IMG/VR virus record: IMGVR_UViG_3300025401_000012
DNA length: 64,000 nucleotides
Strand: one strand, 5' to 3'
DNA from: a virus
Lineage: Duplodnaviria; Caudoviricetes
In this document: positions 1 to 64,000 of the stretch, one piece after another
Layout of the letters: each line of letters begins with the position of its first letter
How positions within the stretch are numbered: the stretch's first letter is position 1
Program-made: the position numbers and the translations under genes
The notes under the pieces: model-generated
Told to the model about the DNA's origin: nothing
The model's database searches: none
What the model saw: the letters and a program-made list of their open reading frames with translations, nothing else

Positions 1-96
1 TACTACAAATAATGTAAACATACCATGGCAAATGGTATGCTCAACTTCGTAGCCTGTAAAAAATGTAATGTCTTGTCTTTTATTTGTGTCTAGCAT
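1..96 (-). CDS. Hypothetical phage protein, N-terminal 32 codons only (runs off the window edge)
   Basis: Manual translation MLDTNKRQDITFFTGYEVEHTICHGMFTLFVV from ATG at 96, open to position 1; lies directly behind a consensus promoter; not in the ORF track. Confidence 0.7.
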   Translation of the reverse strand, partial: MLDTNKRQDITFFTGYEVEHTICHGMFTLFVV

Positions 97-102
97 AATG
101 AT

Positions 103-131
103 ATTGTATAGGGTTAAATGGTTAAAGTCAA
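103..131 (-). promoter_or_regulatory. sigma70-type promoter TTGACT-17-TACAAT
   Basis: -35 at 131-126, -10 at 108-103, 17-bp spacer; the ATG at 96 is 7 nt downstream of the -10 box. Confidence 0.7.
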
Positions 132-1669
132 TGATTTTTATAAATTTTCTTTTTCAAAAATTCCAAATTAGATGGAAGTGTTTTGGTATAATTGTCAATT
201 ATGGTTTTTCTCTTTTTCCATTCTTGGACAATATGTTTTAAAAATTCATAATTGATTTGATTTCGATCTTTTAATTGTTGTATCTTTAGATCAGATAACG
301 GGTTATATCCCATGCCAGATAAAATTCTAATATTAAAACTAAGCTGATTTGAATGTAAATCTAAATCAGTTGATAAATTTTTAAATTCGGTAGAATCTTC
401 TAAGTAGTCGATTTCTTCTGTCACATATTTCCAATAGTCGCTATCTTTTCTTTTGGAAAATGCATAATGTGCCGAAACAAAATCTCTCCAGCTATATAAT
501 TCTTGTTTCGATTGATTATTGAATATATCCTTGTCTATAGTATTGATAAAACAATCTTTTACTGACAATAAAGATATTGCTCTCATAATGTTGTTATGAG
601 TTACCATTAAACCTGTAGATCTTAATGGTTCTAAAAAACCAGAAGTTAGTCCTATAGCAAGCACATTCTTATACCATGATTTTTTTCTTACTCCGGGTTT
701 AAAACTAATAAATCTTGGTTCGATATTATCGGCTCGGTCCCCATATGTGATGCGTAATCCTTCTTTGAATTCTTGTAATGCTGTTTCGTCGTCGACAAAT
801 TTGCTAGAAAAAACATAACCAGCCCCAATTCTATCCCATACTGGGATATTCCATAACCAGCCATTTTTTAATGTTGTACAATCTGTCCACGAGTTTAATT
901 CTGTTTCTTTATCAACATACGGAATATTAGTAGCTATAGCTCTATCATTTATTAATTTGTTAGAAAAACTTTCAAAAGGAACTTCTAGTGTTTTTTCTAT
1001 TAAAGTAGCTTCAAACCCAGTGCAGTCAATGTATAAGTCGGACTTTAATGTACCATTATTTTTTGTAATAATACAATCTATTTCTCCTATACCATTTGTA
1101 CGACATTCTATTACATCGTCTTCTAAATGAATAACTCCGTTTGGTAATGCTACTTTTTCTTTTAATGTTAAACCAAATTTATAAGCATCCATATGATAGG
1201 CTTTATCGTATTTGAAATTCCAATTAAGGACATCGTTACGATCGGTTAGTTTATTCTGCACAATCATTTCGTGGGTATCGTCGAAATATTTAGAAAATTC
1301 AGTAATATCTATATCGGGATATATCTTTGATACTAAAAAGAAATCTACAGGGCTAAAGTTTTCTACTGAAGATGCTTCTGGTTTTAATACATCGTAATAA
1401 GATGATGATTCGCTTAAAAAATTTGTAAATTTAATAGATGTTTTGTAAGTAGCATTAGCCTGAGGCATCCAGTCTTCGTCTTCTATATCAAGCATTTCTA
1501 AATAATGATTAATTGTTGCTAGTGACGACTCGCCTACACCCATGATAGAAACATTTTTAGATTCTACTAATGTAATTTTTAACTGAGGAAATATTTTTGA
1601 AAACGCAGCTGCTGTCATCCATCCCGATGACCCGCCACCGACTATAGTAACTGAATTAATTTTTGACAT
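128..1669 (-). CDS. Tryptophan halogenase-like flavin-dependent enzyme (PrnA/RebH family)
   Basis: GGGSSG FAD motif, GVGES, ATYKxxIKF, IDCTGF, WxWxIP (WLWNIP), FLEPLxSTG. Confidence 0.85.
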   Translation of the reverse strand: MSKINSVTIVGGGSSGWMTAAAFSKIFPQLKITLVESKNVSIMGVGESSLATINHYLEMLDIEDEDWMPQANATYKTSIKFTNFLSESSSYYDVLKPEASSVENFSPVDFFLVSKIYPDIDITEFSKYFDDTHEMIVQNKLTDRNDVLNWNFKYDKAYHMDAYKFGLTLKEKVALPNGVIHLEDDVIECRTNGIGEIDCIITKNNGTLKSDLYIDCTGFEATLIEKTLEVPFESFSNKLINDRAIATNIPYVDKETELNSWTDCTTLKNGWLWNIPVWDRIGAGYVFSSKFVDDETALQEFKEGLRITYGDRADNIEPRFISFKPGVRKKSWYKNVLAIGLTSGFLEPLRSTGLMVTHNNIMRAISLLSVKDCFINTIDKDIFNNQSKQELYSWRDFVSAHYAFSKRKDSDYWKYVTEEIDYLEDSTEFKNLSTDLDLHSNQLSFNIRILSGMGYNPLSDLKIQQLKDRNQINYEFLKHIVQEWKKRKTIIDNYTKTLPSNLEFLKKKIYKNH

Positions 1670-1672
1670 AGG

Positions 1673-2575
1673 TCACCATTTAATATACCCTCTGCTATAA
1701 CCATTTGGGCGATTAGCTCCGTCTACAAATGCTTGTTCCCATTCATTGGTTCGATCATAACTTTTAGTCCAGAAATTATCGACTTCTAAGTAACCGTTTT
1801 CAATAAAATACTTGGCCATTTGCATACAATCAATAAATTTTGGATTACGAGGACTAGGTTTAACAGTAGTAACAGCTTTCCAAAGTTGAGATTGTGCTTC
1901 TTGTTTACTAACAGCTTTACCTACACCGTCGATGATTAATGCATTGTTATTTAGGTTAATCTGTGTGCCTAATTCATAATTTCCACTAAGATCCACAACA
2001 ACATCATAATTTTCAATAGTACTAGATTGTAACCTACTACCCCATAGTTCTTTATTGCTATGTCCTAACACATCTACATGAAATATATAACCATTTAGTC
2101 GCATAGCATGATAAGCAACCCATGCAAGGAATCCGCTGCCGATGATCAACATACGTGTATTTTCACTACGACCTTGCCTGTCTAATAATTGTTCTTTAGC
2201 TTGATTAATAAGATTAAGCCCACATGCAACTGGTTCTAAGATATATTTAGGTTCAGCTTCTGGAACTATTACAAATTCTTCAATACGTACATTATAATAA
2301 TCGGCATACGCAGGTTCTCCGCGTGTTGCTACAATATCACCTACATTAGTTTTAGCAACCCCTATTCCTACTTTAGTTACTATACCTAGCCCTTCGTGAC
2401 CTTGCATGTGTAAGGGCAAAGGACCAAAATCTCCCATCATCATGTCAATATCACTACGACAAACGCCAGTCATTAGAGCTTTAACTTCAATCTCATATTG
2501 CCCAGGCTCTGGTTTATCGTATTCAACTTCTTCAAACCAACCTTGACCTGTTGTTTGTAAACATTTTATTTTCAT
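1673..2575 (-). CDS. Zinc-binding medium-chain dehydrogenase/reductase (alcohol/sugar dehydrogenase-like)
   Basis: GVCRSD and GHEGLG catalytic-Zn motifs, Rossmann IIGSGFLA; start moved to MKIKC (2575), which gives an ATGA overlap with the upstream stop. Confidence 0.8.
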   Translation of the reverse strand: MKIKCLQTTGQGWFEEVEYDKPEPGQYEIEVKALMTGVCRSDIDMMMGDFGPLPLHMQGHEGLGIVTKVGIGVAKTNVGDIVATRGEPAYADYYNVRIEEFVIVPEAEPKYILEPVACGLNLINQAKEQLLDRQGRSENTRMLIIGSGFLAWVAYHAMRLNGYIFHVDVLGHSNKELWGSRLQSSTIENYDVVVDLSGNYELGTQINLNNNALIIDGVGKAVSKQEAQSQLWKAVTTVKPSPRNPKFIDCMQMAKYFIENGYLEVDNFWTKSYDRTNEWEQAFVDGANRPNGYSRGYIKW

Positions 2576-3453
2576 AAATTTTCTATTTGTTCGTGAATCC
2601 ATGTGTCGATGTCGACTTGTTTAAGCCAAAACTCGTAATCGTCTATTCGATTAACAGCTTCTGCAATCATAGCTTGATATGCGTCTTCTGGACATAAACC
2701 TAGTTCAAATGATTCTAACGAACCATCTGGCATAGTAAACATGATAACTCTGCTATCAAAATCATTAGTACGCCAGTTTGCTAATAAATTCCATTTGTCA
2801 GTAAATGTCATATAACATTCATCATCCACATCATATGTACCGTTAGGGTTAACAATACCGTAATCTGTTTGAGTTAATTGTTCTAGTTTCCAATTTGTCT
2901 TTGTACCGCTACTAATGCGTATGTCTTTACGCCATGCAGGATTTAATGCAATATATAAACTTAACAAATGTGGCATTAAATCTCGACTAACTCCTCCAAA
3001 CGCATATTTTTTAGTAGTAAACCAAGTACCAGGGTTAGGAACACGATCCTTATTAAGCCATAATAGATCTACACTAGCTGATTTTGTAGCTAATTTTTTT
3101 AAATCGTCAATATTACTCCGCCACATATTGTTTTTAACCATCATAAATCGTGTTTGCGGAAACGCTTCAAGCAGTCTTTTCCATGTAGTACTATTTGCAA
3201 CTCCGGGTTTTTCGATAAAAACAATTTTGCTATAGGGCGCTAGTTTGGCTGCTAATTCAAAATGTGTAAAATTAGGTGTGCAAATATGTACAGTATCGAA
3301 CATACGGCATGCTACAATAGCAGAGTCAACAGTTTGAAAATCTGCATTTTTGCTAGGGTCTGTATCAACAGTAATAACACTGTGCCCGAGATTATGTAGT
3401 ACATCTACATATAATTGTCCAATGCCCATGCCAACAACAAGACTAGTTTTCAT
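2572..3453 (-). CDS. Gfo/Idh/MocA-family NAD(P)-dependent oxidoreductase
   Basis: N-terminal VVGMGIG Rossmann motif, ICTPNFTH, FIEKPG signature. Confidence 0.8.
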   Translation of the reverse strand: MKTSLVVGMGIGQLYVDVLHNLGHSVITVDTDPSKNADFQTVDSAIVACRMFDTVHICTPNFTHFELAAKLAPYSKIVFIEKPGVANSTTWKRLLEAFPQTRFMMVKNNMWRSNIDDLKKLATKSASVDLLWLNKDRVPNPGTWFTTKKYAFGGVSRDLMPHLLSLYIALNPAWRKDIRISSGTKTNWKLEQLTQTDYGIVNPNGTYDVDDECYMTFTDKWNLLANWRTNDFDSRVIMFTMPDGSLESFELGLCPEDAYQAMIAEAVNRIDDYEFWLKQVDIDTWIHEQIENL

Positions 3454-3703
3454 TGTTAAATTCCTTTCCTTCTTCCCAGTATTTGATCATACGATGTACA
3501 TCTTCCATACGTTCTTGAACAACTTCTGGAGCTGCATGCTCTAATTGCTTCATAGTATGATACGATGGGAAATGTCGTAAGCACCAACGAGCTTGCTCAC
3601 GTATTTCTTTTGGTATACGTGGAGTTTTTTGAGGATTAGTTAAATCCTGTAAAAATTCCTCCGTAAGAAGTACAGATCGAAATCTTTCGTCAGGTAATGT
3701 CAT
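3443..3703 (-). CDS. Hypothetical phage protein
   Basis: 86-aa ORF overlapping both neighbours in the operon. Confidence 0.7.
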   Translation of the reverse strand: MTLPDERFRSVLLTEEFLQDLTNPQKTPRIPKEIREQARWCLRHFPSYHTMKQLEHAAPEVVQERMEDVHRMIKYWEEGKEFNNEN

Positions 3704-5393
3704 GTATACTAGCCTCTAATTCATCTAGTTTATCGGAAACTTCGTCAGAAAATTCTTCTTGCTCTTCGGATTGTACACTATCTTCTCCTACTACTACAAA
3801 TAATTCGGAAAACTTACCACTTGAATTAACGGTTTTCTTTCCTGTGGCACCACGTGTTCCGGGAATAGCTTGCCAAAATTTATCATATTTGTCGATGATA
3901 GCAATAGCAGATGCACGATCAGGAGCACTAAAAATGTCATCTACTACATCTCTAAAATAAACTCGATTAAATTTTTCATCAACTAACATAGCTGGGCAAA
4001 GACCTGCATCATATTGACGATTAGCTTCTTGTACACTATTCAAATGTAACCAAACATTATGCCCCATCATAATAGCATAGGTAAAACTATCCCATGATGT
4101 CTTACCTACTTTGCCTATTTTATTTAGATCATTAGGGCCATATATGCAAATTTCATTAACTTTAACTCCGTCCATTAATGGACTAGTTGTGAAACTGTCA
4201 AAATGTTTATCTTGTACTACCACATCTTTGAAGAGACGAGTATCCTTGGAATATTTTTTGTTGTCGAGACTTGGGAGCATACGATAGAGCCATTTGCCCC
4301 TGTCTTTAATTTCTGTTTGGACATAGATTTGTCCGTTTGCTGTTGCGAGGAACGGTGAGGCGCAATCAAAAGAGATGGTAAAGTTTTCATTATGGTATTT
4401 CCTTACAGCACGTTGTATATCAGTTAATAATAATGCCCACTCTAATTTAGAGGTGCCCAAGAAGTGCATCCAATCCTGATGACCCTTTTCAAGAAGGCCA
4501 TCAAATTTCAATGCCACTAATCTACGTAGTACTAGGTCGACATCGCACATGTTTTGTCCGCCCATACCCCAACCATTAAACGGTTTATCGTATTTTTTAG
4601 GATCGCAAAAATCCTTCATTTGTTGATACCAATCTTCCGCCTGGTCGTGATTTTCACCTTGTAATACATTTAGGAATTTACAAGCACCTGTGCGATGCTT
4701 AATAAAATATTCGTTGTTGTATTTGGTAGCTGCAACAGCTTGTGGATAATTAGCAATACCACTATTTTTAGCACCAACTGGACTTCGTCCAACCCATGCT
4801 GGTACATCAAGCACCATACCGTAATCCATAAGAGCATCCATCCATGCTAGTACTTGTTCACGCTTTTTCTGTGCAGCATCTAGTTTTGCTTGATAAATTT
4901 TAACATGATCAATTTTAGTATACTTAGGATTACCATTTTTATCTGTCTTAGGATGTCCTGTTGGATGTAATTGCGGAACTAACTCAACACCTTTCGCAAT
5001 GGCTTCGGCCATTCGTTGTGCAACTACAGGTCCGTTAGGATCATTCCATTCACCTTCCCATACACCTTTACCAATTTGGAAACCTCCAGAGTCGCCTAAC
5101 ACCCAACTAGTACTACGATCTCTATTACGGAACATATCTTCGCTTGGATCTGGTTTAGATAAATCTAAATTAGCATGACCAGCCGAATACAAGCAATGAT
5201 CGTAGTAAAAAGCTGCGTTAGGATCTAAATAGTTCATAGCTTCAATACCCATGTGCCCAAAGCTAGCTGGGATACGAGCAGGATCTACATAATTACCAAA
5301 ACGTTGTTTACCGATATACGTGCTATAGAATCCAGAAGTAGCCGGCAAAAAATATGCGTAATCGTTTTGTGTTGCTGTTAAATTTTTATTCAA
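3690..5393 (-). CDS. tRNA-guanine transglycosylase (TGT)/DpdA-fold base-exchange enzyme
   Basis: TGT core motifs in the expected order: GDSGGFQ, VLDVP, VLQG, GMGG, HFLG, SFDCASP; no C-terminal CxCxxC zinc site; TTG start. Confidence 0.75.
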   Translation of the reverse strand: MNKNLTATQNDYAYFLPATSGFYSTYIGKQRFGNYVDPARIPASFGHMGIEAMNYLDPNAAFYYDHCLYSAGHANLDLSKPDPSEDMFRNRDRSTSWVLGDSGGFQIGKGVWEGEWNDPNGPVVAQRMAEAIAKGVELVPQLHPTGHPKTDKNGNPKYTKIDHVKIYQAKLDAAQKKREQVLAWMDALMDYGMVLDVPAWVGRSPVGAKNSGIANYPQAVAATKYNNEYFIKHRTGACKFLNVLQGENHDQAEDWYQQMKDFCDPKKYDKPFNGWGMGGQNMCDVDLVLRRLVALKFDGLLEKGHQDWMHFLGTSKLEWALLLTDIQRAVRKYHNENFTISFDCASPFLATANGQIYVQTEIKDRGKWLYRMLPSLDNKKYSKDTRLFKDVVVQDKHFDSFTTSPLMDGVKVNEICIYGPNDLNKIGKVGKTSWDSFTYAIMMGHNVWLHLNSVQEANRQYDAGLCPAMLVDEKFNRVYFRDVVDDIFSAPDRASAIAIIDKYDKFWQAIPGTRGATGKKTVNSSGKFSELFVVVGEDSVQSEEQEEFSDEVSDKLDELEASIHDIT

Positions 5394-5565
5394 TTTTACC
5401 CCACTTAATCTTTAACCATATACGTTCGTGACCGTAATGGATTGCAGTCAATATTAAATGAATTAATATTGCATCACTTAATCCGGTCCATATCGCCGTA
5501 ATCATTAGAGCAATGACCCTGTAAGTAATTGCTCTAACGATAGTTCTTTTATGGAGTTCGACCAT
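5386..5565 (-). CDS. Small DUF2061-like membrane protein (59 aa), missed by the ORF track
   Basis: Manual translation MVELHKRTIVRAITYRVIALMITAIWTGLSDAILIHLILTAIHYGHERIWLKIKWGKIE; TAATG overlap with the clamp stop; HKRxxxxAxxYR...HERIW..IKWG resembles DUF2061. Confidence 0.7.
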   Translation of the reverse strand: MVELHKRTIVRAITYRVIALMITAIWTGLSDAILIHLILTAIHYGHERIWLKIKWGKIE

Positions 5566-6296
5566 TACTTGCTTTGTGCTGGAAGAATATATTCGTACAC
5601 TGCAATACCGCTATCAACAGTGATATTCAATGCACCTGCATCTGCAATACGCATAGTAATATCGCCAGACAAATTCAAAATACTCTGAACAGCAGTAACT
5701 GGCCAAGACCATGTTGATTTTAATTTTCCATCGATTCCTGCCTGGAATACAAAATTACCAGCATGTGTAGTCGCATCTCCAAAACTAAAAATTAAATTAT
5801 TGTCTTTGGTAGTTACTTGGAATGTTGGTTCTTCACTGTGCGAAGCTGATTGAAATTTAAAACGTTGTACACTAGCCATAGCTGGCTTAAATTCAATATC
5901 CCAACTAGTGCCTTTAAACTTAACAGTTTTAAGTTTTTCGTTAATAATATCTTGATTCATAAAACGATAATCGTTTTCAAAATCACCAGCACCATTTTGA
6001 AAGTGTAATCCTGTTGGAATTTCTTCACCGTTGCGTTGTTGTTTTACAACATCAATTGTGAAATTTTCTTTGTACTCTGGGCATTTCAACAGAATGTCTA
6101 ACTTGTTTAAGTTAGGCATACCAAACGTGCCTTCAAGTGAGTCTACAGTTTCTTTAGTTTTAGCGTTAAGAATAACACTACGATCTTCTGCCATTGATTC
6201 AATTACCGCTCCTTTTTCATTAGCTGTAATTTTTACAATTGGTAAAAATCCTAAACTGTGTGTATGTGCTACTAGGTCTTGTAAAAAGTCTTTCAT
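5565..6296 (-). CDS. DNA polymerase sliding clamp (T4 gp45-like), putative
   Basis: ~243 aa beta-rich protein with C-terminal YEYILP, near the PolB gene and with a clamp loader in the same window; start at MKDFL behind a GGAG RBS. Confidence 0.65.
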   Translation of the reverse strand: MKDFLQDLVAHTHSLGFLPIVKITANEKGAVIESMAEDRSVILNAKTKETVDSLEGTFGMPNLNKLDILLKCPEYKENFTIDVVKQQRNGEEIPTGLHFQNGAGDFENDYRFMNQDIINEKLKTVKFKGTSWDIEFKPAMASVQRFKFQSASHSEEPTFQVTTKDNNLIFSFGDATTHAGNFVFQAGIDGKLKSTWSWPVTAVQSILNLSGDITMRIADAGALNITVDSGIAVYEYILPAQSK

Positions 6297-6314
6297 AATA
6301 TTCTCCATGTTTTT

Positions 6315-6343
6315 ATTATATAGGTTCTGCGTGACTATGTCAA
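6315..6343 (-). promoter_or_regulatory. sigma70-type promoter TTGACA-17-TATAAT (clamp/TGT operon)
   Basis: Perfect consensus: -35 at 6343-6338, -10 at 6320-6315. Confidence 0.85.
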
Positions 6344-7111
6344 TGTTTTTCTAATTTTCTTATTATATTTTATTGCCGATTCTACAAGTGTATGTGAAAT
6401 CTGCAAACTATCTGCATAGTGTACAAATGCATTTGTATCTTTAGGGAAACATGCTCCACCAAAACCACGACTACCGTCTGGACCGGGAACTTGCATATGA
6501 CTGTTACCTATGCGTTCGTCTAATTGTAATAATTCAACAATCTTGTTATAGTCTGCGCCATTCATTTGGCACATGTCATATAACTGATTGAAGAACGCTA
6601 CTTTGACACTTAGGAAACAATTGGTAGCATATTTGACCATACTTGCTTCTGTTAGTGTACAATGCTCGATCTTATTTAGGTTTTTAAGCGAGACAATGAA
6701 TAATTCTCTCCAAATATTTCCGGGATTACTTCCGCCTAAAATCATATACTCCTGATTAGCAAAATCTTCGTTGGCACTAACCGCACGTAAAAATTCTGGG
6801 CTATAGGCAATACTATGATTGGGGTAGTTTACAAGTAATCTTTCTAGATAGTTTGGCGGCACTGTTGATTTAAGTAATACCGGTATATGCACAGGAACAG
6901 TATCCATTACTTGATATATTTGATTTACATCGCAATCCCCTGTTTCAGTGCTCGGTGTTCCTACACAAATAATTACTCCTTCAGCATCCGGATAATCTTT
7001 TACTGTTTGTTCGCTTATCTTTGGATCAACAATATATACTATGTTATTTTTATCTATGGCATTAGCAACAGCCTTGCCTACAAATCCATATCCTGCAATT
7101 ATAATTTTCAT
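6335..7111 (-). CDS. UDP-glucose/GDP-mannose dehydrogenase-like protein lacking the C-terminal domain
   Basis: IAGYGFVG, ICVGTP, LKSTVPP, YSPEFL, catalytic GFGGACFPKD; only ~258 aa. Confidence 0.85.
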   Translation of the reverse strand: MKIIIAGYGFVGKAVANAIDKNNIVYIVDPKISEQTVKDYPDAEGVIICVGTPSTETGDCDVNQIYQVMDTVPVHIPVLLKSTVPPNYLERLLVNYPNHSIAYSPEFLRAVSANEDFANQEYMILGGSNPGNIWRELFIVSLKNLNKIEHCTLTEASMVKYATNCFLSVKVAFFNQLYDMCQMNGADYNKIVELLQLDERIGNSHMQVPGPDGSRGFGGACFPKDTNAFVHYADSLQISHTLVESAIKYNKKIRKTLT

Positions 7112-7112
7112 A

Positions 7113-9782
7113 TTAAAACTCAAATAAACTGTTAAATGTATTTTTTTCTTCTGTACTATTGATGTCCCAATTTAATACACCAATTAAGTTATCTAACTTA
7201 TTATCGATAATAGTTTGTTCCATCTCAGCGTGATCAAATGCTAAGTCTTTGAACCACTGTGGTAACCTCAGTTCATCCACTGGATATGCAACTGATGTAA
7301 AACCTAACGGATTAGGTTTGAGTTTACAAACAATAACTTTTGCACCGTCTGTAATACCCATAGAATATTTGTCGTTATACATTCGTTTAAGAGTATTCCA
7401 ATTGATACTAGCACGAACGTGACCGGGCATATTAGCTTTACCTGCTTTGGCTTCTTTAGCTTGATAGTCGGTGATATTGTTAGCACGTTTAGGTGAACCT
7501 TTTTCCCAACCAGGTCTCCCTTTGAATTTAATTCTAAATTCACTAATCATATCTAACACTTCTTTTTCACCTTTGCCTAGTAATACCATTTCAAGAACAT
7601 CACTTAAAAAGTTTTGAATAAATTCTGGAGTATCACTACGCTTAAGATCTAAGCCCATGGCCTTAATTTTACCAGGTTTACCATCCACATCTGTACGTTT
7701 GCCTTCTTTATCATAATAAAGCACTGCATAGCGTTTCTTGGTAATAAACAATGCTTTACTTCCTACAATTTCTCTGCCTGCTCGTATAACTTCTCCTCGA
7801 GTTTTTGGACAATGAAATTGATCTAGCATAAATTGTGGGAATGTAGTATTAACTTCTTCACCAATTTGGTCGTATAAAGCAACAACTGTTTCTTTTGTCC
7901 ATGGAATCTTCCCAGCATCGATGTCTTTTTGAAGTGTTTTATATGCACTAAAATAGCACGAGTCAGTGTCTCCGTAGATGACAGCTTTGCCTTTGTGATC
8001 ATACTCACCGGCAATGATTTCATTTACTTTACTTGCCATATGTCGGACGATCTGGCGTCCTGTAAGTGTAGTTGATTGTCCAATACGTTTATCGAAGAAT
8101 CTGCACCCGCTATTAAGAATAGCACCATACAAACTGTTAAGATTAATCTTTTTAACAAGTTGTCGTTTGTCCCAATATTCTTCTTCAACTTTGTTTCCAG
8201 CTTTAATTGCATCTTTTAATTTGGCCTGCATTTCCTTACGTTCTGCATACCAACGCTTTAACAGCCCAGGAATAATACCTTCTTTTTCATAAGTGAAAAT
8301 AGTACCGTTTGCTGAAAGCATCCAAGGCTGATTGCTTTCGTAAATAAGTCTATAAACTTCTGCAGCACTTAAGATATCAGTTTCGCCATTTTCCCAATCG
8401 ATAGTTATATCAGTTCCAATCTCTTGATTCATTACAGCTTCATATTCTAAACTACCAAAGACACCTTCCCAAGATGCTGCAAAACTCTTGCCTTTCGCCA
8501 TTTGTAATTCGATAAATTCTTCTGTTTTTGTTTGTCGTAATTGTCCAATAATAGTCTCTGGACCCATATTTAATGCACGAATAGCTGACGGATACAGACT
8601 GTTAATATCTAAAGATCCAACCCAGTCTACAATGCCTTCTTTAGGAACTGCCACATACGCACCAGCCGCAGCCGTATTTTCTTCTCGGTCGTCTTTCTTA
8701 ATACGATTAGGAACTTGAAAACCTCTGCGGTGTGCTTCGTTAATAATAGCTTGTTCAGTGACGGCCACAGCGCCCATTGTAGTTTGCAACAATACTGTAT
8801 TTTCATGTGCTAGTGTGTTAGCAAGATCCATGAACTTTAATTTTTTATCTAAATCGTCAAGAAGTTTACAGTCATTAATATTATATTCAACAAATGTTTT
8901 AAAATCATTATTGTATAGTTGATCAAGTGTACCTTCGTATTGTGTTTTACGTTGACCCAATTCATATTCTGCAATAGCATCTAGTCTATAACTATGTCGT
9001 TCTTCGTATGTATACTTGCGATATAATTCGAGATAATCTAAATGTACACGACCGACATAATCGTAAGTTGTACTAGTACGACCGTATTTTTCGTATTCGC
9101 GTTTTTTAGGTAATTGATCAAATAAACAAAATCGTCTAGTATCTTCTTTACTCAATGCCTTGATGACACGATTAGTAGTATAAGGCACGTCAAATCCTTC
9201 GCTATTCCAACCACTAATAACATCAGCATCTTGTATAAGATCTAAGAACATGCTTAATAAATCTGCTTCGTTATCGAACAAATAAGTATTGGGAAAGTCC
9301 TTAACCATTTCCTTAGCTTCTTCCATCTTAAGACCTTTAGGCGGAATAGCTAAACATACCATAGTTTCCAACCATTGTAAGTAGACAGCAATCGCAGTGA
9401 TTGGCATAAATGCATCGTCTGGACTAGCATAGCCACGCTCCGGATCAAAGTCTACCTCAATATCAAAGAACGCTGTGTGTAATTTAGGAGGATCTTGGTT
9501 AAGATAATGTTCGCTTAGTGTTACAAAGATTGGATTAATATCAGACTCATATAAAGTCTTGCCGCTATTAATGGCTTGTTCTTTGCGTAGTTCTTTTGTA
9601 TTTTTACAAACAATACGTGTAAGTGTATCACCGTAGATTGATTGAAATTTGCCCTTAGGGTCTTTGACGTAAAATGTGTGCTTGACAGGAATGTCTCGAA
9701 ATTCACGTTCACCTTTTTTGTTACGTTCAACAACTCGAATGATATCATTCTCGCGGTCAAACCATGCGTCTACATACGACAT
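7113..9782 (-). CDS. Family B DNA polymerase (T4 gp43-like)
   Basis: Exonuclease motifs FFDIEV, GWNSEGFD, YNINDC; polymerase motifs SLDINSLYPS, KINLNSLYG, YGDTDS, KKRY. Confidence 0.97.
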   Translation of the reverse strand: MSYVDAWFDRENDIIRVVERNKKGEREFRDIPVKHTFYVKDPKGKFQSIYGDTLTRIVCKNTKELRKEQAINSGKTLYESDINPIFVTLSEHYLNQDPPKLHTAFFDIEVDFDPERGYASPDDAFMPITAIAVYLQWLETMVCLAIPPKGLKMEEAKEMVKDFPNTYLFDNEADLLSMFLDLIQDADVISGWNSEGFDVPYTTNRVIKALSKEDTRRFCLFDQLPKKREYEKYGRTSTTYDYVGRVHLDYLELYRKYTYEERHSYRLDAIAEYELGQRKTQYEGTLDQLYNNDFKTFVEYNINDCKLLDDLDKKLKFMDLANTLAHENTVLLQTTMGAVAVTEQAIINEAHRRGFQVPNRIKKDDREENTAAAGAYVAVPKEGIVDWVGSLDINSLYPSAIRALNMGPETIIGQLRQTKTEEFIELQMAKGKSFAASWEGVFGSLEYEAVMNQEIGTDITIDWENGETDILSAAEVYRLIYESNQPWMLSANGTIFTYEKEGIIPGLLKRWYAERKEMQAKLKDAIKAGNKVEEEYWDKRQLVKKINLNSLYGAILNSGCRFFDKRIGQSTTLTGRQIVRHMASKVNEIIAGEYDHKGKAVIYGDTDSCYFSAYKTLQKDIDAGKIPWTKETVVALYDQIGEEVNTTFPQFMLDQFHCPKTRGEVIRAGREIVGSKALFITKKRYAVLYYDKEGKRTDVDGKPGKIKAMGLDLKRSDTPEFIQNFLSDVLEMVLLGKGEKEVLDMISEFRIKFKGRPGWEKGSPKRANNITDYQAKEAKAGKANMPGHVRASINWNTLKRMYNDKYSMGITDGAKVIVCKLKPNPLGFTSVAYPVDELRLPQWFKDLAFDHAEMEQTIIDNKLDNLIGVLNWDINSTEEKNTFNSLFEF

Positions 9783-9797
9783 AAATTTTCTTCTCCA

Positions 9798-9842
9798 TGC
9801 AATTTGAGGCTTGCAAACACCTTCATGCGGTTTATGGCCCGC
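9798..9842 (-). promoter_or_regulatory. Two tandem RNA hairpins in the DNA polymerase leader (candidate translational operator)
   Basis: GCGG-GCCAUAAA-CCGC (9842-9827) and UGCAA-GCCUCAAA-UUGCA (9815-9798), followed by the GGAGA RBS. Confidence 0.45.
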
Positions 9843-9864
9843 CGACCTTTCCTAGTATACTTAG

Positions 9865-10122
9865 TTAGATACGTTTTGTAATATCTAAAATAGCTTCAAT
9901 TTCTTCCCAATCTGCATTATAAGCCTGCCAATCGCCTTTATGTGCAATTTTAATTGCACGATTGATAACACTTGGTTTTACTTGTAATTCTTCTGCTACA
10001 GCCTTAACTGTTTCTTTTAAACCTTCTTGTAAATCTTCAACTTCACGCAGAACAGTTGAACCTTCTGCAATCAAACGTTCTAATTTTGCCTTTTCTTCGG
10101 GACCATAACTACGACCTGACAT
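9865..10122 (-). CDS. Small helical dsDNA-binding protein (T4 DsbA/GapR-like), putative
   Basis: 85 aa; pattern LERLIAE...LKETVKAVAEELQVKPSVINRAIK. Confidence 0.5.
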   Translation of the reverse strand: MSGRSYGPEEKAKLERLIAEGSTVLREVEDLQEGLKETVKAVAEELQVKPSVINRAIKIAHKGDWQAYNADWEEIEAILDITKRI

Positions 10123-10187
10123 ATTATCTCCTTAACTATATTGCCTATTATATACTAATTATCTTGTAAACACAACCTTTAGAGGTG

Positions 10188-10215
10188 AAAATGGCAGAAA
10201 TTAATCTGCCATTTT
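10188..10215. terminator. Intrinsic terminator hairpin
   Basis: AAAATGGCAGA-aattaa-TCTGCCATTTT inverted repeat just after the stop of 10222..12942. Confidence 0.75.
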
Positions 10216-10221
10216 ACTTGA

Positions 10222-12942
10222 TTAACCTCGAGCAATCTTTAACCAACGAGCTAGTTCATCATGGTATGATTCTTTAACACCGTTTGTATTTGGCATAGAT
10301 GTACCATCTTTTCCAATAGTTGTTCCACTAGGTATCAATTTACTACCAAATAAATCTTTACCATCTGGGCCTGTAACTGGTGATGGAGATGTTTTAAATT
10401 TACCAGAATTATCTGTAGTAGTTCCTGCAGGGCTTGATGCTGTTCCAGATTTGTCAGCAGCCTTTTTCTCTCCAGCAACTGAAGTTGCAGCTGCTTCAGC
10501 TGCTTTCTTTTTATCAGCATCTGACACTGGACCTGCTGCGGTTCCTGGACCACTAGGAATAGTAGTTGCAGCGTTACCGCCTTTGTTTGGATCTAGATTA
10601 GAACTGTTAGAATGATCAACTTTGGCGATAACTTGATCACCGTGCGCTACAGCTTTGGTCCAGGCTGGATCTACATCTTTAGGATCGTGTGCTTTTTCTA
10701 ATGCACGAATCTTGTCAATGATTGCTTGCTGTTCTGGAGTTACTTTACTAGCCGATGCATCTGGAGTAGTTGTAGGAGTATCTCCTGTTGTTGTACCAGT
10801 ATCAGCAGATCCTATTCCACTATTATCACCGCCACCACCTGTTGTTGTAGGTTCTGGAGTATCATCTCCGCTTAATGCTGCCGCACCACCGATACCTAGT
10901 GCTGTAGCACCTAACCCAGCTTTAATTGGATTCTTAGCAATTGCAGCTCCGGTCTTAAGCCCAGCTTTTTCAGCACTAGATAATGCTTTGCCTCCGGATC
11001 CGCCCATCTTAGCTAGTCGTTCTGCAGCTGCTGGACTTGCACCACCCTTAACAGTAGATCCTATAAATTTACCAGCACCTTTAACAGCATCTTTACCCAT
11101 GTTCCACAATGCACTTCCTAGTCCTTCTACAATTTCAACTTCGCCTTTTTCATAAGCATCGTTAATAACTGATATAGTAGTTAAGTCTGTTACTTGTTCA
11201 CCGATACCATTATACATATAATAGTATTCGTCTAGATAATATCTTTGTTCTAGTGTTTCTCTAATTGCAGCTTTAGTTTCAATTAATTGTAAACGTTCTT
11301 GTAAACTACGAATACCTTCGGCAACTGTTTGCTGGGATTCTTTGATTCCAGCTTTGCCATATGTTGCTGGGCCTGGTAATCCGTCCGGAGTAAGACCTTG
11401 CGATTGTTGCCATGCTACTAATTTTTGTTTTGTTTCTGGACCCATCATACCATCTGGTTTTGCACCAATTATTTTTTGTAATTGCATTAGTTTTGCATCA
11501 CCGCCAGTTGTTCCTGTCGGAGATGCAGCATCTCCAAATTTACCAGCTTTATAATCACGTGCTAGATTAGCAGCATCTAACCCCATTGATACTGCACCAC
11601 CTACTCCAGGCACTAGACTTAATGCGGCACTAACACCTGCAATTCCTGCGCCAGTCCAATCACCTTCTTGGGCACGTTTGATAGCATCTACAGTACCAAC
11701 AACTAATCCAACACCTGGAATTAATTTGCTTAACATTTTACCACCAGCTTTTGCACCTGCCTTAGCAGCCACTTGTGCAGCCGCTTCTTCAGCACTCTTT
11801 GCAATAGGAACGCCAGCTTTTTGTAAACCAGCGGCAATCTTTGGTGCTTCGGCAGCTGCTGCTGGCGCTGTTTTTGCTATATCTGCAACTCCGGTAGATG
11901 CAGCTTTCATCTCAGGTGCTGCATACTTTACATTACTCACATTACCTTGCATTTGTCCGCCACTAAAATTAGGAGCGGCTTTTGGAACTTCTGCTTTCGG
12001 AACTTCTGCAGCAGGTAATTCTGGTGCTTTATATGAAGCACGGCCAGCTTCAACATTTGCGCCAGCTGAACCTCTAGCGGTCAACGGCTTATCCAATGGA
12101 TCAGCAACATTATATTTTGTTCGCATAAATCCAGGAAGATTTGGATTATCTGCGAGTTCATCTAACTGATAGCCAAAACTTTCAACAAGGCTTTGTGCAA
12201 TACCTGAATTAAATTCTGTACCTTCTCTGTATAGTTGATGATACAAATCAGTTCCTCCACCGGCTAAACCAGTAACAGCAGCACCCGGTAACCCTCCTAC
12301 TACAGCACCAGGGATTGCGCTAGCACCTGTTGCCAGTGCAAGTTCTTTCCAATTAAGTGATTTATTTTTAGGTTTAGGAGTTGGTCCAGGAGTTGGTCCA
12401 GGAGTTGGTCCAGGAGTTGGCATTGGCGCAATATCGCCTTTTATTGTTGCTTCTAGTTGTGCAATTAGTTCTTCTAATTTTTTAGCATCATCATTTGCAA
12501 CAGGAGTTGGTCCAGGCGCTGGGGCCGGAGCAGGAGTTGGTTTGTCTATATCTACCAATGCTTTAGGATCGACATAGGCATACCCTCCTTTGTCAATAAT
12601 TTGTAAACCGGCTGCACGAATACGTGCTGCATCCTTTTGACTTTCTCCAGGACCGCCTGATTGCATCCACTTAAATGGATATCCTTTAGGTTGGGGAGTA
12701 CCGATCTCACCGCCATCGTCTCCGTAAAAAATTTGTCCAGTTTTTGGATTAATAGCTATTCCAAAACGCGGAATTTGATTCATTGGTGTATTTGCTATTT
12801 TTTTAACATCGGCAATCGCAGCTGATTTAGCATCATCTGATTTAAATTTATCGTATGCAGCACGTTGCAGATCTGTATCAGAAGGAGGTTTGCTTTCTTC
12901 TGCAATGTGATCCAACCTTGTCATTAAATCTCTTAAGTTCAT
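10222..12942 (-). CDS. Large Ala/Gly/Pro-rich virion-associated protein with a peptidoglycan-binding-like domain
   Basis: PG_binding_1-like LMQLQKIIGAKPDGMMGPET...WQQSQGLTPDGLPGPATY; PTPG linker; start set at MNLRDL behind a TAAATA motif and GGGG RBS. Confidence 0.7.
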   Translation of the reverse strand: MNLRDLMTRLDHIAEESKPPSDTDLQRAAYDKFKSDDAKSAAIADVKKIANTPMNQIPRFGIAINPKTGQIFYGDDGGEIGTPQPKGYPFKWMQSGGPGESQKDAARIRAAGLQIIDKGGYAYVDPKALVDIDKPTPAPAPAPGPTPVANDDAKKLEELIAQLEATIKGDIAPMPTPGPTPGPTPGPTPKPKNKSLNWKELALATGASAIPGAVVGGLPGAAVTGLAGGGTDLYHQLYREGTEFNSGIAQSLVESFGYQLDELADNPNLPGFMRTKYNVADPLDKPLTARGSAGANVEAGRASYKAPELPAAEVPKAEVPKAAPNFSGGQMQGNVSNVKYAAPEMKAASTGVADIAKTAPAAAAEAPKIAAGLQKAGVPIAKSAEEAAAQVAAKAGAKAGGKMLSKLIPGVGLVVGTVDAIKRAQEGDWTGAGIAGVSAALSLVPGVGGAVSMGLDAANLARDYKAGKFGDAASPTGTTGGDAKLMQLQKIIGAKPDGMMGPETKQKLVAWQQSQGLTPDGLPGPATYGKAGIKESQQTVAEGIRSLQERLQLIETKAAIRETLEQRYYLDEYYYMYNGIGEQVTDLTTISVINDAYEKGEVEIVEGLGSALWNMGKDAVKGAGKFIGSTVKGGASPAAAERLAKMGGSGGKALSSAEKAGLKTGAAIAKNPIKAGLGATALGIGGAAALSGDDTPEPTTTGGGGDNSGIGSADTGTTTGDTPTTTPDASASKVTPEQQAIIDKIRALEKAHDPKDVDPAWTKAVAHGDQVIAKVDHSNSSNLDPNKGGNAATTIPSGPGTAAGPVSDADKKKAAEAAATSVAGEKKAADKSGTASSPAGTTTDNSGKFKTSPSPVTGPDGKDLFGSKLIPSGTTIGKDGTSMPNTNGVKESYHDELARWLKIARG
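12377..12420. repeat. 12-bp tandem repeat (GGAGTTGGTCCA x3.7) encoding a PTPG linker
   Basis: Directly visible; in frame within 10222..12942. Confidence 0.9.
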
Positions 12943-12962
12943 TATTTTTCCCCGACTTGATA

Positions 12963-12969
12963 TATTTAT
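12963..12969 (-). promoter_or_regulatory. T4-late-like promoter (A)TAAATA
   Basis: About 20 nt upstream of the ATG at 12942; the motif recurs before many late-type genes. Confidence 0.6.
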
Positions 12970-13817
12970 TTTACTGAGCATTTAGGCACTAGTTTACCGT
13001 TTTTAGTTTGCATGCCTGTTTGAACTTGTCCTGCACGACACACACTAGTTTTCTTTTTTGGCTTAATTGTTTTAGGTGCTGGTAACACATCTTCACCGAT
13101 ATTTTTATCTATTCCTCGACTAGCAACTCCGCCTTGCTTACGTTTTTTAGCAAGTTCGCTAATACCGTGGCGAATTTGTTCCAAATTTTGTTCTAGCCCC
13201 ATGAACATACCACCCTTGGCTTTTGCACAAATTTGTTCCCAAGCAAGTAAATCGTTTGACTCTGCTAATTCAGCAAGCTCTTTTAGTTGAGCACGAGTGC
13301 GCATGATACGATCTTTAAGTGTTGCTGGATTAGCTTTTTCGTGACTATGAATTAATGGATTATTTGGATCTTCAGAATCCATAGCAATTGGAGCTTCGTC
13401 TACTACATAATTACCCATACCAGGACCAACAGTAGGTGCCTTAATTGCACCGTGTGTGCTCATTGGTATATCAAAATTTTCTTTCATTAATACACGTTTA
13501 GCAATAACACCAGCGTACTGATTAATCAATTGCTGTTTTCGTGTGCTTTCTTCTACTTGTTCTTGTTCAACTTCGTGAAAAAATTTATTAAGTAAACTTG
13601 GTTTACGTTCCGTAACGGGAGCAGATTCTTGCTTTTGATAATGTTGCATTGCCATTTGTACAGGTAATGCAACTTTATGTGGATCTTTACCTTCGTGCAA
13701 ATTTTGCACAGTGGCATTTTTATCTACAATAGATAAAAACTTAGCCATGTCATTAGCACCAGCTACAGGCTTTGTAGCAACACTATCCATAGCCTGTAGT
13801 ATGCGCTTCATGTCCAT
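12966..13817 (-). CDS. Putative internal head protein
   Basis: 283 aa, charged and low complexity, with repeated hydrophobic-x-E motifs (LHE, VDE, IGE); inside the head-protein-like block. Confidence 0.55.
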   Translation of the reverse strand: MDMKRILQAMDSVATKPVAGANDMAKFLSIVDKNATVQNLHEGKDPHKVALPVQMAMQHYQKQESAPVTERKPSLLNKFFHEVEQEQVEESTRKQQLINQYAGVIAKRVLMKENFDIPMSTHGAIKAPTVGPGMGNYVVDEAPIAMDSEDPNNPLIHSHEKANPATLKDRIMRTRAQLKELAELAESNDLLAWEQICAKAKGGMFMGLEQNLEQIRHGISELAKKRKQGGVASRGIDKNIGEDVLPAPKTIKPKKKTSVCRAGQVQTGMQTKNGKLVPKCSVK

Positions 13818-13821
13818 CGGA

Positions 13822-15525
13822 TTATCCCAATAGACGCTTTGTCAATGCACGGATTTGATCAACTTCACGATTTTCAACTAACGCTGGTTTTTCAGCACGA
13901 TTTAAACGAGCTAGTTGTTCTTGCATACGTGTAAAATCTGTAGATTCTTTTACGGTTTCTTTTGCTTTTTTACCAGAACGTAATGCAGCTAAGTCTGATT
14001 TCTCAATCTTGCCATCATGATCAGCATCGATCTTTTCTTGATTGCCTGGCAAATCTTTAACAGCTTTTTTCTCTGCCATATAAGCAGTAGTTTCTTTGAT
14101 GTTCTTCCACATAGCGGCTGCAGCAATTTTCTTACCTTTCTCACCGCCACCAGCTTTCTTAGCAACATCTTTAAAACTCTTGCCTGGCTTACCGATATCT
14201 TTGCCTGCTTTAGCTTTTTTAACTGTAGCAGACTTTTCAGCCTTGCTTAGACCTGCACTTGGTTTAGCTTCGGAAACTTTCTTTGCTCTACCTGTAGGAG
14301 TAGTAGTCGTTGCATATTGATGTATTTGATCAATCTTTTTATGATTGCCTTTTTCAAGAGCGTCCTCTGCTCCTTGTTTTAAGTTTGCACCAGGGCTTTT
14401 GCTTTTGCCAATCTGAGCTACTTTTATAGCAGAGTCTTGACTTCTTTGACCACGAGGTGCGGCTTCTTTAACAGCCTTGCCACCCTTTTCGTCTTTACCA
14501 AGACGTCCGGCGATAACATCACCGCGTGTAATTTTGTCATATGGTTTAGCATTGTTGGCTAGGTTACCGTCGCCTTTCTTAGACGTTTTAGATTTAGCTT
14601 CCATTACAACACCTGGACACTCGTAAATGCCACCACCGTTTAGGTGCGGATGTTGATGGTAGCATTCTCCCATTGCACCATGTGTAATAGTACCGCCACA
14701 TGATTCACATGCTTCTTTGTGATGCATTGCTAATTCTAAATTGCCTGATTTGTGATGTTTTGCATATTCGCAAGCATGGTGATGTGCCATGTTACCAGGA
14801 GCCATTTTGGCTTCATTGGTTGTTGTTTTACCATCTTTGTGAATAGTTTGTTTACCAGGATTTGACTTGCCCCATGCTTTAGATTCTTTTTCTGCAGCTT
14901 TATCCATTGCACGATCACCTGCTTTATCAGCACTACTACGTGCTTTGGCATGTGATTTTGTACGATCATTATCACTGTGTGGCTCATCTGTGAAACGATC
15001 TGGATTATGTTTGTGAGTAATTGTACTACCTTTTTTAGTAGTCGTGCCACCTGTGCTACTACGCTTTTCATAGTCGCCGTTATCATCTGATTTTTTGTTC
15101 TTCCAATCAAATGCGTTTTCTGCCATTTTAGCAGCATCTGCTTTTTTAAGAGCTTTAAGTTTTTCTTTAGCCTCGTTTAAACGGAATTTAAGAACACGTT
15201 TTTGACTTTCACTAATTGGTGCATGATCAACAGCTTCGCCGTACTCACCAATTTTCTTTTCATAAGCTAGATAATGGTAAACACTAGCAATATTAGTAGC
15301 AGCAATAGTAATTTTGCTTTGTACCCATGCTTCTAATTGTTCGTCATCATCGATATGTTCTTGTAAATTGGTAGCATAGTTAGCTAACTTAATTAGCTCT
15401 TGCTTGGCCATTGCGCCTTCTTGGTCGCCGTTACCTTCAGCTGGCCCTTCTAGGCTAGGGTCTGCACCCATATCTGGCATGTCTTGATCCATTTCTGGTG
15501 CTTCTTGATCTAATTCTGGTGGCAT
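13822..15525 (-). CDS. Putative internal head protein, Lys/His-rich mosaic
   Basis: 567 aa; many [VILT]-x-E-[AST] sites, a His/Cys-rich segment, an EF-hand-like DADHDG motif; preceded by TAAATA. Confidence 0.6.
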   Translation of the reverse strand: MPPELDQEAPEMDQDMPDMGADPSLEGPAEGNGDQEGAMAKQELIKLANYATNLQEHIDDDEQLEAWVQSKITIAATNIASVYHYLAYEKKIGEYGEAVDHAPISESQKRVLKFRLNEAKEKLKALKKADAAKMAENAFDWKNKKSDDNGDYEKRSSTGGTTTKKGSTITHKHNPDRFTDEPHSDNDRTKSHAKARSSADKAGDRAMDKAAEKESKAWGKSNPGKQTIHKDGKTTTNEAKMAPGNMAHHHACEYAKHHKSGNLELAMHHKEACESCGGTITHGAMGECYHQHPHLNGGGIYECPGVVMEAKSKTSKKGDGNLANNAKPYDKITRGDVIAGRLGKDEKGGKAVKEAAPRGQRSQDSAIKVAQIGKSKSPGANLKQGAEDALEKGNHKKIDQIHQYATTTTPTGRAKKVSEAKPSAGLSKAEKSATVKKAKAGKDIGKPGKSFKDVAKKAGGGEKGKKIAAAAMWKNIKETTAYMAEKKAVKDLPGNQEKIDADHDGKIEKSDLAALRSGKKAKETVKESTDFTRMQEQLARLNRAEKPALVENREVDQIRALTKRLLG

Positions 15526-15549
15526 GAGTATACTCCGTTTATCTTTATA

Positions 15550-15555
15550 TATTTA
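15550..15555 (-). promoter_or_regulatory. T4-late-like promoter TAAATA
   Basis: 25 nt upstream of the ATG at 15525, followed by a GGAG RBS. Confidence 0.6.
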
Positions 15556-16188
15556 GCCTCTTTTAACGGCGGGCCCACCAAATAAGCTGGTACCTTTAAT
15601 ATCTAAACCGTTTTTGGCTGTTCCATCTGAGTTTTTAGGTTGGTTAACTTTGGGTTGCGGCGGTGCTTTAGTACCTGACCCAGTTGCTACACTACCTGTA
15701 TAACTTTTTTTACCACGTGCCTTACCAGGACTAATGTGTGGATTTACTACTGTTCCAATATTAGCAGCACTAGTAGCACCTACTGTAGCCGATTCTGTTA
15801 CACCATGTTTTTTAGCGGCAGCAATACGTGCATGAAGATGATGCAATCCATGTTCCATACTTCGCGCTTCGCGTTCAGCACTAGTAAGATTTTGTTCGCG
15901 GTCTGCGTATTGCCAACCATTGCCGCCTAATGATTTATATTTTGCTAGCATTCTAGCATATTCGGCTTCTAGTTCTGGAAGATTAGCATGATCTTTTGCT
16001 GTAGCATCTTGGGCACGTTGATGTGTAGCCTGACGGTCTGCATCACGTTTTTCTTGATCTTGACGACGTAATTCATCATGTTCCGGATCGCCGTGTACAC
16101 GTAAGTTTTTAAATTTAGGATTATTCTTTTGTAAATCTTTAAAAAATGACATCATATCATTTTCGTTCATTAGCTCTCGCATTTTCAT
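15553..16188 (-). CDS. Putative internal head protein
   Basis: Starts MKMRELMNE; VTES site followed by ATVGATSAANIG; basic C-terminus. Confidence 0.6.
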   Translation of the reverse strand: MKMRELMNENDMMSFFKDLQKNNPKFKNLRVHGDPEHDELRRQDQEKRDADRQATHQRAQDATAKDHANLPELEAEYARMLAKYKSLGGNGWQYADREQNLTSAEREARSMEHGLHHLHARIAAAKKHGVTESATVGATSAANIGTVVNPHISPGKARGKKSYTGSVATGSGTKAPPQPKVNQPKNSDGTAKNGLDIKGTSLFGGPAVKRG

Positions 16189-16415
16189 TTCTTAATTCCT
16201 CTGTATCCAGTGCCGACAGCACGTTCGCCATTCATAAACTTAGGTAAACTAAACCACAACTTGAACCATTCTTCAGTTCCCGGTTGTATATTTTGTTCAC
16301 GCATGATTTTTGCTTTTTCTGTACCAGTTATACTGATATTACTTCCGCCGTAAGGTTGCAGGCCTTTAAATTCATTAACGCCAGCTAACTTCTTAAGACG
16401 TGCTAATTCATCCAT
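16185..16415 (-). CDS. Small putative head-associated protein
   Basis: Starts MDELARLKKLAG; coupled overlaps with both neighbours. Confidence 0.6.
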   Translation of the reverse strand: MDELARLKKLAGVNEFKGLQPYGGSNISITGTEKAKIMREQNIQPGTEEWFKLWFSLPKFMNGERAVGTGYRGIKK

Positions 16416-16789
16416 TATACACCGTACTTGTTCTTTTTAGTTTTAGCCACAGGACTTGCGGTATGGGTGTCATCGGGTTCACGGCTAGGTGTACGCGGGC
16501 GTACTTGATGATATTCTGTAGGAATAGCACTATGCACTTGTTGAATCATTTCGTGCTCTTTATCTGTATATGGATGTAAAGTCCACATAGTCCCCATCCA
16601 GCTTTCGTGATCGAGGTCTAATTTTTCTTTACTACCATCAGCCATAGCTAGTGCCATGCCAGTTCTTAATTGATGATAGCTAGGAAACCAACCTCCGGGA
16701 TCACGTTGACGACTAAACCCCTGATGAACAGCATCGTGATGTTCGTGTGGTTTGCCAGATCGCTCAACAATAAATTCTTTAGCTCTCAT
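16415..16789 (-). CDS. Putative internal head protein; paralogue of the C-terminal domain of 16789..18063
   Basis: MRAKEFIVE start and SPVAKTKKNKYGV end. Confidence 0.65.
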   Translation of the reverse strand: MRAKEFIVERSGKPHEHHDAVHQGFSRQRDPGGWFPSYHQLRTGMALAMADGSKEKLDLDHESWMGTMWTLHPYTDKEHEMIQQVHSAIPTEYHQVRPRTPSREPDDTHTASPVAKTKKNKYGV

Positions 16790-18063
16790 TATATTCCGTA
16801 TTTGTTCTTTTTAGGTTTAGCTACAGGGCTAGTAACATTACCGCCGTCTGCTTCATTACTAACGCTATCGCTTATATGTGTAATAGCTCCTGCCCCCATT
16901 GTTTTAGCAGCGTCTTTTACCTTTTGCATTTCTGCATCAGTGTATGCTGTAATTAATGGATCACCGCTCATAGCACCTGCGCGAGGCATGTCTGGATTAG
17001 CCATAGCAAGACCAAATCTATATTGCATGTATGGACTACCGTTGGCTTTGTTCATGCTGATGTTAGGAATACTCATGGCATTTTTTAATGCTTGAATATG
17101 TACATGGTGTAATTCTTCCGAACCTCTGCCAGCATATGGTACATCGCCTTCTGCTAGTTTTTTACGCATAAATTCTTGTGCTCTCATTTCTCGTATTACC
17201 TTATTAGCATATTTAACTGAATTTTCAGAAGTCTTAGTATATACTTGTTTAACTTGTTTAGAGCCTTCACCTCTTTCAATTTTTTCAGGATCTTTAGCTT
17301 TTTCTTTTTCAAAATACTTACGCATTTCTTCAGTACTTGCTGAAGATTTTTTAACAACAGGTTTATTAGATTTTGCTAAAAATCCCATCAGGCTTTCATC
17401 AGCTACTTTTTCTTTTTTAGGCTTTTTACCAAAAGTAGGATCAGCCATGCGCACTCCTGCTTTGTGCATTAAGTCTCTAACCTCATTATCATCGAGTTCA
17501 GGACTCATAGCATCACGCCACGCACTGAATTTTTCATCATCTGTTGCGTTAGGATTTTTAAGAATATCACGCATTGGTGTAGCACGTGGGCCTTCTTCTT
17601 CTCTACTAGGATCGTTAGTTTCCTGACGACTAATAACGTTTAAATTATCAAAATTAAATGGAATATTTCCTTGTTTATCGGGCACACCATTATATTGTTT
17701 AACATAACTTAAACTATTAACTTGATCGGCACCGACAACAACAGTACAATCACTATAGCCCATTTCATTTAACTTACGCAGTACACGAGTTAAATCAGGC
17801 ATTTCTTCTGTTGCTGTATGAAATATGTGTCCGTGTTTAGGAAACACTTTTTTGTATATATGCAACTTTTCTTCTGGAGTTATTGGATCATCTTTTCCTA
17901 CGGTACGACTAACAACAAAATAAGGATCTGCGCCCGATTCATTAGCTTGCGTAATAACACTGCTAGCTAGGTACATATGGCCTTTATGACCCATACCGCG
18001 CCCCCATCCTACTACGCAGGATTTGCCTTCTCCGGTGCGATTAAGAAATTCACGTAACAGCAT
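16789..18063 (-). CDS. HIGH-type (cytidylyltransferase/NMNAT-like fold) nucleotidyltransferase fused to a head-protein-like domain
   Basis: VVGWGRGMGHKGH (HxGH), VVGADQV, RATPMR (SxSxxR-like); start set at MLLREF (18063). Confidence 0.65.
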   Translation of the reverse strand: MLLREFLNRTGEGKSCVVGWGRGMGHKGHMYLASSVITQANESGADPYFVVSRTVGKDDPITPEEKLHIYKKVFPKHGHIFHTATEEMPDLTRVLRKLNEMGYSDCTVVVGADQVNSLSYVKQYNGVPDKQGNIPFNFDNLNVISRQETNDPSREEEGPRATPMRDILKNPNATDDEKFSAWRDAMSPELDDNEVRDLMHKAGVRMADPTFGKKPKKEKVADESLMGFLAKSNKPVVKKSSASTEEMRKYFEKEKAKDPEKIERGEGSKQVKQVYTKTSENSVKYANKVIREMRAQEFMRKKLAEGDVPYAGRGSEELHHVHIQALKNAMSIPNISMNKANGSPYMQYRFGLAMANPDMPRAGAMSGDPLITAYTDAEMQKVKDAAKTMGAGAITHISDSVSNEADGGNVTSPVAKPKKNKYGI

Positions 18064-19915
18064 TGTCTTTCCTTGGCGCCCAATTAGCTTGATCGATTGT
18101 TTTGACAAACTGTCCTGGCAAATCGTGTTTAAATTTACCTCCAGGATGTGCTTGTACATATCCCTCTGGTTTAGTTTGTCGTATCCCACCATGTGTTCCG
18201 GAACTTAATGAATTAATAACTTTCATTTTTTCGTGTGTTAGTAATTCTACAGCACTTAATACTGCATCTAATCCTGGATGTGTTAATACTTTTTCAGCTT
18301 GGCTGTTGCTTAACTTAGTTTGCGCCCATTGAGCAAATTGTTGTTTAACTCCAGCAACACGTAAATTTTGATTATAGAATGAATACAACACATCACCTGG
18401 TTTACTTAAACCTGGCTGCCCAGCAATAAAACTATCAATTAACGATTTATTTTTCTTAATATAATCTTCTGCATGTTTTAATCCAGTATCATCTACTTTA
18501 GGTGGATGTTCGACATACGTTGTACCTTGCACAATAACATCTGGTGTTGATAGTTTTTCTGCATCAGGATACCGTGTTTCATCTGACCCGATATGTGTGT
18601 AATAACCGGTTGCAGCTACCATAACTTTAGCGTTGGCAATACGTTTGCCTAATGCACTGCCTACTGGAATATGAAAACTAGTAATGTTAGGTCTAAAATC
18701 ATATTCGTTAGTCGATTGATTTAGTTGTGCTGGTTGTAACGGACTAAACAATATTCCGCCTTCGATGTATCCTTTTTTAGGACTGATCTTTTCAAAGTAC
18801 GGCCATAGATCTGCAAGGCCTTGCGCAAATGCACGACGTTGTTCTTCTTGTCCAGGTTGTGTGTTACCTGTACCTAGTACAAACATGGCAACGTCATCTG
18901 GATCATTCATCATAGTAGTTACACCACTCTTGGTATGGGTAGTACCACGCTTCATATAATCCCAAGCGTTCTTGGGGAACATATGGAACTTGCCGTCTTC
19001 ATCCCTGCCCCAATAAATGACAGGACTACCATCCCACTTTAATTCTATTGTGCCACCTTTGCTAGTCATATGACGCAGACGTTCAACCGCATGTAATCCA
19101 CCAGTACTACCATTTGTAAATACTAGATCTTCAATGTGCTGATACTTCCGACCTACAGCAGGAGCTGCTGCTTCATTAATTTGTTTAGGACTAACAGCTT
19201 GCCAACTTGCTCCACTGCTTGCAGATTGAAATATTTCATTTCTGCGAGTTTCATCGGGGATTGCGTTCATAATACTTTCAACACTACCCAAATCTTTAGC
19301 ATTTGCATGTGGCCCAATTAAACGTTTAGCAATTTCATCTAAATCGTCACTAATAAATTCTGATTTCTTCCCCATAGCATCTCGGGCATAAAGTCCTTCG
19401 TCCGGAGACCATAACATACCTTGACTACTTGCTAGTGCGTTCATCATCATTTGTTTGTGAACGCCTTTATAAGGACTGCCTTGTGGAATGGAATGATGGT
19501 GAAATTTATGAACCCTTTCGGCATTACCAACAGCTTTAATATCGACTTGATAGAATTTACCTTTATATGGTAAAAGAATATGTACAGTTACTCCGGTTTT
19601 TTTAGTTTGTAAACCTTTGCCTTGCAAATAGTGTTCTAATTCAGCTCTAGTAGTTTTACCATCTTTAGTGCCAAACTGTTTCATCAGTTGACCTAAGTCA
19701 ACCATAACATCTAAATCGCCGCTCATTTTACCAGGAGTCGGTGTCGCTGCGCTTCCAATTAAGTGTACGCTACTTTGTATTCCGTGCAAATATTTGTTTG
19801 TTTCTTGGGCAAGATGCGCAGCAATTGCTTGATCGAATTCTTCGGATTCCGGCCAAATATTTCCACCTTCTAGAATAGGTTTCCTAACATCGAGGAACAA
19901 TTCACGTAATAACAT
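18050..19915 (-). CDS. Two-domain protein: Pol-beta-like nucleotidyltransferase plus KxDG ligase-like domain (DUF6267-like)
   Basis: N-terminal LIGS...SGDLDVMV and YQVDI; C-terminal HIEDL...ELKWDGSP...EGGILF...PEGYV...FVK. Confidence 0.6.
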   Translation of the reverse strand: MLLRELFLDVRKPILEGGNIWPESEEFDQAIAAHLAQETNKYLHGIQSSVHLIGSAATPTPGKMSGDLDVMVDLGQLMKQFGTKDGKTTRAELEHYLQGKGLQTKKTGVTVHILLPYKGKFYQVDIKAVGNAERVHKFHHHSIPQGSPYKGVHKQMMMNALASSQGMLWSPDEGLYARDAMGKKSEFISDDLDEIAKRLIGPHANAKDLGSVESIMNAIPDETRRNEIFQSASSGASWQAVSPKQINEAAAPAVGRKYQHIEDLVFTNGSTGGLHAVERLRHMTSKGGTIELKWDGSPVIYWGRDEDGKFHMFPKNAWDYMKRGTTHTKSGVTTMMNDPDDVAMFVLGTGNTQPGQEEQRRAFAQGLADLWPYFEKISPKKGYIEGGILFSPLQPAQLNQSTNEYDFRPNITSFHIPVGSALGKRIANAKVMVAATGYYTHIGSDETRYPDAEKLSTPDVIVQGTTYVEHPPKVDDTGLKHAEDYIKKNKSLIDSFIAGQPGLSKPGDVLYSFYNQNLRVAGVKQQFAQWAQTKLSNSQAEKVLTHPGLDAVLSAVELLTHEKMKVINSLSSGTHGGIRQTKPEGYVQAHPGGKFKHDLPGQFVKTIDQANWAPRKDNAVT

Positions 19916-19917
19916 TA

Positions 19918-20289
19918 TTAATCCTTGTACTTGCCAGTTTGTATGTGTTCACGTGTTTCTTCGTGTAGTTTTTTACATGCATCTTCACATGTTTTATCTT
20001 CTAAAATATCGGGCAATTCACGGATAGGAAATTTTTTCTTATATAATTTATAACATTCGTGCATTGTTTCTGCAAACATTTTAGCATCTGTAGGTTTTTT
20101 ATCTTTAATACGATCTATGCACTTCATTAAAACAGGAAACACATAACGACGATAAACATGGTCATCATTGTGCATAAAATGCAATAGATCTTCTACTAGA
20201 TCGTAGTCGATTTCACGCTTGTCACCTTGTTTTTTAACAAAATCTAACTCTTTAAAGTGAGCGTTTTCTAATAACTCTTGTATACGCAT
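19918..20289 (-). CDS. Putative head-associated protein
   Basis: MRIQELLEN start; first gene behind TAAATA at 20341-20336. Confidence 0.6.
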   Translation of the reverse strand: MRIQELLENAHFKELDFVKKQGDKREIDYDLVEDLLHFMHNDDHVYRRYVFPVLMKCIDRIKDKKPTDAKMFAETMHECYKLYKKKFPIRELPDILEDKTCEDACKKLHEETREHIQTGKYKD

Positions 20290-20335
20290 ATTGGCCTCAG
20301 TTTTACATACCCAATAGAATGCTATGGATTTAGAG

Positions 20336-20341
20336 TATTTA
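20336..20341 (-). promoter_or_regulatory. T4-late-like promoter TAAATA
   Basis: Intergenic, heads the 20289-15553 block. Confidence 0.6.
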
Positions 20342-20361
20342 TCGCTTTTAGGATCAACGGG

Positions 20362-20976
20362 CTAGGCTTTAAGTATGCGTTCAATCTTGCTTATACTACT
20401 ACCCAAGTGCATTTTTGCCAATAATAAGTTGTTATCGCCTGTAATATAAAAGTGTGTACCACCCCAACTGCGCGGCTTTTGTAAATCTCTGATACAACTT
20501 TTAGTTAGCTTGCATTTTGTACTTTTATCAGCCCATTCGATAAATGCAGGGTTAGGTTGTGTAGTCTTACCCAATGTAACTCTAAAATCATAATTTATTT
20601 TAGGCATTATGATTGTATCGGATGTTAAATTATTACCTGCTGGTTCGCAAATATACTTTACCCTGCTGGCATCTAATTTAGCTAGTTTTTCTACGTCTTT
20701 TTTATTGTTAGAATACACACTTATCCACGGACTTTCTACTCGCAAATCTATATCTGCCATTTTAGATAATTCGCTAGCTAATGAAATAGCATATATTTTA
20801 TCGGCTAACGTCTTAATAGAGCTAGATCGGTGAGGGATTGTGTTAGATGAATTTAATTCATCTATAATAGCACTAAATTCTTTATTTCGAAAGAACCCTG
20901 AACCACTGCATACCAGTACAATTTTGTACTGGTATACTCCTCTAAACAATTTTGTAGTAAGTTTTTTACGTAACAT
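20362..20976 (-). CDS. Hypothetical protein
   Basis: 204-aa ORF overlapping the clpA stop. Confidence 0.7.
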   Translation of the reverse strand: MLRKKLTTKLFRGVYQYKIVLVCSGSGFFRNKEFSAIIDELNSSNTIPHRSSSIKTLADKIYAISLASELSKMADIDLRVESPWISVYSNNKKDVEKLAKLDASRVKYICEPAGNNLTSDTIIMPKINYDFRVTLGKTTQPNPAFIEWADKSTKCKLTKSCIRDLQKPRSWGGTHFYITGDNNLLLAKMHLGSSISKIERILKA

Positions 20977-23245
20977 TTAAATCTACTAATGATGGTGCAT
21001 TATCTACAGTTAAAAGTTGTACTTTTGATTCCTTAGGAGTAGATACTAACAATAACTTATTGTCGGTTACAGTAATACTTAACAAACCGCCGTTCTTAAG
21101 TTCACCAAACAACATTAATTTAGCCAACGGACGTTTGATTTCTTTATCAATAACACGTTGTAACGGACGAGCACCCATTTTAGGATCAAATCCGTTAGTA
21201 ATAAGCCAGTTAGTACTTTCCTTATCTAGTTTAATCTTGATACCCTTTTCTTTAACTTGAGCACGAAGTTCGTCCATGAATTTAACAATAACTTTAGTCA
21301 TTGATTCTTTGCCCAATCTGTTAAATGTCATGATACCGTCTAAACGATTACGGAATTCTGGTGTAAAGAATTTCTTTAAATCTTTATCACTGTATTCTCT
21401 ATCCTGTGTACCAAACCCAATTGTATTCTTTTCAGCATCTTGTGCACCAGCGTTGGTAGTAAGAATAAGAATTAAGTTACGGCAATCTGCTCGTTTACCG
21501 TTTGAACCAGTAATAAAACCATTATCCATCATTTGTAATAATACTGTTGTAACATCTGGGTGAGATTTTTCAACTTCATCAAACAACAGAACAGCATTTG
21601 GATTTTCTTGTATTTGTGTAATTAGTAATCCGGCATTTTCTTCAAATCCAACATAACCCGGAGGGCTACCGATTAGCTTAGAGATGCTATGCTTCTCTTG
21701 GTATTCTGACATATCAAACCGTAATAGTTTAACACCTAGATGCTTGGCAAGCGACTTGGCAGTTTCAGTCTTACCGCAACCGGTTGGCCCCATGAACACA
21801 AACGATCCAATTGGTTTATTTTCTGATTTTAATCCTGCTTGTGCAACCATAATTTTATCTACAACTTCTGTAATAGCAAGATTTTGCCCGTACACTTCTG
21901 CTTGTAAATTAGTTTCTAAAGTAGCAAGATTGCTAGATTCAGTTTCCATAATTTTTTCTTCAGGCATTTGAATCATTTTAGCAAGCTCAAATTGAATCTC
22001 GTGCTCACCGATTACACGTTCTTCTGCAATTTTAAGATTAAAACGCGAGCATGCTACATCAATTAAATCAATAGCTTTGTCTGGAAGTTTTTTATCTGTT
22101 TGATATTTGACAGATAATTTAACAGCTGCCTGCAATGCATCATTACGAATTTTAACATTGTGGAATGTTTCGTAATACTTTTTAATACCCTGTAATATGC
22201 TTAAAGTCATTTCTTGTGTAGGTTCATCGACTGTTATGCGTTGGAAACGACGCATTAATGCACGATCCTTTTCAAAATGCTTACGATATTCTTCCCATGT
22301 TGTGCTAGCAATGACTTTAATATTGCCTTTACTTAGTGCAGGCTTCATCATATTAGCAAGATCGTTAGAACTATTTCCGGCACTGCCTGCACCAGAGATC
22401 ATGTGTGCCTCGTCAATGAATAATACAGTCTTACCTTTCTTTTGTAGAGCTTTGATAACATGTTTAAAACGTTCTTCAAAGTCTCCGCGATATTTAGATC
22501 CAGCTAACATAGCTGAAATATCTAAACTATATACTTTGTAATCTTTTAGGAAATCAGGAACATGCCCTTTGACAATATTATAAGCAAGTCCTTCTGCTAT
22601 AGCAGTTTTTCCTACGCCAGGATCGCCTACTAAGATTACATTGTTTTTGCTACGACGACCTAATGCTAACGCAATGTTTTCTAATTCATCAATACGCCCG
22701 ATAACCGGATCAACTTTTTGTTTTTCTACTAGATCATTTAAGTTACTAGTAAATGCTTTCAACGCTCGATCACTTTGTGAATCTTGTGGACCTTCTTCAT
22801 CTTCGGAAGTATCATTTACATTGTTTAGGTAATCTGCAAACTTATCTTTATCTATTTTGGCTTTATTAATATAGTAATAAGACCAGCTACGTTTTTCACC
22901 GATCATTGCTAAAAATACATCGGTAGGTTCGATTTTCTGTCTGCCATTAAACAGTACTTGTGTAAATGCACGATTAAGCACACGTTCAACACTTTGTGTT
23001 TTTTTAGGTTTAACAACAACATCTTCAATAGTAATTTCTTGGCACTTGTGGTGTAGATAATTGGCCAAATCATCTTTTAATTCTGCAAGATTTGCACCGA
23101 ATCCTTCTATAGTATTACTAAAAGTTTCATCTGCTAACATAGAAAATAACAAATGTTCAATTGTTAGATATTCGTGATGTAATTTTTTAGCTGTATCTAT
23201 TGCACGTTCAAATACAGCTTGTAAGTTATCACTTGGTTCAACCAT
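20966..23245 (-). CDS. clpA: ClpA-like AAA+ unfoldase (Hsp100)
   Basis: Clp N-domain (HEYLTIEHLL), Walker A GDPGVGKT and GPTGCGKT, Walker B FIDEAH and LFDEVEK, pore loops KYRG and GYVG, IGF ClpP-docking loop; no ClpB middle domain. Confidence 0.92.
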   Translation of the reverse strand: MVEPSDNLQAVFERAIDTAKKLHHEYLTIEHLLFSMLADETFSNTIEGFGANLAELKDDLANYLHHKCQEITIEDVVVKPKKTQSVERVLNRAFTQVLFNGRQKIEPTDVFLAMIGEKRSWSYYYINKAKIDKDKFADYLNNVNDTSEDEEGPQDSQSDRALKAFTSNLNDLVEKQKVDPVIGRIDELENIALALGRRSKNNVILVGDPGVGKTAIAEGLAYNIVKGHVPDFLKDYKVYSLDISAMLAGSKYRGDFEERFKHVIKALQKKGKTVLFIDEAHMISGAGSAGNSSNDLANMMKPALSKGNIKVIASTTWEEYRKHFEKDRALMRRFQRITVDEPTQEMTLSILQGIKKYYETFHNVKIRNDALQAAVKLSVKYQTDKKLPDKAIDLIDVACSRFNLKIAEERVIGEHEIQFELAKMIQMPEEKIMETESSNLATLETNLQAEVYGQNLAITEVVDKIMVAQAGLKSENKPIGSFVFMGPTGCGKTETAKSLAKHLGVKLLRFDMSEYQEKHSISKLIGSPPGYVGFEENAGLLITQIQENPNAVLLFDEVEKSHPDVTTVLLQMMDNGFITGSNGKRADCRNLILILTTNAGAQDAEKNTIGFGTQDREYSDKDLKKFFTPEFRNRLDGIMTFNRLGKESMTKVIVKFMDELRAQVKEKGIKIKLDKESTNWLITNGFDPKMGARPLQRVIDKEIKRPLAKLMLFGELKNGGLLSITVTDNKLLLVSTPKESKVQLLTVDNAPSLVDLNVT

Positions 23246-23247
23246 TA

Positions 23248-23742
23248 TTATTTCTTCCTTTGTTGTTTTCTTAATTTTTTAATTGCCAATGCTAGCTTTA
23301 ATGGACTTAGTTTACTAGTAAAACAAATTCCATTTAAATGATCTAACTCATGTTGGAAACATCTAGCATCCCACCCGGTTAATTCTATTATACATTCTTT
23401 TCCATTTCTGTCAAAGTATTTGGCCGTTAATTGTTTGTATCTTTTTACTGATAACCATAGGTTGGGGAAACTTAAACAACCTTCATTACCATCGACTAAT
23501 TCGGTATCTGTTATTAGTATACTAGGATTAAACATACAAAATGGAACTTGATTATCCAATGCAATAGCAAAAACACGTTTAAGTATTCCCACTTGATTAG
23601 CCGCTAACCCGCGACCATTATTAGTAATCATGGCTTGTACCATATCGATTTCTAATTCTTTTGCATTTAGGTCTTTTTCAAAATTCCACTCTGCAGATTG
23701 TTGTTTTAAAACAGGGTCTGTATCTTTAACTAATTTGAGCAT
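23248..23742 (-). CDS. def: Peptide deformylase
   Basis: GRGLAANQVG, EGCLS and HELDHLNG motifs. Confidence 0.95.
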   Translation of the reverse strand: MLKLVKDTDPVLKQQSAEWNFEKDLNAKELEIDMVQAMITNNGRGLAANQVGILKRVFAIALDNQVPFCMFNPSILITDTELVDGNEGCLSFPNLWLSVKRYKQLTAKYFDRNGKECIIELTGWDARCFQHELDHLNGICFTSKLSPLKLALAIKKLRKQQRKK

Positions 23743-24589
23743 TTAGTTCTTTTAATTTTGTTACTAACACAGGATCTGTGACTGCAGGAGTTTTAATTTT
23801 AATAACGCTTACAAATCTTCCTCTGTGTCCATTATTTACATTAGTAAATCCGTTTCCATTACTGGCAAATTCTACACCTGATTCTATACCAGGTCTAAGA
23901 TCCAAATCCATTGTATCGCCGGTAATTGTTCTGACTGTTTTTTTACAACCAATCATAGCTTCGATAGGAGTAATATTTACTGTAGCATATAAATCATCTC
24001 CACGTCTTTCAAAATTAGGATCTGACTGAACTATAATAGTTACATTGAGATTGCCACGTGGCGCATTTTGTACACTATCATCACCTAAGCCGTTATATCT
24101 AATAGTATCACCGTTGGCAATGCCAGCAGGCACATTAATTTTTACTGTTTGATTGCGTCCACTAGGTAATTGAAAATTAGCTTCTAATGATTTTCCAAGA
24201 TAAGAATCTATAAAACTTACAGTACATTGTATATTCAAATCTCTATTTCGACGCATATGACCACCGCGCATATGACCAAATATATCGCCAAACGGGCTAC
24301 CTTGCCCAAACGGATCAAATGCTCCGCCAAAAGGATTTCCTGTATTAAAGTGGAATTGAGTCCCACCAAATCCGCCACCAGGCATTCCGCCGTACATCCG
24401 TTGTTGATCGTATTCAGCTTTCTTCTGCGGATCGCTTAGATTTTCATATGCAACAGAAATATCTTTAAACTTGGCCTGATCACCGCCTTTGTCGGGATGA
24501 TGTTTATTAGCCAAGCTTCGGTACGCTTTTTTAATTTCATCTGGGCTAGCATTTTCGCTAACACCTAGTGTTTGGTAATAATCGCTCAT
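23726..24589 (-). CDS. DnaJ/CbpA-type (class B) co-chaperone
   Basis: J-domain with HPD, G/F-rich region, C-terminal domain; no zinc finger. Confidence 0.92.
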   Translation of the reverse strand: MSDYYQTLGVSENASPDEIKKAYRSLANKHHPDKGGDQAKFKDISVAYENLSDPQKKAEYDQQRMYGGMPGGGFGGTQFHFNTGNPFGGAFDPFGQGSPFGDIFGHMRGGHMRRNRDLNIQCTVSFIDSYLGKSLEANFQLPSGRNQTVKINVPAGIANGDTIRYNGLGDDSVQNAPRGNLNVTIIVQSDPNFERRGDDLYATVNITPIEAMIGCKKTVRTITGDTMDLDLRPGIESGVEFASNGNGFTNVNNGHRGRFVSVIKIKTPAVTDPVLVTKLKELNAQIS

Positions 24590-24601
24590 AGTCGTAAAAA
24601 A

Positions 24602-24642
24602 ACTCCAATTAATAATAGTAATTATACTATCTTAATTGGAGT
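24602..24642 (-). terminator. Intrinsic terminator/palindrome overlapping the dnaJ promoter and RBS
   Basis: ACTCCAATTAA...TTAATTGGAGT 11-bp arms, inner ATAGTA/TACTAT stem, followed by a T-run on the minus strand. Confidence 0.6.
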
Positions 24643-24649
24643 ATGTCAA
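24621..24649 (-). promoter_or_regulatory. sigma70-type promoter TTGACA-17-TATAAT (dnaJ-def-clpA)
   Basis: Perfect consensus: -35 at 24649-24644, -10 at 24626-24621. Confidence 0.85.
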
Positions 24650-24658
24650 ACTTTTGGC

Positions 24659-24835
24659 TTATTTTTTCTTAGCTGATGTATCTGGTTTTGTTCCAGCTAT
24701 TTCTGTACCTTCGGCTTTTTTGTGATGTTTAACTTCTTTTTTTGCAGGTGCTTTGGCAGGTGCTTTAGTTTTTTCTGCAGCCATTGCAGAACTAGCAAAC
24801 ACAGCTACGATAAGTAGTGCTAATAATTTTTTCAT
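24659..24835 (-). CDS. Small secreted Lys/Ala-rich peptide
   Basis: Sec signal MKKLLALLIVAVFASSAMA followed by a basic low-complexity peptide (KAPA repeats); start at 24835 behind AAGGA. Confidence 0.65.
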   Translation of the reverse strand: MKKLLALLIVAVFASSAMAAEKTKAPAKAPAKKEVKHHKKAEGTEIAGTKPDTSAKKK

Positions 24836-24845
24836 TTTATTTTCC

Positions 24846-25508
24846 TTATAATGGTGGTTGATCAAATGATGGAACAACTTTTTTACCAGATGATGTTAGC
24901 GCTGGTGTAGTTGCGGGTGTTGTTCCTGACCCGCTATTAAAACCCGATCCAAAACCTCCTGGTGTCGTTGCGGATGTTGTTGTTGCAGGTGTGCTTCCAA
25001 AGCCGCCTGTAGATGTTGGTGTTGAACCAAAACCGCCGGTTGAGGAACCGAATCCTCCTGCCGCAGGTGCGCCAAATGCTGGAGCCCCGCCAAATGATGA
25101 GTTGTTTCCACCGCCGAATCCTCCTGTTGAACCTCCAAATCCTCCGCCCATACCGCCTTGACCACTACCAAAGCCGCCAGCTACATTGCCTGACATATTT
25201 TGATTGTTAGTAATTGTTTGGTTTGTAGAAGTTGGATTGGCTGCTGTACCTGCTAGTTTTTCTTGTGTACGACCAAATGCGCTAATACCTAATACCGCAC
25301 CCATAGCAATATGAAACAGACCAGCACCTTGAAGTGTCAGTGGATTCCATTGTGTAATAGGTACATGATTAATGCCTTGCCATAATGCCCATAGTACTGG
25401 GAATACTATCATGTCGGCCATACAGATTAACATGTACATCCAACCCATTGCTGGACGCCATAGTTTTTGCATCCATTCTGCTCCACCGCCGTCTTTTTCT
25501 TCTGCCAT
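24846..25508 (-). CDS. Holin (3-TM GTA-holin-like) with a long FG-rich tail
   Basis: WRPAMGWMY...FPVLW...LTLQGAGLFHIAMGAVLGISAFGRTQEK; adjacent to spanins and endolysin. Confidence 0.7.
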   Translation of the reverse strand: MAEEKDGGGAEWMQKLWRPAMGWMYMLICMADMIVFPVLWALWQGINHVPITQWNPLTLQGAGLFHIAMGAVLGISAFGRTQEKLAGTAANPTSTNQTITNNQNMSGNVAGGFGSGQGGMGGGFGGSTGGFGGGNNSSFGGAPAFGAPAAGGFGSSTGGFGSTPTSTGGFGSTPATTTSATTPGGFGSGFNSGSGTTPATTPALTSSGKKVVPSFDQPPL

Positions 25509-25536
25509 AGTTCGCTCCTTTTGGCTGTTATATACG

Positions 25537-25542
25537 TATTTA
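25537..25542 (-). promoter_or_regulatory. T4-late-like promoter TAAATA
   Basis: About 30 nt upstream of the holin ATG. Confidence 0.55.
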
Positions 25543-25815
25543 TTTCACGCTGTTAAATATTTTTTGTTGAGTATTATACCAATCTAACCAGTTATCTACA
25601 CGGTCTTTGCAAAGATAATATTGACTGTAATTGACTGTAATAACATTCAACGCATCGCTTAGTTTTGTTGTAGAAGCATCTACTTGATTTAGATCTGGAC
25701 AAGCCGTTTTAAGATCTGGCGGAGTATCCGGCCATGACATAGTCATTTTAGGTCCAGTAACACTAGAACACCCGTTCAGAAATACAATTAATGAGGCGAC
25801 TAATATTTTTTTCAT
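25540..25815 (-). CDS. o-spanin (Rz1-like lipoprotein)
   Basis: Lipobox FLNG-C, Pro-rich WPDTPP...CP; follows the i-spanin candidate with an ATGA overlap. Confidence 0.75.
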   Translation of the reverse strand: MKKILVASLIVFLNGCSSVTGPKMTMSWPDTPPDLKTACPDLNQVDASTTKLSDALNVITVNYSQYYLCKDRVDNWLDWYNTQQKIFNSVK

Positions 25816-26270
25816 TTAGTCGCTCCTAGAGGATTCTTAGCCGCACCATTTAAAATAGTAATGGCCTCTGGATCAATTTTACAGTCTGCGTCGATGCGTT
25901 TTTCAACTTCTTTAATTTTTTCTTGGTATACTATTTGTGTGTCGTGTATAACTTTTGTATGAGTGACTATTTTTGTTTGTACAGCAGTATTAGCATCTGA
26001 ACTAGCTTGTTGTGCTACAGCAATTTTAGCTTGTTGTTCTTTAATTTGTGCTTGCAATATTTCGGTAACACCTGCACCACCGTACATAAACACACTTGCT
26101 ATAATTATAACAAAACTAACTGGTTTAATAAACAATGCATATGGTTTAAAATTAGGAAAATTTCCTAATATATTTGCAGTAAAGTAAACAGTTGCACCTG
26201 CACCCGCTATTGCTGGCCATAACCATGAAGGTAAATTTCCTAATATTTGCTCTAATAACCAACTAAACAT
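25812..26270 (-). CDS. i-spanin (Rz-like)
   Basis: N-terminal TM segments, coiled coil, C-terminal Cys (DADCKID); between endolysin and lipoprotein. Confidence 0.7.
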   Translation of the reverse strand: MFSWLLEQILGNLPSWLWPAIAGAGATVYFTANILGNFPNFKPYALFIKPVSFVIIIASVFMYGGAGVTEILQAQIKEQQAKIAVAQQASSDANTAVQTKIVTHTKVIHDTQIVYQEKIKEVEKRIDADCKIDPEAITILNGAAKNPLGATK

Positions 26271-26274
26271 TTTT

Positions 26275-26904
26275 TTAACCCATTAACACTGAATGTGCAT
26301 TACTTGTATGTTGCTGACGTTCGTTGAGACCCAATGTTCCGCCGTTAATCTTTTTAGTTAACCCAAGAACATCGCCTTTGTCTGCCAGGTCATTCAAATT
26401 GTTAGCTTCCCAAAACCAGCAAGCACTTTGTACACATCCTTCGAATGTTGTTAAAAATTCAGGAATATCTTCTAACGGTGTATCAATACTTTCAGCAAAT
26501 TTTTGATAATTGCTTTTGCCAGTAAGCTGAATTAATCCACGTCCGCAAAACTTCCAGCCGTCGCCTGATTCTTCTGGCCCATTTCCCATACGATTAGCAT
26601 ACGCACGGTTAGCAATTTGCTCAGGATGATGGCCATATTGATTAGCAATATCCATTGTTGGAAAATAGTGCGGCCAAACTTTCATCAATGTTTCTGGTTT
26701 GTAATTTAAATTTTCGATAATAGCTCTGTAGCCGGCACTTTCAACCATTGTTTGCCCCATGAAACATGCTACACGTTCTAAAGTATTAATATCGTAATCA
26801 GGCAAAATTTTGCATAATGCTTCATGCCAATGTTCGCTATATGGGTTATTTTGTAGAATCGCTGTACACTTTTCTAAACTAAAATCAAATGTAAAATCTG
26901 CCAT
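26275..26904 (-). CDS. Glycoside hydrolase family 19 endolysin
   Basis: ERVACFMGQTMVES, ENLNY, YANRMGNG, GRGLIQLTGKSNY, TKKINGG. Confidence 0.9.
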   Translation of the reverse strand: MADFTFDFSLEKCTAILQNNPYSEHWHEALCKILPDYDINTLERVACFMGQTMVESAGYRAIIENLNYKPETLMKVWPHYFPTMDIANQYGHHPEQIANRAYANRMGNGPEESGDGWKFCGRGLIQLTGKSNYQKFAESIDTPLEDIPEFLTTFEGCVQSACWFWEANNLNDLADKGDVLGLTKKINGGTLGLNERQQHTSNAHSVLMG

Positions 26905-27638
26905 TATTGTATCCTTTTAAGTGCAACAGCCCAGTTAGTATTTTCAAATATAAATGTATCGCTAATTTTAGTAATATTATAATTACCGATTACTTTAGTT
27001 AAAAACATAACTTCTGCCATATCCTTACCTTCTAGTACGATAGGACCTTTAATGCTGTCGTAAATTTCTTTTTTGTTACCACTATTTAATATTTTAAATG
27101 TTACAGTTCCGCTATATGGTCTGGTAAAACTAATACTTTCGTCAATGACACTTAATGTATCGGCATAACTATTTTTAAAAAAATTGCTAAAATTATTTAA
27201 ATTAGTTTCTTTAGTAGCTGCTTTATAACTATTTTTGTCTTTAGGAACAATTTCTTCTAATTTTTCTAATGTAGCAGGTTCGCTTTTAAAATTTTTAAAA
27301 TATCTAAAACGCATCTCTTCCAAGCCTGTGATTTTCATTACACCTTCGACTATTTCTGAAATTTGTTCAGCTACTCTTCTTGATCTTTCTAACTCTACAA
27401 ATACACGATACTTACCGTCATCCATTTCGCCAGGTGTACAATCTGCATCTAAAATAAAGTTATAACCCATTTCAAAGAAATTTTCAAGATCTTTAGCTGG
27501 ATCTTGATGATCAACAGTAAAACTCAATACTACAACATCTTCATCATTGCCAATTTTGCTTTTATAACTGTCGATATCAAAGACTTTTTTTACTAAATCT
27601 CTAAGATCATCTTTGCGTAATGCTTCAGTTAGGCTCAT
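26904..27638 (-). CDS. Hypothetical phage protein
   Basis: 244-aa ORF, TAATG-coupled to the endolysin. Confidence 0.75.
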   Translation of the reverse strand: MSLTEALRKDDLRDLVKKVFDIDSYKSKIGNDEDVVVLSFTVDHQDPAKDLENFFEMGYNFILDADCTPGEMDDGKYRVFVELERSRRVAEQISEIVEGVMKITGLEEMRFRYFKNFKSEPATLEKLEEIVPKDKNSYKAATKETNLNNFSNFFKNSYADTLSVIDESISFTRPYSGTVTFKILNSGNKKEIYDSIKGPIVLEGKDMAEVMFLTKVIGNYNITKISDTFIFENTNWAVALKRIQ

Positions 27639-27640
27639 GC

Positions 27641-28210
27641 TTATGCTCCTCCTGCTGGAGCTGCTGGAGCTGCTGGAGCTGCTGCTGGAGCTGCTGGCGC
27701 CGCCGGCGCTTGTGGTTGTGCTGGTCCTCCAGGAGGTGTAGCTGAGTCAGTTAGTGTAGCTGATTGATCTTTATAATCGTGCTTCATTTTTTCCATATAG
27801 CCTTTGTAGATATCAAAAGCTACTTTCTTTGGCATTGTAATTTCTACAATCCAAATAGGCTTGCGATCTAATTTTCCTTTTTTAGTATTAGGACGAATAT
27901 CCTCGGGAGTACGTATTTTACGTGGTTCTATTAAATGGCTTTTCTGGTAGGTAACTTTGCAACCTAATTCTGTTAGTCTTTTTCCAGCTATCGGGTTAGG
28001 CATTTTACTAGCTTCCCACATGAATCCTGCTGTAATCCAATGACGATCTACTTTAGGACCATACGCTAATTCGCCTTCTTCCCAATTTTCGTATACATAA
28101 ACATCGGTCTCTTCTAGAACTCTTTCAAAATCTTTTAAAACAGCGAGACTGCTGTTATTTTCATATAACTCTTCTATGTTTTTAATAACATCTAAAATAT
28201 CGTGGTACAT
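27641..28210 (-). CDS. Hypothetical phage protein with a Pro/Ala tail
   Basis: 189-aa ORF behind TAAATA (28244-28239). Confidence 0.75.
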   Translation of the reverse strand: MYHDILDVIKNIEELYENNSSLAVLKDFERVLEETDVYVYENWEEGELAYGPKVDRHWITAGFMWEASKMPNPIAGKRLTELGCKVTYQKSHLIEPRKIRTPEDIRPNTKKGKLDRKPIWIVEITMPKKVAFDIYKGYMEKMKHDYKDQSATLTDSATPPGGPAQPQAPAAPAAPAAAPAAPAAPAGGA

Positions 28211-28238
28211 AATTGTGGTTTCCAGAAGCTTCTGTACT

Positions 28239-28297
28239 TATTTAGCTGGTTTGAAATCATAACATATCACTTTATTATTCTATATATTCGTTAAATA
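28239..28297. promoter_or_regulatory. Divergent pair of late-like TAAATA motifs
   Basis: Minus strand 28244-28239 (to 28210); plus strand 28292-28297 (to phoH). Confidence 0.5.
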
Positions 28298-28373
28298 ATA
28301 GTGTAGGACCTCTGTAGTTATCATAGGCGGTCACTACAAGTCTTACTTTTTCATAAAAGTAGGAGCAACTTTA

Positions 28374-29093
28374 ATGAGTAAACAACGAGTGAAAAAGCGT
28401 TTTACATCAGAAGTTAACATAATTGATTTCCAGCCGTATCTTCCGGCAAAAAAGCAACGTGTGAGTATTAATGCACGTAATGCTAATCAGAAACTCTACC
28501 TCTCAAAATTGTATGCGGAGCACACTAGCATAGTACTTGCTATTGGTCCTGCTGGCACGGGTAAAACCATGTTGGCTGTACAATACGGAATTAAATTGTT
28601 TCAGGAAGGTCTAGTTGAAAAAATCGTTGTGACAAGACCCGCCGTCTCAGTCGACGAAGATTTAGGATTTTTACCAGGTACATTAAACGAAAAAATGGCA
28701 CCATGGACTCGTCCTATATTTGACGTCTTATCCGAGTATTATCAAAAAAAGGATATTGAAAAAATGTTAGAGGAAGGTGTTATCGAAATAAGCCCATTAG
28801 CGTATATGCGTGGACGCACATTTAAGAACGCATACATTATAGCAGATGAAATGCAAAATGCCACAGTAAATCAAATGAAAATGCTACTGACCCGTTTAGG
28901 AGAAGGGTCTAAGATGGTAGTGACAGGAGACTTGGCACAAGCAGACCGATTGAGCGATAATGGTCTGATTGATTTTTGTAATCTGTTAGAATCAAAAGAA
29001 TATTTAGAGCACATCGATATCGTTCGATTCGATGCTCGTGACATCGAACGCCATAATGCCGTGAAGGAGGTGTTAGCGGTTTATGGAGAATAA
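28374..29093 (+). CDS. phoH: PhoH-family ATPase
   Basis: GPAGTGKT, TRPAV, LGFLPG, YMRGRTF, DEMQN, GDLAQ motifs. Confidence 0.95.
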   Translation: MSKQRVKKRFTSEVNIIDFQPYLPAKKQRVSINARNANQKLYLSKLYAEHTSIVLAIGPAGTGKTMLAVQYGIKLFQEGLVEKIVVTRPAVSVDEDLGFLPGTLNEKMAPWTRPIFDVLSEYYQKKDIEKMLEEGVIEISPLAYMRGRTFKNAYIIADEMQNATVNQMKMLLTRLGEGSKMVVTGDLAQADRLSDNGLIDFCNLLESKEYLEHIDIVRFDARDIERHNAVKEVLAVYGE

Positions 29094-29118
29094 AGTAGCA
29101 ATACTTTAGATAGTCATT

Positions 29119-29144
29119 AAAAAAGGCCCTGCAGGGCCTTTTTT
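29119..29144. terminator. Bidirectional intrinsic terminator
   Basis: AAAAAAGGCCCT-GC-AGGGCCTTTTTT between convergent phoH and clamp-loader genes. Confidence 0.85.
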
Positions 29145-30058
29145 TATAAGTTTCCTAATCTAATCAATGTTGCAGACAAATTAATTTCTGGATCAATAAC
29201 TAGTGTATGATCTACTAACCCTTGTTTGATGATTAAAATAGCTTTATTTTGATTTGCTTCGTCGCCAAAAATTTCAACATTGTCGTATAACCAGCGGTAT
29301 ATTTCGTCCATTTCTTCTGGACGAGCTTGACTGCATAGTAGTTTACGTGCATCACTGATCTTACCAGCTTTAAACAATTCAACCATTTTAAATTTATAAT
29401 CGGCTTCATTGGTATCACCTACTTGCGGAGCATTCAGAATACCTTCGCTGGAATTCATTTGTATAGTGTTGATACATTTTCTTAGATCTGGGTATGTTGC
29501 TTTGACAAAACTATCTAATGTATCGATTTCAAATTGAATATTTTCTGAAATAAGAATCTCGGCTGCTCTTGCAGTAAACTCAGTTTGATCAGTTTTAGCT
29601 ACATGAAATCCTTGACATCTACTATGGATAGCAGGAATAATTTTATTAGGATAGTTACAAGTTAGCACAAACCTTGCTGTAGTATGATATTCCTCCATAA
29701 CTCCGCGAAGTGCGCCTTGTGCATTAGGACTCAAATAATCTGCCTCATCTAACAAAACTACTTTGAAATCGCCAAACGGAATCATTTGTACAAAATTTAC
29801 AATTTTATCTCTAACATCATCTACACTATTTGTACGACTTGCGTTAATTTCTAATATATCTAAATCATTTACTTCTAGTTCATGAAACAGCACTTTAGCT
29901 AAAGTAGTTTTTCCGATGCCAGCACTACCGCTGAATAGTAAATGCGGAATTGATTTTTCTTTAATCCATGTTTGTACTTGTGCCCGTTGATGAGCATCGC
30001 GAAATACATAACCATCCACTGTCTTAGGACGATATTTTTCTACCCACAGTTCTTTCAT
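29144..30058 (-). CDS. Clamp loader ATPase subunit (T4 gp44/RFC-like)
   Basis: WVEKYRP, GSAGIGKT, INAS, LDEAD, SRC motif. Confidence 0.93.
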   Translation of the reverse strand: MKELWVEKYRPKTVDGYVFRDAHQRAQVQTWIKEKSIPHLLFSGSAGIGKTTLAKVLFHELEVNDLDILEINASRTNSVDDVRDKIVNFVQMIPFGDFKVVLLDEADYLSPNAQGALRGVMEEYHTTARFVLTCNYPNKIIPAIHSRCQGFHVAKTDQTEFTARAAEILISENIQFEIDTLDSFVKATYPDLRKCINTIQMNSSEGILNAPQVGDTNEADYKFKMVELFKAGKISDARKLLCSQARPEEMDEIYRWLYDNVEIFGDEANQNKAILIIKQGLVDHTLVIDPEINLSATLIRLGNL

Positions 30059-30078
30059 AGAATTCCTTAGTTTTCTTT

Positions 30079-30107
30079 ATTATACAGATAAAAACAGGAC
30101 TAGTCAA
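30079..30107 (-). promoter_or_regulatory. sigma70-type promoter TTGACT-17-TATAAT with extended TG
   Basis: -35 at 30107-30102, -10 at 30084-30079. Confidence 0.8.
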
Positions 30108-30116
30108 TAGTCCTGT
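30094..30116 (-). terminator. Intrinsic terminator after groES; its hairpin contains the -35 box of the next promoter
   Basis: ACAGGACTA-TTGAC-TAGTCCTGT followed by TTTT. Confidence 0.75.
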
Positions 30117-30137
30117 AATTGTTTGGTAAAATTAATT

Positions 30138-30575
30138 TTAAAATTGCGGCCCGGCAAATTGCGCAGGATCCCATTCTTGATGCTGTATTTTTGAATGTCC
30201 GCCATAGGTATTCATATATTTTTCATCTGGTTTGTCATCGCTAACCATCAAAATTGCTTTAATATCTGCTCGACGGATCGTAATTTCATTGCCATCATCT
30301 TCTACCACCGTGACACCACGAGTCCATCGGCCGTGCTCTAACAGAATCCATTCACCGACTTTAACATCTTTTTGTTTTGGACCAACAGCCCAAACTCGTG
30401 CCCACCGATGGCGAACTCCTTCGCTTTTACCATCATCACTTGGTAGTACAAACATACCAAGTTTTCGTTCGCCAAATTCCATATCAGTAACAAGAACGTT
30501 GTCGCGTATAGGGATAAGTTTTCCGTATACTTTAGGTTTAATACCCTCGTGTCCTATACCTTTTGATTCTGCCAT
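30138..30575 (-). CDS. GroES/gp31-like co-chaperonin
   Basis: PIRDNVLV, mobile-loop-like GMFVLPSD, VWAVGP, DVKVGEWIL. Confidence 0.8.
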   Translation of the reverse strand: MAESKGIGHEGIKPKVYGKLIPIRDNVLVTDMEFGERKLGMFVLPSDDGKSEGVRHRWARVWAVGPKQKDVKVGEWILLEHGRWTRGVTVVEDDGNEITIRRADIKAILMVSDDKPDEKYMNTYGGHSKIQHQEWDPAQFAGPQF

Positions 30576-30853
30576 TACTCGTTTCCTTCCGGATCCATTG
30601 ATGCAATATCTTTTTTAACAGACACCGATACGGGTGCAGGCTGTGCAGCAGGAACATTATTTTGATTAGGAATCGGACTAATATTTTGTGAAACGATTTC
30701 CTCTCTACGTTGAATAATTTTACCACCTGGCCCTAGTTTATCACCACGAGCATTAACTTTAGCGTTACCTACAGCTGGGGTTAATTCATTTTGATTAACC
30801 ATTTTGCCCATGTCAATTACTTTGCCACGAGCTGTTTTGTAAGTTTGTCCCAT
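30575..30853 (-). CDS. Hypothetical phage protein
   Basis: 92-aa ORF with GGAG RBS and a TAATG overlap with groES. Confidence 0.7.
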   Translation of the reverse strand: MGQTYKTARGKVIDMGKMVNQNELTPAVGNAKVNARGDKLGPGGKIIQRREEIVSQNISPIPNQNNVPAAQPAPVSVSVKKDIASMDPEGNE

Positions 30854-30880
30854 TTAATTCTCCTTGAATTATACTACTAC

Positions 30881-31390
30881 TTATCTCAAAAATTCCTGCC
30901 AGTCTAAATTATATTTGACCGAATCTATTTGATGTACGCCTAACAAATATAGTACAAAGCTAGCTACGCTCGATCCACGACCGACTCCCCAAACAATACC
31001 ATTTTCATTGCAAGTATCTACAAAATGTTTAGTCCATTGCAATAATGGAATCATTCCGCGATCTTTATAAGCAGCCATTTCAGCTGTTACTCTGGCAATT
31101 TGTTCTTTGGTTGTACATTTTTTAATACACCAATCTTCTACATCAAAATCTCTGTATTCGTTAGGCATAAACCAATCGCTTTGCAATGCACTATCGAAAT
31201 CTGTGATGTCAATTGATTCTAATTGTTCGTTGAATCTTCGAAATGTAAAACCCGCAACTTGCTCCAACTCATTAATCTCTTCGGTATAATCTACCGTAAG
31301 ATCCTTGAGGTTGGTTAGCTTTCCTTGATACAGGAATTTAAATATATCTTGTGTATTAAAAATAGGATTACCGAATTTATCTAGGCGCAT
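30881..31390 (-). CDS. Stand-alone fragment homologous to DNA polymerase III alpha (DnaE)
   Basis: GVGRGSSVASFVLYLLGVHQIDSVKYNLDWQEFLR matches the DnaE GxGRGS...L..ERFL segment; protein is only 169 aa. Confidence 0.7.
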   Translation of the reverse strand: MRLDKFGNPIFNTQDIFKFLYQGKLTNLKDLTVDYTEEINELEQVAGFTFRRFNEQLESIDITDFDSALQSDWFMPNEYRDFDVEDWCIKKCTTKEQIARVTAEMAAYKDRGMIPLLQWTKHFVDTCNENGIVWGVGRGSSVASFVLYLLGVHQIDSVKYNLDWQEFLR

Positions 31391-31400
31391 AGCCTATATT

Positions 31401-31631
31401 TTAATTGACTTTAATTAATTTGTCAATGTTTTTCTCACTCGATTTCATTAATTTTTCCAATGCCAATCTGCGACGGGTACTAAGTTCTTCTTTGTACGAC
31501 TCTAACAACATGCCAATTTGAGTTTTGACATCGGTATTATAAGTCATAAAATATTTGTTAGTGAGATCTGCAACCTTAGCTTCGATTTCACTATCTTTAA
31601 GTTCTGCAAAACTGCCGGCTAATGGATGCAT
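31401..31631 (-). CDS. Hypothetical protein
   Basis: 76-aa helical ORF, TAATG-coupled. Confidence 0.65.
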   Translation of the reverse strand: MHPLAGSFAELKDSEIEAKVADLTNKYFMTYNTDVKTQIGMLLESYKEELSTRRRLALEKLMKSSEKNIDKLIKVN

Positions 31632-32248
31632 TATATACTACTCGAATAAGTTCCAGATACTTTTAAATATACGTGGCTACCTGCATCATAACTAAATGCA
31701 TCAATTACATACATATTATTAGTACCTGGATAAGGATACACAATTTGTACATTTGAACCAACACCACCCGATTGGGTAAACACACTGCCGGACCATGAAC
31801 TATCTACTACTAGTTTTCCTGAATTAGTAGTACTAAGTGTAGTTGTTGTTGTCGCAGCTTGTGTAAATTTAAGAATAAGTTTTATAGTACCAAACCCAGT
31901 TGTTGGCCAATTTGCAAAAGTTAGCGTAAGTCCAGATGTATTGATAGTTCCGTATTGAACTGACCCGTTATTTAAATCGATAGTAGTTGAAGTGCCGATA
32001 GTTCCTAAATTATCTGCTTGAGGATAAAATTGACTGTAGGAACCGTTAGTTAATGTTGATCCTTGTAAAGAATTTGTAGCAGATGTAACATTGATACCAT
32101 TTGCCTGCAAAGCTGAAATTTCAGTAGCCGCTTCGGCTAATCCAGTTTTAATAGCTGTGAAATTGTCACGAAATCCTTGACTATTATTATCCTGTCCTGC
32201 TACTGGGTAAGCAGTATTAATTGTTGATGTAATTATTGCGCTGGTCAT
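31631..32248 (-). CDS. Putative tail/baseplate structural protein
   Basis: Thr/Ser-rich beta protein; N-terminal YPVAGQDNNSQGFRDNF; TAAATA at 32284-32279. Confidence 0.55.
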   Translation of the reverse strand: MTSAIITSTINTAYPVAGQDNNSQGFRDNFTAIKTGLAEAATEISALQANGINVTSATNSLQGSTLTNGSYSQFYPQADNLGTIGTSTTIDLNNGSVQYGTINTSGLTLTFANWPTTGFGTIKLILKFTQAATTTTTLSTTNSGKLVVDSSWSGSVFTQSGGVGSNVQIVYPYPGTNNMYVIDAFSYDAGSHVYLKVSGTYSSSI

Positions 32249-34830
32249 ACGGTTATCCTATTGTCTTTGAATATTAGATATTTATCGTTGCTGTACCCTG
32301 ACAGAGAAGTCAATGTGAATCTGTCTACAGTATAGTCTAATTGGCTAAAATTAAACCCATTAAATTTGATATTTGTTATAATTTTGTCTGCTGTTCCTGG
32401 TTTACAAAAACACAATGGAATAGCTAGTACATACCCTAATTGGGCTTTTTGTCCGGATTGTATACTTCTCATCCATAGAGGCAAATAATTACGCTCTGTT
32501 GCTCCGGCATTGCTTAGTCTCTTTTGCCAATTAGAAATACTACTAGGAAAATATGTATCTGTATTTGGATTACTAGCTTCGTACCCTGTACTATCTACAG
32601 TAATATTGTAATCATTTCTTCTACTATCGGGCGCATCTAAAGTAAGTGTAGTTAAATCGTTTTTGTAAAAATTTAAACTATTATCTACAGTAATTGTTTC
32701 AGGAGCATTACTACTAGTTTTAATAGATAAGGGTAAATGTTTTCCATTTGGCTCCATAGGATCTAGCATTTGTATGTAAACTACTTCGTAGACTGGAACA
32801 TTAGATATAGGATCAAATGCCACAGCTTTCTCGATGCTTCCAAATTGAAAACGTTTCTTTTTATTGTTTAACGTCATAGCACTAACATATGCAGAAGCAT
32901 ATAAATTTTGTATTCCTGCGTATATTAATATAGATAAATTAGTTTGTACTCCAAAATTTGGATCTTCTGGTCTATAAATGCTGGATGGCGTGAATACTGT
33001 ACTGTTGTTTATAAAACTGCTAAACAATGCTCTTTGGGCAGGGATCAAAAATGGTCTTGCTGTAATATTATTGTAAATTGTAGTATTCGGAGTAGTGATA
33101 GTTAGAGTAAATGTTTTATCAATTGCACTATAGGCATATTGATCGGCTGCTTCAACAGTAAATGTATATGTTCTATCGTAAGTTGTCTTACCAGCATCGA
33201 ATGTAGTTTGTGATCTGTCAATGGTTAACAACCCTGGCAAATTATTTACTAGATCATCAAACTGATTTGGAATTCCTAAAATCTCGCCATCGCCGTTCAA
33301 TTTAAGTCCTGGTGGTAAAGATCCTGCCGTTAAATTATACGTAACAATGGCATCTGGTACACTAGTAGTAGCCAATAGATTCAATGTACATATATAATCG
33401 GCTGGTATAGATCCTAAATTACTAGGAGAGCTCCAGGTTATAACACTGTTAATACTTCCTAATATTGTAATATTAAATACTCTACTAGCAGATATAACTT
33501 CACTATTATTATCGCCAGGTCTACTGGCTGTAATAGTAAATTTATAATTTTTAGTAACACTTGGTTGATAAGGTACTAGTCCGTAGAGATCACCTGATAC
33601 AGGATCAAAATTTAAACCTAATGGTAGTTTACTTAAACTTCCTATATAAAAATAAGTATTATTAGGAATAGAAATTAATAATGCACTTGACAGTGCTAAT
33701 CTATAACGAGTAGGAGTTAATTGTGTTACTCCTGTTATTGTATAGATAGTATTATCAGCAGAATTTATATAATTATCTAATGTAAAAAATTGTCCTATTA
33801 CTGGAATACTTGATAAATCTTGAACAGTAACAGACGTACTACCTAAAATATTATCAGTTATTAACATTTGATATGCAACAGCATATACTTCTTCATTTGT
33901 GGTCTCTAATCTGAATTCTACGTTTCTATTGTCATATAATGCAACAGGAATTGTTATATAGTTATTTGATCTAAATATTCCTAAATTACTATCAGTTAAC
34001 CACACTGGACGTCTCAAATATGTTGAATCGGCTGTGAATTCGTCAGCTTGACCGTCTAGTGTAATACTATCTGCTCTAAATTCATCAGTTCCGGTAACAA
34101 ATATTTTAAAAATTCTTTGACTATAATTAGTACCATCAGTTACTGTGACTTTAAATTGATAATTTAAACTTAATGTTTGTGTGACTACTGAAGGTGTAAA
34201 ATAATCAAAAATTACATCGTCGTATTGGTAGCTGTCAAAACCATTAGTCGATCTTAAACCAAAATCAAATACTCCCTTGTCATAACCCTGTTCGTCGAAA
34301 TTTCCAACACCGTCATTGACGGTAATCTGAGGAGAAGGTTCGATGTAACCACTAATGAGACCTGAAGAATTTAAAGATAATCCTGGCGGAAGAATGCCGT
34401 CACCGTCGGCAATATAAAATGTTAGAGTTGCACCTGAAGCAACATTTAAATCGGAAACTTCTATTTGATAATTGATATAAGTTTGATCTGGTGTATAAAA
34501 TTGTTTACTTGGCCCTAAGGGCAATGATCCTGCAGGAGTTATAAATGTCGGAGGATTATAACCGTAAACACTGATTGTAAATGTTCTATCGGATATACTA
34601 ATACCATCGGATGCTCTTATACAGAATGTATAAGTTGTTTGATTAGCTACTGCTAGTGGTGCACCTGTAAGATTACTGCCTATTAAAAATATGCCATCGG
34701 GCAAATTTCCTGATATAATTGTAAAAGTAATACCTCTGCTGTTTGATACTGGTAATGCCAACGTAACAGATTGCTGTTCTTGCAGAGTTCCAAATGAATA
34801 CCCGCTAGGTTGTGTCCAAACATTTAACAT
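32245..34830 (-). CDS. Structural protein with multiple Ig-like (He_PIG-type) domains, probably baseplate
   Basis: Four G-x-LP-x-G-L-x-L...G-x-I-x-G repeats (GNLPDG, ILPPGLSL, LPLGLNF, SLPPGLKL). Confidence 0.65.
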   Translation of the reverse strand: MLNVWTQPSGYSFGTLQEQQSVTLALPVSNSRGITFTIISGNLPDGIFLIGSNLTGAPLAVANQTTYTFCIRASDGISISDRTFTISVYGYNPPTFITPAGSLPLGPSKQFYTPDQTYINYQIEVSDLNVASGATLTFYIADGDGILPPGLSLNSSGLISGYIEPSPQITVNDGVGNFDEQGYDKGVFDFGLRSTNGFDSYQYDDVIFDYFTPSVVTQTLSLNYQFKVTVTDGTNYSQRIFKIFVTGTDEFRADSITLDGQADEFTADSTYLRRPVWLTDSNLGIFRSNNYITIPVALYDNRNVEFRLETTNEEVYAVAYQMLITDNILGSTSVTVQDLSSIPVIGQFFTLDNYINSADNTIYTITGVTQLTPTRYRLALSSALLISIPNNTYFYIGSLSKLPLGLNFDPVSGDLYGLVPYQPSVTKNYKFTITASRPGDNNSEVISASRVFNITILGSINSVITWSSPSNLGSIPADYICTLNLLATTSVPDAIVTYNLTAGSLPPGLKLNGDGEILGIPNQFDDLVNNLPGLLTIDRSQTTFDAGKTTYDRTYTFTVEAADQYAYSAIDKTFTLTITTPNTTIYNNITARPFLIPAQRALFSSFINNSTVFTPSSIYRPEDPNFGVQTNLSILIYAGIQNLYASAYVSAMTLNNKKKRFQFGSIEKAVAFDPISNVPVYEVVYIQMLDPMEPNGKHLPLSIKTSSNAPETITVDNSLNFYKNDLTTLTLDAPDSRRNDYNITVDSTGYEASNPNTDTYFPSSISNWQKRLSNAGATERNYLPLWMRSIQSGQKAQLGYVLAIPLCFCKPGTADKIITNIKFNGFNFSQLDYTVDRFTLTSLSGYSNDKYLIFKDNRITV

Positions 34831-34831
34831 T

Positions 34832-35914
34832 TTAATAACCGCCGGTTAATGGTGATCTTTTCCAAGTATTAGGTGCTGTACAAACATAAATGTAGTTGGT
34901 ATCCCATGAAATTTGTCCAATAGTACCTGTTGAATTTGAACTTTTTGTGCCGGATGTACTAGGCCATGCGGTATTTTGTATTGTGCCATCTTGAAAAGTT
35001 ACATTACCATTAGTTGCATTGATTTCAAATACTGAACCATTGATGGCAAAATTTCCAGAAGCATATAAATATCCGCTTAGTGATAAATTAGTTGCGGTAG
35101 TAGTTCCTGTCAATATAGGATTTGCATTAAAAACAGCATATCCAGTTCCAGTAGCATCGGGTATTATAGACAGCAACTGACTACTACTTGTATTTGCAAA
35201 TTGGTTTAATGTACTGGCAGTAGTTGTTAAAATACCGCTAGTAGGCAGTGTTACATTGGTAACACCAGTAGATGTTAATGTGATATTATTAGTACCTGCG
35301 GTAGTAAGGCTAACACCTAAAGTTAAAAAATGACCTCCTACAGATAGTGAAGTTTGCCCAAACTCGCCAAAATCATAATCATTGTTTGGAGGATTAGTAA
35401 TACCACTTAATACTCCAGTTCCATTAAAATCTACAGTATAACCTCTGCTATTTCTTTGCCAGCCAGTTGGGTAAGTAACAGAACCAAAATCTGCAATAAG
35501 ATTGGTAGTAGGAACCATTGCAGAAAATAAACCTGCAGCTATATTTGGATCTTGACCATATATGGTATTTTGTATATCACCACCGAACGTATGATGACCA
35601 TTTAAATTTAAATTATTGTTTAGTGTAGGAGTTGAATCGTTAATTAGTATAGTCTTTGCTTCTAAATTAACTGTGCTTGCATCAGTTGATATTGTTACTG
35701 TATTTCCTGTACTAGTTAATGTTTTAAATTCTAAATTAATACCGTTTTTATCGGCAAATACTCCAGTTCCAGAACCTAAGTTAACAGCAGTACTAATTGC
35801 TGCCTCAGCATTAAGAACAGCAAAGTTACTGTTTACCTTAGTAAATGCGGTGCGTAAATCGTCACCTGTGCCGTCATTAGCATAGCTACCTAAATTGATT
35901 GTTTGTATTGTCAT
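34832..35914 (-). CDS. Tail fibre/baseplate-attached protein with gp9/gp10-like N-terminal motif
   Basis: INLGSYANDGTGDDLRTAFTKVN; C-terminal GQISWDTNYIYVC...NTWKR; TAAATA at 35936-35931. Confidence 0.65.
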   Translation of the reverse strand: MTIQTINLGSYANDGTGDDLRTAFTKVNSNFAVLNAEAAISTAVNLGSGTGVFADKNGINLEFKTLTSTGNTVTISTDASTVNLEAKTILINDSTPTLNNNLNLNGHHTFGGDIQNTIYGQDPNIAAGLFSAMVPTTNLIADFGSVTYPTGWQRNSRGYTVDFNGTGVLSGITNPPNNDYDFGEFGQTSLSVGGHFLTLGVSLTTAGTNNITLTSTGVTNVTLPTSGILTTTASTLNQFANTSSSQLLSIIPDATGTGYAVFNANPILTGTTTATNLSLSGYLYASGNFAINGSVFEINATNGNVTFQDGTIQNTAWPSTSGTKSSNSTGTIGQISWDTNYIYVCTAPNTWKRSPLTGGY

Positions 35915-35933
35915 TTGCAGTCTCTTTTAGTAT

Positions 35934-36191
35934 TTACCATGTTCCAGCATCATACGTGTGCCTCTTCCAAATATTAGTAGTACCGTCATACGATGCTGTG
36001 CAGTAGTAAAAATATACAGAATCAAACGCAACCATTCCTGCTATATCGCCTGTTTTACCAGTACTGTGAGTAGGCACAATTTGCGGGTATAAATCAGCAA
36101 AATTTGCATTTACCTTACCAAATGCTACACGAATAGTATCTGCACCTGTAGCATTTGGTGTTGCGCCGATGTTTATATTTTGTTGAGTCAT
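35934..36191 (-). CDS. Miniature fibre-like protein (N-terminal attachment motif plus C-terminal motif)
   Basis: INIGATPNATGADTIRVAFGKVNANF and GMVAFDSVYFYYC...IWKR, both paralogous to the ends of 34832..35914. Confidence 0.65.
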   Translation of the reverse strand: MTQQNINIGATPNATGADTIRVAFGKVNANFADLYPQIVPTHSTGKTGDIAGMVAFDSVYFYYCTASYDGTTNIWKRHTYDAGTW

Positions 36192-39100
36192 TATGCTCTC
36201 CCTACAGCAACTTCAATGACTCCAGCTTCGCCGTAGTCCTTATCTTCTAATGCTTTGCCAACAATAGCACCTAAAGTAGGAGTTGCAGCACGTACGGCAT
36301 ATCCAGGAGTAGCACTTGTAGTTAAGATATCTCCTTTCTTCACCCGTCCTACAACTTTACATGGTACACGACCTGCAAGTGCAAGACACGCCCTAGTTCC
36401 TTTTAGTTGACTATTCATAGTATATGCCGGATCTGTTGTTACAATACCAGCACAACGTGTGTCATTAATTGTTGTAGTAGTTGTAGTTTCTGCATCACCT
36501 CCAAATACTAATACTGTACCAGGTTCGTATTCTGCATCAGCTGTATACCATTCAGCTAAGTCGCTATACGTAGCTTGAAGTTGTGTTCCAGTTCCGCTTA
36601 ATGTCCAAGTACCTGTAATAGTACCTGCATTAGTTCCACTACCTGTTGTTAATGTACTACTTAATAATGTTCCACCATATGTATACAAATCGATATAACT
36701 ACCGCTTTGAACTTGCCAATTACCTTGTATGCTGCCTTTAACAGTATTATCTGTACTATTAGTAAACAAGTTTTTAGCAAGTAATGTACCATTAGTATGA
36801 TCGACAGCACCGTACATTGTTGTAACTGTATTACTAGTAGTTGTACCCGTACTAGTCATAAAGTATGTTGTACCAGTACTTGCGCCGGGTGTACTAAAAT
36901 TTAATGTAGTTCCACTTACAGTTAATGCTGTGTAAGTAGAAACTTTTAAACTGCCAACATCAACACTCTTATCAGCTCCAGATTTTACAATACTGCTTAC
37001 GGCATTACTTACGCTAACTGGTGTTACACTATAAGTATTACCAGCTGTGCTAACACCATTGTAAGTTATAGTCATTATACCGCTTGAATTAAACGAAGTG
37101 TTTACAATACCGCCAGCATCACTAACTACTTGTGCAGGAGTAACAGTTGTTGGACTTGTTGCACTACCACTTCTGTTACCCAACAATGTTCCAGTAGCAA
37201 TTTGTGTAATAGCTGTTAATGGTACACCTGTAGTTGAACTAGAACTAGTTAACAAATCGACAAAACCAGTAGCGCTTACATTAAACACATTATTGTTGTA
37301 AACACTTAATCCTAAATCTGCCTGCACAATAGCGCCTGCTGTTCCACTTCCACTAGTTCCTGTTGCTAGTCCTTTGGCAACATTTAATGACAATTTGCTT
37401 TGAGCAATAGCGGCCGATGAGCTAATCATTGAATTAGTAATAGTACTACTATTGATTGTAGCAACAATATTAGTTCCCACATAAGTTATAGTAATATTAC
37501 TTGCGCCGCCAGTACTAGCATTAACCCATGTTGTACCATTGTACGCTAACAAATTATTTTGAATCGGTGATGCAATTAACACATCACTTAGTTTACTTAA
37601 AGCATTGAATAATGTAACTTTGCCATCAACATAAACTTTATTAGCTGCATCGGTAGTATACACTGGTGTAGCAAGATTACTAACTGTAAAGCCTGCAGCA
37701 TTAATATTACCTTTCATACTTAGACTTCCGTCTAATGCCAAGAATCCAGGACCAATTAAGTTGACCAGAGGAGTTAAACTTCCATTGTGTGTCAATCCTA
37801 AACGACTATCGATATAACTTCGAATTGCACTTTGTACTGGAATAACATCACTTGCATTTTCAGCCATAGTTCCATCTGTACTAAATGAACTAACAACTAC
37901 ACCTTTCTTAAATCCTAGACCGTCTAAGTTACTTAAGGCAATTGATGCTGAGAATGTAACAGTACCGGTACCTTGGTCAACTGTAAAGAATCGACCCACA
38001 CGGAAAATACCGTTTTCGTCTGTTGTTACATAAAACACACGACCAGTAGTTTCTTCTAAAATTTGCTGACTTGAAATTTCAGCAATAGCAGGATTACCGT
38101 AAATTTGTGTTGGGTAGTTACTGGTATTGTAACCGCCAGTACCAATATTCAAAAAGTCGTGACCTGTAGCACGAGTAGTTGAAATCTTAACAGTAATTTG
38201 TCCTGAACTAGCTGCAGGATAACCTAAACGTAATGTTGAACTTGTTGTAAGACTAAATGGTTTACTTAATCCTAATGCTGTAGAACTTGCACTAGTTACC
38301 TCAGGTGTTATTGTAGTAGTTGTAGTGTAAGTAGTTCCATATATACCAGGATCATATGGATAGGTTAATGTAATACTAGTAGTACTACTTGAGCTACATT
38401 GAAAATAACCATTGTACAAACTGTTGCTGTTACCTGCTACATAGAACCAAGCATTAGTTGTTGGTGCTGTAGTTGTTAAGAAACTTAATACAATACTATA
38501 ATTGTTATTACCAGAATTATATGTCTTACTAACAAAACCAGTACTAGTTATAGAACTGCCATAAGTATATCCTGGACAGTAGAATGTCATTAAACCAGTT
38601 CCAACAGTACCAGTTGTAAATGAATTTCCACCAGGTGTAGCACTTACTGTAATTTGTTTTGTACTAGAATTTACATTAGTAATATAATATGTAGTACCAG
38701 TTACTAGATTACCTAATGCTGTTCCACCACTAGGTGTTGTAAATGTAATTTGATTACCAATGCTAATATTATTGACAGTACTTAATGTAATTAAATTGTC
38801 GGTACCTGTAATTGTTGTTGAACTTACAGTATAGTTTGTACCAATATTAGTTGCAGTTTGCCATGTACTTCCACTTCCACTAGTAATGTAAGTGTAAATA
38901 TTGCTATTTACGGTACCGGGTGTACTTAATGCCCCTGTTGTACTATTGGTATAACTTACTATAGTTGTTGTACCTGATACACTTGCACTTGCTGCCGATT
39001 GGCTGGTATTAACAGTATAACTTGTACCTGTTGTAGGAGTTCCAGTTGCACTTTGATTTAATGTGTATGTGCCGGTTCCACCTGTCCCGCCCAAGAACGC

Positions 39101-42100
39101 ACTGATATAAGTTCCAGCTGTCACTGTACCACCACTTAATACCATACCAACGCTAATTGTTCCTGCAGAAATTGTTGCTATTGTTAGTGTTGTACTGCTA
39201 ATAGTACTAGTAAATGTTGCTGTATTAATACCAGTAATATATGTACCAGCAGTAATATTTGCACTAGTTACCACACTACCAATTGAAATGTTTGAACTAT
39301 TAGTTATAGTACCAGTTAATGATAATGTATTACCTGATATAAATCCAGATGTGCTGCTAAATGTAGTTGTACTAGAAGCGGTAACTGGATAAGTTCCATT
39401 ATAACCAGTCGGAACCATGCCTGTAACAGTAATTAATTGACCAACAGCGTATGGAGTTGTTAGCGATGTAATTACAGTAAATGTAACTGTACCGGTATTA
39501 GTACTGACAGATGCAACTGATAAACTTGTTTCTTGTGCTATACCTGCACCAGTTAATATCATACCATTTGTAACAGTGCCGGATACAGATCCAATTGATA
39601 ACACACCACTACTATTGATACTACTAGATGACATAGTAGCAGTAGTAGTTGCTACGGCTGTAGCGTTGCCGCTAGTGCCTGGATCAGTTGAGTACAATAA
39701 TTGAGCTTGTATAGTATTGACACCTGCATTAGCAGATACACTTACTGCTGTTGGCACAGTAATGACCGGTGTCAATATTGCGCCTCCTAGTACTGAACTT
39801 AATGTAATCGTTGGAGTACTGGTATATCCAAAACCAGGACTTACAACAGTAACAGCGCTAATACTTCCGCCACTGATTGTACAAACTGCAATAGCTTGTT
39901 GCGCAGGACTTGTTACCCCTCCACCTGAGAATGTTATTGTTGGTGGGCTTGTATACCCACTACCGCCGTTGGTAATAGTTACACTAGCTACTGTTCCTAA
40001 TAGTTGACTACTTACTACGGATCCATATTGAACCCAACAAGCAGGACTTACAGTAAATTGTGTTGAACTATCAATACTTTGAACAATTGTTCCACTTGGA
40101 ACATAACTAAATGGATTTGAAATAGTAGCGCCTGTGACTGTTGCCGACCCAGTAGTTGTACTTGCAATGACTACTCCAGTAAGTCCTGTTCCACTTACTA
40201 ATGAGTAAACAGTATAAGTGCCGTTGTATGCTGTAGTACCAGTAACACCTGCAATTACTATAACGCTATTAATACTAAATGGCGCACTAGTTTGTGTGCC
40301 ATAAGTTACAGTAAAATAACCTACACCAGGTGTACTAGCAGTGATACCGGTGATAGTAATACTAGTATTAATACTAGATACAACCATACCAGTAGTTAAA
40401 CTACTAGTGCTACTTGTTGTAATTTGAGTTTTATTAGTAATACCTACTACTTGATAAGTTCCATTATAGTTAGTATTGGCTTGGTTTGCTATTGTTATAT
40501 AACTATCTACTGGTGGTAATATAGCATTGGCGTTGTAGGGAATATTATAAGTAACAAATTTACTACTTGTACTATTAGGTTGTAGTGTTTGGCTAGCAAA
40601 CGTCATAGCACTAACACCTGTGCCAATACTTGATAAGTTGTAAACACTATTTGGATCAATAGTTAAGAACGCATTAGTAGCTGTTCCTATAGTCAATGTT
40701 CCACTCGGTACACCGCTTGGTGCAACATTTAACACAATTTGAGCTGTGCTCAATGTTGGTTGTGTAAAACTTACAATGCTTTGTGTACCATTAAAACCAG
40801 CACCTGTTATTAGAGAATTATTTGTAATTGTTCCAGCAACTGCTGTTAGATAAATTGTTGTACTATAACCTGTAAATGTATTACTTGTTACTAGTTGACC
40901 AATGTTAACAGTATAACTTGTACCTGTCGTAGGAGTACCCGTCGCTGATTGATTTAATGTCCAACTTGTACCGCTACCTGAAACAATATATGTTCCAGCT
41001 GTTACGCCAGTTCCTGTAATTGCCATACCAATTGATATGGTTCCACTTGTTACTGAACTAATGGTTAAAGTAGTTGTGCTAATAGTACCAATAAACACGG
41101 CTGAATTAACAGCGGTAATATATGTACTATTAGTTATACCTGAACCAGTAAGTCCCATGCCCACAGTAAATGATCCTGTGATAGTACTTAACGGAGTAAA
41201 AATATTTCCAATACTTGCACTGGCTAACCCATTACCAATAATACCTGTACTAGATGCTGTAGTGCTTAATGCTTGATTGAATAATCCGCTGGCAGGTATA
41301 TTTGATTGTGTATAGCTTAATACACGGAAAACTTTACCACCCCAACCTGTTAGATATGTACCTTGGTTAATTTGGTTAATAGTTGTTGATACGCTAGATG
41401 CCAAAACAGCAATTTTACTATCACCTAATTTTGAACCTTGTGATTGTGTTGAAAATACTACAGGTCCATACGGAGTCAGTGTTGGAACACCGCTTAATGT
41501 TACAGTATAGCTTGTACCTGTAATTGCACCGCTTGTAGCTGCGCTAGTAGTATTTGTTTGCCATGTACTACCGCTACCGCTACCGCTAATATTAGATATA
41601 ATATAAACAGTGCCTGTAACATTAGTACCAGTTAGCACCATACCGATGGCAACAGTTCCTGATCCTAATGTGCCAACTGTAAATACACCAGTGTTGCTAA
41701 TTGTAGATCCTGTTGTTACTGCTGTATTAGTTACAACAGTTGATACAGTTTGATTGGTAAAACCAATGCCTCCAAGAATTTGTCCAGCAATAATTGTACC
41801 ATTAACTTGATTAACTGTTAGCGTTGTGCTGCTTGTATTATTTCCTGAACCGTTAATTGCAACAAATCCTTTAGCCGCATAATTTACTAAGTCAGCATTT
41901 TGTATACTACTTGTATCATGATTAAATGATATGTAAGCAAACGAACTATCTGTAGTTAACACAGATGTATTTGCTGGCAATTGTTCACCAGTACTTTCAG
42001 TCAATCCGTAACTAATAATACGATAGATAGAACCTAAATTAGTACTATATTGTAATGCGGTACTTGGACGAACAGGTTTAACGTTAGTGATATTGTAGAA

Positions 42101-45100
42101 TTTAATATTTTGCAATACTCGAATAGTTACTAGTTGTCCGTCATATAACGGGTATGCTAGACCTGTTGTAGTTGTACTGTTTGTACCTGAAGTACTCAAT
42201 GCAAGAGACAATACATTTTGACCATTTACATATACTGTAGTATGGCTTACTGTATTAATTAAATATCTAGTAATCACTCCACCACTGGCTGTGTGATCAA
42301 TTTCTAATTCGCTTGTTGGCTCTGGAGGATACTCGTAGTTAATAATATATACAGTTAAATTTAAACTTGTAGCTGTTGTTTGCGAACTAGCAAAAATACC
42401 TTCTTTGTAGATACGTGCTGTTTGAACCATGTCGTTGGCCAAATTCACAGCATTAGGTAATTCAGTTACATCACTACCACTTGAACGTAATCCGTACACA
42501 CCATAGCTACTTGAGCCAGCAACAGAACGAATTTGTCCACCGTTTAATGCCCAATAGCTTACATAGTTGTAGTATGTAAACATACTTACAGCTTCTGCTG
42601 CACCACCGTTAGTTACTAATAATCCGTAACCTAAATCGTTTACCATAGTAAAGTCATTGCTCAACATTGACTTATTACCGCCCATTTCAATGTTGATACC
42701 AATATTGGCACCAGCGTTGATATAATTAACAGCGGCATCTTCAATGTCGATAGTACTAGTACCAAAAGTGTATGTTCCAGCGGCCTGTGCAGTCAATGTT
42801 ACAGGTAACCCAGTTGATGCACTAACTAATTGAATAGTTGAGCTAGTTGGAACATATGTATTAGCAACTGCTGTTCCTGCAGGTACCCCAGTACCTGTAA
42901 CAATCATTCCAGGCAATATACCTGACACACTACCAGTTTCGGTAAATGTCATGGTTAATGTACCAATAGTAGTAGTGATTGGGCTACCATTCAATGTTGT
43001 AGATAATGTAAATCCTGTTGTGCCAGTTACAGAAATAATATAGTAGATATTACCAGTTGTATATCCAGAAATACTTCCAGTACCACCTGCAGACCCGGTT
43101 ACTGTAACAGTATTACCGAGTACTAGTTTTGCACTATTACAAGTGAATGTTCCTGCTAGTCCAGTTGCTTGTACATTGCTTAATGTTGTATTTGCGCTGT
43201 TTGATATAGTGAATGAACTAGCACCACTTGCTCCACCGCTAGAATAAGTTGCGGTTACACTAGCAATCTTATTATTAGATAATGTATAAAAATCAGTAAT
43301 AGCACTTGTAGTTTGCGCTGTAATTACTGGTGGTGTACGAGTAACAGCTGGAGATCCTACAGTTAATAATATAGTGCCATCTTGATTACTGCCGCCTGTG
43401 CTAGCACTTGTTGCAGTAGCTGCATTGCTTAGTGTTGCGGTTCCAGTTGAAAAATTAATATTACTTAATGTTGTACTTGCTGGAATACCGGTACCTGTAA
43501 CAGTTACTCCATTAGTTAAATACGGGCTATAAGACAAATTGGTAATAGTTGTACTACCAGCAGTGATAGTTGCTGCTACAGTATCGTTAAATGCGCCGTC
43601 AGCAACATAATCAATTAATGTATTAAACAATGTGGAAATAGCCAATGCTTCGACACTAAACGCAAATGTTAATCCCACTGGCGTACCTGCTGTAGTTGAA
43701 ATCGCTGCACCACCCGAGTAGCTAGATAAAGTGAATGATGTTTGTGTGCAAGTTGTAATATAATATGTACCGTTTGCTACACTACCTGATCCAGTATTAG
43801 TACCACTAATAGTAACAGCTAGACCAACAACTAAAGTTCGTGGAGCAGTTGCAAATGTAAATGTTCCGCTAGAGCCAATTACAACACTACTTAAAGTTTC
43901 TGTGGCGGCTGTGTAAGTTGTAAGATTTTGAGTTAGCAAATTACCATTGCTTGGAGTTACAACTTGATTTTGAATAACTTGTTGTATTACGGTGTTTAGG
44001 CGTATATATGCTGCAATACATACTTGTGCATTTGTACCTAACTGGCTAGTACCGTTGTAATTTGAAGTATAGAATGTTTGTGCTATATCATAAATTGATG
44101 AATTGCCGCCGTATAACAAATCATAACTAATCGCATCAATAATATACCCAGCATCTCTTTGAGATTTAGTAGCTGTATAATTTGATAAACTAGTTGTTAC
44201 ATAATTATTTGCGATCCAAGCTGAGATTTCAGATTGTAAAAAATTCTTATTCAAAGTTATATTTTTACGAGCCTGACTAACAGTACTAGTTACACCAACA
44301 GGATCGGGATAAACTAATGTTGGTACACTAACTGTTCCATTTGCAATAATATTAGTAATATTGGCAAGAGAAGATGCTACTGTAGTCAAGGTAGTCGATT
44401 GTAAACTCAATGTATTAATTAATGAATTTGCATAGTTAAGCCCTTGAATTACAAATAACTCAGCTGTTGTTGTAACAGCATTTTGAGGTGCAAGATAAAT
44501 CAACCCTTGTTTAACACTTTGATAGTTTGAACCAAACACATTATCGTATGCAATAGCATCGACAATATTACCTAAGTTGCTTGCAAATGCAGCACTACTG
44601 TAAATTACAGCAGGGTTAAACGGTGTACTAACATCTAATGTAACAGTTACTTGAGGAGCATAGAATGTGTATGTTCCGGCAGCTTGTGTTGTTAATGCGG
44701 CTGAAAGAGTTAGTGTAGTACCGCTGATAGATTTAATATAAGTTCCAGTAGGAATACCAGTACCACTAATTACTTGACCAACTAACACTAGTAAATTACT
44801 AGCAATAGTTAAAGTCTTTGCACCAATTGCTCCGCCACTTACATAAGCAGCTGTTGTAATAGTAGCATTAGCATTATAACTTGTAACATTGTTGACTTGA
44901 TATCTAAAACCTTGCAAGTAAAATGCGCATGGTGTTTGCGGTGGTCTAACATCAAGACCACTATTAACTGTACCTTGAATAGTAACTGATAAACCGGCAG
45001 TACCATTGGCACTAGCAATACCAATTATATTACCAAATAATCTTCCAGTAAATCCGTCAACAAATTGTCCGCCCCTAAATGCTTGTGCGTTTATACTTGC

Positions 45101-48100
45101 ACTAAACACTGCACTTTCTTGACCATATGGCGATTTAGTTTTAATTTGTCCAGTTGGATCAAGTACCATAGCAAATCCGCCATGGCCTTGCATAGTCAAC
45201 AATTTAATACGTGTAGCATCATTACATAAGAATACATCCATGTTTTGATTATTCAATGGAGTACTGTTAATATCTAATGGATTACTTAGGTAATGACGTC
45301 CGTAATTAATAGTTCCAAATAAATGCCAACTATTTGCTGCGTATGTTTGTGTAGCTGTAAATGGATAAATTGTTGTACAATTAATTACGTTACCGCTAAC
45401 TGTGTTAATTACTGCCTTACCTGCTACAATATTACCGTAACTAGTTGCATTAATAGTAGTAGAGTAATTGTAAACTGTTATAGTGGCAGTTCCGCCACTA
45501 GTACCTGCACCTGTTACATTGATAGTATTGATTGCATACACACCATTATATGAAGCAGGAGTCATCCCTTCAATATTAATATTTTGACCAACAATATACG
45601 GACTAGATGGCATTAAATTGCCTTGAATAGTCTGGAAAGTCAACGTAGCTACATTTGTGCTAGTGTTTATAGATGCACTGGTTACTTGATATACAGCTTC
45701 AGTTAATACCAGACCTGGCCATGTTGAAATGGCCTGTACTCCATTACCAAGCGAAGCAGTAAATGTGCCAGATGTAGCTCCAATAGTTAATGCAGTAGCT
45801 GATAACTGAGCATAATCGGTTCCTGCATAATTTATTGGCCCAACTTGTAAGGCATCAATTACACCGTCTCGATAGAAGAATACATTACGCCATGGACTTT
45901 GACTGATACGATTTAATGGTCGAATAATTGTACGACGGAAATCATCTCCGCTAATGGTCACGTTTGCTGGAATTTTAATTGGATAGTCTTCGTAATAAAT
46001 TCCGCTTTCTACAAAAATTGTAATATTTAAATTACTAACAGTTTCGCCATAATCCAAATATTCCCCAACTTGGAAGAATCCTGGTTGTGTTAGATACATG
46101 TTAATTGTATCATATGGAACCGTGCTAAGAGGTTGTTTACCGGGAGTGTAACTTATAATTTGTCCAAGTGCATTAGACGAATTACCAATCAATATCTTGC
46201 CTGGTATAATATGTACATCTCCGGGTGTTCCTTGATCTACATACCCATTACCGCCGTTATTAAATGTGATACTATAATAACCAGTACCGTATGTACTAGT
46301 AGTTATAGCAGGAGCTGCTCCGAGTCCGGTAGTAATAATACTATAGGCAATGTACCATTGACTTGTGTAAGTATTAATGGCAGGAGTAGTTGGGTTATAA
46401 TTTGTGCTTAATGTAGCATTAGTTTGCTGAGTAACTAGTGTTTGATAGCGTTGAACATTGGTAGTTTGATTTAAAACTTGATATACTAGGCCAACATTAC
46501 TGCCGCTACCATCACCAAATGCAAATGTTAGTCCATCTATAGTTTCAGTATATTGTGTTCCAATAGCAATACCTTGTGCTGAAGCATTTTTATAATATGC
46601 TCGACCTGCATTGATACTTTGATATGTACCGTTAACACGCATATCAATAACCATGGCATCAACAATTAAACCAATATCTCTAGAACAAGTTGCTTGATTA
46701 TAGTTGAATCCACCGGTGTATTTGTTTGCAAGATAAGTTGTAGTTGCTGTTCCAACTGTAATATAATTATTGTTAATTAATGTTCTAGCATTAATGTATG
46801 TTGAATTATAAACTGAGTTACTAATTAACGGATTAGTTAATGTATAGTTAACTGTATTAGATCCGCCACCTGTAGTTGTTACTGTTGAAATAGTGGTAAT
46901 ATTATTCGTAGTCGAAGTAGTTACTGTAGTAGCACCAACAATAGTAATTATTTCACCTAGTAGCGAAGTAGTTGTTTGGTAGTTAGTTGCTTGTGTTCCT
47001 GTTGTAACTCCGCTGGCAGAACTCCAACCAGAATATTGAACTTGTGTAGTGATTTGTCCTTGCCCGCTAACAAACCCTACGGTACTATTAGTAGTATTTG
47101 CATATTGAACATAATTTGTTCCTACTCCAGTTACAGTAAATGATGTACCAGTTGTAGAGTTAAGACTACTAGGTGTTAGCCCTTGAACAGTAATTTGTTG
47201 GCCAATTGTAAATGGAGCAGAAGTTTGACTAGCAAAATTTAATTGAACATATCCTGTACTAGGAGTTGATACTGTAACACCAGTAACTGACAGATAATTT
47301 CCTAAACTTGCACTAGCAGGACTGTTGCTCAATACAGTACCAATAGTTGTTGAAATTTGTGTTAATGCAGCAACATATAAACTGTTTAATCCTGCACCAA
47401 TAGCATTTGCACTGGCAATAAATGTTTGTGCTACGGCACTGCTTGCTGTATTTCCACCGTAAGTTAAATCATAAGCTAATGCTTCGATGATATAGCCTAA
47501 TGCACGTTTAGTAGAAATAACATCAATAGTAGTTGTAGAATAATTTACAGCAATCCAAGATGTAAATTCGTTTTGCAAGAATAGAATATTGGCCAATAAT
47601 GCTGATTGTGCCTGACTATTTGCAGAAGGTAATCCTGTAGGGTTGACAAAAGTTGGAACTGTCCTGTTAGGTACCCCTACATTTAATAAATTGGTAATGC
47701 TGCTAAACAAATTAGTAATGATAGTGTTAGTTGTTGTATCATTAATAATAGAGTACGTAGCATTGATATAATTGATTGCTCCTTGAACTAGTCCAGTAGT
47801 CATAGGAACTAGACTGAGATTTAGGGCATTATTAACTGTCCAGGATAATCCTGATCCGCCAGTGATTATTGTACCATCGATTACGCCTGCTCCGCTAATA
47901 GTATCACCTATACCAAACGGCACACTTCCTGTAACACTTCCAGAAATTGTTAAAGTATTAGTAGCAATACTTCCTGTAAAGGTATCTCCAACTTTTTGTG
48001 AAGTTAATATACTTCTAATACTTTGTAATATACTATTACCATTAGAATATGTAGGAGCAGTTGCAGTAGGACTAGTATTTGTGCCATCGATTACATGTTG

Positions 48101-50476
48101 TATTGTTGCAATGTTTGCAGCAATTGATGACGAAATTGTTGTTGCGCCACCATTGATAAATCCGCTACCACCGTTTAGGTATGTTGCATTTGTATACTGA
48201 ACTACACTAGATTGATACAGCGTAGTACTACCAGAACCAAGTAAGGTGTTGTTAATAATGTTTTGTGCTAGGGTATTTAAATATCCAACCGCAGCTGCGC
48301 AGACAGGTTGTTCGCTAGAGTTTAAATGTAGTGTAGCATTGTAGCGGTAACGATTTGCTGCATAAACGCTTTGACTGTTACCTCCATACATTAAATCGTA
48401 TACTAAACTCCAAACAATATACTTTATATCGCGTTGTGATAACGATGTACTATAGCTTACATTTGGATAATTTGCTGTGATATACGCTGTTATTTCAGCT
48501 TGTATGAAAGGAATATTATTAATTAATAAATTTTGAGCACTTACCTGACCAGTAGTTGTTGTAGCAATTGATGGGAAAGTAGGATTTGGTATATTGCCAG
48601 ACTGAATAATATTAATAATCGATGTTATTGTGTTGGCAATAAATGTTGAAGTAGTTGGAGCAGTTGTAATGTTAGAATTCCAACTGGCTGAACTTGTAAT
48701 TACACTTGATAAATTAGTCAATGCTCCGACAATTTCAGTTGTAGTTAGTCCTGTATTAGCATACGAAAATGCCAAAGCTGCTTGAATACTTTGGTAATTT
48801 GATAAGAATACTACATCAGATGCAACAGCATCTATAACTGAACCAATGTATGTTTGTGTATTGGTTATGCTATAAGAATAAGTTGCCAGTTGCGCCTGAG
48901 CATAACCGATAGCATCAACTAGTTGAATATAATAATTTGAAATAATGTCTGAATTATTATTGTTTAATAATAAACTAGCCTGGGTAATACTATTGTAGTT
49001 TGATAAAGGAGCAACCGATCCATTAGAAAATACTAGATCGTTTCCAATACTGGTTAAAATATTATCAATAATACCGGCCCAACGTGCTTGACTAAATGTA
49101 AATTGATTTACATATTTTCTGTTTAGATAAGCAATAGTTTCAGCTTGAATGAATGATCTATTAGCTTGTAATAATGCTGTAGCATCCATGTATCCTTGGA
49201 TGCCACTATTTCCTCCCACTAGTGTTACACTTTGAACTGTACTTTTATATTGGGTTGGAGATATTGTATAAACAATAGTTTGACGATACGGTCCGGGTTC
49301 TATTGAAGATAAATTTATTAAATTGTCAGCTTGTAATGCAGCAGCACCTACAGTTTTGTAGGCATATTGCCAAGCACGACCTTGTCTTCCACTAGGTGTA
49401 TTTCTTTGTAAATCATCACCTTTTGTTGCACTAACATATAAATTAACACCGCTATAGTATGTGTTGCTATCAACATAATATTTTGTAGCAGCTTGTAAAT
49501 CGGTTGAAGAATTAACAATACCTTTACCGTTTAGCGGTGCAGGGTGATCGTTAAGAGTCAACGTGCCAGACATGGTATCGCCATCGCGACGAACTGCATG
49601 ACGGCGTTGTATCGCTTCAGTAGCTACATAATTTCCTTGTAATGTTGCATCGTAATCTGAATCACTGGTTTGTGGTGTAGTAGGTTCATTTCGAACTTTT
49701 AATGCCCCAATAACACTACCAGTTGCTGGATTAATTGGTAAAAAGTTACTGTTGGCATAGCCAACAGTAACTGGCATTTGATTTAGTGTAGTAGTTAAGC
49801 TAGGATTTACTGAGCCATAAAACGCATTAAATTGTGCTACTAGTGCTGGACTAGGATCAGACAAACGCCCAATAGTAAAATTTGCCGCATTTAAAAAATT
49901 TCCTAATGTCGGACTAGAATCGCTCTGAAGTGTGCCGGCTGTTGAACTAATAGTTAACGTACTATTATTTGAATTATTGATGGTAATATTTGTGCCAGCC
50001 ACTAGTGTTCTTGCAGATAATGCACTACCACTAGTATTTGCCATAATAATTTGATTAGCACTATAAGCTGTACTTGCCACAGCACCTAATGTCGTAGCTG
50101 TACCAGTGGTACTATTGATTACAGTAATAGTAGTAGATGATGCTGCTGTAATTAAATAGTTTCCATTATAACCAGATGGCGAACAACCGCTAATAGTAAT
50201 ATTTTGTCCTGTAGTAAATGGACTTAATAATACATTTGGATTAGAAAATGTTATAGTTGTAGAACCAGTAGACGGACTACCAGCAACAATATTTGTAATA
50301 CTAAAACTTGCCGTACCAGGTGCGTCTGCTAAGTTACTAAATTTAATTTGACCGCCAGCACCAAATACAGCATACAGCTCTGTAAAGTTATTATTGATTT
50401 TGGTAAAACTATCGCGAATACTATCGCCTGTACCGTCATTACCTTGTACACCTACGTTAACTAATTGTTGTGACAT
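36191..50476 (-). CDS. Giant (4761 aa) tail fibre/receptor-binding structural protein with C-terminal peptidase-G2-like autocleaving chaperone
   Basis: N-terminal NDGTGDSIRDSFTKIN motif; helical RD..IIDA...D..YGGN repeats; beta-helix-like segments; C-terminal YSDLAEWY...EPGTVL...LAGRVPCKV...KGD...GKALE. Confidence 0.8.
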   Translation of the reverse strand: MSQQLVNVGVQGNDGTGDSIRDSFTKINNNFTELYAVFGAGGQIKFSNLADAPGTASFSITNIVAGSPSTGSTTITFSNPNVLLSPFTTGQNITISGCSPSGYNGNYLITAASSTTITVINSTTGTATTLGAVASTAYSANQIIMANTSGSALSARTLVAGTNITINNSNNSTLTISSTAGTLQSDSSPTLGNFLNAANFTIGRLSDPSPALVAQFNAFYGSVNPSLTTTLNQMPVTVGYANSNFLPINPATGSVIGALKVRNEPTTPQTSDSDYDATLQGNYVATEAIQRRHAVRRDGDTMSGTLTLNDHPAPLNGKGIVNSSTDLQAATKYYVDSNTYYSGVNLYVSATKGDDLQRNTPSGRQGRAWQYAYKTVGAAALQADNLINLSSIEPGPYRQTIVYTISPTQYKSTVQSVTLVGGNSGIQGYMDATALLQANRSFIQAETIAYLNRKYVNQFTFSQARWAGIIDNILTSIGNDLVFSNGSVAPLSNYNSITQASLLLNNNNSDIISNYYIQLVDAIGYAQAQLATYSYSITNTQTYIGSVIDAVASDVVFLSNYQSIQAALAFSYANTGLTTTEIVGALTNLSSVITSSASWNSNITTAPTTSTFIANTITSIINIIQSGNIPNPTFPSIATTTTGQVSAQNLLINNIPFIQAEITAYITANYPNVSYSTSLSQRDIKYIVWSLVYDLMYGGNSQSVYAANRYRYNATLHLNSSEQPVCAAAVGYLNTLAQNIINNTLLGSGSTTLYQSSVVQYTNATYLNGGSGFINGGATTISSSIAANIATIQHVIDGTNTSPTATAPTYSNGNSILQSIRSILTSQKVGDTFTGSIATNTLTISGSVTGSVPFGIGDTISGAGVIDGTIITGGSGLSWTVNNALNLSLVPMTTGLVQGAINYINATYSIINDTTTNTIITNLFSSITNLLNVGVPNRTVPTFVNPTGLPSANSQAQSALLANILFLQNEFTSWIAVNYSTTTIDVISTKRALGYIIEALAYDLTYGGNTASSAVAQTFIASANAIGAGLNSLYVAALTQISTTIGTVLSNSPASASLGNYLSVTGVTVSTPSTGYVQLNFASQTSAPFTIGQQITVQGLTPSSLNSTTGTSFTVTGVGTNYVQYANTTNSTVGFVSGQGQITTQVQYSGWSSASGVTTGTQATNYQTTTSLLGEIITIVGATTVTTSTTNNITTISTVTTTGGGSNTVNYTLTNPLISNSVYNSTYINARTLINNNYITVGTATTTYLANKYTGGFNYNQATCSRDIGLIVDAMVIDMRVNGTYQSINAGRAYYKNASAQGIAIGTQYTETIDGLTFAFGDGSGSNVGLVYQVLNQTTNVQRYQTLVTQQTNATLSTNYNPTTPAINTYTSQWYIAYSIITTGLGAAPAITTSTYGTGYYSITFNNGGNGYVDQGTPGDVHIIPGKILIGNSSNALGQIISYTPGKQPLSTVPYDTINMYLTQPGFFQVGEYLDYGETVSNLNITIFVESGIYYEDYPIKIPANVTISGDDFRRTIIRPLNRISQSPWRNVFFYRDGVIDALQVGPINYAGTDYAQLSATALTIGATSGTFTASLGNGVQAISTWPGLVLTEAVYQVTSASINTSTNVATLTFQTIQGNLMPSSPYIVGQNINIEGMTPASYNGVYAINTINVTGAGTSGGTATITVYNYSTTINATSYGNIVAGKAVINTVSGNVINCTTIYPFTATQTYAANSWHLFGTINYGRHYLSNPLDINSTPLNNQNMDVFLCNDATRIKLLTMQGHGGFAMVLDPTGQIKTKSPYGQESAVFSASINAQAFRGGQFVDGFTGRLFGNIIGIASANGTAGLSVTIQGTVNSGLDVRPPQTPCAFYLQGFRYQVNNVTSYNANATITTAAYVSGGAIGAKTLTIASNLLVLVGQVISGTGIPTGTYIKSISGTTLTLSAALTTQAAGTYTFYAPQVTVTLDVSTPFNPAVIYSSAAFASNLGNIVDAIAYDNVFGSNYQSVKQGLIYLAPQNAVTTTAELFVIQGLNYANSLINTLSLQSTTLTTVASSLANITNIIANGTVSVPTLVYPDPVGVTSTVSQARKNITLNKNFLQSEISAWIANNYVTTSLSNYTATKSQRDAGYIIDAISYDLLYGGNSSIYDIAQTFYTSNYNGTSQLGTNAQVCIAAYIRLNTVIQQVIQNQVVTPSNGNLLTQNLTTYTAATETLSSVVIGSSGTFTFATAPRTLVVGLAVTISGTNTGSGSVANGTYYITTCTQTSFTLSSYSGGAAISTTAGTPVGLTFAFSVEALAISTLFNTLIDYVADGAFNDTVAATITAGSTTITNLSYSPYLTNGVTVTGTGIPASTTLSNINFSTGTATLSNAATATSASTGGSNQDGTILLTVGSPAVTRTPPVITAQTTSAITDFYTLSNNKIASVTATYSSGGASGASSFTISNSANTTLSNVQATGLAGTFTCNSAKLVLGNTVTVTGSAGGTGSISGYTTGNIYYIISVTGTTGFTLSTTLNGSPITTTIGTLTMTFTETGSVSGILPGMIVTGTGVPAGTAVANTYVPTSSTIQLVSASTGLPVTLTAQAAGTYTFGTSTIDIEDAAVNYINAGANIGINIEMGGNKSMLSNDFTMVNDLGYGLLVTNGGAAEAVSMFTYYNYVSYWALNGGQIRSVAGSSSYGVYGLRSSGSDVTELPNAVNLANDMVQTARIYKEGIFASSQTTATSLNLTVYIINYEYPPEPTSELEIDHTASGGVITRYLINTVSHTTVYVNGQNVLSLALSTSGTNSTTTTGLAYPLYDGQLVTIRVLQNIKFYNITNVKPVRPSTALQYSTNLGSIYRIISYGLTESTGEQLPANTSVLTTDSSFAYISFNHDTSSIQNADLVNYAAKGFVAINGSGNNTSSTTLTVNQVNGTIIAGQILGGIGFTNQTVSTVVTNTAVTTGSTISNTGVFTVGTLGSGTVAIGMVLTGTNVTGTVYIISNISGSGSGSTWQTNTTSAATSGAITGTSYTVTLSGVPTLTPYGPVVFSTQSQGSKLGDSKIAVLASSVSTTINQINQGTYLTGWGGKVFRVLSYTQSNIPASGLFNQALSTTASSTGIIGNGLASASIGNIFTPLSTITGSFTVGMGLTGSGITNSTYITAVNSAVFIGTISTTTLTISSVTSGTISIGMAITGTGVTAGTYIVSGSGTSWTLNQSATGTPTTGTSYTVNIGQLVTSNTFTGYSTTIYLTAVAGTITNNSLITGAGFNGTQSIVSFTQPTLSTAQIVLNVAPSGVPSGTLTIGTATNAFLTIDPNSVYNLSSIGTGVSAMTFASQTLQPNSTSSKFVTYNIPYNANAILPPVDSYITIANQANTNYNGTYQVVGITNKTQITTSSTSSLTTGMVVSSINTSITITGITASTPGVGYFTVTYGTQTSAPFSINSVIVIAGVTGTTAYNGTYTVYSLVSGTGLTGVVIASTTTGSATVTGATISNPFSYVPSGTIVQSIDSSTQFTVSPACWVQYGSVVSSQLLGTVASVTITNGGSGYTSPPTITFSGGGVTSPAQQAIAVCTISGGSISAVTVVSPGFGYTSTPTITLSSVLGGAILTPVITVPTAVSVSANAGVNTIQAQLLYSTDPGTSGNATAVATTTATMSSSSINSSGVLSIGSVSGTVTNGMILTGAGIAQETSLSVASVSTNTGTVTFTVITSLTTPYAVGQLITVTGMVPTGYNGTYPVTASSTTTFSSTSGFISGNTLSLTGTITNSSNISIGSVVTSANITAGTYITGINTATFTSTISSTTLTIATISAGTISVGMVLSGGTVTAGTYISAFLGGTGGTGTYTLNQSATGTPTTGTSYTVNTSQSAASASVSGTTTIVSYTNSTTGALSTPGTVNSNIYTYITSGSGSTWQTATNIGTNYTVSSTTITGTDNLITLSTVNNISIGNQITFTTPSGGTALGNLVTGTTYYITNVNSSTKQITVSATPGGNSFTTGTVGTGLMTFYCPGYTYGSSITSTGFVSKTYNSGNNNYSIVLSFLTTTAPTTNAWFYVAGNSNSLYNGYFQCSSSSTTSITLTYPYDPGIYGTTYTTTTTITPEVTSASSTALGLSKPFSLTTSSTLRLGYPAASSGQITVKISTTRATGHDFLNIGTGGYNTSNYPTQIYGNPAIAEISSQQILEETTGRVFYVTTDENGIFRVGRFFTVDQGTGTVTFSASIALSNLDGLGFKKGVVVSSFSTDGTMAENASDVIPVQSAIRSYIDSRLGLTHNGSLTPLVNLIGPGFLALDGSLSMKGNINAAGFTVSNLATPVYTTDAANKVYVDGKVTLFNALSKLSDVLIASPIQNNLLAYNGTTWVNASTGGASNITITYVGTNIVATINSSTITNSMISSSAAIAQSKLSLNVAKGLATGTSGSGTAGAIVQADLGLSVYNNNVFNVSATGFVDLLTSSSSTTGVPLTAITQIATGTLLGNRSGSATSPTTVTPAQVVSDAGGIVNTSFNSSGIMTITYNGVSTAGNTYSVTPVSVSNAVSSIVKSGADKSVDVGSLKVSTYTALTVSGTTLNFSTPGASTGTTYFMTSTGTTTSNTVTTMYGAVDHTNGTLLAKNLFTNSTDNTVKGSIQGNWQVQSGSYIDLYTYGGTLLSSTLTTGSGTNAGTITGTWTLSGTGTQLQATYSDLAEWYTADAEYEPGTVLVFGGDAETTTTTTINDTRCAGIVTTDPAYTMNSQLKGTRACLALAGRVPCKVVGRVKKGDILTTSATPGYAVRAATPTLGAIVGKALEDKDYGEAGVIEVAVGRA

Positions 50477-50479
50477 ATA

Positions 50480-50803
50480 TTAAACTCCGAAGCTGCTACC
50501 ACAGCCGCATGTTGTTGTTGCATTAGGGTTTTTGATACTAAAACTACTACCCATTAAATCTTCTTTATAATCTATTTCTGCACCTGTGAGGTATTGCATG
50601 CTCATGCTGTCTACAAGTACTTTATATTGGTCTAACGGGATTTCAAAATCATCCTCGTTCATTTCTTCGTCAAATGTAAAACCGTAGCTGAAGCCACTAC
50701 AGCCTCCACCTTGTACAAATGTACGTAATGCTAATTTAGGATTGTTTTCTTCAAGGAGTAAATCCTTGATTTTTGCTTTTGCTGATTCAGAGATTGTGAT
50801 CAT
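50480..50803 (-). CDS. A-type Fe-S carrier (ErpA/IscA/HesB family)
   Basis: GGGCSGFSY and CGCGSSF; start set at MITISES behind a GAGG RBS. Confidence 0.93.
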
Positions 50804-50820
50804 GATTGCCCTCGATATGT

Positions 50821-50868
50821 TATTTATCAAAGGCTTTTTATAATCTTAATGTAAATTAAATGTAAATA
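50821..50868. promoter_or_regulatory. Divergent late-like TAAATA motifs
   Basis: Minus strand 50826-50821 (to erpA); plus strand 50863-50868 (to 50874). Confidence 0.5.
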
Positions 50869-50873
50869 CTAGC

Positions 50874-51161
50874 ATGTACTTGAGCATAGAATATCAACAA
50901 ACACAGCACATACGTGTGAGCAAACGCGGTAACTATCATAGTTATTTTCGTAAAAAACGTATTGTGATTTTTAGTTGCGATTGTTGTCAGGGAATTTTTA
51001 AACGAGACAAAGGAGACATAGATCCTAAACGTTTAGATAATAACTATTATCATGTATGCGGCAACTGCGATGCTAAAAAGTTTGCCCAAGAAAAAGGCGT
51101 AGAAGCACGTAAAGTTTGGGATATGCCAGTTAGCAGTCTTAAGACGCTAGACCAATTCTAG
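50874..51161 (+). CDS. Small Cys-containing (zinc-ribbon-like) protein
   Basis: CDCC and HVCGNC motifs. Confidence 0.6.
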   Translation: MYLSIEYQQTQHIRVSKRGNYHSYFRKKRIVIFSCDCCQGIFKRDKGDIDPKRLDNNYYHVCGNCDAKKFAQEKGVEARKVWDMPVSSLKTLDQF

Positions 51162-51699
51162 AACTAATAACGTTCCAGTTGATAATTTTCCATTGATTAG
51201 ATAGATACTTTTTCTTTTCACTTTGATAGTCTAATGCCCACGCATGTTCCCACCAGTCAACTATTAAAACAATATCCATCTTAATTTCGTGGTTCTTGAT
51301 AGTTTTAATTTTACCATCTCGAGCTAGGTATACCCAACCACTACCTTGTATTTTCATTGCTTCTTTTTCAAAATCAGCTGTAAATTTGTCAAATGTTTTA
51401 AAATGTTTAGTTATAAACTCGCCAGCAGAACCGTCTGGATCATTACTTCTTGCAGGTTCTTGATATTGAGTAAACAATAAATCGTGTAAAAATGCACCTG
51501 CTTCATTAAAATCAGCATCGCCTTCGCCGTTATTAAACCGATCAACATATCCTTTGTATAATTTTCCATAATGGTAGTTGATAGTATCCTCACTGATACT
51601 AGGTTCTAACGCATCGCGTTTGTAAGGCAATTTAGTTTGTTCTAAAGTTTTAGGAGTTTTTCCTTCATTTAGGCTAACATAACGAATAAAATTATACAT
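51139..51699 (-). CDS. Fe/Mn superoxide dismutase
   Basis: LPYKRDALEP, NYHYGK, FLHD, GSGW, DWWEHAW signature. Confidence 0.9.
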   Translation of the reverse strand: MYNFIRYVSLNEGKTPKTLEQTKLPYKRDALEPSISEDTINYHYGKLYKGYVDRFNNGEGDADFNEAGAFLHDLLFTQYQEPARSNDPDGSAGEFITKHFKTFDKFTADFEKEAMKIQGSGWVYLARDGKIKTIKNHEIKMDIVLIVDWWEHAWALDYQSEKKKYLSNQWKIINWNVISSRIGLAS

Positions 51700-51706
51700 A
51701 GTGTAA

Positions 51707-51724
51707 TATTTAGCGATATAAATA
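51707..51724. promoter_or_regulatory. Divergent late-like promoters, including a perfect TATAAATA
   Basis: Minus strand TAAATA 51712-51707 (to sod); plus strand TATAAATA 51717-51724 (to 51744). Confidence 0.6.
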
Positions 51725-51743
51725 ACATGGAGGATAATATACC

Positions 51744-51998
51744 ATGTTAAAATTTATCAAAAGTTTCTTTAAAAAGCAAGAAGCATCTGTTGCTGAATAT
51801 AAAGTAGAAGCACCAGCACCAGTTGTTGACGTTGCACCAGTTCCAGCCGGCACACCGCTAGTAAACGATGCTGGTGTAGTTGTTGCTATTGCTGATGGAA
51901 AACCTGCTAAAGGCCCTAAGGTTAAGAAAGAGCCAGCGGCTAAAAAAGCATCAGCTGTTAAGAAACCACGTAAGCCTAAAACGCCTAAAGCAGAGTAA
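51744..51998 (+). CDS. Small Ala/Lys/Pro-rich protein with a histone-like basic tail
   Basis: 84 aa, GGAGG RBS, KKEPAAKKASAVKKPRKPK tail. Confidence 0.7.
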   Translation: MLKFIKSFFKKQEASVAEYKVEAPAPVVDVAPVPAGTPLVNDAGVVVAIADGKPAKGPKVKKEPAAKKASAVKKPRKPKTPKAE

Positions 51999-53010
51999 GT
52001 TCTTTAGCCTGCTCGTAAAGCGCAAAGCTGGCTAGATTCTTGCCCTTGCTTTCGCACATGATATCGTGCGTACCTAAAAAGCTCAATGCCCATTCATTCG
52101 TTGCTGTGTTCCAGTAAAAGTCTGAATGTGCTCTGAGCTTTTGCTTTTTGTAGCCTTCTAGAATAAGCTGGGCATGAACAGGTGCGGTAGACTGGTCGTG
52201 GTCGATAAGATAATCCTCACGACTAACTGAATAGTGACAAGTAGGCCGCATACCACGCCAGCTATCAACAACCCTCTTAACACGGTCATCGTTGGCGTTA
52301 ATGTACTCTCCCTCTCGGATCCAATGATGATGTATATCGAGGACAATAGGAACAACATCACTAATAGTAAGACAATCATTTAACCCCCATGAGTTTTCTT
52401 CGTTCTCAATTGTAATACAGTTGCGGGCCTCGGGTGTGAGTAACTTGTAGGCACGTCTAATACCTTCGGGACCTTGTTTACCCGAGATGTGTACGTTGAT
52501 TTTGAAATCCTGGAAGGATTTACCATAGCCCATGTAACGTGCCATATCTGCATGATATTCAAACTCGGCTATCGAACGCTCGACAATGCCAGGGTTATCA
52601 CTTGCCAGAACTGTAAACTGACCAGGATGCATAGACAAGCGAATATTACTATTGCGAGCAATGTCGCCCACTCGCGCAAAGTGCTTTTCGCAGTATGATA
52701 CAACGTCAGGTTTACGCCAATAATCAGCAAAGTCAGCGTGAGTATAAGCAGGGAGAATGTCACTGCTAATCCTAACCATCCTAAGAGGAGCATCAAGGGT
52801 GCTGACACGTTCGACTAGTTTCCTTGTTGATTCGATATTGCCTACCATTAGGTCCCATAGTTTCTGCTCCGCGACATCTCTTGATTGTTTATTTAACCAA
52901 GAAATAGTAGTTGTACCTGTATTATACTGTTTGGCATCGTCATCTTTGCCAATACCATTGACCTGATGAGGATGGTCAATCCATTTACATGCGAAGCCTA
53001 TACGTTTCAT
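51985..53010 (-). CDS. UV-damage endonuclease (UvdE/UvsE family)
   Basis: RIGFACK, MVRISS, MHPGQF, IENEE, LDIHHHW, HYS, HSDF; start set at MKRIGF. Confidence 0.9.
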   Translation of the reverse strand: MKRIGFACKWIDHPHQVNGIGKDDDAKQYNTGTTTISWLNKQSRDVAEQKLWDLMVGNIESTRKLVERVSTLDAPLRMVRISSDILPAYTHADFADYWRKPDVVSYCEKHFARVGDIARNSNIRLSMHPGQFTVLASDNPGIVERSIAEFEYHADMARYMGYGKSFQDFKINVHISGKQGPEGIRRAYKLLTPEARNCITIENEENSWGLNDCLTISDVVPIVLDIHHHWIREGEYINANDDRVKRVVDSWRGMRPTCHYSVSREDYLIDHDQSTAPVHAQLILEGYKKQKLRAHSDFYWNTATNEWALSFLGTHDIMCESKGKNLASFALYEQAKELTLL

Positions 53011-53210
53011 TACCAATGCCTTATGACGCCTGCGATTATAAAAGTGTTTGTAAGTACATATGATAACACAATTAAGGTACGAATGCAAGCAATTCGGTCC
53101 GATTCCTTGTCCGTGTTGCCTGCTTTCTCACCTAATGCTTTGGCCCAAAGGCGCCAAAAATACTTAACCTTCGTACGTAGCCGAATTAGCACCGTGTTCA
53201 AATACTTCAA
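53010..53210 (-). CDS. Small membrane protein; start uncertain
   Basis: WRLWAKALGEK...IRTLIVLSYVLTN..IIAGVIRHW with one TM helix; TAATG-coupled to the UV endonuclease. Confidence 0.6.
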   Translation of the reverse strand: MKYLNTVLIRLRTKVKYFWRLWAKALGEKAGNTDKESDRIACIRTLIVLSYVLTNTFIIAGVIRHW

Positions 53211-53649
53211 CTGATTTAACTCTTACTGTTGGGTTAATTGGGTAGCGTTGATTGCCATTTACTAATAAGTCTGCCATTTTGTCATATGCCATTTTGGCAA
53301 ACATTTCACAGCCTACACCTTCCACAATACGTAAATCGCACAAGCCGCTATCATTGAATCCACCTTTAATTTCATTTAACTGTTTGAATGTTTCAAGATG
53401 GGGATCGTCTTCTGCAATAACTAAAGTGTGATCAAACATATAGTCTGCCCACGCTTTGAATTCTTTGAGTCCGCCAAAGTCCATGCACCAGTTTTTGTCA
53501 TCTAGTGTGTCACATTCAAAGATTAATTTGATGCCAATTGAGTACCCATGTAGCGTTGAGCAATGACTGTGTGTGGCACGCCATTGTCTAAAACAGCATG
53601 AAAGTCCGCGATCATTTCCGTAAGTTTTTGTAGAGTAAAATTTTGCCAT
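53164..53649 (-). CDS. queD: 6-pyruvoyl-tetrahydropterin synthase/QueD-like T-fold protein
   Basis: HCSTLHGY, DFGGLK, FDHT, CEMFA, VEVFEH (T-fold Glu). Confidence 0.75.
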   Translation of the reverse strand: MAKFYSTKTYGNDRGLSCCFRQWRATHSHCSTLHGYSIGIKLIFECDTLDDKNWCMDFGGLKEFKAWADYMFDHTLVIAEDDPHLETFKQLNEIKGGFNDSGLCDLRIVEGVGCEMFAKMAYDKMADLLVNGNQRYPINPTVRVKSVEVFEHGANSATYEG

Positions 53650-53713
53650 TGTTGTCTCCTAAGATTAGCAATGGCGGCAGAGTTTATATTGCGGGATGAC
53701 GCCTAGTCCGCAT
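53642..53713 (-). ncRNA. Candidate cis-regulatory RNA (H-type pseudoknot/anti-AUG switch) in the queD leader
   Basis: P1 UGCGG/CCGCA, loop ACUAGGCGUCAUC, A-rich linker, CGCC complementary to the loop GGCG; alternative GCCAUUG/CAAUGGC helix covers the AUG. Confidence 0.4.
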
Positions 53714-53719
53714 ATAGTA

Positions 53720-53748
53720 ATTATATACTTTTATTGCGTAAAGTCAAT
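53720..53748 (-). promoter_or_regulatory. sigma70-type promoter TTGACT-17-TATAAT (queD-uvdE)
   Basis: -35 at 53748-53743, -10 at 53725-53720. Confidence 0.8.
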
Positions 53749-53749
53749 G

Positions 53750-55210
53750 TTATTGGCTAGCAATCATGCCAAACCCATACCAAACACCAGGTGTTCCGGA
53801 CACAATACAAATCCAGCCAACATAGTTGTTAGGTTGCGGATCAGTATTCCAACAGATATCACCTTTTACAAATGTGCCAATAGTTGGCATTTGTGTACTA
53901 TTAGTGAACCGTCTTCCACCTAATGCAACATCACCGTTCACACTAAATTGTAATGTTGGGTCAGGATTATTGATATTAACACTCAGAGGCCCAAATATTT
54001 TGACAGGTTTTTGTTGTTGTGTTTTATCACCTATATTAATTTGGTTTGTATCTCCATATACAATTTCAGTATTATTAACAGTGATAGATGCATTACTTGT
54101 AGTATCAATGCCATTGCCTGTATAACGATAAGTTCCGATTGCAACATCTATGTTAACAGCAATACTAGAATTAAACAGTGCAGAACCTTGCACTACTAGT
54201 GTTTCAAGTTCTCCAACAGTGGTAAGATTACTATGTGTAATACCACTACCTAAACTAGTTTCTGCTATTACAGGTTTTCCATTTATACAATATTGTTTGT
54301 CGGAATTAATATCAATATTTTCACTAGACCATAGTCTAGTCGGACCGCTCATCATAACAAGTTGACTTGTAGTATTAGTATCAGTCCACACTAGCCCTAA
54401 ACCAAAAATGCTAGTATCTTTAGTTGCACTAAATTGTAGCGGATGTGTACGATCAATTCTATTATCAGTTACGATACTTCCTGCGCTTATAACTCCTGCG
54501 ACATTTAAATTACCGGCAATATTCACTTCGCCTGTATTCTTAATAGTAATACGTGGTAAATTATCTGTAGTAATTGCAAGATCGTGGCTACTAATAGTCC
54601 CAATAGTGGCTAAATTAATTTCAGGACTTCCAATTCCAATTTCAACATTATTATCGAGAATAGTCAAACTTGCACTAGGATCTTCTGTACCTATGCCGAT
54701 TCTGTTTAATCCGCTATTAATAAAGAAAAATTCTCCCAAGTTGGCATCGCCAGCCACACTTAGATTTGTCAATGTGCCTACACTTGTTAAACTACTAGAT
54801 TTAATACTTCCGCCTAACATTCCCGCCGATAGTACAGGAATATCGTCAATAGAATAAGACGACCCATTTGCCAAATCTAAATTAGCATTAGTCCAAAGAC
54901 GATTACCAAGACGATATATTAGTTGAGTTTGTCCAAGACCATATGTCCAATTAAATCCTTTACCGTTTAATTCTGCTTCGGTATTGTAAACCCATTGTCC
55001 TACACTAGCTAGTCCACCATTGTCTGTGACTAGATTTTTAACATTAAATGTATTAGCTGTTAGTGTACCGTTTACTGACAGGTTATAGCTTACATCGAGG
55101 TTGCCGATGATATTTGTATTACCGCTATGCTGTACATCACCGCGAGTATTAACTAATGTTAAATCTGTAATGGAAACGGTAGATTCTTGTATATCAAATA
55201 ATTTGGACAT
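53750..55210 (-). CDS. Fibre-like structural protein
   Basis: Repeated S(S/N)LT(S/T)VG(T/E)L motifs, NRIGIGTEDP, C-terminal GDICWN.DP...YVGWIC. Confidence 0.65.
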   Translation of the reverse strand: MSKLFDIQESTVSITDLTLVNTRGDVQHSGNTNIIGNLDVSYNLSVNGTLTANTFNVKNLVTDNGGLASVGQWVYNTEAELNGKGFNWTYGLGQTQLIYRLGNRLWTNANLDLANGSSYSIDDIPVLSAGMLGGSIKSSSLTSVGTLTNLSVAGDANLGEFFFINSGLNRIGIGTEDPSASLTILDNNVEIGIGSPEINLATIGTISSHDLAITTDNLPRITIKNTGEVNIAGNLNVAGVISAGSIVTDNRIDRTHPLQFSATKDTSIFGLGLVWTDTNTTSQLVMMSGPTRLWSSENIDINSDKQYCINGKPVIAETSLGSGITHSNLTTVGELETLVVQGSALFNSSIAVNIDVAIGTYRYTGNGIDTTSNASITVNNTEIVYGDTNQINIGDKTQQQKPVKIFGPLSVNINNPDPTLQFSVNGDVALGGRRFTNSTQMPTIGTFVKGDICWNTDPQPNNYVGWICIVSGTPGVWYGFGMIASQ

Positions 55211-55245
55211 GGATAAAATACTCTCTTATGGAGTATTTATCCATG
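55208..55245 (-). promoter_or_regulatory. Hairpin sequestering RBS and AUG, with a late-like ATAAATA promoter in its 5' arm
   Basis: CATGGATAAATACTC-cataaga-GAGTATTTTATCCATG; 15-bp stem with one bulged base; the final ATG is the start codon at 55210. Confidence 0.7.
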
Positions 55246-55257
55246 ATTTGATAACTG

Positions 55258-56427
55258 TTATTGTACTTTTAACAGTACAATTTCCTCATTAATACGTCCG
55301 TTCATTCGAGTATCTGTAGCATTGATGGTATCTAAGAACTTGCGTAGTTGTACTTTACCAGCTGCTTTGAATTCTTTAAGTTTTTCATCTGGTTTGCGCA
55401 GAGTCTTACAAATACTGAGATTCTCGCTAAAACCGGTAATTGTAGTACCTTTGATACTTAAATCTTTGTATTCTTCTGCAACATATCGACCCAATTTACG
55501 GGTCTTAGTATTGTAAACCCAAAGTTCCTTGCTACCAATAATATCAGTAGGATTGATACTAACCAATTTCAAAGGCTCGTTACTCTTCATATATTTCAAT
55601 TTGGCAACAATCTTATCTTTTGGCACAGACTTAGTCTTACGGGGTTTGCGATTAACTTTAGCTTCTTGTGCCAACATATCACACGCACTCATAATCTCTT
55701 GATAAAATGCAATCAAATTACGAATTTGTTTCTTTGTACGATGGCTGTAGCCCTCTTTAAGCTGTTCATCTGCATTACCGCTAGCTAACTCTAGTAGTTC
55801 GTCTAAATCCCTTGTATAGAGGGTTTTAATGACTCTAGCATGGGCGGCTTTGACCTCTTTTCCTTTGAGCAAGTTAAGCATTTTAAATGCTTTTGGATCA
55901 AAGTTTTCTGGATCTTCTTGGAAACCTTCTATAGCATCTTCGATTTCTTCAGTCATTCGAAAAGCTGTTTCACGCAACCGATCTTGGATGCTAGGTTGAG
56001 CTACTACAGGTTTAGCCAATTCAGCTATTTTATTAGCTTCTTCGTCGATGTCGTTTTTACCTGCTTCGATTACTTGCACAATTTCGTTACGCAACCACGC
56101 AGATGCATCGCGGCCTTTATTAAAATCTGCACGAACAGCCGGCATACCGCGAAGTAAGCAACTGGCAATAGCACCCATTGTAACATTACAACGACCATCT
56201 TTGGTTTTCTTAAAAGCTGTAATATCTTCTTTAGTACACCCAACCGACTGCATCCATTTGAGCACAGCTGGTTTCAAATCTTTGCCCGAAAACTCCAAAC
56301 GATAGTAAGCAGTTGCAGAATGAAATTTTTGTAGAAATTCTGCTTCTGTCCAAGTTTCATGTCCTTCCCAAACTGGACTATGATCTTTTGGTACCCGTGA
56401 ACGAGTTGCTGTAGCTGTTTTAGCCAA
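55258..56427 (-). CDS. Hypothetical phage protein (probably early)
   Basis: 389 aa, TTG start behind AGGAG, preceded by a consensus sigma70 promoter. Confidence 0.75.
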   Translation of the reverse strand: MAKTATATRSRVPKDHSPVWEGHETWTEAEFLQKFHSATAYYRLEFSGKDLKPAVLKWMQSVGCTKEDITAFKKTKDGRCNVTMGAIASCLLRGMPAVRADFNKGRDASAWLRNEIVQVIEAGKNDIDEEANKIAELAKPVVAQPSIQDRLRETAFRMTEEIEDAIEGFQEDPENFDPKAFKMLNLLKGKEVKAAHARVIKTLYTRDLDELLELASGNADEQLKEGYSHRTKKQIRNLIAFYQEIMSACDMLAQEAKVNRKPRKTKSVPKDKIVAKLKYMKSNEPLKLVSINPTDIIGSKELWVYNTKTRKLGRYVAEEYKDLSIKGTTITGFSENLSICKTLRKPDEKLKEFKAAGKVQLRKFLDTINATDTRMNGRINEEIVLLKVQ

Positions 56428-56458
56428 TTTCTGCTCCTGTTTTATTTAACATGTATAT

Positions 56459-56487
56459 ATTATACTATCGAAGATACAAGAAGTCAA
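56459..56487 (-). promoter_or_regulatory. sigma70-type promoter TTGACT-17-TATAAT
   Basis: -35 at 56487-56482, -10 at 56464-56459; a TAAATA is also present at 56448-56443. Confidence 0.8.
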
Positions 56488-56522
56488 CTGTTCATTGTGT
56501 TGTGTTTTTGCAACACAATAAC

Positions 56523-57650
56523 TTAATTTTGATCAAAATATTTAGGGTCTAGATCGTATAGTCTACTTAAACTTTTACGCCAATTATTGCCTCTTATAGC
56601 ATCTAATTTATTTAATCTGTCAATCCACGATAACGATGTCTCGTTGTTTTCCATAATTGAATTAATTAACGTAACTATTGACCACTTAGCATCTGAATCT
56701 GGCAATGATATAATATATGAGTGTAGCATATTAAAATGTTGTTTTGGAAAATTTAAAGTCGATAGTTCTCCCCATACATTTTGATTCATGAATACTTTAT
56801 AGTTATTGTCTAAACCCCATTGAATTAAATCGCCAACATACAGAATATTATGTATGCCTATTGATGCACCTATCCTTAGAATAATATTATTTAAACCAGA
56901 ATTTTGGTAGCTTAATAAATTCTGTTCAACTTCTAACCAATTTGCTCCGTATCGTGTGTATTCAAAACATTCCCCAATAGCATCGATACTAATATTAAAT
57001 GCTACTTCGTAAAAATTTTTCCAAATATTAATCATCTCTTCGGTGAATCTAAAAGTACCATTAATTGAATATAGCACTCTTATAGTAGACGGATCTCGAT
57101 GATTTTTAAGTATATGATTAAGAACATTAATATGATCGCGAGTCATTAAAGGTTCTCCGCCATTAAAATAGATTTGTTTTACATGACTCACATCGATATT
57201 TTCAAATAATTTATTATTTTTTGTTTTTTTAATATTTGTATTTTGTACGTTTCTCCAGCCTAGTTTAAGTTCATCTTCTAACCAAGCCGAGCTATAATGA
57301 CCTCCGCACATTATACATTTTAAATTACAAATATTGTCGCAGTTATAATCTAATTTTTCTAATTGTACTTTGATTGGATATTCAGTTAATAATGGCCATC
57401 TAGAAGTTCTTTGGTTAGGAGATCCTATTTTTTCTGAATCTTTACAATACTTACATTCATTAGGTAATTCTCCGGTGTTTAAATAAAACTGTCTAGATTT
57501 TTCTAAATGTGAATGATCCATGCTAATCGTAGATAATGGTTCACTTAATTTTGCTACACAACAATGAGCAATTCTTGTAGTATTTTGATCTTCTTTTTCT
57601 AAAAAAAGTCCAGTAAAAAGATCCGGGCAATAGTTTTTATTATTTTGCAT
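56523..57650 (-). CDS. Radical SAM protein with N-terminal twitch/SPASM-like Cys cluster
   Basis: CNLKCIMC, GGEPL; N-terminal YC...HCC...ECKYC. Confidence 0.88.
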   Translation of the reverse strand: MQNNKNYCPDLFTGLFLEKEDQNTTRIAHCCVAKLSEPLSTISMDHSHLEKSRQFYLNTGELPNECKYCKDSEKIGSPNQRTSRWPLLTEYPIKVQLEKLDYNCDNICNLKCIMCGGHYSSAWLEDELKLGWRNVQNTNIKKTKNNKLFENIDVSHVKQIYFNGGEPLMTRDHINVLNHILKNHRDPSTIRVLYSINGTFRFTEEMINIWKNFYEVAFNISIDAIGECFEYTRYGANWLEVEQNLLSYQNSGLNNIILRIGASIGIHNILYVGDLIQWGLDNNYKVFMNQNVWGELSTLNFPKQHFNMLHSYIISLPDSDAKWSIVTLINSIMENNETSLSWIDRLNKLDAIRGNNWRKSLSRLYDLDPKYFDQN

Positions 57651-57658
57651 GTAAGTAA

Positions 57659-58372
57659 TTAAGATTTAATTAATTTTTTAAAGCTATTTGCTACCAATTT
57701 ATTAAAAAACAACTTAGGAGCACCATGAGAAATTATGTGAATTCTTGGAGTATTGCTATTATTCCAAACACTATGTAAATTTCCTATATCTACTAAACAC
57801 GAATTTCCTGTTTCTTCAAAAGGAACGTATCCTTTACCCTCCATATTAAAAATACATCCTTTGGGATTATTCAATGCAATATTAATAGGAGAGAGAAAAT
57901 GTTCACTTCTGTCTCGGTGTGGTAGTATGTATCCCTGTGGATCTAGCCACATAAATCTTATTCGCTGAGTTGGTGTGTGTGGGAAAAAATTTTTAAAATA
58001 TTCTGTAGTGACAGGGCATAAATCGGCTACTTTAGTCCATTTATATTCAATATCTTCCATACGTTTATTTGCATTTTCAGGGTAGGCAGTATAATAATCT
58101 GTTTTATTCCATTCTTCCCCGTAAATACAAAGGCTTTTCCAACCTAAACTATCTGGACTCCTGTGTACTATAAACATATCTTTTATAGCAAGGGCTTCTT
58201 CAAGCATTTCCTTATAAGGAACATTTGGCAAATCTAGTGGAAGATACGGCCAACCACTGTTATGAATGATCCAATGCCCTAGTTGCTCATCCTCAAAATT
58301 AGGTACTATTTGATTTTTAAAATCAAATGTCCAAGGAGCCTCTTGAAAAAAATCTACAATTTTATTATTCAT
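57659..58372 (-). CDS. 2OG-Fe(II) dioxygenase, aspartyl/asparaginyl beta-hydroxylase-like
   Basis: RIRFMWL...ILPHRD (HxD)...HSVWN...RIH; start set at MNNKI (ATGA overlap). Confidence 0.8.
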   Translation of the reverse strand: MNNKIVDFFQEAPWTFDFKNQIVPNFEDEQLGHWIIHNSGWPYLPLDLPNVPYKEMLEEALAIKDMFIVHRSPDSLGWKSLCIYGEEWNKTDYYTAYPENANKRMEDIEYKWTKVADLCPVTTEYFKNFFPHTPTQRIRFMWLDPQGYILPHRDRSEHFLSPINIALNNPKGCIFNMEGKGYVPFEETGNSCLVDIGNLHSVWNNSNTPRIHIISHGAPKLFFNKLVANSFKKLIKS

Positions 58373-59757
58373 CGAATAACACCGTAATGTGTCCAAGCAG
58401 AATTTGCCGCATTATCGCATCCGCCTAGATGTATACTTTGATTGTTTTCTATTAGATCTTTTAAAAAGTTTTTATATAAAGATTTTAATGCTGAAGGGGA
58501 AAAATTTCTAATACTTGCTGGAGTATAAAAACTATTGCTAAACCATATAAAATTATTACCAGAGTGGGATTGCATATCTGTTATCATTTCGCGATAATTT
58601 CCAAATAAATCAATATGCATATACTTGTGCGGCAATTTTTTATATTGATTCCATGTATCTAACCACAACGTTTGCCCACCAAACATATCAATAGTTTTAT
58701 CCCATTCCGGTGTAAAATCTCTGTTTGGCAACCAGTTAGGTCTGAATGTAGAATCGATTTGTTTGTACTCGTTAATTTTTTCTAAGTAATTTGTACCGTC
58801 CCATGTTTCTACCAACCATTTTTTAAAATTTAACGCAGATTGCGAATAATCAATGTATACCACTCTAGCAGATTTCCAGTCGGTTTTAGTTAATATTTGT
58901 ATAGGTTTAAATCCGGCGGCAACGGCATATAATGTATCTAGTTTTGTATCTTGATTATATGCAAGATTTGGTAAGTTAACTGGATCATTATTGAATACAA
59001 AAACAAGTGTGGTTACATTTTTATCAAAATTAGTCTCTTCTAGATATCGATATTGTCCGCCAGTAGGGCCAACTGGTTCAACAGTTATATTTTTTTCACC
59101 ATTTAATATTCTTTCAAATCGAGTATCTTCTATATCTGGATATAAATGATATTTTTGATCTCGTACTTGCCTACTAAAATTACCTACAGCATGCCCTGAG
59201 GACAAAATAGAAGAAATAAAATCTGCTCCAGGACGTAATGAACCGTTATAAACTTGACTTGTATTTGTTGGTTTTAAATATGTTGGGGTATAATCGTCGT
59301 GAATATCTTCATTACTACGATCAGGTAATGCTAACATTTCTGAATTTGCTGTTCTGTAATTTCCAAATACAGGACATCCTATTTCCTGCCATGTTTTAAT
59401 ATTAACATACAGTGCTTGATCGTGCAAATAAAAATATCCAGAAGGTTTATCTTCTAAAATATGTCCCACAAATGCATAGTTATTTTCCTGTGCTTCTTTT
59501 ATTATTTGATGAACAAGCATGGGAGAATGTGACTGATATCCTAACGCAACTAAAAATAAATGATCGGTATTCTGTGTCAATGCATCTGTCATTATCTTAG
59601 TAATATCATCCCCTTCTATTAAAATAGTTTCAGTGAAATTATTTCTACTATTGTTTAACGATATATTAATACTGAATAAAGTTATATCTTTAACATGTTC
59701 TCGATAAGAAGATGATTTATGATTTAGCTGATTATATAATCCAAATGCTATTTTCAT
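58369..59757 (-). CDS. Hypothetical protein, possibly a two-domain transferase
   Basis: ~462 aa; second half has a Rossmann-like LYAVAAGFKP...VVYIDYS; ATGA-coupled. Confidence 0.6.
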   Translation of the reverse strand: MKIAFGLYNQLNHKSSSYREHVKDITLFSINISLNNSRNNFTETILIEGDDITKIMTDALTQNTDHLFLVALGYQSHSPMLVHQIIKEAQENNYAFVGHILEDKPSGYFYLHDQALYVNIKTWQEIGCPVFGNYRTANSEMLALPDRSNEDIHDDYTPTYLKPTNTSQVYNGSLRPGADFISSILSSGHAVGNFSRQVRDQKYHLYPDIEDTRFERILNGEKNITVEPVGPTGGQYRYLEETNFDKNVTTLVFVFNNDPVNLPNLAYNQDTKLDTLYAVAAGFKPIQILTKTDWKSARVVYIDYSQSALNFKKWLVETWDGTNYLEKINEYKQIDSTFRPNWLPNRDFTPEWDKTIDMFGGQTLWLDTWNQYKKLPHKYMHIDLFGNYREMITDMQSHSGNNFIWFSNSFYTPASIRNFSPSALKSLYKNFLKDLIENNQSIHLGGCDNAANSAWTHYGVIR

Positions 59758-60692
59758 CGATTTTTCCAAATTACAATACTATCTAGTTCAACTGAATCTA
59801 CAGTAGCATCAATTAATGATAACCAATCTATCAATTCTAAATCTAAAATATCCCCGATCGGGAATCGATTTACTGGTTTTCCGGATTCTAAATGTTGTTG
59901 GGTCCAGCTTGGATTTTCCATTACAGTTGCAAATATCATATGGGGATCTAACATAATATTAGGAGTCATGAATAAATTGCCAGTACAATCATTTGCAGAT
60001 AGGTCGTCGTGTTCTAACCATGATTTAATTTGATCTTTGCCCTGTATATCCTCAGATAACCATACGGTATGATGGAACCCATTTGTTTCAGGATTAAATA
60101 TTCTATCAGTCAATCTAAGTTCGGCCCCATTACCAAATAGTGCATCTTTATTTTTAAATTCTTTACTGTCAGTGCATGCAATAAAATGAAACCATTTTCC
60201 TTTTATTAAATTAACGTTTTCAAGATAGCAATATGTAGATCTTTCTAGATCGTGTGTATTTTGATTTAATATGTTTACAGCTTTAAATGTATCTTCGCTA
60301 GTAAAACCTGTCGGCACAGGCATTCTACCAGAGTACCACTCTGTCGATTGGGTAGTAAAATGTCGATGCCATGTATTTAAATGGGATTGTCTTAATTCAG
60401 TTGGATTTTTAATTAAATATTTCAGATCCGATAATTCTGTTGTATAATCTAATCCTAGATTATTATGTAAAAAATTAAATCCATCATACAACCCTTGCAA
60501 TAGTTCAACTGGAGCATCCATGTAATGTACTGCTTTGCACCCACCGATTCTTAAATTCCAACCAATATCAGGCAATCTTTTAGATAATGCCAGCATATAA
60601 TTTTTCCATTCTAATGCAAAATCTGTATCTAATAACTGCACATTAATTTTAGTTGTGCTATTATCTTTACGTGTAAGATTATACGTTAACAT
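59754..60692 (-). CDS. Hypothetical protein
   Basis: 312-aa ORF coupled within the radical SAM operon; His-rich segments (HLNTWHRHF). Confidence 0.7.
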   Translation of the reverse strand: MLTYNLTRKDNSTTKINVQLLDTDFALEWKNYMLALSKRLPDIGWNLRIGGCKAVHYMDAPVELLQGLYDGFNFLHNNLGLDYTTELSDLKYLIKNPTELRQSHLNTWHRHFTTQSTEWYSGRMPVPTGFTSEDTFKAVNILNQNTHDLERSTYCYLENVNLIKGKWFHFIACTDSKEFKNKDALFGNGAELRLTDRIFNPETNGFHHTVWLSEDIQGKDQIKSWLEHDDLSANDCTGNLFMTPNIMLDPHMIFATVMENPSWTQQHLESGKPVNRFPIGDILDLELIDWLSLIDATVDSVELDSIVIWKNR

Positions 60693-61863
60693 CTACTATT
60701 TCCTTTATTGGTATAAATTTACTTAGAATTGGGATAGATTTAAGCAAACTTTCTTTTCTATATATATCTGTATTATATAACATGTTCAAATTTTTTTTAA
60801 TTTGTTCTTTGGAACTAGACCGACTATCCATAAAATTTAAAATACCGAGCATGGTATTTTTATATTTTTCACTCCATGAGTAAGTTTTCCATCTTTCTCT
60901 TATCTCTTTTTTTAATGATGCAGGAGCAGACCATAATGCCATATGTTCTGGCGAGTGTACTATATTATTCCAGATAGAAAACTTTGGAAACTCTGTTTTA
61001 ATTAATTCATGTACTGCGGGTGCTTCTAATGCATTTAACCAACTTATAGTAAAGTTAATTTGTATATTAATGCGATCGGCATATTCATAATATTGTTTCA
61101 TATTGTGATATGTTTCTAGCCATTTTCCAGGATGTCTTAAATATTCATACGTTGCACCGATACCATCGATGCTCAGCCCTATTCCAACAGATTTAAAACT
61201 AGTAGCAATTCTCTCTAATAACTCGGGAAAAAATAATGTGCAGTTGGTAGTCAGTGTTAGGTCGATATTTTTACTGTATCCCATATCGATTAATTCAGTT
61301 AATATAATATGCCATTGCTTAACATAAAATGGTTCACCACCGACTATTTCTAATCTAGTGAGTTTCCTGTACCAGTTATGTCTTTCGGTCCAAAGTTTTC
61401 CCATTTCATCCCCGCTTTGCCCTAATGGCATAGGATAACCATTGTTACCGGTTAAAATTTTAATTTCGTGTTGCCATTGGGTGCTATGACTTGGTGTACA
61501 ACTACGGCATTTTAAATTGCAACTATTGTTAATAATTAACTGTAGTTCAGAAACACCCGAAGGCTCCTCCTCCCAATTTATAAGATCTTTTCGAATATTA
61601 GTATTATAAATTAATCTTTTACTTTGATACCCGTTATCCTCATCGGCCCAACACGTACTACATTCTTCCGGGCGTTCATTACGTCTAAAACGATTACGCA
61701 AGTCCTTCATAAAACTACTATGCAATATTTCATCGGGAGTGCTAGTCTGCACATACATATTATCTATGTAGCCTTTATATAAGCAACACGGTTGTGCTCT
61801 GCCATCTGGTTCATTACTAAACCCAGTCCACGGTATACTACATAGATTGCTAGGACAAGTCAT
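60679..61863 (-). CDS. Radical SAM protein with N-terminal twitch/SPASM-like Cys cluster
   Basis: CNLKCRSC, GGEPF, SIDG; N-terminal LC...PCC...ECSTCW. Confidence 0.9.
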   Translation of the reverse strand: MTCPSNLCSIPWTGFSNEPDGRAQPCCLYKGYIDNMYVQTSTPDEILHSSFMKDLRNRFRRNERPEECSTCWADEDNGYQSKRLIYNTNIRKDLINWEEEPSGVSELQLIINNSCNLKCRSCTPSHSTQWQHEIKILTGNNGYPMPLGQSGDEMGKLWTERHNWYRKLTRLEIVGGEPFYVKQWHIILTELIDMGYSKNIDLTLTTNCTLFFPELLERIATSFKSVGIGLSIDGIGATYEYLRHPGKWLETYHNMKQYYEYADRINIQINFTISWLNALEAPAVHELIKTEFPKFSIWNNIVHSPEHMALWSAPASLKKEIRERWKTYSWSEKYKNTMLGILNFMDSRSSSKEQIKKNLNMLYNTDIYRKESLLKSIPILSKFIPIKEIVDVNV

Positions 61864-63089
61864 CTTTTACCTATTTCCATTGCTAAGTTAACTGATTTGT
61901 GTCTACGCTTACAGTATTGATCAAAAAATATATCTGAATCTTTTCTATATTCGGCATGTTTATTGTTTGTTAGTTTTGGATCTAACATATTTAAAATTCT
62001 AGGTATAACTTTCAATTCGGAGTCTGTTAGTTTATGTTCAATTGACGAAAAGAAATTAATATATTTTTTTTGATAAAATGTACGTTCGACATAGGATAAA
62101 CATGCAAGACTTTGAAATTCTGGATATGTGGCAAAATTTATCGATATATATGGACGTTTAGTAATATTAAGAATATCTATATATAATTGATCTAATCCTA
62201 TCAATGCTAATGCAGTTATAGTTGTACTAATACTAATATTAGCAGTTGTTTCGGCACAGACACGTGATACATTGTCGAGCCACTGATTATATATCATGCC
62301 ATCTCGGATGAATTCGGCAACGTCTCCTGCTGTTTCGTTACTTATGTTTATACGTACATTTGATAATTTATTAACACTATTAATGAACCTATCTATTATT
62401 GTCGGTTTTTGACATAAATTTGTGTGTATAACACATTCTATATTGGGATTGATTTGTCTTATTTTTTCAAATGTTTTAAATGTATCTTCGTGCAATAACG
62501 GCTCGCCACCAGTTATCCGTATACTTTCTAACTCATCAGCTGATTCGTCAAACCAATTCCAAAACAAATCCATATCAACTGGAATATTATTATCTATTCC
62601 TCGTTGATAATGTAATTTTTTATCTGTTGTTAAACCGTTATAATTCCCATAACGATTGATATCGTTTTTCCATTCAGTACTAAAACTAGGACTACAATAA
62701 CTACATGCTAAATTACATGTATTTTGAAATGCAAGTTCTAATGCTTTAGGTTTAAAAATAAAACTACGATTTAGGTAATCCTTAGCTTCGAGTGAATTTT
62801 TAAATGATAATGATTTTAATTCTCTGTCACTTGTTATTCCTTGATCTTCTAAATTCCAACAGTAGTTACATTCGCTAGGCTTTTCACCCGATAACATTCT
62901 GTTTTGTTGATCTCGTTTGTCAGTCGGATTAAAAAATGTTACTAAACTTTCGCCAGGAGTGACCATAGGCGTATGATGGCATCCTGCCAACTTACTAGCA
63001 TATAGCCAAATAGTAGCCTCGTGAAATTTAGCCAAGCATATTGTATTGCTAGTATTTTTTTTAATATTATTTAAAATTTCTTTATTCAT
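61860..63089 (-). CDS. Radical SAM protein with N-terminal twitch/SPASM-like Cys/His cluster
   Basis: CNLACSYC, GGEPL; N-terminal CLAKF...GCHH...ECNYCW. Confidence 0.9.
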   Translation of the reverse strand: MNKEILNNIKKNTSNTICLAKFHEATIWLYASKLAGCHHTPMVTPGESLVTFFNPTDKRDQQNRMLSGEKPSECNYCWNLEDQGITSDRELKSLSFKNSLEAKDYLNRSFIFKPKALELAFQNTCNLACSYCSPSFSTEWKNDINRYGNYNGLTTDKKLHYQRGIDNNIPVDMDLFWNWFDESADELESIRITGGEPLLHEDTFKTFEKIRQINPNIECVIHTNLCQKPTIIDRFINSVNKLSNVRINISNETAGDVAEFIRDGMIYNQWLDNVSRVCAETTANISISTTITALALIGLDQLYIDILNITKRPYISINFATYPEFQSLACLSYVERTFYQKKYINFFSSIEHKLTDSELKVIPRILNMLDPKLTNNKHAEYRKDSDIFFDQYCKRRHKSVNLAMEIGKR

Positions 63090-63993
63090 TTGAATTTAAA
63101 ATTTGAAATATTTCAGGAAATGTTTTTTCAAAATTTGTATTTCGAATATTATCTAAACTTTTTAACATTGTTAATGTTTTTTTAGAAGTTAAGTTAGGTT
63201 CTAAATAACTTTCTACAGAAGATTTATACTCATTTTTGATTGTATTCAAATTAACAACACCTAACGGCACTAGTTGATCTATTAAATTAATGTTTCGCAA
63301 CAATATTTTTAATTTTTGATTAGTATTCAGAACATCCACAGAGTAGTATGAAGGGCCAATCAGCTTAGTCATAGCTAGTGTACAATTATTTAAATTATTA
63401 TTACACCAATTACAAAATTCATAAAAATAATATACATTCATTACTGATAGTGTATAGTGAATATAAAAATAAAAATTATTATTTTCTGGTTTTAAATTAC
63501 TATATTTTATTAAATTATTTTTTAATTCACTCCAATCGCTACCATAACGTAAGTAATCATTTTTTTCTTCAATGCTATCGATACTTACTCCTATAGTAAT
63601 ACGTTTAAATTTTGTAAAATAATAATTTATATTTTTCAATACAGTTGTACCATTTGTTATAAAGGACAAAGAAATATTATCTACATTTGTTAATGTGGTC
63701 AGCCAATCAACAAAATCTATAACAGCTGGGTTAATAGTAGGTTCGCCTCCGTAAAAGGTTATAAGAACAGGGTTGTTAGCTGTTTTTATTATATTTTTAC
63801 AGATTTCTAATTTGATAGGACCCTGTTCAGTCAATTTGTTATAAACTTTTCTCTCGTCTGGATTTATAAAATTTAATTTTACAGCATCGCCTATCCACTG
63901 AGAGCTTGCTTCGACATTACAAGTTGTGCATTTTAAATTACATAAATTATCAACACATAATGATATATCAATTACATTTTCAACAAAATTCAT
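63082..63993 (-). CDS. Radical SAM protein, probably 5'-truncated by the window edge
   Basis: CNLKCTTC, GGEPT, SIDS; the frame stays open from 63993 to the window end, so the N-terminal Cys domain seen in its paralogues may lie outside. Confidence 0.85.
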   Translation of the reverse strand: MNFVENVIDISLCVDNLCNLKCTTCNVEASSQWIGDAVKLNFINPDERKVYNKLTEQGPIKLEICKNIIKTANNPVLITFYGGEPTINPAVIDFVDWLTTLTNVDNISLSFITNGTTVLKNINYYFTKFKRITIGVSIDSIEEKNDYLRYGSDWSELKNNLIKYSNLKPENNNFYFYIHYTLSVMNVYYFYEFCNWCNNNLNNCTLAMTKLIGPSYYSVDVLNTNQKLKILLRNINLIDQLVPLGVVNLNTIKNEYKSSVESYLEPNLTSKKTLTMLKSLDNIRNTNFEKTFPEIFQILNSNE

Positions 63994-64000
63994 ACGATGG

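Follow-up and report, generated by a model that had tools for sequence, protein, structure and literature searches.

According to the literature, no phage with 7-deazaguanine is known that lacks a gene for a DpdA enzyme (PMC10516641). In Cellulophaga phage phiST and Campylobacter phage CP220, which carry DpdA3, a QueC-less gene set of FolE, QueD, QueE, DpdL and a phosphoribosyltransferase (PRTase) goes with complete replacement of G by dDG or dADG (Cui et al., 2023, PMC10516641), and DpdL is defined by the signature LxxxHRHxF (PMC10516641). DpdA2 of Vibrio phage nt-1 (YP_008125322) is a divergent TGT-fold protein encoded among 7-deazaguanine synthesis genes (PMC6884629). Vibrio phage 2.275.O is entered without DpdA or DpdA2 in Supplementary Data 1 of Hutinet et al., 2019 (PMC6884629), and the DNA of Pseudomonas phage PA5oct has been reported in a preprint to be G-modified, as judged by resistance at five G-containing restriction sites and not by mass spectrometry (PMC12191111).

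Here we analysed a window of 64,000 nucleotides (IMG/VR record IMGVR_UViG_3300025401_000012) that comes from a jumbo phage and encodes a TGT-fold enzyme of 567 aa. We found that this enzyme belongs to a large family (925 clusters at 50% identity and more than 7,500 at 90%, nearly all from environmental viruses), and a member of the family is the sole TGT-fold candidate in both PA5oct and 2.275.O. The canonical TGT/DpdA model, PF01702, has no match in PA5oct, 2.275.O, Phosso or two complete relatives of the window phage (383 and 356 kb). We regard the family as a phage lineage without a name so far, in effect a further DpdA-like lineage and probably a distant relative of DpdA2. What is new here is an F-x-x-L-F peptide that the disordered tail of the enzyme shares with the C-terminal end of the family B DNA polymerase (PolB) of this phage.

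The locus and the TGT-fold enzyme

The gene for the TGT-fold enzyme comes right after those for PolB and a sliding clamp, in a minus-strand run that the earlier note had described and that proved to be real, with every member in its place. The run comprises a T4 gp43-like PolB (7113-9782), a truncated nucleotide-sugar-dehydrogenase-like (UGDH-like) ORF of 262 aa (6335-7123), a PCNA/gp45-like clamp of 247 aa (5565-6308), a predicted membrane protein of 59 aa (5386-5565), the enzyme itself, which has a TTG start (3690-5393), an 86-aa ORF with no assigned function that is kept 3' of the enzyme gene in the close clade (3443-3703), a Gfo/Idh/MocA oxidoreductase (2572-3453) and a Zn-dependent MDR (1673-2602). 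This gene order is kept in 80 related viral contigs; related loci were gathered with a single window protein as query, and a diverse alignment showed no conserved stretch. The membrane ORF, whose presence varies among relatives, stands as a gene, but its label as DUF2061-like has only a weak domain match behind it (E 0.017, 16 bits, under the Pfam cut-off). The UGDH-like ORF, whose ATG at 7111 is the end coordinate given in the earlier note, has Rossmann and catalytic-Cys domains that match the N-terminal and central domains of UDP-glucose/GDP-mannose dehydrogenases and retains GxGxxG and G-A-C-F-P-K-D (with the catalytic Cys); the third domain of those enzymes, the C-terminal UDP-binding domain, is absent.

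No Pfam, NCBIfam or PHROG model matched the 567-aa protein, and neither phmmer nor a profile search against PDB sequences yielded a meaningful match. When we compared its AlphaFold model (pLDDT 91) with PDB structures, the matches were TGT, ArcTGT and QTRT1 only (Foldseek probability 1.0, VIA Z 17-18), and the structural alignment to TGTs covered ~300 residues of a (beta/alpha)8 TGT barrel at 14% identity. An hhalign comparison with E. coli TGT (probability 90%, E 1.4e-6) aligned DSGGFQ, LDxP, LQG, GG and FDC, and it paired D101 (in DSGGFQ, codon at 5091-5093), D196 (in LDxP, 4806-4808) and D343 (in FDC, 4365-4367; all on the minus strand) with D89, D143 and D264. In an alignment of 52 diverse homologues, D101, S102, G104, D196, H310 and D343 are invariant, and this invariance of the catalytic Asp and the base-binding residues argues for an active transglycosylase. 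The TGT fold and core catalytic motifs that had been read from the sequence are thus borne out by the model, the structure matches and the invariant aspartates. The same note had also raised exchange of a base other than guanine, which our data do not support: the positions with which TGT recognises guanine-like bases are conserved.

The enzyme lacks the zinc site of tRNA enzymes, as had been noted: there is no CxCxxC...H in the 567-aa sequence and no conserved Cys/His set at that place in the 52 homologues, and we found neither a zinc subdomain nor a PUA domain in the protein. PF01702 gave no match for it, and two of the 52 homologues reach just E 0.043, below threshold; hmmscan against Pfam returned no DpdA model for any of these sequences. 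In one structural neighbour cluster of the enzyme, 13% of members have PF23859. The proposal that this is a DpdA-type candidate for insertion of 7-deazaguanine into DNA is supported by the TGT fold, the catalytic residues, the recurrent deazaguanine-gene neighbours described below, the lack of canonical TGT/DpdA matches in the relatives searched and the report of G modification in PA5oct.

The sliding clamp and the shared tail peptide

We found that the clamp ORF had been assigned correctly: its AlphaFold model (pLDDT 91) has the two-domain clamp fold, PCNA or viral sliding clamps account for every one of its best 50 PDB matches (TM 0.6-0.73), and its language-model neighbours bear clamp names. 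The homologues in PA5oct carry the annotation 'structural protein'. Six further lineages also have the clamp gene on the upstream side of the enzyme gene, adjacent to it or within three short ORFs.

T4-family DNA polymerases have C-terminal clamp-binding peptides (gp43 on gp45; an RB69 peptide-clamp structure). In the window, PolB ends with the peptide T-F-N-S-L-F-E-F (7116-7139, minus strand), and the disordered acidic tail of the enzyme holds a peptide of the same F-x-x-L-F class, a putative clamp-binding peptide at residues 526-535, G-K-F-S-E-L-F-V-V-V (3789-3818, minus strand). This common peptide is missing from the earlier note. The motif occurs near the C-terminus in three of the 54 window ORFs, namely PolB, the transglycosylase and one hydrophobic, probably membrane ORF (LMAFF) that we discounted, and it is common to the PolB and transglycosylase tails of the window phage, PA5oct, 2.275.O and the L100 lineage. 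Across the family, the motif is present in 41 of 98 tails, where shuffling of the tails gives an expectation of 17.6. Many members have it inside the tail, not at the very end.

We scored enzyme tails against the PolB peptide alongside shuffled tails. The window tail gives no more than a moderate match (67 of 2000 trials with shuffled tails reach its best 8-mer score); only the 2.275.O tail has a striking one (0 of 2000). Tails and PolB peptides from the same genome are generally not the best-scoring pairs, with only 2.275.O clear, and we therefore do not claim co-evolution of the two.

In a complex prediction run with controls, tail residues 526-535 contacted the clamp at its interdomain loop (123-130) and at its C-terminus (237-242), with an ipSAE of 0.68 versus 0.01 for the best control; for reference, 58 of 80 solved complexes and 2 of 110 mismatched pairs reach that mark. 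The runs share at least 46% of contacts. The pLDDT of the partner is 45-46, and its fold is uncertain. This predicted interface may owe its pass partly to likeness to solved PCNA-PIP complexes. With the motif present and binding predicted, the enzyme tail probably docks on the PCNA-like clamp, whose gene lies just upstream.

Genes for base synthesis and tailoring

FolE, QueE-like, DpdL-like, QueC, QueF or YhhQ genes lie within 10 kb of the enzyme gene in at least six lineages. In 2.275.O the enzyme gene is followed by QueF, YhhQ, QueC, Gat and FolE; in a lineage whose enzyme is 47% identical, QueC lies two genes 3' of it; and in lineages at 58%, 45% and 41% identity, FolE and a PRTase are found within 10 kb. 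The cluster of close relatives (79-90% identity) has DpdL-like, PRTase, FolE, QueE-like and GT-B genes; in the window phage the corresponding cluster would lie to the left of the window, and we read it in those relatives. At 19 related loci, a QueD-like T-fold protein has the DpdL signature LxxxHRHxF in place of CxxxHGH, and one such copy (from L075) is 34% identical to phiST DpdL (gp040; E 1e-16). The search for folE, queE, queC, queF and glycosyltransferases that the earlier note had called for was run in relatives: FolE, QueE-like and GT-B genes are there, and no QueC was found in the two complete relatives (383 and 356 kb), which have FolE and PTPS. Phosso has the enzyme and FolE; searches there for QueC, Gfo and MDR found none of them.

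In the window itself, the QueD-like gene noted at 53164 is present (53164-53649, minus strand; PTPS match, 58.6 bits) and encodes a T-fold protein with C-x3-H-G-Y in place of C-x3-H-G-H. Three radical-SAM genes of the window were considered as QueE and ruled out, as all are twitch-domain radical SAM proteins that match NF033640 at 187-283 bits.

The earlier note had linked the dehydrogenases to the enzyme, and this link is partly supported. The Gfo/Idh/MocA protein (33 bits, EKP motif; PA5oct homologue EST35_0362) and the MDR (ADH_N at 39 bits, Cys and GHE zinc ligands, GSGFLA; PA5oct homologue EST35_0363) are encoded directly 3' of the enzyme in every close relative whose contig extends far enough, and a Gfo-MDR-p179 block recurs in the distant PA5oct (33-42% identity). 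However, adjacency is limited to the close clade, the PA5oct block lies 27 kb from the enzyme, neither gene was found in 2.275.O (which has QueC and QueF) or Phosso, and the UGDH-like gene is absent or displaced in several close relatives. Gfo, MDR and the UGDH-like protein retain their cofactor and catalytic motifs.

A link to sugar chemistry is better supported by a GT-B glycosyltransferase family than by the dehydrogenases. Genes of this family lie 3' of the enzyme in six lineages (PA5oct, L099, L094, L100, L101 and the window's clade), and GT-B follows the enzyme in QueC-less lineages. In PA5oct the enzyme is EST35_0316 and the GT-B protein EST35_0317. The neighbour of the enzyme in Phosso is annotated as a primase; we ruled this label out for the 353-396-aa genes at this position in the other lineages, which form one family with Glycos_transf_1 matches. 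In Phosso the gene after the enzyme encodes a Toprim protein, in 2.275.O it is different again, and other lineages have SDR epimerase/dehydratases or a 2OG oxygenase at the same position. The recurrence of the Gfo-MDR block in PA5oct and the presence of GT-B after the enzyme in QueC-less lineages make extra tailoring of the base plausible.

Next to the MDR gene, the window encodes a flavin-dependent halogenase of the Trp_halogenase family (128-1669, minus strand; GGGSSG and WLWNIP motifs). It was rejected as a conserved part of the cluster, being absent from both complete relatives. The halogenases of this phage and of the L086 lineage are just 24% identical to each other and were inserted independently in the same cassette.

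Proposed role and comparison with known systems

Taken together, these data make it probable, in our judgement, that the enzyme is a further DpdA-like lineage that puts 7-deazaguanine into DNA while docked on the clamp, with the base made by the phage and accessory tailoring possible. Most likely, the enzyme would remove guanine from phage DNA and insert a 7-deazaguanine base by the mechanism of TGT, in which D343 would act as the nucleophile while D101 and D196 bind the base. The base would be supplied from GTP via phage FolE, a QueD-like T-fold enzyme and a QueE-like radical-SAM protein. Without QueC, the pathway would end at 7-carboxy-7-deazaguanine (CDG), which the DpdL-like protein, a proposed CDG decarboxylase, would turn into 7-deazaguanine or a derivative, and the PRTase of the same cluster may recycle the released guanine. 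Docking of the tail peptide on the clamp would couple base exchange to replication; with a clamp-docking peptide like that of the polymerase on the enzyme, the phage probably masks its DNA from host nucleases during copying. Gfo/Idh/MocA, MDR, GT-B and, here, the halogenase would form an accessory set with a possible role in tailoring the base or in providing a sugar donor for it.

The dehydrogenases could have a larger part than this, and we consider it possible, if doubtful, that Gfo/Idh/MocA, MDR, the UGDH-like protein and the glycosyltransferase form a core pathway that elaborates the inserted 7-deazaguanine into a new base that bears a sugar or cyclitol. The position of Gfo and MDR directly after the enzyme in close relatives, the related block in PA5oct, GT-B in six lineages, the epimerases and oxygenase in the same place elsewhere and the intact cofactor and catalytic motifs all speak for such a pathway. 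It is weakened by the distance of the block from the enzyme in PA5oct, by the lack of Gfo and MDR in 2.275.O and Phosso and by the UGDH-like protein, which lacks a UDP-binding domain and whose gene is absent or in another place in several close relatives; moreover, synteny in a clade of 78-93% PolB identity is expected from descent alone. Unsubstituted 7-deazaguanine also shows no evident acceptor chemistry, and without an obvious glycosyl acceptor the roles of GT-B and the dehydrogenases are unexplained. A variant in which the clamp-bound enzyme installs 7-deazaguanine during replication, followed by glycosylation (GT-B, with donors shaped by Gfo, MDR and the UGDH-like protein) or, in this phage and the L086 lineage, by halogenation of the electron-rich pyrrole ring, neither yet seen in DNA, strikes us as unlikely; the independent halogenase insertions in the same cassette count in favour of the halogenation route.

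Two further explanations would take base exchange on DNA away from the enzyme. Four lineages have a purine PRTase linked to FolE in the vicinity of the enzyme, and two of them also have kinase-like and IMPDH/GMP-reductase-like genes nearby. This would fit entry of the deazapurine before replication, with the PRTase making a nucleotide that PolB incorporates and the TGT-fold protein acting in some other way, for example in salvage, as a proofreader of unmodified G or as a non-catalytic part of the replisome. We hold this to be improbable: the catalytic aspartates and base-binding residues are invariant in 52 members, the PRTase is equally explained by recycling of released guanine, phiST likewise has a PRTase beside DpdA3, and a DpdA accompanies 7-deazaguanine in every phage known to carry it (PMC10516641). 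Alternatively, the protein could be a tRNA-guanine transglycosylase whose substrates are tRNAs of the host or the phage, not DNA, given that the nearest solved structures are tRNA enzymes and that jumbo phages often have tRNA genes. This seems very improbable when the zinc subdomain and PUA domain are both absent, the gene keeps a constant place between those for the clamp and for other replication proteins, the tail has a clamp peptide like that of the polymerase and PA5oct, with no other DpdA candidate, itself appears to have G-modified DNA.

If the DpdA-like, clamp-docked reading is true, it names the missing transglycosylase of PA5oct-like jumbo phages and Vibrio phage 2.275.O, adds a very abundant lineage to the DpdA enzymes and offers the first concrete mechanism by which post-replicative base exchange could keep pace with replication, riding the sliding clamp. 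PA5oct, which can be grown in the laboratory, is a system in which to identify the G modification, possibly a glycosylated one. Which restriction, CRISPR and END-type defences a phage evades depends on such modifications, and this bears on the choice of phages for therapy and on enzymes for modified DNA.

Among known systems, the QueC-less set of phiST and CP220 resembles the gene set found here, whereas DpdA3 itself differs: it has 259 aa, its hhalign probability is 64% over 83 columns, and a family profile search of CP220 gives no match. With bacterial TGT (Z. mobilis, E. coli; PF01702) the enzyme shares the (beta/alpha)8 barrel (Z 17-18) and the aligned nucleophile and both base-binding Asp; in contrast to it, the window enzyme has no zinc site and no Pfam match, has large insertions (~120-170 and ~360-430) and an acidic clamp-peptide tail, and its predicted substrate is probably DNA. 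DpdA2 of nt-1, like the window enzyme, is a divergent phage TGT-fold protein of ~460-570 aa among 7-deazaguanine synthesis genes. With hhalign (probability 93%), the DSGG-x-Q, xDExP/LDxP, H-x-LG and (F/Y)D(C/S) motifs of the two proteins can be aligned, and a search of the nt-1 genome with the family profile recovers DpdA2 (E 3.8e-5, 18.6 bits); the kinship to E. coli TGT is of similar strength. However, core identity is ~22%, tblastn at 1e-5 gives no link to the window enzyme, the gene is not beside PolB and the clamp, and its tail, like that of phiST DpdA3, has no F-x-x-L-F motif; 2.275.O, a carrier of the window family, was not scored DpdA2-positive by Hutinet et al., 2019. As in the clamp-binding peptides of T4-family polymerases, a short hydrophobic L/F-F motif ends a flexible acidic tail and is predicted to lie under the interdomain connecting loop of the clamp, but here the motif is borne by a candidate base-modifying enzyme and is often internal to the tail.

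The gene run and its predicted TGT-fold enzyme

The window comes from a jumbo myovirus. Its family B DNA polymerase (PolB, 7113-9782, minus strand) shares 48.6% identity with the polymerase of Sinorhizobium phage Phosso and 45.6% with that of Agrobacterium phage Atu_ph07; among isolated phages, we found no relative at the nucleotide level. PolB is followed on the same strand by genes for a nucleotide-sugar-dehydrogenase-like (UGDH-like) protein of 262 aa (6335-7123), a 247-aa protein (5565-6308), a hydrophobic 59-aa ORF (5386-5565), a 567-aa ORF (3690-5393), an 86-aa ORF (3443-3703), a Gfo/Idh/MocA oxidoreductase (Gfo, 2572-3453), a Zn-MDR dehydrogenase (MDR, 1673-2602) and a flavin-dependent halogenase (128-1669), and a PTPS/QueD-like gene lies at 53164-53649, also on the minus strand. 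The gene list of an earlier note, made from the sequence alone, is therefore correct; only the DUF2061 label, given to the 59-aa ORF, is weak (E 0.017).

Elsewhere on the minus strand, a T4 DsbA-like late-transcription DNA-binding protein (9865-10122) is encoded just upstream of PolB and a UvdE UV-damage endonuclease (51985-53088, 137 bits) adjoins the QueD-like gene. A ClpB-like double AAA+ chaperone, a peptide deformylase and DnaJ lie consecutively at 20966-24589 as a phage protein-folding/maturation module, and a single ORF of 4761 aa (36191-50476), for which Pfam gave nothing at E ≤ 1, may encode a giant virion or injected protein. Three twitch-domain radical SAM genes (56523-57650, 60679-61863 and 61860-63089) flank an Asp/Arg beta-hydroxylase-like 2OG oxygenase (57659-58396) and two match-less ORFs; the whole region (56523-63089) resembles a cluster for peptide or metabolite maturation that has no relation to QueE.

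The 567-aa protein was recognised by no sequence model searched, and a profile of 52 homologues had no match among PDB sequences. The AlphaFold2 model built on these homologues is confident (pLDDT 91, pTM 0.89), and the only structures related to it are those of bacterial TGT, archaeosine TGT and eukaryotic QTRT1 (Foldseek probability 1.0; Z 17–18 over ~300 residues at 14% identity with a second aligner). Across the family, no variation is seen at D101 (DSGGFQ), D196 (LDxP), H310/G313 (HFLG) or D343 (FDC). When the family profile is aligned to E. coli TGT (probability 90%, E 1.4e-6), the catalytic Asp residues fall at D89, D143 and the nucleophile D264, and the LQG and GG base-binding motifs are also matched. 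The CxCxxC...H zinc site is absent from the protein, as the earlier note had observed. The model thus identifies the protein as a TGT-fold enzyme.

A probable tether to the sliding clamp

The model of the 247-aa protein (pLDDT 91) identifies it as a sliding clamp: its best 50 PDB matches are all PCNA or viral clamps. We found clamp homologues upstream of the enzyme, adjacent or at most three short ORFs away, in PA5oct, Vibrio phage 2.275.O and the four metagenomic lineages examined. The clamp-position gene is annotated 'structural protein' in PA5oct (221902-222648), where the label rests on virion mass spectrometry, and in Phosso (322429-323151); the PA5oct protein is 35% identical to the window clamp, and the Phosso gene has no BLAST match to it at 1e-3.

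The enzyme ends in a disordered acidic tail (pLDDT <50 at residues 515–546) that holds G-K-F-S-E-L-F, and the window PolB ends in T-F-N-S-L-F-E-F; in T4-family polymerases the C-terminal peptide is the clamp-docking element. The pairing of PolB end and enzyme tail is also seen in three other lineages: H-F-D-S-L-F-G-W and S-F-N-S-L-F-D-V in PA5oct, N-T-D-L-F-D-W and N-N-D-L-F-G-W in 2.275.O, and K-F-E-S-L-F-D and T-F-D-G-L-F-D in the related viral locus L100. Co-variation of the two peptides within their own genome is convincing in 2.275.O only. In the window, 3 of 54 ORFs carry the motif near the C-terminus, namely PolB, the enzyme and a hydrophobic ORF (LMAFF) that we discounted as probably a membrane protein. 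Across the family, 41 of 98 full-length tails carry it, often at the C-terminal extremity, as compared to 17.6 expected from shuffled tails.

When the clamp was predicted in complex with tail residues 505–567, ipSAE was 0.68, as compared to 0.01 for the best of three controls; 58 of 80 solved complexes attain this mark, as do 2 of 110 mismatched pairs. Contacts agree by at least 46% between runs (partner pLDDT 45–46), and the confident ones join exactly tail residues 526–535 to the clamp interdomain loop (123–130) and C-terminal strand. Because many PCNA-peptide complexes have been solved, this pass is a likeness and not a measurement. Taken together, these data suggest that the enzyme is probably tethered to the clamp through its tail peptide.

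PolB itself is interrupted by a homing endonuclease in PA5oct (4012-5694 of its locus) and by an intein in the lineage whose enzyme is 47% identical to the window's (contig of P0128). In the relative L075, left of the region matching the window, a 200-aa ORF (14251-14853) between the DpdL-like gene and p179, the third gene of the Gfo-MDR-p179 block described below, ends in N-Y-Q-N-L-F-E-E, which is of the same clamp-peptide class, and has a V-E-V-K stretch that recalls PD-(D/E)xK nucleases; by its sequence it may be a further clamp client.

A possible tailoring cassette of variable content

The earlier note had connected the dehydrogenases with the enzyme. Among 80 related contigs, Gfo and MDR follow the enzyme in all that reach far enough, and the UGDH-like gene is absent or displaced in about 10; this synteny alone proves little because these phages share 78–93% PolB identity. 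PA5oct is more informative: its enzyme shares only 30% identity with the window's, and it has a contiguous Gfo-MDR-p179 block (33%, 38% and 42% full-length identity to the window's genes). That block lies 27 kb from the transglycosylase. Gfo and MDR are both missing from 2.275.O and Phosso. The window's three oxidoreductases retain cofactor and catalytic motifs, and the UGDH-like protein is without a UDP-binding domain. A role for the dehydrogenases is possible, with support that exceeds synteny alone.

A 353–396-aa (GT-B) family follows the enzyme in six lineages (PA5oct, L099, L094, L100, L101 and the window's clade), all joined by BLAST. Each has a Glycos_transf_1 match, which is the top-ranked family in three and above threshold in one member; a primase reading was dropped in favour of these matches. 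In other lineages, this position is taken by SDR epimerase/dehydratases, a 2OG oxygenase or a gene of IMPDH-like type. The 513-aa halogenase carries the FAD motif and WxWxIP signature of flavin-dependent halogenases and is missing from both essentially complete relatives (383 kb and 356 kb). In the L086-L088 lineage, a second halogenase-family member, only 24% identical to the window's, directly follows the transglycosylase. That such a gene has entered the cassette twice, independently, is suggestive. As a speculation, the pyrrolopyrimidine, an electron-rich ring of the type that such halogenases attack, could be the target.

Seen together, the loci suggest a tailoring cassette that varies, attached to an unchanging core (clamp, transglycosylase, DpdL, FolE, QueE and PRTase). 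Sampled carriers are of two kinds, one with QueC (2.275.O and the 47% lineage, plus QueF in 2.275.O) and one with GT-B and DpdL, in which Gfo and MDR are confirmed in PA5oct and the window's clade.

The proposed inserted base and kinship to described DpdA proteins

Next after the enzyme gene in 2.275.O come QueF, YhhQ, QueC, an amidotransferase-like gene and FolE; in the 47% lineage, QueC lies two genes downstream of the enzyme; and the 58%, 45% and 41% lineages have FolE and a purine PRTase no more than 10 kb away. An IMPDH/GMP-reductase-family gene and a small kinase-like gene adjoin FolE and PRTase in two lineages (L101:5469-6515 and L099:7337-7777), a hint of purine-nucleotide rerouting tied to the pathway. 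We read the DNA left of the window's edge in relatives of 79–90% identity and found a protein of 132 aa that bears the DpdL-defining signature LxxxHRHxF (Cui et al., 2023; PMC10516641), 34% identical to phiST DpdL (E 1e-16), together with PRTase, FolE and a radical-SAM protein whose best five NCBIfam matches are all QueE models. The two essentially complete relatives have FolE and a PTPS gene, and neither QueC nor a PF01702 protein was found in them. PA5oct, 2.275.O and Phosso all have FolE, and none of the three has a PF01702 match.

For 2.275.O, FolE, QueD, QueE, QueC and YhhQ have been listed with the DpdA and DpdA2 columns empty (Hutinet et al., 2019; PMC6884629), and for PA5oct, whose DNA is reported to resist restriction at five G-containing sites, a modified G was inferred, with QueE and PTPS genes mentioned and no transglycosylase named (PMC12191111). 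The family is the obvious candidate for the transglycosylase of both phages. Fold, active site, context and the independent PA5oct report all lend good support to the DpdA-type reading of the earlier note.

An exhaustive search gave 925 family representatives at 50% identity, and the more than 7,500 family clusters in the 90% collection all lack both a name and a Pfam domain. The only isolated phages that carry a member are PA5oct-like Pseudomonas jumbo phages, 2.275.O and Phosso, where it is always annotated 'hypothetical'. The family's first ESM Atlas structural neighbours are viral 'hypothetical protein' clusters, and after these come one TGT and one DpdA cluster. With the family profile, nt-1 DpdA2 is a weak hit (E 3.8e-5; 93% probability by hhalign), phiST DpdA3 is only a marginal one and CP220 gives none; on these profile comparisons, this large, unnamed family appears distantly related to DpdA2. 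In the literature searched, we found neither a later DpdA subfamily nor any connection of DpdA with a clamp. Because the QueC-less, DpdL-containing gene set of the window's clade mirrors that of phiST, in which dG is wholly replaced by 2'-deoxy-7-deazaguanosine, our best guess for the inserted base is 7-deazaguanine or a derivative of 7-carboxy-7-deazaguanine. Neither nt-1 DpdA2 nor phiST DpdA3 has a motif-bearing tail of this kind, and the enzyme is a member of a DpdA-like lineage that is new, very abundant and distinguished by its probable clamp tether.

Follow-up and report, generated by a model that had tools for sequence, protein, structure and literature searches.

Positions 10,222 to 20,289 of the window, i.e. 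the whole 64,000-nucleotide stretch of Caudoviricetes DNA analysed (IMG/VR record IMGVR_UViG_3300025401_000012), hold a block of nine minus-strand genes, which are tightly coupled by TAATG and ATGA overlaps and are designated here by the length of their products in amino acids (Table 1). The last of them, p906, most likely begins at 12942; a start at 12981 was rejected because orthologues begin at 12942 and a TAAATA motif lies downstream of the 12981 ATG. A short N-terminal peptide, M-x-[LMAI]-[RKQ]-[ED]-[LF] (the tag), opens six genes of this series, and a seventh copy lies inside p424. A second motif of the DELAR type was found on three block proteins, one of which (p906) carries both motifs; neither is clearly present in p283.

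Table 1. Genes and sequence features of the block and its surroundings (window coordinates)
Feature	Position	Strand	Description
Clp-type ATPase gene	20966-23245	-	759 aa; PHROG 4871, E = 1e-248; two genes upstream of the block
TAAATA before p123	20336..20341	-	47-52 nt upstream; within the spacer (72 nt) that follows the early Clp/p204 operon
p123	19918..20289	-	123 aa, no known family; first gene of the late block
p123 tag MRIQELLE	20266-20289	-	putative cut after E8
p621	18050..19915	-	tag, variable linker, predicted PolX-like domain, then DUF6267 domain
p621 tag MLLRELF to I-L-E16	19868-19915	-	tag, linker and putative cut site
p424	16789..18063	-	tag MLLREFL, then HxGH cytidylyltransferase-like domain, then C-terminal domain
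p424 internal tag MRAQEF	17187 (ATG)	-	opens the C-terminal domain (VIRE-MRAQEF)
p124	16415..16789	-	paralogous to the p424 C-terminal domain
p124 tag MRAKEFIVE	16763-16789	-	putative cut after E9
p76	16185..16415	-	76 aa, basic
p76 second motif MDELARLKKLAGV	16377-16412	-	N-terminal
p211	15553..16188	-	211 aa, basic
p211 tag MKMRELMNE	16162-16188	-	N-terminal
TAAATA before p567	15550-15555	-	p567's own copy
p567	13822..15525	-	Lys/Ala-rich, basic, acidic N-terminus
p567 second motif ..VE|NREVDQIRALTKRLLG	13825-13872	-	conserved C-terminal peptide
p283	12966..13817	-	basic, family not known
TAAATA before p906	12963-12968	-	upstream of the 12942 start
p906	10222..12942	-	906 aa; last block gene
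p906 tag MNLRDLM..IAE15	12898-12942	-	N-terminal
p906 PG_binding_1 domain	11359-11466	-	residues 493-528; PF01471, E = 6e-8
p906 second motif ..VKE|SYHDELARWLKIARG	10225-10260	-	C-terminal
TAAATA before baseplate-wedge-like gene	35914 (gene)		
TAAATA before tail-fibre-like gene	55210 (gene)		

All tag-bearing starts listed in a preliminary description of this DNA are present on the minus strand, and the near-identity of the DNA around the 18063 and 19915 starts reported there was confirmed. When all ATGs with at least 50 aa downstream were scanned on both strands of the window, 7 of 486 ATG-started ORFs matched the tag pattern, all 7 inside the block. The motif is enriched relative to the other gene starts, opening 6 of the 9 block genes versus 0 of 37 others (Fisher p = 9e-6, which is optimistic because the motif was defined post hoc). 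In a near-complete 345-kb relative contig (G001), whose p621 orthologue is 86% identical, a regular-expression scan of the 382 called gene starts found 9 matches, and a tenth if the p123 orthologue is read from its inner ATG, against 0.27 expected from the internal 4-mer frequency.

Comparison across 59 related viral contigs or loci showed that the tag persists, its codons changing freely between synonyms, and that the protein bodies following it are exchanged; every one of the 230 tag-started ORFs found there is encoded on the same strand as the block. Among 15-32 distinct DNA versions, which use numerous synonymous codons, the residues of the tag are unchanged or replaced conservatively. In the p621 tag, R4 is encoded by CGT, CGC, AGA or CGA and L3 by four Leu codons. 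Since synonymous codons change freely while the tag residues are fixed, the constraint acts on the peptide and not on RNA or DNA. In slots of the p906, p211 and p124 type the tag is constant, and the bodies are replaced or only 24-31% identical: relatives of p211 keep the tag and the C-terminal ~90 aa with the N-terminal half replaced, relatives of p124 retain MRA.EF ahead of unrelated bodies, and p906 orthologues conserve both termini around a reshuffled middle. Residues 3, 6 and 8 of p123 never vary in 58 related loci and position 5 is E or D, followed by variable residues; a 41-sequence alignment of p621 showed L3, R4, E5, F7 and E16 as invariant and positions 8-15 as variable. In the predicted structure (AF2) of p621 the tag lies outside the fold, with pLDDT < 50 for residues 1-17 and a short helix at 2-7. 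The p424 tag lies 14 residues ahead of strand 1 of its domain, and in p621-p424 fusion forms (984-1003 aa) p424's own tag is replaced by DNIQENI. The internal MRAQEF of p424 is conserved though not N-terminal, thus an N-terminal position is not the sole constraint on the tag; this copy may serve for internal initiation or for cleavage. The conserved C-terminal peptide ..SPVAK.KKNKYG. is common to p124 and p424.

Behind the tag there is usually a hydrophobic-x-Glu that is conserved and corresponds to the motif cut by the T4 head protease. Such sites are kept in orthologues of p123 (LLE8), p124 (IVE9), p211 (MNE9), p906 (IAE15; I/V/L-x-E15 across the family) and p621 (ILE16), their distance from the tag being variable and the glutamate itself invariant at E8 of p123 and E16 of p621. 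The only exception among the tagged proteins is p424, with no clear hydrophobic-x-E behind the tag (TGE12 there). Further such sites are conserved directly ahead of the conserved C-terminal peptides. The more general proposal that [ILV]-x-E marks domain boundaries gained no clear support: the block has 1.53 such sites per 100 aa, a modest excess over the 1.01 that composition predicts and the 1.06 of the remaining genes, and not clearly above chance. The N-termini of T4 head proteins (from NC_000866) are MKTYQEFIAE|A for IPII/IPIII, MELITELFDE|D for Alt and MAKINELLRE|S for gp24; in the block, MRAKEFIVE|R, MRIQELLE|N and MKMRELMNE|N may be set beside them. The residue pattern matches, with the block tag one residue shorter and the peptides too short for homology statistics.

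The bodies behind the tag include two candidate enzymes. Residues ~21-216 of p621 form a family X polymerase-like palm and thumb domain in the predicted structure, which aligned with Pol beta (Z 10.7-11.0, rmsd 3.8-4.4, 173-187 residues aligned) and ASFV PolX (Z 10.0, rmsd 3.4, 160/176 aligned) and gave a Foldseek match to Pol lambda (E = 1.4e-5). G54, S55, D67 and D69, constituting the G-S...D-x-D nucleotidyltransferase motif, are invariant. In the model the domain therefore has both the fold and the motif of family X DNA polymerases, and its activity is a predicted one. The C-terminal part of p621 matches Pfam DUF6267 (E = 7e-17), a domain with an invariant KWDG; the corresponding K293, W294, D295 and G296 are invariant and form a candidate KxDG motif I of the ligase type. 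RNA ligases made up the top Foldseek rows for this domain, weakly so (E = 0.07 or worse), and the fold comparisons with REL1 (Z 4.8) and T4 DNA ligase (Z 4.2) were both within noise. For p424, profile matches to PHROG 3041 (cytidyltransferase, E = 2.8e-21) and PHROG 395 (E = 2.2e-8), together with an HxGH motif (GHKGH) conserved in orthologues, assign it by sequence to HxGH cytidylyltransferase-like proteins; tblastn finds annotated cyanophage cytidyltransferases, and no Pfam match was obtained at E ≤ 0.01.

Among the remaining products, p906 contains Pro-rich linkers and three Gly/Ala-rich hydrophobic segments (residues 201-219, 403-421 and 432-450) in addition to the PG_binding_1 domain; its hydrophobic region aligns to PHROG families annotated as peptidase or endolysin. 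Repeated D-M-x-K-F-L-S-I-V-like segments occur in p283, and p567 has no tag at its N-terminus.

In agreement with the preliminary description, TAAATA motifs precede block genes, being located 21-53 nt upstream of the p123, p567 and p906 starts. They are late-promoter-like and stand also ahead of a baseplate-wedge-like and a tail-fibre-like gene in the window (Table 1) and, in G001, of 97 of 382 genes (≤70 nt upstream, head genes included), versus a frequency of 0.02 per 70 nt within coding sequence. At the flanking Clp and DNA-polymerase operons TTGACA..TATAAT takes the place of TAAATA. The window itself contains no head genes; protease and scaffold are known from G001. There, the head module comprises portal, a 79-aa protein, an acidic 294-aa protein, protease, scaffold-position protein and MCP, which is the T4 gene order 20-67-68-21-22-23. 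The prohead protease matches PF03420 (E = 5.6e-27, T4 gp21-type), and the 79-aa protein in the gp67 position starts with MILRELF.

The DELAR-type motif was found where it had been described, at the N-terminus of p76 and the C-terminus of the large protein p906. New in this analysis is its identity with the C-terminal end of the scaffolding protein, where a motif of this type (..ELARLKKLAG..) is conserved. The scaffold-position proteins end, all at the stop codon, with ..DIRKLAGLKI (G001), ..ELRRLAGIK (Cassandra), ..ELRRLAGIEK (Phosso), ..EIAKLSGMDKKR (GAP32) and ..ELDVLSGINKK (UB). In G001 the motif pattern gave 7 matches versus 0.98 in shuffled sequences, and a stricter pattern 6 sites in 5 proteins versus 0.007; an 822-aa and a 326-aa late protein of G001 also carry it. 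At the termini of p76, p567 and p906 a hydrophobic-x-E stands just before or after the motif. Since the motif is the scaffold's own C-terminal end, a second, scaffold-mimicking address is suggested, and the signal ..[DE]-L-x-R-hydrophobic-x-K-hydrophobic-A-G.. may tether p76, p567 and p906 in the manner of the scaffold. A predicted pairing of the MCP and p76 of G001 scored 0.39 (best of 3 controls, 0.01), a weak value with no interface given. Of 78 solved complexes 51 attain the pairing mark, as do 2 of 108 mismatched pairs; with scores ≤0.60 it was attained by only 5 of the 78 solved complexes but by each of the 4 mismatches that passed. The runs had at least 65% of their contacts in common, and the partner pLDDT was at least 56. 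A hint that both labels might be versions of a single helix comes from hybrid N-termini such as MKIKELAGL.. and MFNINDILRLAGV...

We consider it probable that the block is a cassette of late genes encoding head cargo, and that the phage is an uncultured jumbo phage from fresh water within the T4 superfamily. The earlier proposal of a modular address tag that resembles T4 capsid targeting, is common to the N-termini of unrelated late proteins including enzymes and loads them into the head, is partly supported. Its core survived every test applied: the tag, its enrichment and modularity, selection at the peptide level and the likeness to T4 tags were borne out, and several unrelated proteins including enzymes are indeed tagged; the late-type promoter motif, the protease and tagged gp67-position protein of G001 and the detection of homologous or motif-bearing proteins in virions of cultured phages also speak for it. 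The number of tagged proteins is six and not about ten. Core binding, cleavage, packaging, ejection and the enzyme roles of the block proteins are what we infer for its working. The short amphipathic tag would bind each protein to the scaffolding core during prohead formation, like the T4 CTS; a prohead protease of the T4 gp21 type would cut after hydrophobic-x-Glu 8-16 residues from the start and free the cargo inside the head, which would then exit with the DNA at infection. The cargo set would comprise p621 as a family X polymerase-like and KxDG (ligase-like) enzyme, the cytidylyltransferase/NMNAT-like p424 and several basic Lys/Ala-rich proteins, with p906, by virtue of its membrane-type hairpins and peptidoglycan-binding domain, probably aiding the DNA across the envelope.

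Other readers of the tag, or none, have to be weighed. Clp recognition signals are typically short N-terminal peptides, and the gene for a Clp-type ATPase lies close by on the same strand (Table 1); the tag might thus be read by a non-head partner, be it this ClpA/B-like AAA+ unfoldase, as a degron, or in docking into a cytoplasmic enzyme complex, the more so as the head localization of the block proteins is deduced from sequence. This is unlikely, however, considering that the operon of the Clp gene has a sigma-70-like promoter and that a TAAATA motif stands between it and the block, that the gp67-position protein in the head module of G001 bears the same tag, and that the tag resembles T4 head-protein N-termini, Glu cut site included, with homologues found in virions. 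A quite improbable origin is that of a historical by-product, in which duplication and recombination at a conserved 5' cassette boundary spread a sequence that was kept by descent or for translation initiation or coupling and has no targeting role. Fixed residues with free synonymous codons argue against it, as do the unrelated folds (PolX-like, HxGH transferase, membrane/peptidoglycan-binding protein) that bear the tag as a disordered extension, the absence of the tag from further strongly expressed late genes, the MCP gene for instance, and its loss once internal in the p621-p424 fusions; on the other side stand the gene overlaps, the paralogy of p124 with the p424 C-domain, the two starts nearly identical in DNA, and the exchange of bodies exactly at the tag, as if the tag-coding DNA were a recombination site.

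The proteins could also be virion-associated without being head cargo, for example as tail or baseplate ejection proteins whose tag serves assembly elsewhere in the particle. The hydrophobic segment and peptidoglycan-binding domain of p906 do resemble large tail- or virion-associated lysin/ejection proteins, and some tag-like proteins of PA5oct are located among tail-type structural genes. We nevertheless rate this as very improbable: the Glu-ended tag fits what the head protease cleaves, an enzyme at work within the prohead, and the second motif is shared with the scaffold, a head-interior protein.

For a head-cargo cassette, the nearest known counterpart is the T4 CTS on the internal proteins IPI/IPII/IPIII and Alt (Mullaney and Black 1996, reviewed in PMC9026906 and PMC3012670); its role and the L/I-x-E specificity of gp21 are experimental (PMC9026906, PMC5694885). 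Both systems place a short N-terminal peptide (10-19 aa in the T4 type) on otherwise unrelated proteins, six in the block. They share the shape hydrophobic-polar-E-[LF]-hydrophobic-x-E ending at the prohead protease motif L/I-x-E, an enzyme among the cargo (Alt in T4), hypervariable bodies behind a constant tag, and a gp21-type protease in a gp20-67-68-21-22-23 head module, here in G001. Unlike in T4, the tag is one residue shorter, and in p621 and p906 a variable linker of 6-8 residues precedes the cut site; six to nine linked genes (10 kb) stand in place of small, scattered IP genes, and the proposed cargo differs, comprising p621 (PolX-like/KxDG enzyme), p424 (HxGH transferase) and p906 (membrane/peptidoglycan-binding protein). 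The scaffold-like second motif is additional here, and the block system is known from sequence, that of T4 from experiment.

Members of the p424 family in marine T4-like phages start with MKKFSEIIE|A, MKNFFQFLSE|A or MKNFSSFLTE|A. The last belongs to S-CREM2 gp154, a homologue of the HxGH domain of p424 that MS revealed in virions purified on CsCl (PMC10665884). Its authors state that cytidyltransferases are frequently detected in cyanophage virions, caution that abundant soluble proteins may co-purify, and do not tie the detection to a targeting sequence (PMC10665884); a literature search joining 'capsid targeting sequence' with 'cyanophage' returned only a T4 review. p424 differs from gp154 in lying within a larger cassette of tagged genes and in having an additional C-domain with a tag of its own, and the marine tag is longer and T4-style. 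The scaffold of PA5oct is homologous, and the virion proteins detected in this phage by ESI-MS/MS include the one in the gp67 position and several starting with (V)KIKDILVE, MFLKDVKITE or MFNINDILRLAGV. A relaxed tag pattern matched 8 ORFs in PA5oct/Cassandra, only 4 of them MS-detected versus a 20% background (p ~0.06).

Giant phages of the phiKZ type (SPN3US, phiKZ) fill their giant head with many ejection proteins including enzymes, cut after x-x-Glu by a T4-related protease, and the identical N-termini of the diverged paralogues gp53/gp54 were interpreted as CTS-like (PMC5694885, PMC10052503). Their propeptides are mostly >100 residues long with the cleavage motif S/A/G-x-E (PMC5694885). 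This type was rejected for the block, in which the conserved Glu sites come within 8-16 residues of the start, in motifs with I, L, V or M in place of S/A/G; moreover, the head genes of this lineage are of the Rak2/PA5oct/T4 type and not of the phiKZ type. Phage P1 likewise loads a set of large non-structural, early-acting anti-restriction proteins (Dar) into a myovirus head for injection, and is described as doing so by a Dar/Hdf protein hierarchy with no common short cleavable tag (PMC9024508, PMC12810830). No homology between block proteins and the P1 Dar system was seen.

The second motif invites comparison with scaffolds themselves. A short terminal amphipathic peptide tethers scaffold or encapsulin cargo inside an HK97-fold shell; the scaffolding proteins of P22, phi29 and herpesvirus (pre-VP22a) have C-terminal shell-binding peptides, and the herpesvirus scaffold tail is released by a protease site immediately upstream. 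Similarly, p76, p567 and p906 repeat the C-terminal motif of the scaffold at one of their own termini, beside a hydrophobic-x-E. In the literature no description was found of tailed-phage cargo proteins that copy the scaffold's own terminal peptide. We tentatively suggest, as a possibility that we would not yet favor, two separable address labels: the T4-like N-terminal tag, and a scaffold-mimic peptide (..[DE]-L-x-R-x-x-K-L-A-G..) equivalent to the shell- or core-binding end of the scaffold and placed at either cargo terminus by a protease site, with which cargo would enter the prohead as pseudo-scaffold and be freed by cleavage. If true, such pseudo-scaffold loading would be the analogue of encapsulin cargo-loading peptides and of the herpesvirus scaffold tail.

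The window derives from a T4-superfamily jumbo phage that has not been cultured. At 43-49% identity, its family B DNA polymerase resembles the enzymes of Sinorhizobium phage Phosso, Agrobacterium phage Atu_ph07 and Rak2/121Q-like coliphages. The nine block genes, all on the minus strand, show tight coupling through TAATG and ATGA overlaps (see the table; proteins are named by their length in amino acids). A megablast search among cultured phages gave no match to the block, and no Pfam or PHROGs family was found for p123, p124, p76, p211 and p283. The last gene, previously described as a 919-aa ORF, most likely starts at 12942 because its orthologues begin there and the two ATGs are separated by a promoter-like motif. 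A query of IMG/VR with p621 yielded 59 related loci at 59-91% identity. One of them, G001, a contig of 345,369 bp with an estimated completeness of 94%, was tiled entirely and served as stand-in genome. G001 carries a gene for ribosomal protein bS21 (PF01165, E 2.8e-18) far from its head genes; since it differs in this from the published bS21 phages (PMC9723584), its clade was not equated with them. Elsewhere in the window, a single ORF of 4761 aa, adjoining a baseplate-wedge-like gene and an 861-aa gene, probably encodes a giant virion or fibre protein. A tryptophan-halogenase-like gene (PHROG 2928, E 3e-130) and a run of radical-SAM-like genes represent auxiliary chemistry unrelated to the tagged block.

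Coordinates of the features in the window, in the relative G001 and in Pseudomonas phage PA5oct
Feature	Source	Position	Strand	Remark
p123	window	19918-20289	-	1st in transcription order
p621	window	18050-19915	-	2nd
p424	window	16789-18063	-	3rd
p124	window	16415-16789	-	4th
p76	window	16185-16415	-	5th
p211	window	15553-16188	-	6th
p567	window	13822-15525	-	7th
p283	window	12966-13817	-	8th
p906	window	10222-12942	-	9th, last
p621-p424 region	window	16789-19915		fused in relatives P0029, P0043, P0054, P0059, P0066
Halogenase-/radical-SAM-like genes	window	128-1669, 56523-63993	-	
DNA polymerase	window	7113-9782	-	family B
85-aa protein (p85)	window	9865-10122	-	between block and DNA polymerase; PHROG 639 transcriptional-regulator family, E 9e-11; own sigma-70-like promoter
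ClpA/B-type double AAA+ ATPase	window	20966-23245	-	in the operon immediately upstream of block; PHROG 4871, E 1e-248
Baseplate-wedge-like gene	window	34832-35914		
4761-aa ORF	window	36191-50476	-	
Tail-fibre-like gene	window	53750-55210		
bS21 gene	G001	303984-304139	-	
822-aa protein	G001	26401-28869	-	
326-aa protein	G001	9956-10936	+	
EST35_0152	PA5oct MK797984 (L111)	84079-84711		protease homologue, labelled 'prohead assembly (scaffolding) protein'
EST35_0153	PA5oct MK797984 (L111)	84724-85830		true scaffold homologue, labelled 'hypothetical'

Among 486 ATGs followed by at least 50 codons on both strands of the 64-kb window, seven matched the N-terminal tag M-x-[LMAI]-[RKQ]-[ED]-[LF], all inside the block. 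At gene starts the tag was present in 6/9 block genes versus 0/37 others (Fisher p = 9e-6; p-values for the tag are optimistic, the pattern having been drawn up with the data already in view, and independent tests were therefore relied on). In G001, nine of the 382 called gene starts matched (ten with the inner ATG of the p123 orthologue) versus 0.27 expected. Tag residues were fixed or conservatively replaced in orthologues and their codons varied freely; in p621, the codons for R4 were CGT, CGC, AGA and CGA, and four Leu codons were used for L3. The constraint thus acts on the peptide and not on the RNA, which rules out an RNA-level explanation. In an alignment of 41 p621 sequences, L3, R4, E5, F7 and E16 were invariant, and positions 8-15 varied in sequence and length. 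An AlphaFold2 model of p621 placed residues 1-17 outside the fold (pLDDT <50) with a short helix at 2-7. With enrichment over background in both the window and G001 and conservation at the peptide level, the shared N-terminal motif of the preliminary description is real. Its further proposal that [ILV]-x-E generally marks domain boundaries was not borne out, the density of such sites being just 1.5 times the expectation from composition. An early site (residues 7-20) was found in 6/9 block proteins, yet also in 27% of all G001 proteins.

All 230 tag-started ORFs in the 59 related loci lay on the block strand. At the gene position of p906, the start was invariably MN-[LIM]-RDL...[ILV]-x-E15; the next hundred residues averaged 24% identity between variants (the way sequences were selected inflates the identity values of the tag itself), and the proteins differed in domain make-up and length (498 to 961 aa). 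At the p211 position, MK-[IM]-[KR]-E-L and the last ~90 residues were kept and the N-terminal half was replaced, and MRA-x-EF stood ahead of at least two unrelated bodies. Natural p621-p424 fusions of 984-1003 aa lacked the second tag (MLLREFL replaced by DNIQENI), as would be expected if one label per polypeptide suffices. The internal VIRE-MRAQEF of p424 was kept in all forms; it may represent an internal start, with AAGG 10 nt upstream of the ATG, or a cut site, with I-R-E before the Met. In relatives, the C-terminal cassette after VIRE-MRAxEF occurred in two unrelated versions, resembling either the p424 tail of the window or p124.

The head genes of G001 follow the T4 order 20-67-68-21-22-23, with a portal (PHROG 213) at position 20, a 79-aa protein at the gp67 position, an acidic 294-aa protein, a gp21-type prohead protease (PF03420, E 5.6e-27; PHROG 207), a 364-aa coiled-coil protein at the scaffold position and the major head protein (MCP, PHROG 138). 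The 79-aa protein begins with MILRELF, the same tag as that of p621. In other jumbo phages, the N-termini of its homologues read MKINDIITE (Cassandra), MLDEIFE (GAP32) and MLKDIFE (UB).

The second motif noted earlier, DELAR(L/W)xKxAxG, is likewise genuine and was conserved in orthologues at both the start of p76 (MDELARLKKLAG-[IV]) and the end of p906 (..ELARWL-[KR]-IARG). A similar C-terminus, ..[DE]-x-[IM]-[RK]-x-L-x-[KQ]-R-L-[LN]-G, characterizes the p567 orthologues, in most cases with hydrophobic-x-E before this peptide. The motif corresponds to the C-terminal end of the scaffold-position protein, which reads ..DIRKLAGLKI in G001, ..ELRRLAGIK in Cassandra, ..ELRRLAGIEK in Phosso, ..EIAKLSGMDKKR in GAP32 and ..ELDVLSGINKK in UB. 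With regexes defined after the fact, a loose version gave seven sites in G001 versus 0.98 in shuffled proteins (0/300 shuffles reached seven), and a stricter one six sites in five proteins versus 0.007; these five comprised the scaffold, the orthologues of p906 and of p76, and two further late proteins, 822 and 326 aa long. In Cassandra, a strict DNA pattern for R-L-A-G-I matched the scaffold itself alone. The 822- and 326-aa proteins are preceded by TAAATA, carry a scaffold-like ..KIAGL.. motif, have p906-like IAPMP/Pro-rich linkers and probably represent further cargo from outside the block.

Since in P22, phi29 and herpesviruses the scaffold attaches to the coat protein by its C-terminus, the MCP of G001 was tested with the p76 orthologue of G001. 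The predicted complex gave weak support, scoring 0.39 (best of three controls 0.01; no interface given), with at least 65% of contacts agreeing between runs and a partner pLDDT of at least 56. The test mark was reached by 51/78 solved complexes and 2/108 mismatched pairs, and at ≤0.60 by only 5/78 solved complexes and all four passing mismatches. Because, by the tool's calibration, a pass in this range errs more often than not unless the guess is already likely, binding of p76 to the MCP is taken as a lead only. If real, the scaffold-mimicking motif would add a loading principle new to tailed phages.

Two clear classes of promoter-like motifs were found in the window. TTGACA-N17-TATAAT precedes the upstream Clp operon, the downstream p85/DNA-polymerase operon and other metabolic genes (gene starts 6308, 10122, 24589, 30058, 31390, 56427). 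TAAATA lies about 20-50 nt upstream of p123, p567 and p906 and also precedes the baseplate-wedge-like and tail-fibre-like genes (gene starts 12942, 15525, 20289, 25508, 32248, 35914, 51699, 55210). The classes divide metabolic/replication genes from structural and cargo genes, and they could serve for time-classing the whole genome. In G001, 97/382 genes had TAAATA ≤70 nt upstream versus 0.02 per 70 nt of coding sequence, among them the orthologues of p123 and p567 and four genes of the head module. TAAATA resembles the core of the T4 late promoter; the full consensus TATAAATA was absent from the coding strand, where the shorter (A)TAAATA was present. We infer that the block would be expressed late. 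The Clp operon is apparently driven by a sigma-70-like promoter near 24589, and no ClpP was seen in the window.

An address for the adjacent Clp-type unfoldase would be another use for such a tag. This reading is disfavoured by the separate promoter classes of the Clp operon and the block, by the tag on the gp67-position protein of the G001 head module and by the T4-like Glu site. Retention by pure descent or translational coupling is disfavoured as well, in view of the synonymous variation in tag codons, the unrelated folds behind the tag and its loss in fusions. Individual proteins such as p906 may conceivably be located in the tail rather than the head. The earlier capsid-cargo interpretation is probably right in its core and is given up for the general boundary mark; with moderate confidence, we regard the block as a cargo-loading system of the type of the T4 capsid targeting sequence (CTS).

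The putative cargo includes enzyme-like proteins. p621 is a two-domain fusion. Its N-terminal domain (residues ~21-216) matches family X polymerases over their palm and thumb (Pol beta, Z 10.7-11.0; ASFV PolX, Z 10.0, rmsd 3.4, 160/176 residues aligned; Pol lambda by Foldseek, E 1.4e-5), with G54, S55, D67 and D69 invariant. The C-terminal domain belongs to Pfam DUF6267 and has an invariant KWDG that resembles ligase motif I. Because PDB sequences gave nothing at E up to 1, and fold matches to RNA and DNA ligases were within noise, it is termed ligase-like on the basis of DUF6267 and KxDG. p424 is an HxGH cytidylyltransferase/NMNAT-like protein (PHROG 3041, E 2.8e-21; only chance-level matches to PDB sequences). 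The three Gly/Ala-rich hydrophobic segments and PG_binding_1 domain of p906 are typical of envelope-crossing ejection proteins. Like the T4 internal proteins, p76, p211, p567 and p283 are rich in Lys/Ala and basic (pI 9.2-9.8). The cargo may serve in repairing or sealing the genome early on, in nucleotide or NAD chemistry and in passage of the envelope.

Homologues of the p424 HxGH domain and of p621 DUF6267 are encoded close together in the marine T4-like phages HTVC008M and Melnitz, and cyanomyoviruses carry the cytidylyltransferase in the same neighbourhood. These transferases begin with T4-style tags (here and below, a slash marks the cut or putative cut): MKKFSEIIE/A in Melnitz, MKNFFQFLSE/A in SynMITS9220M01, MKTLKFFLE/S in S-BM3 and MKNFSSFLTE/A in S-CREM2 gp154. 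In CsCl-purified S-CREM2 virions, gp154 and its neighbours gp155, gp156 and gp160 were identified by mass spectrometry; the authors remark that cytidyltransferases are often detected in cyanophage virions, give a co-purification caveat and mention no targeting sequence (PMC10665884). A literature search for 'capsid targeting sequence' and 'cyanophage' retrieved just the T4 review. PA5oct has a scaffold homologous to the scaffold-position protein of G001, and its record flags virion proteins detected by ESI-MS/MS. Flagged were the gp67-position protein EST35_0150, EST35_0238 ((V)KIKDILVE/S), EST35_0237 (MFLKDVKITE/S) and EST35_0203 (MFNINDILRLAGV); the scaffold homologue EST35_0153 was unflagged, as expected for a scaffold. 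A relaxed tag regex, applied semi-blind, selected eight Cassandra ORFs, 4/8 of which were MS-detected in the near-identical PA5oct versus 93/461 (~20%) in the background (p ~0.06), which is suggestive only. The labels of EST35_0152 and EST35_0153 look like an annotation slip.

If the tags work as proposed, they provide a simple sequence rule for proteins injected with the DNA across an uncultured giant-phage clade, a rule that probably also covers marine T4-like phages. The PolX-like/ligase-like enzyme and the NMNAT-like transferase would then be candidates for genome repair or counter-defence in the first minute of infection, and the recurring 'non-structural' enzymes in cyanophage virion proteomes would be explained. 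Being short and portable, the tags could then also be used to load foreign proteins into large capsids.

In T4, the first ten residues of IPIII suffice for head loading, residues 4 and 7 being important for targeting and 8 and 10 for cleavage, and the CTS is regarded by reviewers as a general means of loading varied proteins in T4-like phages (PMC9026906; PMC5694885; PMC3012670). N-termini in the T4 record are MKTYQEFIAE/A (IPII, IPIII), MELITELFDE/D (Alt), MAKINELLRE/S (gp24), MLKEQLIAE/A (gp22) and MNEPQLLIE/T (gp21). Those of the block are MRAKEFIVE/R, MRIQELLE/N and MKMRELMNE/N, and, with a linker, MLLRELF..ILE/G and MNLRDLM..IAE/E. Both sets share the pattern hydrophobic-polar-E-[LF]-hydrophobic-x-E; the block tag is one residue shorter, and in some proteins a linker precedes the putative cut site. 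In T4, an E-to-D exchange at this site prevents cleavage and leaves loading intact. Compared with the T4 cargo, the block adds a large linked cassette in which new types of enzyme occur, and a second address, possibly a new one, which would copy the C-terminal end of the scaffold.

Follow-up and report, generated by a model that had tools for sequence, protein, structure and literature searches.

Introduction

To our knowledge, the definition of riboswitch classes has so far rested on cellular genomes, and copies of these classes are only occasionally found in phages. All preQ1 riboswitch classes known to us are OFF switches. Phages of the T4 type control translation via RNA operators, and the leader of T4 gene 32 begins with a pseudoknot. 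The aptamers of preQ1 class I (preQ1-I), as described for B. subtilis and T. tengcongensis, are composed of a P1 helix of 5 bp, an L1 loop of 2 nt, a P2 helix of 4 bp and the loops L2 and L3 (PMC10639078). Further, an account of Pseudomonas phage Iggy gives dPreQ0 as a constituent of its DNA (PMC10484667). In full-text searches of the literature, we came across no account of an RNA element in phage queD leaders.

Here, we analyzed such a leader in a giant lake phage, within a stretch of 64 kb (hereafter, the window) of the record IMGVR_UViG_3300025401_000012. The element is on the minus strand at 53713-53645 and belongs to the 64-base leader of a queD-like gene. The evidence described below leans modestly toward a new phage-restricted, preQ1-I-like riboswitch class that switches translation ON, with a predicted ligand that is probably a guanine-like 7-deazapurine or a pterin.

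Results

The leader lies between a promoter and a queD-like gene

The gene upstream of the element ends at position 53750, leaving a spacer of 100 nt. This spacer contains a sigma-70-like promoter on the minus strand, with the -35 hexamer TTGACT at 53742-53747 and the -10 hexamer TATAAT at 53720-53725. The hexamers are separated by 16 nt and agree with the consensus at 11 of 12 positions, so that the promoter is near-consensus for sigma-70. Its geometry places the predicted transcript start around A53713, one base 5' of the first helix (P1) of the element, which is where an earlier annotation of this DNA from its letters alone (the sequence-only reading) had put +1. The arrangement TTGAC-N16-19-TAnAAT was found at the same place 5' of P1 in 43 related loci, and the promoters ahead of the element were sigma-70-like or T4-late-like, depending on the phage. 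No terminator was found in the leader region. A 9-codon leader-peptide ORF starting from an AUG inside P1 was considered and rejected, because other phages have AGCGG or AGAGG at that place.

The gene that follows (minus strand, 53164-53649) encodes a QueD-like 6-carboxy/6-pyruvoyl-tetrahydropterin synthase of 161 aa. The product matched Pfam PTPS (7.7e-16) and PHROG 2389 'QueD-like' (1.8e-37). With the QueD protein of Pseudomonas phage Iggy it shared 52% identity as well as the motifs STKTYG..GLSCCFRQWRATHSHCS.LHGY. The 161-aa product did not reach the cut-off of the NCBIfam QueD equivalog (35 vs 89 bits).

The leader RNA can form an H-type pseudoknot

P1 is formed by UGCGG (53708-53712) and CCGCA (53690-53694), both on the minus strand, as are all features described below. 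The two strands enclose a 13-nt loop, ACUAGGCGUCAUC, and are followed by the A-rich linker AUAUAAACUC. Within the loop, GGCG (53700-53703), the variable part of the P2 5' strand, pairs in a fixed register with CGCC (53673-53676), the P2 3' strand beyond the linker. All of these parts had been named in the sequence-only reading and are present. The GGCG/CGCC pairing on which its pseudoknot was based is real; the helix, however, is longer than it had noted, since it continues through a U.C mismatch into CA/UG pairs. In this conserved end of P2 (53697-53699 on the 5' side and 53677-53679 on the 3' side), U53699 stands opposite C53677 as the mismatch, and C53698 and A53697 pair with G53678 and U53679, respectively.

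Among homologues, P2 had 4-7 variable pairs in addition to the U.C mismatch and to the C-G and A-U pairs of its conserved end, giving 7-10 layers. All four Watson-Crick pair types were seen at the innermost variable position. The mismatch was invariant, and UCA/UGC was found in 126 of the 127 distinct copies among the matches listed; the sole exception, UCG/CGC, is an A-U to G-C compensation.

The loops were conserved in a different manner, base by base. L1 (ACUA, 53704-53707) contains the invariant C53706 and U53705. Its first base was A, U or C in equal shares and never G, and L1 in other phages had 0-5 spacer bases. The likeness of CUAG to the B. subtilis loop, which had been pointed out in the sequence-only reading, proved to be coincidental, as CUAG is not conserved among homologues. 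L2 (UC, 53695-53696) occurred as UC, UUC, CUC, UUUC, AC or CC. Its last base, C53695, lies directly 5' of the P1 3' strand and did not vary among the loci retrieved by protein similarity; in position only, it corresponds to the C of preQ1-I that pairs with the ligand. L3 (AUAUAAAC plus UC, 53680-53689) had a fixed length of 10 nt (8 + UC), with A3, A5, A7 and the final UC invariant and U2 present in about 90%. The whole element is ~47 nt in length. The invariant U.C mismatch, the invariant loop bases and the fixed 8-nt linker point to a tertiary structure. Further, invariant unpaired positions such as these (C and U of L1, the last C of L2, and A3, A5, A7 and UC of L3) are, as a sequence pattern, typical of a folded pocket or aptamer.

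The pseudoknot is conserved and covaries in both helices

The minimum-free-energy fold of the leader consisted of P1 and a helix over the start codon, at -16.8 kcal/mol. When this single sequence was compared with 200 shuffles, the fold was not above chance (z = -1.18; 24 of the 200 folded as well), as would suit chance complementarity in an AT-rich intergenic spacer that has no function. The case therefore rests on the comparison with relatives.

A protein search of IMG/VR gave 357 relatives of QueD, from which 80 loci at 76-99% amino-acid identity were kept. The element was found in 76 of these 80 loci, which had been retrieved only by the similarity of the QueD protein. Of the four loci that lacked it, three had QueD after another gene with no spacer and one was a large phage (L080/G004). 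At least 120 further viral contigs were obtained with a DNA pattern in which only the conserved loop bases and two of the P1 pairs were specified and the pairs of P2 were left free. Among the 120 matches listed, 117 had five of five P1 pairs, and a QueD-like gene followed in all 120. The total came to at least 195 sites with at least 127 distinct aptamers, one per locus, in uncultured phage contigs. The carriers of the element were one lineage of T4-related giant phages.

We used two alignments, a gapless one of 47 columns and 46 sequences and one of 86 distinct sequences fitted to a covariance model; MAFFT alignments were discarded because P2 or P1 was out of register. Paired cells amounted to 93.5% in the gapless alignment (76% in shuffles) and to 94.7% in the model-fitted one (75.3% in shuffles). 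Changes on both sides of a pair were found in 104 cells of the former, compared with 33 after shuffling, and in 183 cells of the latter, compared with 54. None of 500 shuffles reached the observed value in either alignment, a statistic that overstates independence owing to shared ancestry, an effect tempered by the slid controls and by the wide range of pair types seen. When the partners were slid by 1-3 columns, pairing fell to 31-56% in both alignments.

Among the 86 distinct sequences, P1 was 99% and P2 92% paired, and changes on both sides occurred at 10 of the 12 pairs. Four of the five P1 pairs showed such changes (AU/UA; GC/UA/CG; CG/AU/UA). Covariation across phage queD leaders, which the sequence-only reading had named as a check on its proposal, was thus found in both helices, and by this comparison of sequences the H-type pseudoknot is confirmed as real and conserved.

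P2 and the helix over the start site exclude each other

The helix over the start codon is formed by GCCAUUG (53669-53675) and CAAUGGC (53645-53651). The 3' arm holds the start codon (53649-53647), and the Shine-Dalgarno sequence AGGAG (53656-53660) is in the loop of the helix. Three bases of the 5' arm, G53675, C53674 and C53673, are common to P2. This 7-bp helix, described earlier as trapping the start codon, is present and is part of the minimum-free-energy fold.

The same wiring was found throughout the relatives. In all 144 distinct platforms among the matches listed, the P2 3' strand doubled as the 5' arm of a helix with the Shine-Dalgarno or AUG region. This sequestering helix was 4-9 bp long (median 6-7) and covered the AUG in 91 of the 144 platforms and the Shine-Dalgarno region in the other 53. 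Further, the Shine-Dalgarno sequence or the AUG was paired in the minimum-free-energy fold of 153 of 154 leaders among the matches listed. Since the helix over the AUG or Shine-Dalgarno region takes its 5' arm from the P2 3' strand, formation of P2 would expose the start site, that is, switch translation ON. The median duplex energy of the sequestering helix was -9.0 kcal/mol and that of P2 -6.0 kcal/mol, with loop and tertiary terms left out of both. At the duplex level, the sequestering helix is thus ~3 kcal/mol the stronger, suggesting that a blocked start site is the default.

The platforms followed at least five designs, namely CAUUG..CAAUGGC, GUCAUC..GAUGGC, a CCUAUG..CAUAGG hairpin, GUCUUC..GGAGAC and AUCUU..AAGAU. 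The arms differed by compensating changes, for example AUUG/CAAU vs AUCUU/AAGAU, which shows that the competing helix itself is under selection. Exclusion between P2 and the start-codon helix was kept across these designs, which bears out the earlier proposal of ON rather than OFF logic. As far as can be judged from the sequences, the modular layout of aptamer and platform is the organization of a riboswitch with ON polarity.

The same features can be read without a ligand. The pseudoknot could be constant, or set by temperature, Mg2+ or the kinetics of co-transcriptional folding, and could serve as an anti-sequestrator, a tuner, a thermometer or a stabilizer of the 5' end. The aptamer is placed at the very 5' terminus of the predicted transcript, which would suit such an element, and thermometers are built in this way, with a modest helix masking the start site. 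The docking of an A-rich L3 on a G-C-rich stem is also typical of ligand-free viral pseudoknots. P2 can be long, and with the 7 pairs seen in some phages plus CA/UG it might fold without ligand, which is also a point against the riboswitch reading. However, a pseudoknot that always wins gives no reason to keep a competing helix in five redesigned forms, and at the duplex level it is the sequestering helix that is stronger. A thermometer or stabilizer has no need for an invariant U.C mismatch or for invariant junction bases. We consider a ligand-independent element unlikely, although it deserves weight among the alternatives to a riboswitch.

The element is linked to QueD-like genes of phages

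The covariance model built from the phage element (R1) detected one copy in the window (44.3 bits, E 7e-9). Four large phage records, including two complete genomes of 355 and 382 kb, had exactly one copy each, and all of these copies were ahead of QueD. Among the matches listed, a QueD-like ORF was directly 3' of the element in 188 of the 192 usable sites. Of the other four, one had a QueD-like ORF that had been missed by the motif filter and three had a small ORF followed by QueD. Thus, all 192 sites with enough downstream DNA among the matches listed lead into a QueD-like gene, and the link to this gene, made originally for a single leader, holds for the relatives.

At least five divergent QueD-like subfamilies were represented among the proteins encoded downstream, and the RNA core ahead of them was nearly constant. 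Strict linkage to one enzyme family across these subfamilies is not needed by a thermometer or a stabilizer. It is also relevant to a second alternative, in which the element is a translational operator and a phage or host protein, possibly QueD or a RegA-like repressor, sets the balance between the folds. Strict linkage to QueD would fit autoregulation as well; a nearly invariant RNA core ahead of at least five divergent QueD-like subfamilies, in contrast, argues against a protein operator, and we know of no QueD-type T-fold enzyme that binds RNA. The use of RNA operators by T4-type phages, with the gene 32 leader pseudoknot as an established case, favors a protein operator, as do the confinement of the element to one T4-related giant-phage lineage and its absence from cultured phages with related QueD genes. 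On the other hand, the element has only ~47 nt, its conserved bases cluster at a helical junction like those of small-molecule aptamers, and no candidate partner gene consistently adjoining the element was seen in the related loci. We judge a protein operator to be distinctly unlikely.

As a control, the same DNA pattern was scanned against 596 Gb of bacterial and archaeal genomes. Among the 120 matches listed, 118 were chance matches, four of which had five of five P1 pairs, and two were real copies. Both of the latter were on ~5-kb contigs of one 'Bacteroidetes' MAG, which is probably contaminated with phage DNA. Among the matches listed, the element appears essentially absent from cellular genomes. 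The 118 chance cellular matches among those listed also serve as a negative control for the phage copies, of which there are at least 195 with compensatory changes in both helices. By these comparative data, we regard chance complementarity as refuted and excluded, with a negligible probability left to it.

Among 50,697 records of cultured phages, a BLAST search with the leader gave chance matches inside genes only. Further, a search with R1 found no element around QueD in Iggy, Burkholderia BCSR5 and Synechococcus BUCT-ZZ01, three phages in which this gene is tightly packed in operons.

Neighboring genes suggest a 7-deazapurine pathway

In phages related to that of the window, GTP cyclohydrolase I (FolE) was encoded near QueD, and FolE occurred together with a QueE-like gene within a few kb of QueD. 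The QueE-like radical SAM enzyme was downstream of QueD in at least 45 loci. A related phage, G001, encodes a QueC-like protein elsewhere in its genome, and its element is immediately preceded by genes for a phosphoribosyltransferase and a cytidylyltransferase. Neither FolE nor QueE was found in the 64-kb window. The cultured cyanophage BUCT-ZZ01 has a cluster of QueE, xanthine-guanine PRTase, QueD and FolE without the leader.

Five large related phage records gave no match to Pfam TGT/DpdA, a search that a very divergent DpdA could escape. It appears that 7-deazaguanine compounds are produced in these phages with no DpdA/TGT enzyme taking part. The gene content suggests that the 7-deazapurine pathway may operate at the level of the base or the nucleotide rather than by DNA transglycosylation.

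The element resembles preQ1-I in layout but is not recognized by Rfam models

The phage element resembles preQ1-I in several respects. Both are small H-type pseudoknots at the 5' end of the mRNA for a que-pathway gene. P1 has 5 bp with GG/CC as the loop-side pairs, and L2 ends in a C where it meets the P1 3' strand. L3 has 8 A-rich nucleotides with A3, A5 and A7, and U2 is also present in four of five true aptamers. In both, L3 leads into the P2 3' strand, which also takes part in the expression platform. These common features, in particular P1, the terminal C of L2, L3, the topology and the gene, would be expected if the element were a divergent true member of preQ1-I that binds preQ1 or preQ0.

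The searches with Rfam models point in another direction. With Rfam 15 (4227 families), no match was obtained at E 10 on 301 nt or 66 nt of the leader, and nothing reached the gathering score in the whole 64-kb window. The comparison by Infernal with the Rfam preQ1 and THF-II models, proposed along with the original reading, likewise gave no match at E 10. Membership in preQ1-I, -II or -III, THF-II or any other catalogued family was accordingly rejected. As a positive control, RF00522, whose gathering threshold is 39 bits, found five preQ1-I aptamers at 39-56 bits in three Firmicutes genomes (Neobacillus, Bacillus and Clostridium). One of them reads AGAGG-UUCGUAAUUCCAUC-CCUCU-AUAAAAAA-CUAAGG, and L3 of the five was AUAAAAAA or AAAAAAAA. 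Thus, RF00522 was silent at E 10 on the 66 nt of the phage leader, yet it detected all five control aptamers.

In the reciprocal search, R1 gave these true aptamers 6-8 bits only. The two matches, at 8.3 and 6.2 bits, were sub-threshold and, in two of the five, coincided exactly with the CAUC-CCUCU-AUAAAAA segment. Of the three positions at which preQ1-I contacts its ligand, the phage element lacks two, the U of L1 and the last A of L3. L1, the end of L3, the length of P2, the U.C mismatch and the regulatory logic also differ, and we consider a true preQ1-I member highly improbable. The likeness to preQ1-I drawn in the sequence-only reading therefore holds for P1 with its GG/CC pairs, the C of L2 and the 8-nt linker with U2, A3, A5 and A7, but does not extend to an Rfam match or to two of the three contacts. 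The element may work like the P1-L3 module of preQ1-I, and may have descended from that module.

Discussion

A covarying, conserved aptamer, a variable platform that is mutually exclusive with it and a consistent association with a pathway gene, the generic marks of a riboswitch, were all found in the phage element. With the structure, its conservation, the gene association and the mutually exclusive wiring established by comparison, we infer from the conserved bases that the RNA binds a ligand, and both the identity of this ligand and a triplex between L3 and P1 are predictions.

In the mechanism that we propose, the mRNA would start at or just before P1 and the RNA could fold in two ways. 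In the first state, it would form the H-type pseudoknot, with the fixed 10-nt A-rich L3 probably lying in the minor groove of P1. In the second state, P1 would be accompanied by the helix between the P2 3' strand and the Shine-Dalgarno/AUG region. The start site would be blocked by default, and anything that stabilizes the pseudoknot would free the AUG and turn on the translation of QueD. The most likely stabilizer would be a small molecule at the P1/P2 junction, beside the invariant C53695.

For this small molecule, our leading guess is a guanine-like heterocycle, that is, a 7-deazaguanine (preQ0, CDG or preQ1), a pterin (H2NTP or CPH4) or a guanine nucleotide. Because of the invariant C at the junction, the gene association and the ON polarity, we would guess the order of candidates to be, first, guanine-like heterocycles of the pathway or its input (H2NTP/pterins, GTP, CDG, preQ0 and preQ1) and, second, unrelated signals. 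If the ligand is the product of the pathway, ON logic is unusual for a biosynthetic gene, which counts against the riboswitch reading. We regard as evenly balanced the more specific proposal of a virus-only class in which a preQ1-I-like pseudoknot has been rewired to ON, senses a 7-deazapurine/pterin metabolite or a guanine nucleotide, and times the translation of QueD in giant freshwater phages.

If the riboswitch reading is true, the element would represent a class of metabolite sensor that was evolved by viruses, is abundant in uncultured large phages and is essentially absent from cellular genomes. Among the relatives of the preQ1 family, it would be the first of the ON type. A compact aptamer of ~47 nt with a new pocket, in which a U.C mismatch is beside a helical junction, would be of interest for RNA structure and synthetic biology. 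Further, the element offers a handle on the unexplored 7-deazapurine pathway of phages, since the identity of the ligand would reveal the intermediate that is monitored by the phage.

The differences from preQ1-I concern nearly every part outside the P1-L3 module. In the phage element, L1 is NCU plus 0-5 nt with a free first base, whereas that of preQ1-I is led by U and has 2-3 nt. The phage L3 has C or U as its eighth base and then an extra invariant UC, in contrast to preQ1-I, in which the last L3 base is A. P2 has 7-10 layers including the U.C mismatch, compared with 3-4 pairs in preQ1-I, and the element is ~47 nt long, compared with ~34. The formation of P2 is predicted to free the start site (ON) in the phage leader, whereas in preQ1-I it leads to a hidden Shine-Dalgarno sequence or to a terminator (OFF). 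In addition, the phage element was found in uncultured large phages, whereas preQ1-I is found in cellular genomes.

Several other riboswitches, namely preQ1-II, preQ1-III, SAM-II/SAM-V, guanidine-III, fluoride, NAD+-II and THF-II, are also compact pseudoknots that control translation via access to the Shine-Dalgarno sequence. None of their Rfam models matched the phage leader at E 10, and we know of no conserved bases that are common to the phage element and their consensuses.

The closest parallels among phages are the T4 gene 32 leader and the T4 hairpins that mask ribosome-binding sites (e, soc and 49). These resemble the element in that they belong to a T4-related phage and have a 5'-terminal pseudoknot or a helix over the start site. 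However, the T4 elements answer to a protein (gp32) or to the promoter used, whereas in the phage element both folds would be available to one transcript. Further, its gene encodes an enzyme, a QueD-like T-fold protein, and, unlike in the T4 elements, the conserved bases at its junction suggest a small ligand.

Promoters associated with the aptamer

Two promoter types directly adjoined the aptamer across the related loci. A TTGAC-N16-19-TAnAAT promoter preceded stem P1 of the pseudoknot at 43 loci and was of the same type as that of the window's element (53720-53747, minus strand). A T4-late-like (A/T)TAAATA sequence was located 3-12 nt 5' of P1 at 37 loci. The promoter-bearing loci included L012, L033-L036 and L054-L058, among others, with the promoter approximately 10 nt upstream of P1. 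Because the aptamer occurs with either type, the same switch would, judging from these motifs, be expressed early or late, depending on the phage.

An extended -10-like motif, TGnTAnAAT, was also detected in 49 of the 144 distinct platforms compared (the leader part in which the P2 3' strand pairs with the SD or AUG region). It lay in the loop of the SD-masking hairpin of type C platforms, CCUAUGCUAUAAU..CAUAGG (examples, L012:2975-3000 and L089:1040-1075). The motif may act as an internal promoter from which transcripts would bypass the switch; alternatively, the hairpin sequence may resemble it by coincidence.

Genomic context of queD and the element

Immediately upstream of the queD promoter in the window is a gene for a 486-aa protein (53750-55210, minus strand) that matched tail-fibre and virion-protein PHROGs. 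Beyond it, the neighbouring gene at 55258-56427 (minus strand) matched PHROG 11903, the function of which is listed as unknown. Given the structural matches upstream, the queD unit is therefore flanked by structural genes and a radical SAM array, and is not part of a que operon.

In related phages (L326, at 134500-139800 of the large phage record G001; L080; L151; L327), the QueD neighbours included NAD-dependent epimerase/dehydratase, FolE, phosphoribosyltransferase, cytidylyltransferase, a QueE-like enzyme and GT1-like glycosyltransferases. TGT/DpdA was not detected with Pfam in five large related phage records. It seems possible from this gene content that these phages have a 7-deazapurine pathway tied to nucleotide or sugar chemistry. 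One further neighbour had an N-terminus that appeared KdsA-like by eye.

The element was also present on two contigs of approximately 5 kb, L236 (CAIJZG010000002.1) and L295 (CAIJZG010000025.1), both binned in one MAG under the name "uncultured Bacteroidetes bacterium YR_bin-4742". Their phage element variants differ from each other, and the bin probably includes phage contigs.

At L089, a degenerate second copy (positions 8-54; 29 bits), with UUCGCC in place of UCUGCC, is followed by a 309-aa methyltransferase-like ORF and then directly by the intact element and QueD. The degenerate copy may be a decaying duplication.

Motifs of the QueD protein

The window's QueD-like protein (53164-53649, minus strand) carries the family motif C-x3-H-G-Y, where bacterial QueD and PTPS have C-x3-H-G-H. 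An additional H-S-H immediately N-terminal to the Cys is present in this family, and QueD of Pseudomonas phage Iggy shares these features. Zinc ligation in the family may differ from that of canonical QueD.
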